Of a DNA stretch of 23,014 nt, positions 1 through 23,014 are shown piece after piece. Positions within the stretch are counted from its first letter, which is position 1. Each line of letters starts with the position of its first letter. The translations under genes and the position numbers were made by a program. The notes under the pieces are model-generated. The model ran no database searches and was not told the origin of the DNA. It was given only the letters and a program-made list of their open reading frames with translations. Where the stretch lies: the NCBI RefSeq assembly GCF_006345805.1, contig NW_021836736.1, positions 1-23,014 on the forward strand, in the 5' to 3' direction. Source of the stretch: Octopus sinensis (lineage: Eukaryota).

Positions 1-17
1 ATCTAAAAGTTTGCATA

Positions 18-30
18 CATGCACACACAT

Positions 31-61
<31 letters not shown>

Positions 62-91
62 TGCACACACAGGAATCCAAACACTCTTACT

Positions 92-133
<42 letters not shown>

Positions 134-492
134 GTATGCCTGTATGTATATATAGGAAATTCTGAAAGAATTTAAGGGTATGACTGGTTATAAATCCTTA
201 TTTATGTATGTATGCATGTATGTATGCATGTATGCATGCATGTAAGTATGTATGTATTCATGTATGTATGTATGTACGTATGTATGTATGTATGTATGTA
301 TGTGAGTATGCATGTGTGTGCGTGTATGTAAGGATGTATTGATAAATGGTATGTATGTATACATGAATGTATATATATATATATATATAATATGTGTTTA
401 AATGTATACTATTTCATATTGAGAATATATGTATACATACATATATGTATACATACATACATACATACATAATATGTATATATATATATATA

Positions 493-546
<54 letters not shown>

Positions 547-600
547 TGATGTCTGTCTGTAGTGTATGTCGAATGCTTTTTTTAAGTATGTATGTATGTG
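18..600. repeat. Compound microsatellite field: (CA)n, (TA)n, (TATG)n, short (CATA)n
   Basis: Directly visible: (CA)n ~20-70, (TA)n ~97-130 and ~478-545, degenerate (TATG)n ~203-305. Confidence 0.95.
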
Positions 601-961
601 TCTAAGTTTGCTCTTATGGAGAATTTTTGTGCGTGCCCTCTGTGTGAGTGTGTTTGTGCGTGTATGTGTATGTGTGTGTGTGTATGTGTCTGTGTGCGTG
701 CGCGCCGTATGTACTTCACCACTCTGATGTTACACAAAATCTATGCCCGATTTGTATATATGAACTGTCGTTTGTATATAAAACGACCGCAGTTTTGGAG
801 ACGTCTTACACTTCTCCTGACATTTGGCAAATGGCATCATAGTCCTCATGCCATTTCGTCCGGATTAAAATCTTTTATTACAATAGATATTTACAGCTTT
901 GGTGTGAAGTCGTGCAGCTTTGCCTGCCTGCCTGCCTATTTGCCTGTCTGTCTGTGTGCCT

Positions 962-1817
<856 letters not shown>

Positions 1818-1954
1818 GCTATTCTTTGAGGTTTATTTAAGTTATTCGTAATATTTGAATCTTGTACAAACTGCCAAAACTTCATTCGTTTGAATCAAAA
1901 CTGAGAGAGATTAGCAAATATGAGAGTATATGGGTTGATAAGAGCATATATTGA

Positions 1955-2247
1955 TGTTTCTTCCTTCTCGAGCCATTCCTGGCTCACATGGGCCGGTTTC
2001 CTTGGCGTATAGGTTACCCACCTGGACGGGACGCCGGTCTGTCATAGGTGAGCTGCTAGATGCAGGAGGAAAGAATGAGAGAAACCTGAAGCGAAAGAGT
2101 CAGCAGAAGTTCGCCATTACCTTCTGCCAGAGCCGCGTGGAGCTTAGGTGCTTTGCTCATAATCACACACATCACCCGGTCTGAGCTTCGAACCTACGAT
2201 CCCTCGACCACCAGTCCGCTGCTCAAACCACTAGGCCATGTGCCTAC
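1955..2247 (-). mobile_element. tRNA-derived SINE, family A (3' part resembles V-SINE-type tails)
   Basis: Minus strand has an A-box TGGCCTAGTGG (2238-2228) and a B-box GGTTCGAAGCT (2194-2184) at tRNA-like spacing. The non-tRNA body ends ...GACAGACCGGCGTCCCGTCCAGG...GGAAACCGGCCC...GAGCC...GGCTCG, which resembles V-SINE-type 3' regions from memory. Confidence 0.75.
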
Positions 2248-2276
2248 ACGATATGTACATATACGCCTGTGTAATT

Positions 2277-2505
2277 GCGTGGCCTATAGGGTACGATGTC
2301 GCGCTCGATCATAAAGGTAGCAGGTTCGTCTAATGCACCAGGAACTGTTTCTTATGTCCTTGAGCAAAGCGCTTCACTTCATGTTGCTTCTATGCAGTCA
2401 GCTGAAGAAATTATTACCAACCGAGTGATTATGCAAGCCTCTTGCATCCGGTATGCACCATTAAGCAAGAGCAGCAGCGCCGAGAATCTATCTTTGCATG
2501 CTCGC
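2277..2505 (+). mobile_element. Degenerate tRNA-derived SINE, family B
   Basis: A-box-like TGGCCTATAGGG (~2280), B-box-like GGTTCGTCT (2323-2331), then GTCCTTGAGCAAAGCGCTTCACTTCA, a typical SINE post-head motif. The 3' boundary is uncertain. Confidence 0.55.
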
Positions 2506-2523
2506 AACTGAATAGGCCCCTAT

Positions 2524-2660
2524 AGGCGCAATCGAGGCCATGTGGTAAGAAGCTTGCTTCCCAGCCAAATGGTTTCGGGTTCCGTCTTCTAATATACCTT
2601 CGGGCTGACCTAGGCCTTGTGAATGGATTTGGTAGATGGAAACTGAAACAAGCCCGCTGT
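2524..2660 (+). mobile_element. CORE-like SINE (family C), degenerate 5' half with internal deletion
   Basis: ATGTGGTAAGAAGCTTGCTT...GGCCTTGTGAATGGATTTGGTAGATGGAAACTGAAACAAGCCCG matches the reverse complement of 3030-3195. Confidence 0.8.
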
Positions 2661-2661
2661 A

Positions 2662-2739
2662 TCTCTCACACTCTCTCTGTCTCTCTGTCTCTGTTTGTCT
2701 CTCTGTCTGTCTGTCTGTCTCTCTCTGTCTGTCTCTCTG

Positions 2740-2770
<31 letters not shown>

Positions 2771-2784
2771 ATATATATATATAT
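2662..2784. repeat. (TC)n/(TCTG)n-(TA)n microsatellite
   Basis: Directly visible. Confidence 0.9.
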
Positions 2785-3195
2785 ACTCTTTTACTCTTTT
2801 ACTCTTTTACTTGTTTCAGTCAGTTGACTGCGGCCATGCTGGAGCACCGCCTTTAGTCGAGCAAATCGACCCCGGGACTTATTCTTTGTAAGCCTAGTAC
2901 TTATTCTATCGGTCTCTTTTGCCGAACCGCTAAGTGACGGGGACATAAACACACCAGCATCGGTTGTCAAGCAATGCTAGGGGGACAAACACAGACACAC
3001 AAACATACATGCACACATATATATATATACATATATACGACGGGCTTCTTTCAGTTTCCGTCTACCAAATCCACTCACAAGGCTTTGGTCGGCCCGAGGC
3101 TATAGTAGAAGACACTTGCCCAAGGTGCCACGCAGTGGGACTGAACCCGGAACCATGTGGTTGGTAAGCAAGCCACTTACCACACAGTCACTCAT
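2784..3195 (-). mobile_element. Full-length CORE-like tRNA SINE (family C; octopus OR1/OR2-like)
   Basis: Minus strand has a head with B-box-like GGTTCAGTCCC, the CORE-like motif CCTTGGGCAAGT (3125-3114), an internal (TA)/(TG) microsatellite, and a tail ...CAGCATGGCCGCAGTCAACTGACTGAAACAAGT(AAAAGAGT)n. Near-identical copies are at 7708-8257 and 13646-14051. The OR1/OR2 name is from recollection. Confidence 0.88.
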
Positions 3196-3297
3196 ATACT
3201 GATATATATGTATCGAAACTGACTCATCATTATAGGGAATTCTCCACCGTTGCTTTTGGGTTTTTATGATCCCTGTCAGTATATATGTATAAAATTA

Positions 3298-3628
3298 TGT
3301 GCTTTGGGAAAGTGTCTTCTACAATAGCCTCGGGCCGATTAAAGCCTTGTGAGTAGATTTGGAAGTCGGAAACTGACAGAAGCCTGTCGCACATATATGT
3401 GTGTGTGTCTTTGTATCTGTGTTTGTTCACCCCCCGCCTCCCGCTCATTTGACAACCGATGTTGCTGAGTTTACCTCCCCATAACTTAACGGTTCGGTAA
3501 AAAAACCCCGATAGAATAAGTACTAGGCTTACAAAGAATAAGTCCTGGGGTCGATTTCTTCAACTAAAAGGCGGTGCTCCAGCATGGCCGCAGTCAAATG
3601 ACTGAAACAAGTAAAAGAATAAAAAGAC
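3298..3628 (+). mobile_element. CORE-like SINE (family C), head-truncated copy
   Basis: From TTGGGAAAGTGTCTTCTAC through GGCGGTGCTCCAGCATGGCCGCAGTCAAATGACTGAAACAAGTAAAAGAAT; inverted relative to 2784-3195. Confidence 0.88.
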
Positions 3629-4281
3629 TAAAACAAACTCAAATGAGGAGTATCAAAATCATTAAAATTCCTCATAAATAATCGATCACTAGTAATCGAT
3701 TTGACTTGAAGGACGAGTGTCAGTTTGCTTTGTTGTTTCACGGAAAACCCTAGCACTTTTAGGCTTTTATGCAAATCTGTCGTTAAATAACCCGATGCAT
3801 TTAATGCAGTAGCTGCAAAGGAGAACCGGCTGCTTGGGTTTGTGTGTTGTAAGGTGTTTGTTGCCAGAATGATAAGATACAGAACACAGAGGCCATTTAC
3901 TCGGACATTATGAATCTTTGTCCTTCTGTCTAGCATGATATTTTATCAGTGTTTCTGTTGATATGGAAGTGACCAATGGCAACTGATGTCTACCTAGTAT
4001 TCATGTCCAAGTTACGCATATATTCAAGTGTCCCGTTTGGTACCCCAAGTGGTGGTATTAGCTCTAGTACTGTAAAAACGTTATGATGTTGTTGTTTTTT
4101 TTATCGAATACAACAAGCTCTGGTTTACATATTTTCAAGGTTTGCCGAAGAATTTCCTCTGTCATTCTAATTTTCACACCTCGATATAGCGTCATCATTA
4201 TAAATTGTGTGGAAATGGTATCATTTGTCATGGGAGAAGACGTAGATAAACAGGCCATGTATGTATGTATGTATGTATGTA

Positions 4282-4542
4282 GGCTATTTAGCTTTATTTC
4301 TAGATTTATCGCCAATGGAGAAAGTGTTGGTTTCTAAACGCAGTTCAAGGCTAATTTACTGGAACTTCAACAACCTCAACAGGGTAGTGGTGCATGCATG
4401 TGTATGTATATGTGCAAGTATTTGGTGTCAGTACCGGTCTATATATTTTGTTTTATGAATGTGTTGCGTGCGTGACATGTGAATATCTATTTATACGCTA
4501 AGATTTTGGGAAGTCTGACATATTTTGACAATTCACTGATCT
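4282..4542 (-). mobile_element. 3' end of an RLE-type LINE (copy A) ending AAATAAAGCTAAATAGCCT-(ACAT)n
   Basis: Homologous to copy B: plus-strand AGATTTATCGCCAATGGAGAAAGTGTTGGTTTCTAA versus AGATTTCTTGCCAACAGAGAAAGCGTCGGTTTCTAA. A degenerate ITGTVKICKTFQ-like coding end lies at ~4540-4500. Confidence 0.65.
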
Positions 4543-4550
4543 GTGTATGT

Positions 4551-4936
4551 AAGCTATTATTCAGTTTTATTTCAAGATTTCTTGCCAACAGAGAAAGCGT
4601 CGGTTTCTAACATAGATCCAAGGCCCCTTCATTGAAATTTCAACATCAACGGGGTATGTATGTATGTATGTATGTATGTATGTATGTATGTATGTATGTA
4701 TGTATGTATGTATGTATATACGCAGATTTTATATGTTTTGTTTTATATATATATTTTCATGTATATAGTTACATATCTAGACATGCTCATATATACTTCA
4801 ATGATAAATTTCTGGAAAGTTTTACTGATTTTTACAGTTCCAGTGATGAACTGGATCTGTAGTCTACGAATCAGCCTTCTCCTTTTTGGTTTTGAGAAGC
4901 TTAATTTCTCAAGATTGGTATTTAGGCAGTGTGTTA
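4551..4936 (-). mobile_element. 3' end of an RLE-type LINE (copy B) ending AAATAAAACTGAATAATAGCTT-ACATAC
   Basis: The ORF-track peptide LEKLSFSKPKRRRLIRRLQIQFITGTVKISKTFQKFII resembles the extreme C-terminus of R4/Dong-like ORFs. The 3' UTR has an internal (TATG)n (~4657-4716) and a polyA signal. Confidence 0.68.
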
Positions 4937-7041
4937 GTATGTATGTATGTATGTATGTATGTATGTATGTATGTATGTATGTATGTATGTATACATGCTG
5001 TTCTGAATACATTTTTCAAATACCCTTCCATTAGACAAGAACTGGTCTCCAACCCAATGTTAGCTCCCTTTATTGGAATTTTGACAATAGCAACTACGTA
5101 TTTATGTTTGGAGGGATGTAACTATGTTACACATTGACATATGTATGCACGAGTGTGCCTGGGAATATTTTCTGAGGAACTCCTAACCTACTCTAATAAT
5201 ACTATCTGCTTAATGTAAGCAGAAATTATCCATGAATGCACCTCGTGGCTTGTTGGTTGCTGGGTGTTGCCGAAGGGATATGATGCTTCATTCAAAGGAT
5301 GTTTAAATCGATGTTAAGACTCTACCATGTTGTTTTCAATGTAGGTAAAGCTTGTCAATATCACTATTGATGTGGCGATTTCTGCTGGTAGTTAGTAGTT
5401 CCCGGGCTTTAACATTAATGGTCCAGATTCCATCTAAAATGTAGTCCAGCAGGCCAAGTACCAGTATAAATATTGGTACACAATATACATGAATGCCGTG
5501 CATAGAGCACTAAGAATCATACATTTTTCATCTGGGTGTTATGTCACGGGCTTTCATAGGACATATTTTCGTAGAAACAGTTGGGTTACTGATATATGTC
5601 GTTAGAGGTTCATTATTCGTATTAGTGGTTCATCGTTGTTCAACCTACGATGAGGGAACGTCTATCACGGCCAAACTTCATTCCGATGCTCTCTAACAAT
5701 GTCGTTTCTATATCAAATCCCATCTTCATATTGTTTATATTTTCGACATATACTTTTACATTATCCACAGGGAAGATGTATCTATCAATAAGCTGTTCTT
5801 ATAAACCAATCGCGTACTATTTTAGCGTTCCTCGACAAATAGAATAAGGTGTTCATTGTCTGGATAAACAGCGTAACAAGGAGACTGTCTCGAAATATGC
5901 TATCACACCACTGCCAGAACTGTATGATTGATTAAACTTTTGTCAGTACCTCATCAAACTCATTTCTCCCTCGCTGCTTATTCAGCTGAAATAGATTTTT
6001 TGTGTCATAGTCACAATGATCCTGGACGATTAGTGTAGATAAACTGCATAGATAAACTACATATATTAGATTCTGGCATGAAATTGCTGATTGCCATTTG
6101 AGTGGCTTTGTTCGTTTGTATCAGTATTATTTCTGCAAATACCAGCCAGATTGCTCTATTAGTATCTTCTCTGAGAGTTTGCTGATAGAAGCTGATAAGG
6201 TGTTGTCAATAAAAAGTAATTATTTGTACTGATTGCCAACAATCAAAACAATCAAACCTCTTTCTGGTGCTACCCAAAATCCTGACGTGTTTCTGTTATA
6301 ATTTCAAGTACGAGTATCAACATTGATACTATATAGTTTTAGTGCAACGTAGAGATAATCCTATCACACTCTTATACTGTGGGTTTTCATTAATACAGGG
6401 AGAATACATATTTCTTATTCACCCTGCATATAAACTCTTCTTTCTCTTGAATGAATCTGTATTCTCTCGGGAAATTGTCTCAGTGAAACTTTGTACCGTC
6501 CTCTCATCTTTTTGCAGCTTACTTTTTGATTTCAATTTCCTGCCTGTCAATTTCTTATAATGACAGTTTTTCACTGATAACTTTTAACTCTTGCTTAATG
6601 GTCATCAATTTGATTTCGAATGTCTCTTCTTGCTATCTCTAAACATATTTTGTGTTTTATGTTTCAATGTTTGTTGGAGAGAAATATATCTATTTGTGTG
6701 TTTACACTTGATATATACCACCTCATAGTTGATGGTCTTCCGTTGATGAAACAATCACTGAAGCAAAAAGTAATACGATTGATTTGCATCAGTTTATTTC
6801 TATATTATCTTCAAGATACTGCTTAACAGTTGTAGGAAGGCAATATAAACAAGAGGTTATTTGCCAGAATAATGACTCATTGCGTTTTTTTTCCAAATAT
6901 TCTCTATGTATATCTCTAATCACAGTCTGCATCAAATCTCTGGATCTCTTAGCGTTGATGAAATTTGGCCTCTCTCACATCCTTTGTATTAGCAACATAT
7001 CACTCTTCAATTAAAGCATTTCATTATCAATATCTATCAGA

Positions 7042-7460
7042 AGGCGGCGAGCTGGCAGAAACGTTAGCACGCCGGGCGAAATGCGTAGCCGTATTTCGTC
7101 TGCCGTTACGTTCTGAGTTCAAATTCCGCCGAGGTTGACTTTGCCTTTCATCCTTTCGGGATCGATTAAATAAATACCAGTTACGCACTGGGGTCGATAT
7201 AATCGACTTAATCCGTTTGTCTGTCCTTGTTTGTTCCCTCTTTGTTTAGCCCCTTGTGGGTAGTAAAGAAATAGGTATTTCGTCTGCCGCTACGTTCTGA
7301 GTTCAAATTCCACCTTTCATACTTTCGGGGTCGATTAAATAAGTACCAGTTATGCACTGGGGTCGATATAATCGACTTAATCCGTTTGTCTGTCCTTGTT
7401 TGTCCTCTCTGTGTTTAGCCCCTTGTTGGTAGTAAAAAAATGGGTATTTCGTCTGCCGTT
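7042..7460 (+). mobile_element. tRNA-derived SINE (family D) plus tandem head-less repeat units
   Basis: A-box-like TGGCAGAA (7053), B-box GAGTTCAAATTCC (7115-7127), central GCCTTTCATCCTTTCGGGATCGATTAAATAAATACCAG (Meta/MESC-domain-like from memory), tail AGCCCCTTGTGGGTAGTAAAGAAATA. GTATTTCGTCTGCCG recurs at 7091, 7275 and 7444. Confidence 0.85.
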
Positions 7461-7707
7461 GTTTGTAATTCTGTGCACAGTGGCTTACCTTAAGAAAAAA
7501 ACTGGTTTCTTTCCAAAGCACAATCAGGCAATCTCTACACATCTAGAGGAGACAGTCATATACTTCATCTCGATTCTTTTTCACTGACAGATTTAACGCT
7601 GTTTAACGGCGATAAACTGGATTCAAGTTCCTCTTTTTGCTAAATCGAAACATTTTTTTGTATTTAATTTCAACTTTTGTTAGTGAGAAGTGTTGCTATT
7701 TATTCTT

Positions 7708-7995
7708 TACTCTATTTTTCTCTTTTACTTGTTTCAGTCATTTGACTGCGGCCATGCTGGAGCACCGCCTTTAGTCGAGCAAATCGACCCCAGGACTTAT
7801 TCTTTGTAAGCCTAGTACTTATTCTATCGGTCTCTTTTGCCGAACCGCTAAGTGACGGGGACACATCAGCATCGGTTGTCAGGCGCTGTTGGGTGGTGGG
7901 GGACAAACACAGACACACAAGCATACACACACACACACACACACACACATACATACATACATAAATACATACATACATACATACATACATACAAC

Positions 7996-8055
<60 letters not shown>

Positions 8056-8257
8056 TATATATATATTATATTATACATATATATATATACACGTATATAC
8101 GACGGGTTTCTTTTAGTTTCCGTCTACCAAATCCACTCACAAGTCTTTGGTCGGCCCGAGGCTATAGTAGAAGACACTTGCCCAAAGTGCCACGCAGTAG
8201 GACTGAACCCGGAACCATGTGGTTGGTAAGCAAGCTACTTACCACAAAGCCGCTCCT
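7708..8257 (-). mobile_element. Full-length CORE-like SINE (family C) with expanded internal microsatellite
   Basis: Near-identical to 2784-3195; the internal (CA)(CATA)(TA) tract is expanded to ~7915-8100. Confidence 0.9.
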
Positions 8258-8486
8258 ACGCCTCGATAAGCATTTCATCATAGGCGATAGGTCAACGACC
8301 TTCTTTGCAATGTACTGGAGTAAAAACAAACTGAGATTGAATTGCAGCTGTTATTTCTTTACGTTCAAGACACTACTACACAACAGACGATATAAACAAG
8401 CGCTGATTTGCCTAACTGATAAATCAAAAAATATCTCATAAAATCGCAAACAGATTTTAGTGTTCAAAAGTTCTGATGATCCCTCA

Positions 8487-8645
8487 TCGTTATTCAGCCT
8501 ATTGCTATACGTCCTTTAGGCTCAAGAACTGATGAATATCAGGCTCAAGAACTGATAAATATACCCCCTCGTTATTCAGCATATTGCTAAACGTCCTTTA
8601 GGCTCAAGAACTGATGAATATCAGGCTCAAGAACTGATGAATATC
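8487..8645. repeat. Nested tandem duplication (82-bp unit containing a 23-bp duplication)
   Basis: CTCAAGAACTGAT at 8521, 8544, 8603 and 8626; TCGTTATTCAGC at 8487 and 8569. Confidence 0.9.
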
Positions 8646-8974
8646 CGACCATCTACAAGACACAGATTAAAATATTACTGAGGGCTATGCCTAAAAATAG
8701 CCAAACATCGCATTTAAAGAGAGTTCTATTCGATGAATTCAAAAACATTGCATCACCACTGTTTCACAGACGTGCTGTTCTTTCTTTTTCTCCCGTTTCA
8801 CCGTTTCAACGACATCTGATTCACCGAACTAGCTAACAGGATAGTCCTTCCACCCAGATCCAACCATCTAATCCACTTCTCCTCCCATTGTCATTCTTAG
8901 AGTGCTCTATTTTCTAAGCCCGGCTCTAAGTACTCCATCCAATCATTCCACCCTATGACTGAAGTCCTCTAGCA

Positions 8975-10169
8975 TTGCCTCCTCCTCATTCCCCCACCAC
9001 CACCACCACTACGCCGTCATCGTCATCGTCGCCGCCATTACTCGTCATTGTCAATTTTAGTTTAGCAATGACAGCGATGAACACCCCCACCGCCGCCGCT
9101 GCCCGGTACCACCACCGCCATCACCATCACCATCACCATCACCATCACCACTACTATTACTACTGTTAACAACAAATAACACCATTATCTCAAGAAACAT
9201 CTCCTCTGAAGACTACCACCTTCACTATACTCAATAAAACAGTCACCATCATCATATTCATCATTAATATCTCATTCTCTTCTCCTCATTTTCCTCTTCC
9301 TTATAATTCTCTTTCCCCTCCTCTTCCTCCTCCTCCTCCTCCTCCTCATCATCATCATCATCTTCATCATATTTCATCACCATCATTATCATGAGGATCA
9401 GTTTCGTCTTGGAGTTCATTGTCATCTTCATAGTTCTTACCATTCCGTATCTTTTCATCTTCTTCATCCTCCTTTTCATGAACCCCATCATCGCTGTCAT
9501 CGTCACCGCCACCACCGTCGACGTCGTCGTCCTCCTCCTCCTCTTCCTCTTCCCCACTCTCCTCCTCTTCCTCCTCCTCATTCTCATCCCCTTCCTCCTC
9601 CTCATTCTCATCCCCTTCCTCCTCCTCCTCTTCTCTCAGCACCATCAGCAACATGATCATTGACACCAGCCTCCTCCAACCCTCGCCCTCTTCTTCTACT
9701 CCTCCCCTTCCTCTTCAGCCTCCTCTTCCTCATCCTCTTCTCTCAGCACCATCACCAACACGATCATTGACACCAGCCTCCTCCTCCTACCCTCACCCTC
9801 TTCTTCTCCTCCACTCCCTCTTCCCCCTCCTCTTTCCCCTCCTCTTCCTCATCTCTCAACACCACCAACACGATCATTGACACCAGTCTCATGCTCCCCC
9901 TCCTCCCTCCTCCTCTCATGATCATCACAATCCTCCTCCCTCCTTCCTCCTCCTCATCATCATTCATCGCCACCACCATCTTTATCTCTGTTATCATTGA
10001 CGATGTGAGTATGTCATCAACTTCTCAATATCATTACAGCCTCAACTACATAGAAGATTATATTTTTATTCTCATACTTCTATTAATTTTCATTTCATTG
10101 ATTTTGCTGCTGTTATTATCATTATTGTTATTATTATTATTATCATCATTATTGTTATTATTATTATTA

Positions 10170-10221
<52 letters not shown>

Positions 10222-10230
10222 TGCTGCTGT
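8975..10230. repeat. Trinucleotide low-complexity field (CAC/CAT/CCT, ending in (TTA)n)
   Basis: Directly visible; contains three copies of GATCATTGACACCAG (9655, 9762, 9872). Confidence 0.9.
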
Positions 10231-10499
10231 ATTCCATATTATTCATATGTTTTTTTTTTAAAATTATTTAGTTCTTTGTGAATTTTTTTTTTCTTTCATT
10301 TCATATTTTTTTTCTTCTTCCACCATTACAATTCAAAATGAAGTATTCGCTATTGCAGTTGAAGCCATCCACCGTTTTTCAATATCAATTTTGTTGATGT
10401 TCTTCACCTAATTCATCATGGCTGCCAAAGAAAAATAGTCCATTGATAATTAAATTTCATCGCGGTTCAGAAGTTGGACATTTTTTTTTTCTTTTAAGA

Positions 10500-11095
10500 T
10501 AAAGAGAGAACGAAAGGGACCGAGAGCGAGAGAGAATAAGAGAGGTGGAGGAAGAGAAAGAAGGAGCATGACAAATAAAAGCAGACAAAGAGTAAAAGAA
10601 AGATTAAAGAGAGAAGAAAAAGAAAGAAGAGAAGTAAGAAAAAGGTAGAGAGAGAGAGAGGGAGCGAGAGAAAAAAGAGAGAATAAGAGAGAGATGGTGG
10701 GAGAGAATGAGAGAGAGAAAGAGAGAATAAAAGAGATGGAGGGAGAGAAAGAGAGAGAGAGAATAAGAGAGATGGAGGGGAGAAAGAGAGAATAAGAGAG
10801 ATGGAGGGAAACAAAGAGAGAGAGAGAGAGAGAGAAAGAGAGAATAAGAAGGAAAGAGAGAGAAAAAGAGAAAGAGAAAGAGAAAATAAGAAGGAGAGAG
10901 AGAGAGAGAGCATGACAGAAATAAAGACAGACAAAGAGCAAAAGAAAGATTAAAGAGCGAAAAAAAAGAAAGAGAAGGAAGAAAAGGCAGAGTGAGAGAG
11001 AGAGAGAGGGAAGAAGAGAGGGAGAGAGAGTGAGAAAAAGAGGCAGAGAGACAGGAAGGCAGAAAGAAAGATACAGACAAGGCTAAAAAGAGATT
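10500..11095. repeat. Polypurine (GA-rich) tract with internal minisatellite
   Basis: Almost all A/G on the + strand; GAGAATAAGAGAGATGGAGG-like units recur; GCATGACA...CAGACAAAGAG...AAAGAAAGATTAAAGAG is duplicated at 10566 and 10910. Confidence 0.9.
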
Positions 11096-11189
11096 TAGCT
11101 CATTTACATTTTTTTTTGCTTGTTGCTTTTTGGAGAGGTTTTTTTTTGTTTTATATCTTTCTTCGTTTCCTTCTTCTTGTCGTTATCGC

Positions 11190-11213
11190 TGTCATCATTG
11201 CAGTCGTCATATG

Positions 11214-11244
<31 letters not shown>

Positions 11245-11313
11245 CTTCTCCTTCTTCTCCAACTTCTTCATCTTACTATTGATATAACAACAATGGCAAC
11301 ACCACCACCAAAG

Positions 11314-11351
<38 letters not shown>

Positions 11352-11418
11352 TATTATTATTATTATTAATAATAATAATAATAATATTCGCATCATCATC
11401 AGCATTATTATCATCATC

Positions 11419-11452
<34 letters not shown>

Positions 11453-11960
11453 TGACCATCATCATCATCATCATCATCATGACCATCCTCCTCCTCCTCC
11501 TCCTCACCATCATCATTATCATCATTATCTTCATCACCATCATCATTGTCGTTGTCGTCGATGTCATCATCCTCCTCCTCCTCCTCATCATCATCATCAT
11601 CACCATCATCCTTATCATCATCATTGTCGTTGTCGTCGATGTCATCATCATCCGCATCATCATCACCACCATCCTCCTCCTCATCATCATCATAATCATT
11701 GTCGTCGTCGTCAGTATTCGTTTTCTTCCCCCTCCTCCTTATCATCATCATCAACGTCATCGTAATCCTCATCCTCCCCCTCCTCCTCCTCCTCCTCATC
11801 ATCATCTCATGGACGTCGTTATTATGAATTTCTTTTATAGTGTCTTTATTGTTGTTGTATTAATATCATAGTTGATATTATTGTCGATGTTGCTATCAAT
11901 ATTATTATCAGTATTATTAAGTTGTTCTTAATGTTATTGTTGTTGTTGTTGTTGTCGATG
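11190..11960. repeat. Trinucleotide field (CGT, TTA/TAA, CAT, CCT, TTG)
   Basis: Directly visible; CATTGTCGTTGTCGTCGATGTCATCATC is duplicated ~78 bp apart. Confidence 0.9.
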
Positions 11961-12086
11961 CCGTTGTTGTTTGCAATTTTCTTTTCTGATCTTCATCCTC
12001 ATTACTTCGTTGAACCGTCGTCGTCCCAGTCTCGCTGTTTGCACTGTTGGCTGTCAGCCGGTCCGTACGTGTTTATCATTCCATTA

Positions 12087-12102
12087 CACACACACACACA
12101 CA

Positions 12103-12139
<37 letters not shown>

Positions 12140-12161
12140 CACACACAACACACACACACCA

Positions 12162-12196
<35 letters not shown>

Positions 12197-12353
12197 TGCC
12201 CACTTCACACACGCACAACACTAGCACAGCCCTACACGCATACACTCAGAGAACTCAGACATGCTCACACGTACATACATTACATACATTCATTTATACG
12301 TACACATACGAATACACAATATATGCGTACATACATATAATATCCGTGCGTAA

Positions 12354-12391
<38 letters not shown>

Positions 12392-12435
12392 TATCTATGG
12401 TAGCTGTATACGTAGGAGAATAGGGAAATATTTTG

Positions 12436-12479
<44 letters not shown>

Positions 12480-13091
12480 ATCTATCTATCTATCTCTCTC
12501 TTCTCTATCTATCTATCTATATATATATATATATCTATTTATCTATCAATTTATCTCTCTACACACACACAAACACACACACATATATATATACGTATAT
12601 GCATACATTGCAGATGCACATCCAAAAGCACCTAGCCCCGGAGTTACAATCAAATAAATACACACATTTGTATGTACGTGAGTGCGTATGTATGTATATG
12701 TATGTATGCATATATGTTTGTATGTATGTATGTATGTATGTATGTATGTATGTATGTATGTATGTATGTATGTATGTATGTAGTATGTATGTATGTATGT
12801 ATGTATGTGTGTATGTGTGTATGTATGTGTGTAGTATGTATGTAGTATGGTGTATGTATGTGGTATGTATGTATGTATGTATGTATGTATGTATGGTGTA
12901 TATGTATGAATGTATGTATGTATGTATGTAGGTATGTGGTGTAGTTGATGTAGTATGTATGTATGTATGTAGTATGTATGTATGTATGTAGGTGTATGTA
13001 TGTGTGTATGTATGTATGTATGTTGCATGTATGTATGTGGTATGTATGTATGTGTGTATGTATGTATGTATGTATGTATGTATGTATGTAT
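12087..13091. repeat. Microsatellite field: (CA)n, (TG)n, (TATC)n, long degenerate (TATG)n
   Basis: (CA)n ~12087-12195, (TATC)n ~12436-12545, (TATG)n ~12715-13091. Confidence 0.95.
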
Positions 13092-13545
13092 GGAGACCTT
13101 ATTAGAATGAAGGGTAGCACGATCCCTATGCAGATGCTATGTGGGAATGGAAAGAGACCCCGGCAGAAACCAAGGCTGCGATTTAAGGGCTGTGTCAAGT
13201 CCTCATTAAAGGCCTGTGATATGCAGGAGACTGACAGAGAGAGAGAGAGAGAGCAATGCTTGTCATCGCCCCAGATGGAGGAAGCAGGTTAAGGAGAAGG
13301 TCGACACCTTTGAGAGAGAATGTATTCTGCATAACGAACTTAAGTGTGCTGCTTGAAAGCGCAGTGCTGGTGTAGTGAATGGGGAAAGCTTGGTTTGCAA
13401 TGCTTGCAGTAGTGTATGCTTGTCAAGGGCAGGGCTCATTAGCCACCAACGGAGCCGCAAATGCAAAATATAAGTTAGTCCTAGAGCGCACAATGTTCCC
13501 GAAGGTCAGCAATGGTCTTCCTCGATCTCGAGTGGACGGCCATCA
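13092..13545 (+). mobile_element. 5'-truncated RTE-clade (BovB-like) LINE, 3' fragment
   Basis: GDLIRMKGSTIPMQMLCGNGKRPRQKPRLRFKGCVKSSLKACDM, then a shifted frame CHRPRWRKQVKEKVDTFERE...LVCNACSSVCLSRAGLISHQRSRKCKI* (stop 13471-13473). This is the characteristic RTE C-terminus with its CxxC...H motif, followed by a short 3' UTR. Confidence 0.88.
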
Positions 13546-13630
13546 TGTATGTATGTATGTATGTATGTATGTATGTATGTATGTATGTATGTATTGTATG
13601 TATGTATGTATGTACGTATGTATGTATGTA
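13546..13630. repeat. (TATG)n tract abutting the RTE 3' end
   Basis: Directly visible. Confidence 0.95.
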
Positions 13631-13645
13631 TACACTCTGTTTGAT

Positions 13646-14051
13646 TACTCTTTTACTCTTTTACTCGTTTCAGTCATTTGACTGTGGCTATGCTGGAGCA
13701 CCGCATTTAGTCAAGCACATCGACCCAGGACTTATTCTTTGTAAGCCTAGTACTTATTCTATCGGTCTCTTTTGCCGAACCTCTAAGTTATGGAGACGTA
13801 AACACACCAGCATCGGTTGTCAAGCGAAGTTGGGGGCGACAAACACAGACACCAAGATATACACACACATACATATATATATATATACATATATACGACG
13901 GGCTTCTTTCAGTTTCCGTCTACCAAATCCACTCACAAAGCTTTGGTTGGTCCGAGGCTATAGTAGAAGACACTTGCCAAGGTGCCATGCATGAGACTGA
14001 ACCCGGAAACATGTAGTTCGTAAGCAAGCTACTAACCACACAGCCACTCCT
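13646..14051 (-). mobile_element. Full-length CORE-like SINE (family C), more diverged copy
   Basis: Colinear with 2784-3195 from the (TACTCTTT)n tail to the ACCACACAGCCACTCCT head. Confidence 0.88.
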
Positions 14052-14281
14052 TGCTAAATCTTTCTTGCATGTCTTTCGATTTTCCCTGAATTGGAGTTTC
14101 TTAAATGACCTTTATCACAGGGATATCCTTTCCTGGTTTGTTAAATTTAATAACAAACGTCTTACTTCCATCTCTGTCGTACTAAATCACGCCGCTTTAT
14201 CTCTTCTGTTTTGTGTATATCTGATTCATTTTCTATTTCTCGTTTTCCCTGCCACCCCTAGCACTCTCCTTCCCATTCTGA

Positions 14282-14282
<1 letters not shown>

Positions 14283-14362
<80 letters not shown>
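14283..14362. repeat. (TATC)20 at the 5' junction of the Tx1-type LINE
   Basis: Perfect tetranucleotide run. Confidence 0.95.
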
Positions 14363-14365
<3 letters not shown>

Positions 14366-14462
14366 TCTATTATCTACACAAAATTTTGCCCCTTGTGGGC
14401 AAAATTTAAAAGAAAAAATTCTCATAGCCTTCGTGGTTTCATTTAGCCATTTTATTTCCAAA

Positions 14463-16558
14463 ATGGCCACGGTCACCACGAGGCTGAGGTGCAAGTCAAG
14501 CGTGACGCAGAGACAGAAAACAGGATGCTCTGTAGCATACGCTGAACCTGACAACAACACACCTCCACCACATCAACACCGACAACAGCCAACAAATACA
14601 AAACAAAGGTCGCAAGGCCAAGCACCGTCAACACCATCAGTGAGTCCACCACCAACACCGCAACACAACACCATGGCAGAATCTGCTACTAAAACTGCTA
14701 TCCCTGCTAAGACATCGCCACCAATAACAATACCAACATCACCATCACCGCCACCAAAGACCGTGCCGTCAATGCTACTAATACCACTAACACCCGCCGT
14801 CACCAAGAACGACACACAATAAACAACAAAAACAACAACAACACAACGACGACGACAACAACATTCCCTTCAACCACTGCTCACTCCATCACCAAGTGAA
14901 GAAATAACGACGACAAGCAAACGAAATGCCGAAATTTGCGCTAATGCAGGACTAAATTACGCAGGCAATTTTCCACCCCTTGCTAGTTGCATAATCAGCA
15001 ACCACAAACCTACAACCCACACCCTGCCATCAACACCAAACCACACCGGCCAGTAACAACAATAACAAAACAACAACAAACTTCGCCGATGCGATAAAGA
15101 AAAGGTAACAAAAGTTTGTTTACTACACAACAGATTAAAGATTGCAGAAACCTTATTACAAATGAAAACGGAAAAATACTCTTACACATACCTCAAGACA
15201 TACTGAATGAGGAGGAAAAAAAAGACAATTGTATATAAAATCACAAATAAAAAAACTAAAAGTCCAGAAAAGGCAAGCACAGACAAAGTCGAAAAGTGCT
15301 TACGCCCCATCTGGGGATACAAGGATTATGTGACTTGGGCGAACAAGTTCGCCCACGTACAGGTGGTTTTTTCAGAATGAAGAGTTGGAAGAAGAAATCT
15401 CAACGATAACCCTTCATTCTGATGAACTAACGATGACACCGAGTTCCTCGGCCAGAAGGTGACGAAGGTCATTATCAGTGGTGTCCCCCAAGTGACTACA
15501 CACTGTGGATAACATCCGCCGTACATCCGAAATGGAGGACTTAAACATCCTAGATATCGGTGTTCGAAAAACAAGGACTGGCTGGGAAAGAGAATAGAGT
15601 TCCTCTTCCACATAAGTCAAGACGACATAATAAAAATCCCCACCCACGTACATCTTGAGGATGCCCAAGTTATACGTAGTAGTCGAGGGCAGAAGGCCAC
15701 GATGCTATACATGTGGCAGTGAGGCACACCTCAAAAAGGAGTGCAATCTGCCGCGCAAATTACAACAACAACAGCCACATGAAAAATCACAAAAGCCAGC
15801 ATTATTGCCCACACACCAATATGACAGCTAGTCAAGAAGCTGTATGCGGAAATGCAGGAAAAACAACAAAGAACAAGCAACCCAACCAAACAACACCAAC
15901 ACCAGCGCCAAGAACAGAATCATCACCACCAACAACAAATAAACCAATTCCAACACCAAGAATAACAACGAAGAGACAAGCACCAAGGATGTAGGAGAGA
16001 CAATAACCACAACGAACCCCCAGCAACACCCTCCCCGCGCACCACAACAATATCTACAACCGCACAAACACACCCAGACGCTTTACCCCTGCCCCCTGCT
16101 GATTCGTCAGACTTTTCATCTAACGATGAAAGTTCGACAGGTGGCAAATAGCCACAGGGGTAAAAGAAAAAGATCAAGAAAAACCAAACAAGAAATCGCA
16201 ACCAAAGCAGGGAGATACCTGAACCCTGAAAACTCCATACACCAACAAAACAAGCACCAAACCACAAAAACAATGCTATCAGCGATAGACACCAAAGACT
16301 CCAAACTAATGGAGTACATCACAGGATACACAAACATTTGTGAAGATGACTTTAAAAATAGCAATCATCCACGCACTACACCACCCAAACACATCAAAAT
16401 ACTACACATCACACAAACACAACACCACAAACTCAAAGCCCTCTTCCCAAATGCTGTGGGGGGTTTCCAGAAATATCTATCCCAAAAACTACTATAAAAA
16501 CCTCCTCGAAGACACATCAAAGAACGAGGAAGCCAAAACTTTCGACACAAGTAAGTAA
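14463..16558 (+). pseudogene. Tx1-type ORF1 (gag-like nucleic-acid-binding protein), frameshifted
   Basis: ATG at 14463 (MATVTTRLR) and a long Thr/Pro/Asn-rich region. VVEGRRPR-CYTCGSEAHLKKEC contains a CX2CX4HX4C knuckle at 15703-15744. The last frame ends ...EEAKTFDTSK* at 16558. Confidence 0.8.
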
Positions 16559-16608
16559 CTCTCTGTACTTTCATTTTTGTGTTTTAAAGCACACACCCCA
16601 ATAGAATC

Positions 16609-19600
16609 ATGGTCAAGATTGGTTGTGTGAATGTGCGTGGCTTGGGGTCTCCTTGGAAACAAGGATATCTCCTAAATGATATCAAGTCATGATTTGGGAA
16701 TCATAGCCATAAGTGAGACCAGACTCCACGAGCCACGGGCCCTAAAGTCCATGTTTGGCGGACAGTTTAACATTATTTCGCTCCCTGTCTGCCGAGGATG
16801 GGCGGTAGTGGCACCGCGGTACTTTTTCACAAGAGCCTGGATCGAAGTCAAGACGATATTCGTAGACCCGGAGGGTAGACTGGTCGTTCTGGATGTTGAC
16901 GGCAGCAATGGGTGCGCTTTTCGACTCGTATCAGTCTACGCACCGCACTAAAAGGTCGGGCGGATTTCTTTCGACGTCTAGAAGTATCTTGGGAACGTCT
17001 CGTCCTTTACTCTTAGTGGGGGATTGGAATGCTACCTTGGACACGCATGTGATACGTGGGTACGTGGTAGAGACAGAAACAGAAGGGGATGCAAATGCCT
17101 CAGAGACCTGCTCAGACGATTCCAACTGTCTGACAGGTACCGACTCGACCACCCAATGCACCAACGTGGACATGGAGCAACCGCAGTGGTCGTCGAGATC
17201 GTATCTAGATAGGATACTGTGTAGGACAGTAGACAAGGATAACTTAGGATGTCCACAATTCCACACAGTCAGCTACACGGATCACAAATTGGTGACGTGT
17301 ACGCTAGACTTAGATAAGGCACATAGACAGGGTCCTGGGTACTGGAAACTGAACGCATCATTCCCGTCCAGACAAGTTTTCAGAGACCGGATTAGCACAC
17401 TAGTAAAGAGGGCTTTGACGGGAGCCATCATCAACAACAAATGGTGGTTTGCCCTCAAAGAGCAGTAAAAGCAGAAGCGATTAGGTACAGCAAAGCATTA
17501 GCCATAGATAGAATAGAGAGTAGAGGGTGAGCTAGTTAAGAAGCTAGAAGAGGCAATTAGAAGCGGCATCGCATCCGACGTTTTGGCGGCGAGGTTGGCC
17601 CTCGACCACCACTTCAACGCCAACACGAAGGATGTGCTGTCAGAGCTAGGATGCGTGCTCTAAGGAACGAAGGTGTTGGAGCCGCGAGAGAGGCCCGGTG
17701 GCAGAGGCGCAACAGGGCAACAAAGCCACCATTCGGTCACTGGTAGTAGATGAACAGGGGCGCGAATTGCTCGAGCCAAGTAAAATGTGTGAGGCCTTTC
17801 AGGCATTTTGCCCGACTGTTCGGACGAGTGGAGGCACAAGAACGTAGGGTGGACTTCAGTGCCTACCTACATAGCCTACCACGACTCTCGACAAGAAAGG
17901 CAGGGTGCTGCGAAGGTGCCATCACGGCAGGCGGAAGTGCGGGAAGCGATGGCAGAATGCTCGAGGGACAAATAACCGGGTTTGGATGGTCTACCCTACG
18001 AGCTTTACAATTGTATGCCAGACTTGTTTGGAGATCTCTTGGCGGCGGTGTGTACTGCAACTGGCAGCAAAACGGGAGCATTCCTGGTTTTGTGAGCCGA
18101 GGAACCGTAACACTGTGAAGAAAGATCTAAACAAGGGAAATGTAATAGATAACTTTAGGCCCCATCTCTGCTAATGCAGACTTGAAAATTTTGGCCAAGG
18201 TGCTAGCCAAGAGGTTGGCGCTTGTCATCGAGAAACTGGTCGAACGGCGCAAAACATGCGCCGTGCCAGGCCGGACCATCCATGACAACCTCCATCTGAT
18301 GCGCTACATCATAGACAGGGTAGTTAACGAACCTGGCATGGGTGGGGCCCTGATCAAATTGGATCAATCAAAGCCTTGATAGGGTAGATCATCGATACTT
18401 GGAGGCAGTCCTGAGAGCGGCTGGTTTCGGTCCCGTCTTCCGCGGCTGGATAGCTGCCTTGTACAGAGGCATCCGTTCGGTAATTCGCGTAAATGGACAT
18501 CTATCGAGACCTTTCGACATTGCACGTTCGGTCCGTCAGGGATGGCCCCTCTCGGCGCTTCTATACGTATTGACTCTTGAGCCACTACTGCGGAAGCTGG
18601 CGACTCTAAGGGGCATCCCGCGAGAATTGGGATGCGGGACGAGCGTGTCTGCATACGCGGACGACGTCACCGTCATAGTGTCAAGCCACGAGCACATCGA
18701 GGGGTCGGCGAGACACTGAAAGACTACGAAGCGCGGTGACAGGAGCAAAAATCAACCGGGAAAAGTCAGTGGGCTTGCGGCTCGGCACCTGGAGAAGCAA
18801 GCCCATGCCGTCCACCAGTACCTCCGTCGTGGGACGCTGGACAGACGGCCCGGTTGAGTTGCTCGGGGTCTGGTTCGGTCTGGACCTCCAAATGGAGAAG
18901 AACTGGAACGAGATAACGAGTAGGGTGGTCACTCTCGCCCAGCAATGGGCCGAGAGGAAACTGTCCCTAAAAGGTCGGGCGGAGGTGGTGAACGCGTACA
19001 TCGCGTCCATCATCTACTACCGCCTGACCGTCGTACCTTGTCCCGACCCTACCATCACCAAACTAGAACGCATCCTCTACCGCTTCTTGTGGAAAGGATG
19101 CGTCCCGATGGTCAGGCGATCCATTTGCTGTCAACCACCCGTTAAAAGGAGGGCTGGGCATGCCGTGGTTGATGATGCGCAGACACGCGCTGAGACTGCG
19201 ACATCTCCGGCTCTATGTAGACGACGGTGAACAGGTGTGGTCGCCGTTGTGAGGTACGCATTCCCGCAATCGTCTCCATGACCGAACTACAGTCGTGGAT
19301 CAAAAAGAGGCCGATAAAGGCGAATGGCACCGCGAGTGTCGCGTTGCTCTCAAGCAACTCTGCCGTCCCGGGTCGACCTTGAGTGACTTCAACACAACCA
19401 AAGCATTCTATAGGGGATTAGTGGAGGGGAGGTACGACGACGAGCTCGGGGCAAACCTGGGCGTCGACGAGGAATACCTGACCCGCCTGTTTCAAAACGA
19501 CTTTCGGCCCGGGACCTATGGACAACTTCCAGAGATCCCTGGCCTGGCGGTGCTACCGAGAAGCGCTACCCGTTCGGGATAAGCTCTATAGGCATGGCTC

Positions 19601-20039
19601 GAGAAACACGGGGCCGACCTGCCCGAGATGCGGGCAGAGCGACGAAACCGCTCTGCACGCACTCGTGCAGTGTCCAGCAATTTCCCACCTGTGGGCTTAT
19701 GTCGAACGACTGCTGTCACGTGTGGGACGTGTCGGTTTATCAGCCGAGTCTATCGTTAATATCGTCACACCTCCTTCCTTCAAACGGGAAGGAAGAGCTA
19801 TTTTTATCATACTTGTGGCTATGGCGAAAGAATGTATCTGGTGGACGCGCCTGAAAGGATTAGAGACAAACACTTTCCTCTCTGGTCAATCTCCCATCAA
19901 CTTCTTCAAGTATCACTTGAAGAAAAAAGTGAGAGTAGAGAGGCAAGTTTTGTCTAGTGAATGTTTTAAAAAAAGATGGGTGAATGTAGCAAGGATGGCA
20001 CGTATGAATGACGAAGCCACCTTGACTATGATTCTATGA
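16609..20039 (+). pseudogene. Tx1-type ORF2 (APE endonuclease, reverse transcriptase, C-terminal zinc finger), frameshifted
   Basis: APE motifs: MVKIGCVNVRGL, AISETRL, VGDWN, SYLDRIL, YTDHKLV, followed by GPGYWKLNAS. RT motifs: GLDGLPYELY, KILAKVLAKRL, PGRTIHDNL, VRQGWPLSALLYVLTLEPL, AYADDV, GAKINREKS. Downstream: LSLKGRAEVVN and CPRCGQSDETALHALVQC; stop at 20037-20039. Confidence 0.92.
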
Positions 20040-20415
20040 ACCGTAAAAATTAATACAGAGAGTTGCTTATTTGCAAAAAAAAAAATAAAAAATAAGAAAT
20101 ATAACATGTGACTTCATTGACCGAGGTTACTGTGGTCTTTTCCGTAGGCTTTTCTTTCCACGGGTAAACCTCATCTGTCCTCCCCTTTACACTTCATATT
20201 GACATTTCTGTGATAACGATCCATATTGATCAATTTTTTTTCCTCTCCCCCTTTTTTTTTCACCCCCCCTTTTTTTGTCCTCTTTCTCTCCTTTTACGAT
20301 CCCTTTTGATCGACCCCCCCTTTTTTTAATTTTTATTTTTATTTTTTATTTTTTTTACCTTCAAAAGAAAAGCTTTACCTTGTAATTTGTTCTATCTGTG
20401 TGCAGCCCTGTGTGG

Positions 20416-20421
20416 AATAAA
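20416..20421 (+). promoter_or_regulatory. Polyadenylation signal of the Tx1 element (also at 20985 and 21681 in the truncated copies)
   Basis: AATAAA lies 6 nt before the element end in all three copies. Confidence 0.6.
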
Positions 20422-20448
20422 GAAACATATCTATCTATCTATCTATCT

Positions 20449-20892
20449 GAGCTATTTTTCATCATCTCTTGTGGCTATGGCTAAGGAATGTATCTTGTGG
20501 ACGCGTCTGAAAGGATTGGAGACAACCCTTTCCTCTCTGGTTCAATCTCTCTCAACTTCTTCAAGTACCACTTGAAAAGGAAAGTGAGAGTAGAGAGGCA
20601 AGTTTTGTCTAGCGAATGTTTTAAAAAAAGATGGGTGATGTACAAGAATGGCACGTATGAATGACGAAGCCACCTTGAGCATAGTCCTATGAACCCAGAA
20701 ATCGAAAACAGAAGTTGCTTATTTGCAAAAAAAAAAAAAAAAAATAAGAATATAAATGTGACTTCATTGACCGAGGTTACCGTGGTCTTTTCGCAGGCTT
20801 TCTTTCCACGGTAAACCTCACCTGTCCTCCCCTTTACACTTCATATTGACATTTCTGTGATAACGATCCCTATTGATCATTTTTTTTCCCTC

Positions 20893-20924
<32 letters not shown>

Positions 20925-20996
20925 TTAATACCTTCAAAAGAAAAGCTCTACCTTGTAATTTGTCTCTGTGGCAGCCTGGTGGCTAATAAAGAAACA
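20449..20996 (+). mobile_element. 5'-truncated Tx1 copy 2
   Basis: Colinear with the long copy from position 19795 to its end; preceded by (TATC)5 (20428-20447) and followed by (TATC)12 (20997-21044). Confidence 0.92.
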
Positions 20997-21046
<50 letters not shown>

Positions 21047-21053
21047 CTATATG

Positions 21054-21692
21054 CACGTGTGGGACGATCCGGTTTATCAGCCTAGTCTATCATCAATATT
21101 GTCACGCCTTCTTCCTTCAAACGGGAAGGAAGAGCTATTTTCATCATTCTTGTGGATATGGCGAAAGAATGTATCTGGTGGACGCGTCTGAAAGGATTGG
21201 AGACAAACACTTTCCTCTCTGGTCAATCTCTCATCAACCTCTTCAAGTATCACTTGAAAAGGAATATGAGAGTAGGGAGGCAAGTTTTATCTAGTGAATG
21301 TTTCAAAAAAAGATGGGTGAAAGTAGCAAGGATGGCACATATGAATGACGAAGCCACCTTGAGCATAATCCTATGAACTCGGAAAATTTAAAACAGAGGG
21401 TTACTTACTTGCAAACAAATGTGTTAACATGTGACATTATTAACCGAGGTTACCGTGGTCTTTTCCGTAGGCTTTTCTTTCCACGGATAAACCTTATCTA
21501 CTTCCCCCTTTACACTTTACATCATAACATTTCTGTGATACACGATCCCTATTGATCGTTTTTTTCTTTCCCTTTTACGATCCCTTTTGATCGAAAACCT
21601 ACCCCACTTTCTTTTTCTCTCCCCAAAAAGAAAAGCTCTACTTTGTAATTTGTCCCGTCTGTGTGCAGCCATGTGTGGCTAATAAAGAAACA
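21054..21692 (+). mobile_element. 5'-truncated Tx1 copy 3
   Basis: Colinear with the long copy from position 19717; ORF end ...MAKECIWWTRLKGLETNTF...ATLSIIL* (21152-21376); followed by CATC(TATC)17. Confidence 0.92.
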
Positions 21693-21693
21693 C

Positions 21694-21776
<83 letters not shown>

Positions 21777-21796
21777 CTTCTTTCTTTCTTTCTTTC
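21693..21796. repeat. (TATC)n grading into (TTTC)n
   Basis: TATC register 21693-21764, then TTTC units to ~21796. Confidence 0.95.
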
Positions 21797-22030
21797 GAAG
21801 TAGTCAAATGCCATCCAACAGCTGGATGTGAGATACCCCGAATATTTGTTTAGGTATTTCTCAGGGAGAAGGAAGTTCTGAAATAACAAAGGCCTCGTTG
21901 CGATGGTGGCGATATCGTTCTTGCTTGTTTCCGGACTCAGCTGACTTTGACTTTTCAGGCGAGACTCTTAGCAGTGTTGTGCAAGCTGTTATTCACTTTC
22001 AATTTCAGCATGGGGATCGTCGATAGCCAC

Positions 22031-22566
<536 letters not shown>

Positions 22567-22896
22567 TATATACATACATTACACATATATTATTTTATAT
22601 GTAAGTTATTGATGCGATTCTACGTAAGAAAAATACAAAAAGTAGCATGAATAATCATATATTAGACTTCAATGCCAAGATCGCACCATGTTTCAATTGC
22701 TACTTAAGTCTCATCAGTGGAGGAATCATAGATTTAAAGCAGTAATTTAAATGCAGCGAAATAATTTAGAAGACTTCTTTCGGCTCATTTTCATATTACA
22801 GGAAATAAGTAGTAATTAGTTTGCTTACAAAAGCTGTGCCGTTCGAGTATTGAATACTACAGGTGGCAAGAATGAGATTCGCTCAAGGTACACAAC

Positions 22897-23014
22897 AGGA
22901 GTGGCTGTGTGTGGTAAGTAGCTTGCTTACCTACCATATTGTACCAGGTTCGGTCCTACTGCGTGGCATCTTGGGCAAGTGTCTTCTACTATAGACTCGG
23001 GCCGATCAAAGCCT
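22897..23014 (+). mobile_element. CORE-like SINE (family C), 5' part, cut by the window edge
   Basis: AGGAGTGGCTGTGTGTGGTAAGTAGCTTGCTTACC...CTTGGGCAAGTGTCTTCTACTATAG matches the family head. Confidence 0.88.

What the first reader, a model, noticed from the sequence alone, without database searches (positions are those of the whole stretch)
4257..4992. Second microsatellite-bounded array: RLE-type LINE ends in (TATG)n, with a reconstructable empty site
Seen: (ATGT)6 (4257-4281) - copy A - short GTATGT - copy B - (GTAT)14 (4937-4992). Both copies are on the minus strand and end AAATAAA...AATAGC-NT-ACATAC. Collapsing the interval gives CAGGCC-ATGTAT-ACATGCTG. On the minus strand this reads VFRTACIHGLFI, restoring an LHGxF-like motif expected at this position of the surrounding R4/Dong-like relic, and the site contains the palindrome CATGTATACATG. 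Known: Dong (R4 clade) targets (TAA)n and occurs in molluscs. Inference: an (ACAT)n-targeting or (ACAT)n-tailed RLE family inserted at a minimal ATACAT seed that then expanded, so these elements may both use and create the TATG microsatellites that dominate the window.
Basis: partly seen in the sequence, partly recalled or inferred. Interest (0 to 1): 0.75.

Follow-up and report, generated by a model that had tools for sequence, protein, structure and literature searches.

The report
Retroposon tail cluster with ACAT microsatellites
This stretch of what looks like an octopod genome is an ordinary head-to-tail pile-up of short retroposon 3' ends whose own (ACAT)n tails form the local microsatellites; the proposed endonuclease type, older "relic" and rebuilt empty site are not supported.

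Summary
The repeats are real, but the layout was misread. On the minus strand the order is: C (5094-4993), (ATAC)14, S1 (4936-4718), (ATAC)16, B (4653-4551), ACATAC, S3 (4544-4422), a degenerate ACAT-like tract, A (4385-4282), (ACAT)6, then the flank.

A and B are about 75% identical. S1 and S3 are also homologous, so a composite unit [S - microsatellite - ~100-bp T unit - microsatellite] occurs twice.

The right "flank" (4993-5094) is a third, older T copy that ends in register at the array. The reconstructed empty site therefore joins an element's end to unrelated flank.

The motif AAATAAA-N-CT-N(1-9)-AATAGC occurs three times in the window. All three are on the minus strand and abut an (ACAT)n array, including a separate locus at 1818 beside (GTAT)73. 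This marks a dispersed retroposon family with an (ACAT)n tail.

Nothing supports an RLE or R4/Dong identity. The flanks show no RT or RLE signal in Pfam, the flank ORF has no relative among 1.84 billion proteins, and the only near-complete microsatellite-tailed LINE in the window has APE-type motifs.

True (ACAT)n targeting cannot be separated from insertion into an earlier tail or from unequal exchange. This is ordinary and of low interest.

The parts
4993..5094 (-). Copy C: an older, diverged ~100-nt T unit (retroposon 3' end). Its last bases ...GAACAGCATGT abut the (ATAC)14 array.
   Evidence: B vs C local score 18.0; 0/1000 shuffles reach it and 0/3000 real window segments do, maximum 15.5. 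nhmmer A+B profile positions 6-69 hit 5094-5033 on the minus strand, E=0.029. Four-way alignment is in register up to the array.
4937..4992 (-). (ATAC)14 on the minus strand, (GTAT)14 on the plus strand. A perfect array read as the tail of copy C and the landing or exchange site for the next unit.
   Evidence: TRF: period 4, 14.0 copies, 100% matches.
4718..4936 (-). S1: a 219-nt segment upstream of B across an internal microsatellite. It is the longer copy of the S part of the composite unit.
   Evidence: S1 positions 89-193 align with S3 positions 4-105, score 31.5 vs shuffle mean 11.3, z=11. nhmmer S profile hits only 4935-4719 and 4544-4426. No protein homologue for its 63-aa ORF.
4654..4717 (-). 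(ATAC)16 on the minus strand, (GTAT)16 on the plus strand.
   Evidence: TRF: period 4, 16.0 copies, 100% matches; sequence.
4551..4653 (-). Copy B of the T unit. It ends AAATAAAACTGAATAATAGC-TT-ACATAC.
   Evidence: Alignment with A; motif hit at 4553-4572 on the minus strand.
4545..4550 (-). ACATAC: the 1.5-unit tail of copy B, at the junction with S3.
   Evidence: Sequence.
4422..4544 (-). S3: the second copy of S, about 75-85 nt shorter than S1 at its 5' end (75 nt by reading the sequence; S3 position 4 aligns with S1 position 89).
   Evidence: Homology to S1.
4386..4421 (-). Degenerate CATA/CATG microsatellite between S3 and A. It is the counterpart of the (ATAC)16 between S1 and B.
   Evidence: Sequence; TRF period-12 row at 4398-4421.
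4282..4385 (-). Copy A of the T unit. It ends AAATAAAGCTAAATAGC-CT-(ACAT)6.
   Evidence: motif hit at 4283-4299 on the minus strand.
4257..4281 (-). (ACAT)6 tail of copy A, (ATGT)6.2 on the plus strand.
   Evidence: TRF: 100% matches.
3639..4256 (-). Flank F, downstream of the array on the minus strand. It is bounded at 3638 by an inverted SINE-like repeat and is not demonstrably a LINE relic.
   Evidence: No Pfam hit. ORF 4255-4067 has no RT relatives. The only signal is a weak 32-aa resemblance at 4018-3923 to the C-terminus of the plus-strand LINE ORF2: E=0.039, z=3.2-5.1. SINE copy at 3304-3638.
1818..1838 (-). Copy D: the same 3'-terminal motif (AAATAAACCTCAAAGAATAGC), directly abutting the (GTAT)73 array at 1530-1818. 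Its upstream body is unrelated to A/B.
   Evidence: Third and last window hit of AAATAAANCT-N(1-9)-AATAGC; 0 matches expected in 100 shuffles. Alignment; no body similarity.

Best explanation
The interval is a head-to-tail cluster, on the minus strand, of dead 3'-terminal pieces of a non-LTR retroposon family. The family could be a LINE 3' end or a LINE-dependent short element.

Its RNA ends in a conserved terminal motif (AAATAAA...AATAGC) followed directly by an (ACAT)n tail. The microsatellites here are those tails, copied from the RNA during target-primed reverse transcription and later lengthened or shortened by slippage.

Proposed sequence of events:
- The oldest visible member (C) supplied the first (ACAT)n tract.
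- Later copies of a composite unit [S - internal (ACAT)n - T - (ACAT)n] were added at that tract: first U1 (S1 + B), then the 5'-shorter U2 (S3 + A).
- This happened because an (ACAT)n RNA tail can base-pair with a nicked (ATGT)n/(ACAT)n target, so existing tails are preferred landing sites.

Shown:
- Homology of A/B/C and of S1/S3, and their order.
- The shared terminal motif abutting (ACAT)n at two separate loci.
- Perfect young arrays next to elements that are 25-45% diverged.
- The same head-to-tail behaviour in the window's other microsatellite-tailed LINE.

Inferred:
- Retrotransposition of the composite, rather than DNA-level duplication of it.
- The priming mechanism.
- The order of events.

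Unknown:
- The endonuclease type of the autonomous partner. The only local precedent is APE-type.
For: - Layout and perfect arrays.
- A~B: z=26, and 0 of 3000 real window segments score as high.
- S1~S3: z=11.
- C is homologous and in register with its array.
- The motif AAATAAANCT-N(1-9)-AATAGC has exactly 3 hits, all on the minus strand and all abutting (ACAT)n, with 0.00 expected from 100 shuffles. One hit is an independent locus at 1818 with a different body. This indicates a dispersed family with a conserved 3' end, as in LINE/SINE partners.
- S3 is about 75-85 nt shorter than S1 at its 5' end, and only ACATAC lies upstream of it. This fits 5' truncation.
- Internal precedent: the plus-strand LINE ends AATAAAGAAACA(TATC)n and is followed by two 5'-truncated copies. 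They begin at different LINE positions (about 3296 and 3210) and each starts right after the previous copy's tail.
- Its Argonauta hians relative keeps the terminal GTGGCTAATAAA(A)GAAA motif but carries (ATT)n instead.
- Literature: RTE elements with very short 3' UTRs made of SSR units, and their 3' partial copies, seed microsatellite families (PMC2887409). [quoted passage not shown]
Against: - No full-length or other genomic copy could be recovered, so the family's LINE or SINE nature and its enzyme are unproven.
- A, B and C all begin at the same position (GTTGA...) immediately after repeat-like sequence. Random 5' truncation would not do this. It requires that T be a discrete unit behind an internal microsatellite, or that A/B arose by DNA-level duplication.
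- No S-like sequence is detectable upstream of C (z about 0).
- No target-site duplications can be read inside a microsatellite.
- No stable or conserved RNA structure was found in T.
- The motif pattern was tuned after seeing copy D, so its chance estimate is somewhat optimistic.
Confidence: 0.6

Rival explanations
1. DNA-level tandem duplication. One insertion-derived composite [S - microsatellite - T - microsatellite] was duplicated by unequal crossing-over or replication slippage between the flanking (ACAT)n arrays. A/B and S1/S3 are then paralogous halves of one duplication, not separate insertions.
For: - S and T alternate strictly: C, S1, B, S3, A.
- A and B share the same 5' end.
- A-B divergence (about 25%) and S1-S3 divergence (about 35%) are compatible with one event, given roughly 100-nt samples.
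- Long perfect arrays on either side give ample substrate for misalignment.
Against: - S3 lacks the first ~75-85 nt of S1 and has only ACATAC upstream, so an extra deletion is needed.
- The same 3' motif plus array at an unlinked site (1818) shows that the family does move.
- The other LINE array in the window has copies with different truncation points, which is insertional.
Confidence: 0.22
2. An RLE-type (R4/Dong-like) LINE family that targets (ACAT)n inserted twice at a minimal ATACAT seed inside an older R4/Dong-like relic. Removing 4257-4992 restores the relic's reading frame.
For: - (ACAT)-type repeats lie on both sides of A and B.
- Dong elements occur in molluscs, and a full-ORF Dong is in the O. 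bimaculoides repeat library (PMC3812793, PMC9115989).
- The collapsed frame does read VFRTACIHGLFI.
- The RT fragment of the window's plus-strand LINE scores better against R2 than against L1 structures. That element nevertheless has APE motifs.
Against: - The right flank is a T-family copy ending in register at the array.
- No RT or RLE Pfam hit in the collapsed flanks at E<=10.
- No similarity of the flanks to the window's LINE at DNA level, and none significant at protein level.
- The ORF across the junction is not colinear beyond chance (z about 1.5).
- The flank ORF has no RT relatives in 1.84e9 proteins.
- The T units have no ORF, no codon-phase bias and no protein relatives.
Confidence: 0.06
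3. Not transposon-derived. The region is a decaying higher-order tandem repeat (minisatellite or satellite) with a period of about 270-440 bp and microsatellite spacers.
For: Two and a half periods of T-microsatellite-S-microsatellite, with start-to-start distances of 441 and 268 bp.
Against: - Periods are unequal and TRF reports no long-period array here.
- The terminal motif plus (ACAT)n recurs at 1818 with a different body.
- The 3' ends carry an AATAAA-containing terminus, like the window's bona fide LINE.
Confidence: 0.05

Closest known systems
RTE-clade LINEs whose very short 3' UTR is a simple-sequence repeat, and the microsatellite families seeded by their 3' partial copies (Lepidoptera, PMC2887409; Octopus vulgaris RTE-2_OV, PMC9115989)
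   Same: - A conserved 3' end is followed directly by a short tandem repeat.
- Most copies are short 3' fragments.
- The copies explain shared flanks of many microsatellites.
- Slippage during or after retrotransposition lengthens the repeat.
   Different: - No RTE ORF or any ORF could be tied to the T unit.
- Here a second segment (S) and an internal microsatellite travel with it.
- Clade membership is untested.
Waldo elements (R1 clade, APE-type) that insert into ACAY microsatellites (WaldoAg1/2, WaldoFs1; PMC3812793)
   Same: The same repeat class, (ACAT)n being a case of (ACAY)n, is found on both sides of copies.
   Different: - Waldo is a full LINE with proven site specificity in insects.
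- Here only ~100-390-bp fragments are seen.
- The 5'-side repeats can all be attributed to a neighbour's tail.
- Waldo's 3'-end structure was not compared.
Dong / R4 clade (RLE-type) elements that target (TAA)n, including DongBg in a snail (PMC3812793); a full-ORF Dong is in the O. bimaculoides repeat library (PMC9115989)
   Same: Association with microsatellites, head-to-tail arrays, and presence in molluscs.
   Different: - The repeat is (ACAT)n, not (TAA)n.
- No RT or RLE signal in the units or flanks.
The window's own plus-strand LINE (about 14.4/15.2-20.43 kb; APE motifs, RVT_1, zf-RVT) with a (TATC)n tail and two 5'-truncated followers
   Same: - An AATAAA-containing terminus lies 7-12 nt before the tail repeat.
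- New copies sit directly on the previous copy's tail.
   Different: - Different tail unit and a different body; there is no significant DNA similarity.
- Its followers have different 5' truncation points, whereas A, B and C start at one position.
Composite short elements with internal proto-microsatellites, such as dipteran mini-me (recalled from general knowledge, not checked here)
   Same: A short non-coding unit carries an internal and a terminal repeat tract that expand independently.
   Different: This rests on memory only. No sequence or structural comparison was made.

Membership tests
R4/Dong clade (RLE-type non-LTR retrotransposons) | Single ORF with RT followed by a C-terminal CCHC zinc knuckle and a PD-(D/E)XK restriction-like endonuclease | tested here: not met
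   - The T and S units have no ORF, no protein relatives and no codon-phase bias.
- The collapsed flanks give 0 Pfam families at E<=10.
- The flank ORF has no RT or RLE relatives.
- No full-length master could be obtained, so this result applies only to what is in the window.
R4/Dong clade (RLE-type non-LTR retrotransposons) | Site-specific insertion into a defined repeat, (TAA)n for Dong, with target repeats on both sides of independent copies | tested here: inconclusive
   - The repeat is (ACAT)n, not (TAA)n.
- Repeats lie on both sides of A and B, but each 5'-side repeat follows another element's end.
- Copy D shows no ACAT tract within 150 nt upstream, and its 5' end is unknown.
Microsatellite-tailed ('stringent'-type) LINE/SINE 3' ends (RTE, CR1, L2, Rex1-like) | A conserved 3'-terminal sequence directly followed by a short tandem repeat, shared by dispersed copies | tested here: met
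   The motif AAATAAANCT-N(1-9)-AATAGC has 3 of 3 hits abutting (ACAT)n on the same strand, at two loci 2.4 kb apart, with 0 expected. Copy C is in register.
Microsatellite-tailed ('stringent'-type) LINE/SINE 3' ends (RTE, CR1, L2, Rex1-like) | Variable 5' truncation among copies | tested here: inconclusive
   S3 is ~75-85 nt shorter than S1, but A, B and C share one 5' end.
Microsatellite-tailed ('stringent'-type) LINE/SINE 3' ends (RTE, CR1, L2, Rex1-like) | An RT-encoding autonomous master (or LINE partner) carrying the same 3' end | not testable with these tools
   - The host genome is not in the searchable collections. The best relative of the window's LINE is 77% identical, and the only named one is Argonauta hians.
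- Metagenome scans found 0 hits.
- 20.8 kb of Argonauta sequence holds no significant T or S match: no S hit at E<=1, and the best T hit has E=0.26.
Microsatellite-tailed ('stringent'-type) LINE/SINE 3' ends (RTE, CR1, L2, Rex1-like) | A conserved 3' stem-loop recognised by the RT | tested here: not met
   RNAalifold consensus energy is -1.85 kcal/mol with a positive covariation term. Single-sequence folds are no more stable than shuffles, z=+0.3 to +1.4. Power is low with only 3-4 decayed copies.
Waldo (R1 clade, APE-type, ACAY-specific) | ORF1 plus an ORF2 with an N-terminal APE and RT, and specific insertion in ACAY repeats | not testable with these tools
   No coding part of the T family is available. 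Only the repeat class matches.

The most novel reading that the evidence does not exclude
The T family (or its LINE partner) is a genuinely (ACAT)n-specific retroposon lineage in octopods. It would travel as a composite with an internal microsatellite, so that each insertion both uses an existing tetranucleotide array and plants two new ones. That would help explain the density of same-strand TATG arrays in this genome.
Probability: 0.15. Interest if true: 0.45.

Novelty: new member of a known kind. Interest (0 to 1): 0.2.

Why it matters
The main value is for annotation. Several tetranucleotide arrays in this window are retroposon tails, not free-standing microsatellites. This affects repeat libraries, marker design and assembly in cephalopod genomes.

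If true (ACAT)n targeting were shown genome-wide, it would add a molluscan case to the short list of microsatellite-specific non-LTR elements. It would also offer a self-reinforcing route for microsatellite spread.

As it stands, this is a routine example of a well-described phenomenon.

Tried and rejected
1. RT/RLE relic in the flanks. Pfam on three minus frames of 3000-4256 + 4993-6600 gave 0 families. tblastn of the window's LINE ORFs and of seven C-terminal homologues gave nothing significant; the best hit was E=0.039 at 4018-3923. A profile of those homologues against six-frame translations found no minus-strand hit. The DNA profile of the LINE 3' region hit neither flank.
2. By-eye colinearity of the collapsed frame 'KMYSEQHVYMACLSTSS...' with the zf-RVT region looked tempting but failed shuffling tests (z=1.2-3.4), so I dropped it.
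3. The 'LETNTF' 6-mer is shared by copy A frame 0 and the LINE ORF2 (1 of 500 shuffles in one test out of 18; DNA-level E=0.17). This is too weak and is kept only as a note.
4. A three-frame translation of all units (771 aa) sent to the protein index timed out. A shorter version (199 aa) gave no hit at E<=10. The S1 ORF shared no candidate words.
The 63-aa flank ORF returned only 3 multi-stretch, low-complexity proteins without RT domains.
6. Two metagenome scans, for the T 3' motif plus ACAT and for the T body, found 0 hits.
7. A search of the held O. vulgaris transcriptome excerpt for the T end found 0 hits.
8. Rfam found 0 families. RNA folding showed no signal.
9. The codon-phase test on A/B/C differences gave 10/8/6, no bias.
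10. A search for S-like sequence upstream of C or in F found none.
Full report
**What is at 4257-4992**

The sequence and TRF output confirm a perfect (ATGT)6.2 at 4257-4281 and a perfect (GTAT)14 at 4937-4992.

Read 5'->3' on the minus strand, the interval and its right edge are:

| Segment | Coordinates |
|---|---|
| C | 5094-4993 |
| (ATAC)14 | 4992-4937 |
| S1 | 4936-4718 |
| (ATAC)16 | 4717-4654 |
| B | 4653-4551 |
| ACATAC | 4550-4545 |
| S3 | 4544-4422 |
| degenerate CATA/CATG tract | 4421-4386 |
| A | 4385-4282 |
| (ACAT)6 | 4281-4257 |
| flank F | 4256 downwards |

**Are the repeats real?**

- A and B are about 75% identical over ~100 nt. The local score is 45.5 against a shuffle mean of 8.2 (z=26), and none of 3000 real random window segments scores as high.
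The nhmmer S profile hits only those two places.
- What is repeated is therefore a composite [S - microsatellite - ~100-nt T unit - microsatellite], not two bare copies separated by GTATGT.

**The right flank is a third copy**

- The 102 nt just right of the terminal array (4993-5094) align with B in the same orientation. The score of 18.0 was reached by 0 of 1000 shuffles and exceeds the maximum of 15.5 over 3000 real segments.
- An A+B profile finds 5094-5033 as its best non-self hit in the whole window (E=0.029), at profile positions 6-69. This places the copy in register, with its end at the array.
- In the four-way alignment, C's terminus ...GAACAGC-ATGT-(ATAC)n lines up with ...AATAGC-CT-(ACAT)n in A and ...AATAGC-TT-ACATAC in B.
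- This undoes the proposed empty site. The join CAGGCC-ATGTAT-ACATGCTG fuses the terminus of an older element of the same family to flank F.
- The peptide VFRTACIHGLFI is present in the collapse, but it partly reads through that terminal motif.
- The 12-nt palindrome depends on how many repeat bases one chooses to keep.

**A conserved 3' end plus an (ACAT)n tail**

The pattern AAATAAANCT-N(1-9)-AATAGC occurs exactly three times in 23 kb, counting both strands, with 0.00 expected from 100 shuffles. All three hits are on the minus strand and all lie 0-2 nt from an (ACAT)n array:

- A at 4283-4299.
- B at 4553-4572.
- A separate site, D, at 1818-1838, beside the (GTAT)73 array at 1530-1818.

D's upstream body is unrelated to A/B. 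A short conserved terminus shared by otherwise different bodies and followed by a simple repeat is the signature of microsatellite-tailed non-LTR retroposons and their dependent short elements. The pattern was widened after I had seen D, so the chance figure is somewhat generous. D's position and strand were not chosen, however.

**A local precedent**

The same window holds a near-complete LINE on the plus strand.

- Its ORF pieces carry APE motifs (ISETRL, VYAPH, GDWNATLD, YTDHKLV). Pfam gives a weak Exo_endo_phos hit (E=0.0017, below the cutoff), RVT_1 (7e-10) and zf-RVT (6e-9).
- It ends ...GGAATAAAGAAACA(TATC)n. Two 5'-truncated copies follow, each starting right after the previous copy's tail, at different LINE positions of about 3296 and 3210.
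- It is colinear with a copy in Argonauta hians from window position 15207 to 20036. That copy keeps the terminal GTGGCTAATAAA(A)GAAA motif but carries (ATT)n.
- Microsatellite-tailed LINEs that stack head to tail therefore occur here, and the example at hand is APE-type, not RLE-type.

**Tests of the RLE / R4-Dong relic idea**

- Three minus frames of the collapsed flanks (3000-4256 + 4993-6600) hit no Pfam family at E<=10.
- The window's LINE ORFs and seven C-terminal homologues find nothing significant in 3600-8000. The best hit is a 32-aa stretch at 4018-3923: E=0.039, z=3.2-5.1 depending on target length.
- I saw several tempting by-eye colinearities across the junction. They failed shuffling (z about 1.5) and I do not rely on them.
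- The only long flank ORF (4255-4067, 63 aa), searched exhaustively against 1.84 billion representatives, returned three multi-stretch low-complexity proteins with no RT or endonuclease domain.
- The T and S units have no protein relatives, no codon-phase bias in their differences, no Rfam match and no fold more stable than shuffles.

**Most likely mechanism**

I read the arrays as the elements' own tails.

- C's tail provided an (ACAT)n tract.
- Composite copies U1 (S1 + B) and U2 (S3 + A, ~75-85 nt shorter at the 5' end) were then added there. An (ACAT)n RNA tail can prime reverse transcription on a nicked (ACAT)n/(ATGT)n target.
- The perfect 14- and 16-unit arrays sit beside elements that are 25-45% diverged. 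This shows that the repeats kept turning over by slippage long after insertion.

Two features do not fit simple independent 5'-truncated insertions: S and T alternate strictly, and A, B and C share the same 5' start. They fit if T lies behind an internal microsatellite of a composite element. They also fit if the composite was duplicated at DNA level by unequal exchange between the arrays. The window alone cannot separate these two readings, so I give the DNA-duplication rival 0.22.

**Is it (ACAT)n-targeting?**

- Repeats flank A and B on both sides, but every 5'-side repeat is the tail of a neighbour.
- D shows no ACAT tract within 150 nt upstream, and its 5' end is unknown.
- The plus-strand LINE does have a (CTAT)24 array at 14282-14376, about 830 nt upstream of its detectable 5' region. 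That hints at repeats on both sides for that family but was not pursued.
- True targeting remains open.

**Comparison with known systems**

| Known system | Relation to this finding | Source |
|---|---|---|
| RTE-type LINEs whose very short 3' UTR is an SSR, and whose 3' partial copies seed microsatellite families | Closest description | PMC2887409 |
| Waldo (APE-type, R1 clade) | Targets ACAY repeats | PMC3812793 |
| Dong (RLE-type), including a snail element | Targets (TAA)n | PMC3812793 |
| Full-ORF Dong | Present in the O. bimaculoides repeat library | PMC9115989 |

Membership in any of these clades cannot be tested without a coding master.

**Limits**

The best protein relatives of the window's LINE are 77% identical, and the only named one is from Argonauta hians.
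- Two metagenome scans and a transcriptome excerpt gave nothing.
- All inferences about the T family rest on four copies in one 23-kb window.

**Verdict**

This is a new member of a known kind and of low interest.

Noticed in passing
window 14282-21796 (+): Near-complete LINE with ORF pieces carrying APE motifs, RVT_1 and zf-RVT. It ends AATAAAGAAACA(TATC)n at about 20430-20448. Two 5'-truncated copies follow (20449-21050 and 21046-21796), each beginning on the previous tail. A (CTAT)24 array at 14282-14376 lies upstream of its detectable 5' region (from 15207), so this family may be flanked by TATC-type repeats on both sides.
   Followed up: partly
L001 10730-11310 (Argonauta hians, GCA_054771915.1): The Argonauta copy of the same LINE keeps the terminal motif GTGGCTAATAAAAGAAATA but is followed by (ATT)n instead of (TATC)n. 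The tail repeat unit therefore differs between relatives while the terminus is conserved. This 20.8-kb locus has no tetranucleotide array of 6 or more units.
   Followed up: partly
window 7144-7458 (+); L001 5000-5355 and other sites: A 169-bp tandem repeat (1.9 copies, 93% matches) ends in about 40 nt resembling the last 40 nt of the plus-strand LINE (nhmmer E=0.005 and 0.026). The same ~40-nt match recurs many times in the Argonauta locus. This suggests a short dependent element or satellite sharing the LINE's 3' end.
   Followed up: no
window 2780-3193 (+), 3304-3638 (-), 7697-8257 (+), 13639-14051 (+), 22897-23014 (-): A ~400-bp SINE-like repeat (80-95% identity between copies). It has a (TACTCTTT)n-like start and an internal CA/CATA/TA microsatellite. 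The (ACAT)30 array at 7927-8046 is this internal repeat. Two copies begin right after other microsatellites (2672-2785 and 13545-13631).
   Followed up: partly
window 4296-4337 (-) vs 19859-19900 (+): Copy A, in one frame, reads LETNTFSIGDKSRN against LETNTFLSGQSPIN in the plus-strand LINE's ORF2 C-terminus, including synonymous third-base differences. At DNA level E=0.17, and 1 of 500 shuffles reached the score in one of 18 tests. This may be chance, or a trace of T's origin from a LINE coding end.
   Followed up: partly
window 3923-4018 (-): CVTWT*ILGRHQLPLVTSISTETLIKYHARQK resembles CIWWTRLKGLETNTFLSGQSPINFFKYHLKKK, the same ORF2 C-terminal region (E=0.039 in 4.4 kb, z=3.2-5.1). It is too weak to call flank F a LINE relic.
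   Followed up: partly
window 12686-13110: The largest TATG-type array, (GTAT)104, is followed on the minus strand by ...TTCTAATAAGGTCTCC-(ATAC)n. This is another AATAA-containing end abutting the repeat, possibly a different tailed retroposon.
   Followed up: no
window 9000-12000 (-): A long acidic low-complexity coding-like stretch (D/E/G-rich ORFs, for example 11104-11805, 233 aa), flanked by (TTA)35 and (ATT)18 arrays. Its nature was not examined.
   Followed up: no

What the first reader, a model, noticed from the sequence alone, without database searches (positions are those of the whole stretch)
7042..7460. SINE family D shares its 3' tail with the Tx1 LINE: candidate SINE-LINE partnership
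Seen: SINE unit 2 TTTGTCCTCTCTGTGTTTAGCC (from ~7399) versus Tx1 copy 3 TTTGTCCCGTCTGTGTGCAGCC gives 18/22 ungapped matches. SINE unit 1 AGCCCCTTGTGGGTAGTAAAGAAATA versus Tx1 copy 3 AGCCATGTGTGGCTAATAAAGAAACA gives 20/26. The similarity covers ~45 nt and stops at both elements' 3' ends. Known: stringent-type SINEs carry the 3' tail of their partner LINE (typically L2, CR1 or RTE), while L1-group partners with shared tails are uncommon. Inference: this SINE is mobilised by this or a related Tx1 family. The sequence just before the SINE head is TATCTATC (7031-7038), which is only weakly suggestive of the same target.
Basis: partly seen in the sequence, partly recalled or inferred. Interest (0 to 1): 0.75.

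Follow-up and report, generated by a model that had tools for sequence, protein, structure and literature searches.

The report
Octopus SINE shares LINE 3' tail
A short parasitic repeat (SINE) in this octopus DNA ends in the same ~45-base tail as an L1/Tx1-type LINE 13 kb away, and the same pairing, much closer, is seen in the paper nautilus Argonauta, so the SINE very probably borrows that LINE lineage's copying enzyme; it is a well-supported new example of a known kind of partnership.

Summary
The SINE tail (7224-7272 and 7393-7441) matches the 3' ends of three LINE copies (20379-20426, 20952-20995, 21643-21691) at 32/42 ungapped. No shuffle out of 5000 reached the score, and the LINE tails are the SINE's best non-self hits in the window.

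Independent support comes from an Argonauta hians locus. Its SINE consensus tail and a LINE 3' end of the same lineage agree at 46/52, and three insertions there have 10-15 bp target-site duplications. Profiles built from SINE tails alone recover LINE tails (E down to 6e-9), and the reverse also holds.

The LINE has an APE endonuclease, an RT and a zf-RVT motif, and a relative's best solved-structure match is human L1 ORF2p. It therefore belongs to the L1 superfamily. Tx1 membership is inferred from mollusc LINE surveys and from head-to-tail copies in one (TATC)n array; no phylogeny was run.

The tails fall into two types. SINE D carries the CCCTTGTGG type, whereas the window's LINE copies carry CAGCC..GGCTAA, so the true partner is probably a sister subfamily.

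Trans-mobilisation is inferred, not shown. I found no published octopus SINE-LINE pairing. This is a new member of a known kind, of moderate interest.

The parts
7031..7038 (.). TATCTATC just upstream of the SINE head, the same unit as the LINE-flanking microsatellite
   Evidence: Read directly. No matching downstream duplicate was found, so it is suggestive only.
7040..7275 (+). SINE D unit 1, full length: head with a B-box-like GAGTTCAAATTCC (7113-7125), body, and 3' tail
   Evidence: The body and tail are homologous to at least 6 Argonauta SINE copies (blastn E down to 1e-19). An O. bimaculoides UniProt ORF (P0121) is a reverse-strand translation of the same family.
7224..7272 (+). Tail of unit 1, CCTTGTTTGTTCCCTCTTTGTTTAGCCCCTTGTGGGTAGTAAAGAAAT, shared with the LINE
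   Evidence: nhmmer tail profile E=9.5e-10; LINE-only profile E=2.6e-4; 0/5000 shuffles.
7276..7444 (+). SINE D unit 2, beginning at SINE position ~53 (TATTTCGTCTGCC), 93% identical to unit 1, with a 15-nt deletion
   Evidence: TRF period 169; global alignment 154/165.
7393..7441 (+). Tail of unit 2
   Evidence: nhmmer E=8e-8; LINE-only profile E=0.02.
7445..7461 (+). 17-nt third start of the SINE unit (TATTTCGTCTGCCGTTG)
   Evidence: blastn 17/17.
7462..7502 (+). Possible degraded LINE-type tail (TTTGTAATTCTGTG...AAGAAAAAAA) abutting the SINE array
   Evidence: 13/14 match to the Argonauta LINE t2 (8/2000 shuffles), but p~0.06-0.09 against the window's LINE tails, and the profile does not find it. 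Weak.
14282..14376 (.). (CTAT)n microsatellite upstream of the full-length LINE, preceded by unique DNA
14380..14416 (+). Tail-core fragment TTTTGCCCCTTGTGGGCAAAATTTAAAAGAAAAAAT between (CTAT)n and the LINE 5' end. Its core is the SINE D-type tail core, and it forms an 11-bp hairpin.
   Evidence: 15/16 to the SINE unit 1 tail, 0/2000 shuffles; fold z=-3.7; profile E~0.1 across all the DNA held.
14417..20430 (+). LINE copy 1, near full length and decayed. ORF2 remnants at 16609-20039 are spread over three frames with several stops.
   Evidence: Pfam hits: Exo_endo_phos (E=0.0017, below the curated cut-off), RVT_1 7e-10, zf-RVT 6e-9. Frame map. Homologues in Argonauta, cuttlefish and other cephalopod-derived contigs.
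20379..20426 (+). Tail of LINE copy 1, followed by (TATC)n at 20427-20448
20449..20999 (+). LINE copy 2, 5'-truncated, 89.6% identical to copy 1; tail at 20952-20995, followed by (TATC)n to ~21047
21054..21697 (+). LINE copy 3, 5'-truncated, 85.6% identical to copy 1; tail at 21643-21691, followed by (ATCT)n at 21694-21773

Best explanation
SINE D is a non-autonomous retroposon whose last ~45 nt (core: TCTGTGT..GCC(C)CTTGTGG(G/C)T A(A/G)TAAAGAAAT) descend from the 3' end of an octopod L1-superfamily LINE lineage, most likely of the Tx1 clade.

Inferred mechanism: the LINE's ORF2 protein (APE endonuclease plus reverse transcriptase) recognises this specific tail on its own RNA and, in trans, on SINE RNA. 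This is 'stringent' recognition; no poly(A) is involved. The protein nicks the target and primes reverse transcription there, helped by a few bases of microhomology between the RNA end (..AAATCTAT in Argonauta) and TAT-rich target DNA. The result is 10-15 bp target-site duplications.

The same machinery often lands on or next to existing tails, or switches templates between tail-bearing RNAs. That would explain the head-to-tail arrays of both LINE copies and SINE units.

The partner of SINE D in Octopus is probably a sister subfamily with a CCCTTGTGG-type tail, not the three decayed CAGCC..GGCTAA-type copies in this window.

What is shown: the tail homology, its terminal position, its co-variation between two genera, the TSDs, and the LINE's domain architecture. 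What is inferred: trans-mobilisation, the recognition element, and the Tx1 assignment.
For: (1) The window match is 32/42 ungapped, at both 3' ends. No shuffle out of 5000 reached the score, and the LINE tails are the SINE's best non-self hits.

(2) In Argonauta hians locus L002, the LINE homologue P0003 is 59% identical to the window's ORF2. Its 3' UTR ends, and those of an adjacent 5'-truncated copy, carry the tail (12245-12283 and 12603-12649). At least 8 SINE copies of two body types carry it too. The SINEa consensus matches LINE t2 at 46/52 and SINEb at 35/38.

(3) Cross-validation. The SINE-only profile finds LINE tails at E=6e-9 (L002), 4e-6, 3e-4 and 1.5e-3 (window) and 2.7e-5 (L003). 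The LINE-only profile finds SINE tails at 2e-6 to 2.6e-4. All hits examined are SINE or LINE 3' ends, apart from the fragment at 14385-14402; two weaker L002 hits were not inspected. The search covered 124 kb on both strands.

(4) A third octopod-derived LINE copy (L003) ends GGGCCCTTGTGGCCAATAAAAGAAATC. Decapodiform relatives (L010, a cuttlefish; L011) keep TCGGCCTTGTGCC...CAATAAATAAT at the 3' UTR end. The motif is therefore old in the LINE lineage, which points to LINE-to-SINE transfer.

(5) Retroposition signatures in Argonauta: TSDs CTATTTCAAGGAA (13 nt) and ATTATCTTTnTGCC. In addition, a 470-nt composite of several SINE units is flanked by a single 15-nt TSD.

(6) Shared insertion habit. 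LINE copies 1-3 lie head to tail in one (TATC)n array. SINE units lie head to tail in the window and in L002 (15059 then 15309; a tail followed by copy 1477). A SINE-D-type tail core (14380-14416) sits inside the same (CTAT)n array as the LINE.

(7) LINE class. Pfam finds APE, RVT_1 and zf-RVT. The relative P0020 best matches human L1 ORF2p (E=1e-74, against R2 at 1e-21; R1 and TRAS endonucleases are absent from the list). In tree-based mollusc LINE surveys the L1 superfamily is represented by Tx1 (PMC10294476), and octopus annotations list L1-Tx1 (PMC13282606, PMC8967140).
Against: Only one SINE D locus is available from Octopus. It has no detectable TSD, and its 3' side is a tandem array of unclear origin.

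Its tail is only 73-76% identical to the LINE copies in the window, and the last bases differ (..AAATAGG against ..AAACATATC). It is not followed by (TATC)n.

The head gives no tRNA hit with ARAGORN or Rfam.

A conserved tail hairpin is only weakly supported: a 4-bp consensus stem with one covarying pair, and fold z-scores mostly between -0.2 and -2.9.

Target specificity of the LINE rests on one array. The Argonauta LINE ends are not in microsatellites, and L003 is followed by (ATT)n.

No RT phylogeny with Tx1 and L1 reference sequences could be made. No other octopod LINE clade (RTE, CR1, Dong-R4) could be screened for a better tail match.
Confidence: 0.75

Rival explanations
1. Relic tail. 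SINE D, or its ancestor, once took its tail from this LINE lineage, but was amplified in Octopus by another LINE or by relaxed recognition, so the similarity is historical only.
For: SINE D's tail is 24-27% diverged from the window's LINE tails, and the extreme 3' bases differ. No TSD or (TATC)n is present at the SINE's 3' side. Octopus genomes hold very active RTE, CR1 and Dong-R4 LINEs (PMC13282606, PMC9115989).
Against: In Argonauta the SINE and LINE tails are nearly identical (46/52), which implies ongoing co-evolution rather than a frozen relic. SINE D is closer to the type II LINE tails (25/30), so a better-matching Octopus subfamily is expected. A SINE-D-type tail core lies in the LINE's own (CTAT)n array.
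Confidence: 0.12
2. The LINE is not Tx1. It is an L1-clade (or other L1-group) element whose (TATC)n is simply its own slippage-generated 3' repeat, so the pair is an 'L1-group stringent' pair rather than a Tx1 pair.
For: No phylogeny was run. The Argonauta LINE ends are not in microsatellites. L003 is followed by a different repeat, (ATT)n. Non-LTR elements are known sources of microsatellites (PMC3812793).
Against: A 95-bp (CTAT)n also lies upstream of the full-length copy, preceded by unique DNA. Three independent copies are nested head to tail, and relatives in L011 are tandem, which is the habit of site-specific elements. [quoted passage not shown] Tree-based mollusc surveys find Tx1 as the L1-superfamily clade (PMC10294476).
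Confidence: 0.15
3. The 'LINE tails' are SINE 3' fragments that happened to insert at LINE ends, or LINEs captured a SINE tail, so no dependence follows.
For: Tail-only fragments and insertions next to existing tails do occur (L002 1476-1461; window 14380-14416).
Against: Every LINE 3' end examined, six copies from three sources, carries the tail at the end of a contiguous 3' UTR homologous between copies. More distant decapodiform relatives, in whose loci no SINE-type tail was found, keep a related terminal motif.
Confidence: 0.04
4. Chance resemblance of two T/G-rich then A-rich low-complexity ends.
For: The block is short and compositionally biased. Unit 2 versus the damaged copy 2 is not significant (697/5000).
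Against: 0/5000 dinucleotide shuffles for unit 1 versus copies 1 and 3. Reciprocal profile hits down to E=6e-9 land on SINE or LINE 3' ends wherever I examined them. The pairing is replicated in a second genus.
Confidence: 0.01

Closest known systems
Stringent-type SINE/LINE pairs with a common 3' tail (Ohshima et al. 1996; Kajikawa & Okada 2002, UnaSINE1/UnaL2; reviewed in PMC3747384)
   Same: The terminal ~40-50 nt are shared between a short pol III-type retroposon and an autonomous LINE of the same genome. There is no poly(A). TSDs are present. The tail co-varies with the LINE between lineages.
   Different: The usual partners are L2, CR1, RTE and similar clades; here the partner is an L1-superfamily (probably Tx1) element. 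A recognition stem-loop is only weakly indicated. Nothing has been tested experimentally.
Monocot L1 lineage with a conserved structured 3' end shared with maize and sorghum SINEs (PMC3472496, PMC3747384)
   Same: An L1-group LINE that keeps a specific 3' sequence also found on SINEs, that is, stringent recognition inside the L1 group.
   Different: Those are plants and L1 proper. No microsatellite or tandem context is involved, and the motifs are unrelated.
Crocodilian SINEU mobilised by Tx1-Mar LINEs (Kojima 2015, PMC4494074)
   Same: A SINE is attributed to a Tx1-clade partner, and SINE and LINE share insertion habits.
   Different: That case rests on a shared target (Mariner-N4_AMi) and shared snRNA-derived 5' heads, not on a shared 3' tail. 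SINEU heads are U1/U2-derived.
Microsatellite-specific Tx1 elements Kibi (TC)n and Koshi (TTC)n, and crocodilian (TTCC)n/(TTTC)n Tx1 families (Kojima & Fujiwara 2004, cited in PMC4494074)
   Same: APE-type L1-group LINEs found head to tail inside a simple repeat.
   Different: The repeat unit here is (TATC)n, with (ATT)n for a relative. Specificity is seen at one array only, and it is not evident in Argonauta.
Octopus SINEs OK, OR1 and OR2 (Ohshima & Okada 1994), and the 'tRNA-Core / tRNA-Deu / unclassified' octopus SINEs of recent annotations (PMC8967140, PMC13282606)
   Same: Abundant octopod-specific short retroposons. SINE D is present in O. bimaculoides (P0121).
   Different: I could not obtain those consensus sequences, so identity with any named family is untested. 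Published labels carry no LINE-partner suffix.

Membership tests
SINE/LINE pair with common 3' tail (stringent type) | Significant sequence similarity between the SINE and a LINE of the same genome | tested here: met
   32/42, 0/5000 shuffles. Reciprocal profiles E=6e-9 to 2.6e-4. Argonauta 46/52.
SINE/LINE pair with common 3' tail (stringent type) | The similarity lies at the extreme 3' end of both elements | tested here: met
   It ends 2-4 nt before the end of the SINE units and before the post-LINE repeat. In Argonauta it runs to the TSD.
SINE/LINE pair with common 3' tail (stringent type) | SINE copies are retroposed (flanked by TSDs, multiple dispersed copies) | tested here: met
   Three TSDs of 10-15 nt in L002 and at least 8 copies in 22 kb. 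For the window's own locus no TSD was found.
SINE/LINE pair with common 3' tail (stringent type) | SINE head derived from a pol III gene (tRNA, 5S or 7SL) with an internal promoter | tested here: inconclusive
   B-box-like GAGTTCAAATTCC (Argonauta GTTCGAATCC), but no ARAGORN or Rfam tRNA hit.
SINE/LINE pair with common 3' tail (stringent type) | The LINE's RT mobilises the SINE in trans, dependent on the tail | not testable with these tools
   Needs a retrotransposition assay.
SINE/LINE pair with common 3' tail (stringent type) | Conserved 3' stem-loop serving as the recognition element | tested here: inconclusive
   RNAalifold finds only a 4-bp apical stem with one compensatory pair. Single-sequence z-scores range from -0.2 to -2.9.
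L1 superfamily of non-LTR retrotransposons | N-terminal APE endonuclease, RT, and a C-terminal Cys/His motif; RT closest to L1 | tested here: met
   Pfam on the window copy and its relatives. P0020 against PDB: L1 ORF2p at 1e-74 over APE+RT, R2 at 1e-21.
Tx1 clade | RT-domain phylogeny places the element with Tx1 references rather than L1 proper | not tested
Inferred from mollusc surveys in which the L1 superfamily is represented by Tx1 (PMC10294476, PMC13282606).
Tx1 clade | Sequence-specific insertion giving head-to-tail copies in the target repeat | tested here: inconclusive
   Three copies in one (TATC)n array with (CTAT)n on the 5' side. Relatives are tandem in L011. However, the Argonauta copies are not in microsatellites, and L003 sits in (ATT)n.
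CORE-SINE superfamily | Central ~60-nt CORE domain shared with MIR | tested here: inconclusive
The reference may be imperfect.

The most novel reading that the evidence does not exclude
A large share of the octopod-specific SINE expansion (SINEs make up ~11-12% of the O. vulgaris genome, mostly 'unclassified') is driven by Tx1-type LINEs that recognise a specific ~45-nt tail. These LINEs preferentially re-integrate at existing tails or at TAT(C)-like sites, and switch templates between tail-bearing RNAs. The outcome would be composite SINE arrays and seeded tetranucleotide microsatellites. This would be a stringent, self-targeting mode so far undescribed for the L1/Tx1 group in animals.
Probability: 0.3. 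Interest if true: 0.6.

Novelty: new member of a known kind. Interest (0 to 1): 0.45.

Why it matters
SINEs are the signature repeat of octopus genomes, yet published annotations leave most of them unclassified and name no LINE partner. Attention has gone to an RTE element expressed in the brain. A tail-sharing partner in the L1/Tx1 group would name a driver for at least some of these SINE families.

It would also add an animal example of stringent 3'-end recognition within the L1 group, which is otherwise known mainly for relaxed poly(A) recognition. And it offers a conserved ~45-nt element whose role can be tested directly.

It does not change the general picture of how SINEs move.

Tried and rejected
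(1) I tried to collect more Octopus copies. Exact-pattern scans of metagenome, GTDB genome and viral contigs with a degenerate SINE body pattern gave 0 hits. A protein-guided metagenome scan with the LINE C-terminus returned only distant 32% matches. A search with the SINE's reverse-strand peptide found one O. bimaculoides UniProt ORF, which has no contig on record. The window's own LINE ORF is not on record either. A genome-wide Octopus consensus could therefore not be built.

(2) I tested for a tRNA origin of the head. ARAGORN and Rfam, at both gathering and permissive thresholds, were negative in the window and in Argonauta.

(3) CORE/MIR similarity was not significant.

(4) Covariation in the tail hairpin was too weak to claim.

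(5) No TSD was found for the window SINE array under any of four candidate 3' ends.

(6) The contigs L001, L004, L009 and L012 end before the LINE tail. L008 is a distant relative with no octopod SINEs.

(7) A Tx1-versus-L1 phylogeny could not be run for lack of reference sequences. The supplement of PMC4494074 is not held. The PDB entry 'LTX' is an engineered L1 endonuclease chimera (my recollection of the deposit, not checked here), not Tx1.

(8) The idea that 7462-7502 is a LINE-type tail remains below significance against the window's own LINE.

Full report
WHAT THE WINDOW IS. The 23-kb window is microsatellite-rich animal DNA. The closest relatives of its LINE protein come from octopods and other cephalopods: Argonauta hians at 59% identity, Acanthosepion pharaonis, and unlabelled contigs at 66%. 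The SINE's reverse-strand translation is 81% identical to an Octopus bimaculoides UniProt ORF. The source is therefore an Octopus-like octopod.

THE OBSERVATION. The region 7040-7461 holds one full SINE unit (7040-7275). It is followed head to tail by a second unit (7276-7444) that begins at SINE position ~53, is 93% identical and has a 15-nt deletion. A 17-nt third start follows at 7445-7461.

They join into one ungapped block of 32/42 against LINE copy 3, with a gapped equivalent against copy 1. The block ends a few bases before the end of each element.

In a blastn of the SINE against the whole window, the LINE tails are the best non-self hits (E=0.003 and 0.03). Against dinucleotide-preserving shuffles the score is 34 versus 14.5 +/- 2.5. 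No shuffle out of 5000 reached it for unit 1 versus copies 1 and 3, and 1-6 of 5000 did for unit 2 versus copies 1 and 3. Against the damaged copy 2, 18 of 5000 reached it for unit 1, and unit 2 is not significant (697 of 5000).

THE LINE. From about 14417 to 20430 lies a decayed, near full-length non-LTR element. ORF2 remnants run from 16609 to 20039 across three frames with several stops. Pfam gives a sub-threshold Exo_endo_phos hit, RVT_1 (7e-10) and zf-RVT (6e-9).

Intact relatives have all three domains. One of them, P0020, best matches human L1 ORF2p among solved structures: 1e-74 over endonuclease plus RT, against 1e-21 for R2. No R1 or TRAS endonuclease appears in the list.

Copy 1 is flanked by (CTAT)n (14282-14376, itself preceded by unique DNA) and by (TATC)n. 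Two 5'-truncated copies follow head to tail, each separated by (TATC)n: 20449-20999 at 89.6% identity and 21054-21697 at 85.6%.

The element is thus L1-superfamily. [quoted passage not shown] A tree-based survey of mollusc LINEs lists Tx1 as the L1-superfamily clade (PMC10294476). Octopus annotations list L1-Tx1 (PMC13282606, PMC8967140).

INDEPENDENT EVIDENCE FROM ANOTHER GENUS. The 22-kb Argonauta hians locus L002 around homologue P0003 contains two LINE 3' ends. One is the end of the ORF-bearing copy (tail t1, 12245-12283). The other belongs to an adjacent copy consisting only of the 3' UTR (tail t2, 12603-12649).

The same locus holds at least eight SINE copies. Their body from the B box onward is homologous to SINE D, or their 3' module is ('SINEb'). 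The Argonauta SINEa consensus and LINE t2 agree at 46/52 over the terminal ~50 nt, and SINEb and t2 at 35/38.

Profiles built only from SINE tails recover LINE tails: L002 at 6e-9; the window at 4e-6, 3e-4 and 1.5e-3; and L003, from an unidentified octopod-derived contig, at 2.7e-5. Profiles built only from LINE tails recover SINE tails. Every hit I examined is a SINE or LINE 3' end, apart from the fragment at 14385-14402; two weaker L002 hits were not inspected. The search space was 124 kb on both strands.

This removes chance as an explanation. It also shows that the SINE and LINE tails change together between genera, as expected if the LINE enzyme selects on them.

TWO TAIL TYPES. The LINE tails fall into a CAGCC-NNGT-GGCTAA type (window copies 1-3 and Argonauta t1) and a GGCC-CTTGT-GGCY type (Argonauta t2 and L003). 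All SINE tails are of the second type.

SINE D is closer to Argonauta t2 (25/30) than to the LINE copies of its own window (22/30 over the same bases). The real partner in Octopus is therefore probably a sister subfamily not represented by a LINE body in this window.

A possible trace of that subfamily is the 37-nt fragment at 14380-14416. It lies between (CTAT)n and the 5' end of LINE copy 1. Its core, TTTTGCCCCTTGTGGG, matches the SINE D tail at 15/16 (0/2000 shuffles), and it folds into an 11-bp hairpin (z=-3.7).

More distant decapodiform relatives (cuttlefish L010 and L011) end their 3' UTRs with TCGGCCTTGTGCC...CAATAAATAAT. This suggests the motif is ancient in the LINE lineage and passed from LINE to SINE.

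MECHANISTIC CLUES. Argonauta SINE insertions have TSDs of 10-15 nt that begin with (C)TAT/ATT and overlap the element's terminal ..AAATCTAT. This fits priming by microhomology at a TAT-rich nick site.

Elements cluster at each other's tails. A full SINE starts immediately after another's tail (L002 15059 then 15309). An insertion with its own TSD lies 14 nt after a tail (13886 then 13620). A 470-nt composite of several SINE pieces joined at tails is flanked by a single 15-nt TSD (L002 1929-1460), the signature of template switching in one event.

The head-to-tail LINE copies, the SINE D array in the window and the tandem full-length relatives in L011 fit the same habit.

A recognition hairpin is plausible: an apical 4-bp stem with a G-C to C-G exchange in Octopus SINE D, and a lower UCUGUGU/AAUAAAGA pairing in several folds. 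It is statistically weak with the few sequences at hand.

WHAT REMAINS OPEN. Only one Octopus SINE D locus was available, and all attempts to fetch more failed. That locus has no TSD, and its tandem structure is unexplained. The head has a B-box-like motif but no detectable tRNA homology. CORE-SINE membership was not supported. Other octopod LINE clades could not be screened for a better match. Trans-mobilisation is inferred only.

COMPARISON AND NOVELTY. The arrangement works like the classical stringent SINE/LINE pairs with a common tail (PMC3747384). Partners from the L1 group are uncommon. The closest precedents are a monocot L1 lineage whose structured 3' end is shared with SINEs (PMC3472496) and crocodilian SINEU with Tx1-Mar, a case argued from shared targets and heads rather than tails (PMC4494074).

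Full-text searches found no description of an octopus SINE-LINE partner. A review of 58 tail-sharing pairs does not mention octopus. Recent octopus repeat papers label SINEs as tRNA-Core, tRNA-Deu or unclassified, with no LINE suffix. A study of bivalve SINE partners does not mention Tx1. Repbase and Dfam could not be consulted.

I rate this a new member of a known kind: solidly supported as homology, probable as a functional partnership, and of moderate interest.

Noticed in passing
window 14380-14416: TTTTGCCCCTTGTGGGCAAAATTTAAAAGAAAAAAT forms a perfect 11-bp hairpin and carries the SINE D-type tail core. It is wedged between (CTAT)n and the 5' end of the full-length LINE. It is either a tail-only insertion or a 5' motif of the LINE.
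   Followed up: partly
window 7462-7502: Directly after the SINE array comes TTTGTAATTCTGTGCACAGTGGCTTACCTTAAGAAAAAAA, which resembles a LINE-type tail (GTAATTCTGTG, as in Argonauta LINE t2). The resemblance is statistically marginal.
   Followed up: partly
window 7092-7461: Units 2 and 3 of the SINE both restart at the same internal position (TATTTCGTCTGCC). Unequal crossing-over, or repeated template switching at a fixed reverse-transcription stop in the head, could both give this. It is unresolved.
   Followed up: partly
window 2784-~3010 (-) and 7700-~7905 (-): A different SINE family (..GGGGTCGATTTGCTCGACTAAAGGCGGTGCTCCAGCATGGCCGCAGTCA..) ends in (AAAGAGTA)n. This 8-nt repeat tail is unlike the LINE tail studied here, so it probably has another partner.
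   Followed up: no
window 3040-3196 (-), 8100-8258 (-), 13871-14054 (-), 3302-3422 (+), 22908-23014 (+): A further tRNA-like SINE family (GGTTCCGGGTTCAGTCC...) whose ends run into (TA)n/(GTAT)n microsatellites. The tail profile does not match it.
   Followed up: no
window ~9000-11900 (- strand): Long low-complexity reading frames rich in Asp, Glu and His (for example 11104-11805), with strong GC skew. Whether this is an exon or just trinucleotide repeats is unknown.
   Followed up: no
L002 1929-1460 (-): In Argonauta, a 470-nt composite of SINEb pieces, a 5'-truncated SINEa and a 16-nt tail-only piece is bounded by a single 15-nt duplication, ATTTTCATTACAAA(A)G. Several tail-bearing RNAs were apparently copied in one insertion event.
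   Followed up: partly
L003 1971-2105; window 20427-20448, 21000-21047, 21694-21773: The same LINE tail is followed by (ATT)n in one relative and by (TATC)n here. Subfamilies may use, or generate, different microsatellites.
   Followed up: no
L011 348-6180, 7895-13712, 15977-: Full-length decapodiform relatives of the LINE lie head to tail with a ~7.5-kb period. Their 3' UTR end (and that of cuttlefish L010) reads TCGGCCTTGTGCCACATTTGTAC..CAATAAATAAT.
   Followed up: partly
protein P0005: A protein named as from a Herbaspirillum MAG is 56% identical to this cephalopod LINE ORF2. This is almost certainly host DNA contaminating a bacterial bin.
   Followed up: no

What the first reader, a model, noticed from the sequence alone, without database searches (positions are those of the whole stretch)
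14283..21796. Candidate (TATC)n/(GATA)n-homing Tx1 retrotransposon: three stacked insertions in one microsatellite
Seen: the architecture is (TATC)20 - long element - (TATC)5 - 548-bp 3' copy - (TATC)12 - ~640-bp 3' copy - (TATC)~18. All copies have the same orientation and end at the same base (AATAAAGAAACA|TATC, or |CATC in copy 3) with no poly(A) tail. The 5' flank of the long copy is also TATC, and what precedes it (CCCATTCTGAC) is not an element 3' end, so TATC is not merely a tail. Known: Tx1-group LINEs include sequence-specific families such as Kibi (TC repeats), Koshi (TTC repeats), Keno (U2 snRNA), Dewa (tRNA arrays) and Mutsu (5S), and specificity is generally attributed to the APE domain. 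Inference: this is a strand-specific TATC-targeting family. I do not know of one described, but cannot exclude that it is in Repbase/Dfam. Other TATC tracts here (12436-12545, ~22246-22325) are unoccupied.
Basis: partly seen in the sequence, partly recalled or inferred. Interest (0 to 1): 0.9.

Follow-up and report, generated by a model that had tools for sequence, protein, structure and literature searches.

The report
LINE copies stacked in TATC microsatellite
Three decayed copies of an L1/Tx1-type retrotransposon sit head to tail inside one (TATC)n microsatellite of a cephalopod-like genome; the repeat most likely acts both as the element's own 3' tail and as its landing site, which is a new example of a known behaviour and not a new kind of element.

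Summary
The layout is (TATC)20, a ~6.05-kb LINE, (TATC)5, a 548-bp 3' copy, (TATC)12, a 639-bp 3' copy, then CATC(TATC)17(TTTC)8. All copies are on the + strand, all end AATAAAGAAACA, and none has poly(A).

The long copy is a decayed APE-RT-zf-RVT LINE with a CCHC ORF1. That places it in the L1 superfamily. Tx1 is probable but could not be tested directly.

The three copies are 84-90% identical, have different 5' truncation points and carry unequal private changes. They therefore come from separate source RNAs and are not a local duplication.

"TATC-homing through APE specificity" is only partly supported. AATAAA followed by terminal tandem repeats is a known LINE/SINE tail layout. Close relatives carry other ends: (ATT)n with 4, 16 or more than 30 units, or a bare ATCTAT with an ordinary AT-rich target-site duplication. 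Relatives and their partner SINEs also stack head to tail without any TATC.

My best reading is that the microsatellite is both tail and target, with RNA-tail/target pairing during target-primed reverse transcription. The non-element TATC array on the 5' side (TATC covers about 1.2% of the neighbourhood) argues against a pure tail. I could not retrieve any further copy of this family with both flanks, so the genome-wide test is still open.

The parts
14283..14376 (+). 5' flanking microsatellite: (TATC)20 perfect, then degenerate TATTCTATTATCTA. It is preceded by unique sequence (…CCCATTCTGAC), not by an element 3' end.
   Evidence: self-BLAST finds no element sequence upstream
14377..20427 (+). 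Long, probably full-length, decayed LINE: 5' UTR, ORF1 remnants, ORF2 remnants, and a 388-bp 3' UTR ending AATAAAGAAACA.
14380..14407 (+). Perfect hairpin AAAATTTTGCCC-CTTGT-GGGCAAAATTT at the very 5' end. GCCCCTTGTGGG is identical to the 3' module of the window's SINE and is followed by TAAAAGAAAAAA. It is either part of the 5' UTR or a fourth, ~45-nt stacked 3' fragment.
   Evidence: unresolved
15655..16497 (+). ORF1 remnants: a CCHC zinc knuckle (15655-15831) and a C-terminal part (16279-16491) homologous to the intact ORF1 of the Argonauta relative.
   Evidence: Pfam zf-CCHC E=1e-3, just below the Pfam cut-off; tblastn
16609..17468 (+). ORF2 apurinic/apyrimidinic-type endonuclease (APE) domain, broken by several frameshifts and stops.
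   Evidence: Pfam Exo_endo_phos is weak on the largest fragment here but clear in the intact relative, E=3e-12
18149..19230 (+). ORF2 reverse transcriptase domain, in three frames.
   Evidence: Pfam RVT_1 E=7e-10; 65% identity to the Argonauta ORF2; homologues
19518..20039 (+). ORF2 C-terminal region with the zinc-binding motif CX2CX8HX4C, then the stop codon.
   Evidence: Pfam zf-RVT E=6e-9
20428..20448 (+). (TATC)5 plus T, between the long copy and copy 2.
20449..20996 (+). Copy 2: a 5'-truncated 548-bp 3' end (last ~80 codons plus 3' UTR), 89.5% identical to the long copy. It lacks the TTTTACGATCCCTTTTGATCGA segment.
20997..21053 (+). (TATC)12, then TACTATATG (degenerate or untemplated junction).
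21054..21692 (+). Copy 3: a 5'-truncated 639-bp 3' end, 85.9% identical to the long copy. It derives from the most basal source variant of the three.
21693..21796 (+). 3' flanking compound microsatellite: CATC(TATC)17 followed by (TTTC)8.
12436..12547 (+). Unoccupied, imperfect (TCTA)n array on the same strand.
22246..22325 (+). Unoccupied (TATC)20 array on the same strand, part of a (GTAT)n-(TATC)n-(TA)n compound repeat.
7040..7458 (+). tRNA-derived SINE ending GCCCCTTGTGGGTAGTAAAGAAATA, the same 3' module as the LINE. It is followed head to tail, with no spacer, by a 5'-truncated second copy and a 19-nt third start. A TATCTATC octamer lies directly upstream (7031-7038).

Best explanation
The element is a 'stringent'-type L1-superfamily LINE, probably of the Tx1 clade, in a cephalopod genome. 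Its transcript ends in a conserved 3' module followed by a microsatellite: …GTGGCTAATAAAGAAACA + (UAUC)n. The AAUAAA signal sits immediately before the repeat. A transcript from a copy that lies in a TATC array therefore carries UAUC units, either read through from the flank or added by RT slippage.

During target-primed reverse transcription, the nicked (GATA)n bottom strand of a TATC array pairs with this tail and primes cDNA synthesis. The array can be a free microsatellite or the tail of an earlier copy. New copies therefore land in TATC arrays, in one orientation, in a fixed 3' register and without poly(A). Repeated hits build head-to-tail stacks.

On this view the microsatellite is both tail and target. 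Specificity comes at least partly from RNA-DNA pairing and not only from the APE domain. Changing the tail, as in (ATT)n relatives, would change the landing site.

Shown: the anatomy, the domain content, the separate origin of the three copies, the different tails in relatives, and clade-wide stacking. Inferred: the pairing step, read-through as the origin of the tail, and the role (or not) of the APE.
For: 1. Anatomy and fixed 3' register.
2. APE, RT, zf-RVT and CCHC ORF1. Human L1 ORF2p is the best solved relative, 1.8e-51 against 1e-26 for R2.
3. The copies have different truncation points and different indels and are 84-90% identical. Rooted with the same-family contig L005, private changes are 7, 25 and 15, and the long copy and copy 2 share 14 derived sites against copy 3. 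This means different source RNAs and probably different times.
4. The 5' flank of the stack is TATC not preceded by an element end, while TATC covers only about 1.2% of the surrounding sequence.
5. AATAAA plus terminal tandem repeats is a described tail layout of LINEs and SINEs (UnaL2, ZfL3, mollusc SINEs; PMC4758252).
6. Relatives carry the same 3' module with other ends. L003 (73% aa identity) has (ATT)>30. The Argonauta locus L011 has (ATT)4 on a full-length LINE and (ATT)16 on a fragment. Argonauta L001 and about 30 SINE copies end ATCTAT(T), which is 1.5 ATCT units.
7. Stacking with no spacer occurs without TATC. L011 2540-9200 carries six elements in a row. Four of nine SINE heads abut a previous 3' end. 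The stacked SINEs are 85% or 98% alike, so the stack has mixed origins. L015 has tandem full-length LINEs with a ~7.55-kb period. The window's own SINE is stacked as well.
8. Co-transcribed target sequence is said to strengthen target-specific integration of other LINEs (PMC4494074).
Against: - There is only one locus. No second copy of this family with both flanks could be retrieved.
- There is no RNA evidence that transcripts end in UAUC.
- APE-encoded specificity, as assumed for Kibi and Koshi, is not excluded, and it would give the same fixed register.
- The Argonauta relative L001 inserted at an ordinary AT-rich site with a 15-17-bp target-site duplication. Tail-guided homing is therefore not obligatory in the clade.
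- In L001 a full-length copy plus a 3' fragment share one duplication. A stack can therefore arise in one event.
- Two TATC arrays nearby are empty.
- RNAalifold does not call a conserved 3' hairpin.
Confidence: 0.5

Rival explanations
1. This is a Tx1-clade family whose APE endonuclease recognises and nicks (GATA)n/(TATC)n in one register. The element RNA has no repeat tail. The stack results from three independent sequence-specific insertions into one pre-existing microsatellite.
For: - TATC lies on both sides of every copy, with a fixed 3' junction and one orientation.
- The 5' array is not an element tail.
- The copies have separate sources.
- Copy 3 comes from the most basal source, so later copies may have entered the free array upstream of it.
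- Tx1-clade families targeting (TC)n, (TTC)n, (TTCC)n and (TTTC)n are known, and their specificity is generally ascribed to the endonuclease.
Against: - The closest relatives with readable ends carry (ATT)n or no repeat at all.
- Stacking is seen in relatives without TATC.
- The AATAAA-plus-repeat layout is typical of element-borne tails.
- No APE data exist.
- Tx1 membership is untested.
Confidence: 0.2
2. (TATC)n is only the element's 3' tail and insertion is not targeted. The stack arose in one retrotransposition event. Either the RT switched templates from a partly copied RNA to the tail of another RNA, or a composite master locus was read through and copied as a unit. The 5' TATC array is then a coincidental microsatellite or a tail-only insertion.
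For: - In Argonauta L001, a full-length copy, about 120 bp and a 3' fragment are bounded by a single TATTTTTAAAATTTGTA duplication.
- The order here, full-length copy upstream and 5'-truncated copies downstream, is the order expected from serial template switching.
- Two stacked Argonauta SINEs are 98% identical.
- Terminal repeats are common LINE tails.
Against: - The 5' TATC array would then be a coincidence of about 1.2%.
- The three copies differ by 10-16%. Their private changes are unequal (7, 25, 15) and they nest as shared-derived groups. One event would therefore need three different RNAs and unequal later decay.
- A tail-only insertion upstream is an ad hoc assumption.
Confidence: 0.22
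3. The arrangement arose after insertion or is artificial: unequal crossing-over or replication slippage between TATC arrays duplicated a 3' end, or the assembly mis-joined repeats.
For: - Microsatellites promote unequal exchange.
- The window's SINE at 7144-7458 looks like a 169-bp tandem duplication with 93% matches.
- Array lengths in assemblies are unreliable.
Against: - Copies 2 and 3 start at different element positions (19795 and 19717), differ by indels and are only 84% identical to each other.
- A mis-join would need near-identical repeats.
Confidence: 0.05

Closest known systems
Kibi (TC)n and Koshi (TTC)n of teleosts, and crocodilian Tx1 families in (TTCC)n/(TTTC)n (Kojima & Fujiwara 2004; Kojima 2015, PMC4494074; list in PMC3812793)
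   Same: APE-type LINEs of the L1/Tx1 group found with the same microsatellite on both sides, in one orientation and without poly(A). A (TTTC)8 tract directly follows the last TATC array here.
   Different: The repeat is TATC, which is absent from the published target lists I could search. Membership in their clade was not tested. Close relatives here carry other repeats, which points to the tail more than to the endonuclease.
Stringent-type LINEs with terminal tandem repeats after a poly(A) signal: UnaL2 (TGTAA)n, ZfL3, and mollusc SINE/LINE tails (PMC4758252; details of UnaL2 from my own knowledge)
   Same: AATAAA is followed directly by short tandem repeats. A conserved 3' module is shared with a partner SINE. 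The number of repeat units varies between copies.
   Different: Those elements belong to the L2/CR1 group and are not reported to sit with the same repeat on their 5' side or to stack.
R1Bm, and the telomeric-repeat LINEs TRAS1 and SART1 of Bombyx (from my own knowledge; the general point is in PMC4494074)
   Same: Target sequence co-transcribed at the RNA 3' end pairs with the nicked target and fixes the initiation site. Telomeric elements stack head to tail in the repeat.
   Different: They are R1-clade elements with experimentally shown sequence-specific APEs. Their targets are rDNA or (TTAGG)n, not a dispersed tetranucleotide microsatellite.
Dong (TAA)n of the R4 clade, and Waldo (ACAY)n and Mino (AC)n of the R1 clade (PMC3812793)
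   Same: LINEs that insert into microsatellites.
   Different: They belong to other clades, and in the case of Dong the endonuclease is of another type. The (ATT)n seen in relatives here equals (TAA)n by unit, but these proteins are of the L1 type.
Penelope-like elements Naiad and Chlamys (PMC8557442)
   Same: They show a bias for microsatellite insertion and multicopy head-to-tail insertions. Target-site duplications are hidden by the repeats.
   Different: They use a GIY-YIG endonuclease and a different RT lineage, so they are unrelated proteins.

Membership tests
L1 superfamily of non-LTR retrotransposons (L1/Tx1 group) | N-terminal APE-type endonuclease in ORF2 | tested here: met
   On the window fragment, Exo_endo_phos scores E=1.7e-3, below the Pfam cut-off because the domain is broken. 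The 65%-identical Argonauta ORF2 scores E=2.9e-12 over the whole profile. The best PDB matches are L1 endonucleases.
L1 superfamily of non-LTR retrotransposons (L1/Tx1 group) | RT closest to L1-type RTs | tested here: met
   RVT_1 scores E=7e-10 in the window. The relative matches human L1 ORF2p at 1.8e-51, against 1e-26 for R2 proteins.
L1 superfamily of non-LTR retrotransposons (L1/Tx1 group) | C-terminal Cys/His zinc motif after the RT | tested here: met
   zf-RVT scores E=6.3e-9 at 19518-20036, with the motif CPRCGQSDETALHALVQC.
Tx1 clade | RT groups with Tx1, Keno, Kibi and Koshi, and not with L1 proper, in a phylogeny | not testable with these tools
   No named Tx1 reference sequence could be obtained: the paper holds no supplementary files, and the representative search and cluster look-up returned no names. 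Indirect support only: L1-Tx1 is the L1-type class annotated in octopus, and Tx1 is the only L1-superfamily clade among those listed for bivalves in a tree-based survey of molluscs.
Target-specific Tx1 family (criterion of Kojima 2015: the same sequence in more than 20% of flanks) | The same sequence flanks many independent copies on both sides | tested here: inconclusive
   Three of three copies are flanked by TATC on both sides, but all lie in one locus. No other copy of the family with readable flanks was found.
Target-specific Tx1 family | Specificity resides in the endonuclease | not testable with these tools
   This needs an enzyme assay. Comparative data lean the other way, because relatives at 59-73% aa identity have (ATT)n or no repeat.
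Stringent-type LINE with terminal tandem-repeat tail and partner SINE | Poly(A) signal directly followed by short tandem repeats of variable number at the element's end | tested here: met
   AATAAAGAAACA is followed by 5, 12 or 18 units here. AATAAAAGAAAT is followed by (ATT)4, (ATT)16 or (ATT)>30 in relatives. The layout is described in PMC4758252.
Stringent-type LINE with terminal tandem-repeat tail and partner SINE | 3' module shared with SINEs | tested here: met
   The window SINE ends GCCCCTTGTGGGTAGTAAAGAAATA. About 30 Argonauta SINE copies end GGCCCTTGTGGCTAATAGAGAAATCTAT, like the LINE in L001.
Stringent-type LINE with terminal tandem-repeat tail and partner SINE | Conserved 3' stem-loop | tested here: inconclusive
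   By eye there is a 4-5-bp hairpin: AGCCA/TGGCT in copy 3, GGCC/GGCC in L003. RNAalifold predicts no consensus pair on 14 sequences.

The most novel reading that the evidence does not exclude
Across coleoid cephalopods, one Tx1-like LINE clade and the SINEs it mobilises choose their insertion sites mainly by pairing of the RNA 3' end with DNA that looks like that end. They therefore home to earlier copies' tails and to matching microsatellites, and they build head-to-tail stacks. They change 'target' simply by acquiring a new tail, such as (TATC)n, (ATT)n or ATCTAT, with no change in the endonuclease. This would make them both consumers and seeders of the tetranucleotide microsatellites that fill these genomes.
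Probability: 0.3. Interest if true: 0.62.

Novelty: new member of a known kind. Interest (0 to 1): 0.42.

Why it matters
Microsatellite-associated LINEs are known, but how they choose their sites is, in the words of the 2013 review, 'not well understood'. This clade offers close relatives with different terminal repeats, plus partner SINEs. It is therefore a natural experiment for separating endonuclease specificity from RNA-tail pairing. It may also help explain two striking features of octopus genomes, the very high SINE load and the abundance of tetranucleotide repeats. For annotation, such stacks should be recognised as nested LINE/SINE insertions and not read as satellites or mis-assemblies.

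Tried and rejected
1. More copies of the same family.
- A scan of metagenome contigs with a 24-nt conserved 3' UTR pattern gave nothing.
- A protein-guided scan of the same collection gave 163 pattern hits, none confirmed.
- The 3' junction pattern gave nothing in viral or prokaryotic genome contigs.
- Same-family proteins P0001, P0003, P0004, P0121 and P0122 lie on contigs of 0.9-3 kb that stop before the junction or inside the repeat.
- The Logan contigs L006-L009, L013 and L014 hold older, more distant fragments without readable ends.

2. Tx1 versus L1.
- I looked for named relatives through the 1.8-billion representative search and a cluster look-up. No useful names came back.
- The Kojima 2015 paper holds no supplementary files as text.

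3. Conserved 3' hairpin. RNAalifold called no pairs. I make no structural claim.

4. A target-site duplication for the full-length (ATT)n LINE in L011 was not found. The (ATT)3 upstream of the L011:2832 fragment is probably part of its own 3' UTR, so I did not count it as evidence of a target.

5. A recent local duplication is rejected on divergence and on the different truncation points.

6. Literature searches found no TATC/GATA-targeting LINE. This does not exclude an entry in Repbase or Dfam, which I could not search.

Full report
**Observation.**
- 14283-14362: (TATC)20, followed by a degenerate TATTCTATTATCTA up to 14376.
- 14377-20427: the long element.
- 20428-20447: (TATC)5, plus one T.
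- 20449-20996: a 548-bp 3' copy (copy 2).
- 20997-21044: (TATC)12, then TACTATATG.
- 21054-21692: a 639-bp 3' copy (copy 3).
- 21693-21764: CATC(TATC)17.
- 21765-21796: (TTTC)8.

TRF reports the same arrays. The alignment of the three 3' ends shows collinear copies in one orientation. AATAAAGAAACA, with one mismatch allowed, occurs only at these three ends, and none of 100 shuffles reached three matches. A self-BLAST finds no other fragment of the element in the window. Two more TATC arrays on the same strand, at 12436-12547 and 22246-22325, carry no element. Together they make up about 1.2% of the 15.5 kb of non-element sequence.

**What the long copy is.** Its reading frames are broken by many stops and frameshifts. 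The fragments still match Exo_endo_phos, RVT_1 (E=7e-10), zf-RVT (E=6e-9) and, upstream, a CCHC knuckle.

A nearly intact relative in Argonauta hians (L001, 65% aa identity) has a 476-aa ORF1 with CCHC. Its 1138-codon ORF2 has a single stop and contains full APE, RT and zf-RVT domains. tblastn of that relative maps ORF1 remnants to 15670-16491 and ORF2 to about 16609-20036 in the window.

The best solved relative is human L1 ORF2p, at 1.8e-51 against about 1e-26 for R2. The APE matches L1 endonucleases best. The element is therefore an L1-superfamily LINE.

I could not run a tree against named Tx1 references. The literature makes Tx1 likely. L1-Tx1 is the L1-type class annotated in octopus. 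Tx1 is also the only L1-superfamily clade among those listed for bivalves in a tree-based survey of mollusc LINEs. All close homologues come from cephalopods (Argonauta, Acanthosepion) or from unnamed assemblies.

**Separate insertions or one duplication?**
- The copies start at different element positions (19795 and 19717).
- They differ by indels. For example, copy 2 lacks a 22-nt segment that the other two have.
- They are 89.5% (long copy vs copy 2), 85.9% (long copy vs copy 3) and 84.1% (copy 2 vs copy 3) identical.
- Rooted with a same-family contig from another sample (L005), private derived changes number 7 (long copy), 25 (copy 2) and 15 (copy 3) in 452 columns. The long copy and copy 2 share 14 derived sites against copy 3.

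The copies therefore come from different source variants, with copy 3 the most basal. A local duplication or an assembly artefact is unlikely. Sequential insertions are the simplest reading. A single event that used three different RNAs cannot be strictly excluded.

First, a poly(A) signal directly followed by terminal tandem repeats is a described tail layout for LINEs and SINEs: UnaL2, ZfL3 and mollusc SINEs (PMC4758252). Here AATAAA lies 6 nt before the repeat.

Second, relatives share the 3' module (…CCTTGTGGCTAATAAAGAAA…) but end differently.
- A 73%-identical element in a JGI metagenome contig ends in (ATT)n of more than 30 units.
- In Argonauta, a full-length LINE ends in (ATT)4 and a fragment ends in (ATT)16.
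- The L001 LINE and about 30 SINE copies end ATCTAT(T), which is 1.5 ATCT units, followed by variable A/T-rich flanks.
- L001 has an ordinary 15-17-bp target-site duplication, TATTTTTAAAATTTGTA.

Third, head-to-tail stacking is a property of the whole clade and does not need TATC.
- L011 carries, on one strand and without spacers, a SINE, a LINE 3' fragment with (ATT)16, three SINEs and a full-length LINE.
- Four of nine SINE heads in that locus abut a previous 3' end. The stacked SINEs are 85% or 98% alike, which shows mixed origins.
- A 50%-identical LINE in another assembly forms tandem full-length copies with a ~7.55-kb period.
- The window's own SINE at 7040-7458 shares the 3' module and is itself stacked.

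On the other side, the 5' array of the stack is not preceded by any element end. A random insertion would be expected to land in TATC only about 1% of the time. If copy 3 is the oldest, the later copies entered an array that was not any element's tail.

**Mechanism.** The reading that fits all of this is that the microsatellite is both tail and target. The transcript carries UAUC units after the AAUAAA signal, either by read-through from the flank or by RT slippage. The nicked (GATA)n strand of any TATC array pairs with that tail and primes reverse transcription. This gives the fixed 3' register, the single orientation, the lack of poly(A) and the stacks.

The same logic, applied to ATCTAT or (AUU)n ends, explains the stacks and the different repeats in relatives. 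Co-transcribed target sequence is known to reinforce targeting in other LINEs (PMC4494074). The pairing step and the origin of the tail are inferences. An APE contribution is not excluded.

**Comparison with known systems.** The published microsatellite-targeting APE-type LINEs that I could find are:
- Waldo (ACAY), Mino (AC), Kibi (TC), Koshi (TTC) and Dong (TAA) (PMC3812793);
- crocodilian Tx1 families in (TTCC)n/(TTTC)n (PMC4494074).

No text search returned a TATC/GATA-associated LINE. Repbase and Dfam could not be searched, and octopus L1-Tx1 families are certainly in repeat libraries. The finding is therefore best filed as a new member of a known kind. Its possibly more interesting side is a tail-guided homing habit shared by a cephalopod LINE clade and its SINEs.

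**Limits.** Everything about targeting rests on one locus. No other copy of this family with both flanks could be retrieved from the collections available. Tx1 membership, APE specificity, transcript ends and assembly correctness remain untested.

Noticed in passing
window 7040-7458: A tRNA-derived SINE whose 3' end (GCCCCTTGTGGGTAGTAAAGAAATA) matches the LINE's 3' module, so this LINE clade is probably its partner. It is followed, with no spacer, by a 5'-truncated second copy and a 19-nt third start (TRF period 169, 93% matches). A TATCTATC octamer lies directly upstream at 7031-7038.
   Followed up: partly
window 14380-14407: A perfect 11-bp-stem hairpin AAAATTTTGCCC-CTTGT-GGGCAAAATTT at the first bases of the long copy. 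Its core is identical to the SINE/LINE 3' module and is followed by TAAAAGAAAAAA. It may be a fourth, ~45-nt stacked 3' fragment and not the LINE's 5' UTR.
   Followed up: partly
window 21765-21796: The last TATC array runs directly into (TTTC)8. (TTTC)n/(TTCC)n is the published target of a crocodilian Tx1 group. This may be coincidence, since compound microsatellites are common in this window.
   Followed up: no
L001 4868-10668 (Argonauta hians, GCA_054771915.1): A nearly intact relative: ORF1 is intact and ORF2 has one TGA. It is followed by about 120 bp containing a SINE-like piece and then a second LINE 3' fragment. The whole is bounded by one duplication, TATTTTTAAAATTTGTA, so the composite moved as a unit, either by template switching or by read-through of a stacked master.
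   Followed up: partly
L011 2540-9200 (Argonauta hians): Six elements in a row on one strand without spacers: a SINE, a LINE 3' fragment with (ATT)16, three SINEs (two of them 98% identical) and a full-length LINE with (ATT)4. The 40-nt 3' module recurs more than 25 times across the two Argonauta loci (35 kb).
   Followed up: yes
L015 1-12180 (ENA ERZ26052130, contig ctg11195c, 26.3 kb): A 50%-identical LINE present as tandem full-length copies with a period of about 7.55 kb. The contig name ends in 'c', which by hifiasm-style naming (my own reading) would mean the assembler closed it as a circle, as happens with tandem arrays. The 3' end (…GGCCTTGTGCCACATTTGTA…ACAATAAATAATATC) abuts the next copy's long 5' UTR.
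   Followed up: partly
window 13995-14056 (-) and 22850-23014 (+): Fragments of a second, different tRNA-like SINE family, one on each side of the locus and in opposite orientations. With the composition of the window, they point to an octopod genome.
   Followed up: no
window 1-13900 and 22030-22360: Microsatellite density is extreme (68 TRF rows): (GTAT)n, (TATG)n, (AC)n, (AG)n, (CAT)103, (TTA)35 and compound arrays. Nearly all TATC-type arrays are on the + strand.
   Followed up: no
window 12405-12440: The sequence just before the unoccupied (TCTA)n array reads GAGAATAGGGAAATATTTTG. This loosely resembles the AATAGAGAAAT end of the Argonauta SINEs, but there is no upstream GTGGCTA motif. 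It is probably chance.
   Followed up: no
window 8487-8644 and 9530-9890: An 82-bp tandem duplication containing a 23-bp sub-repeat, and a CT-rich array with a 107-110-bp period. Neither is related to the LINE.
   Followed up: no
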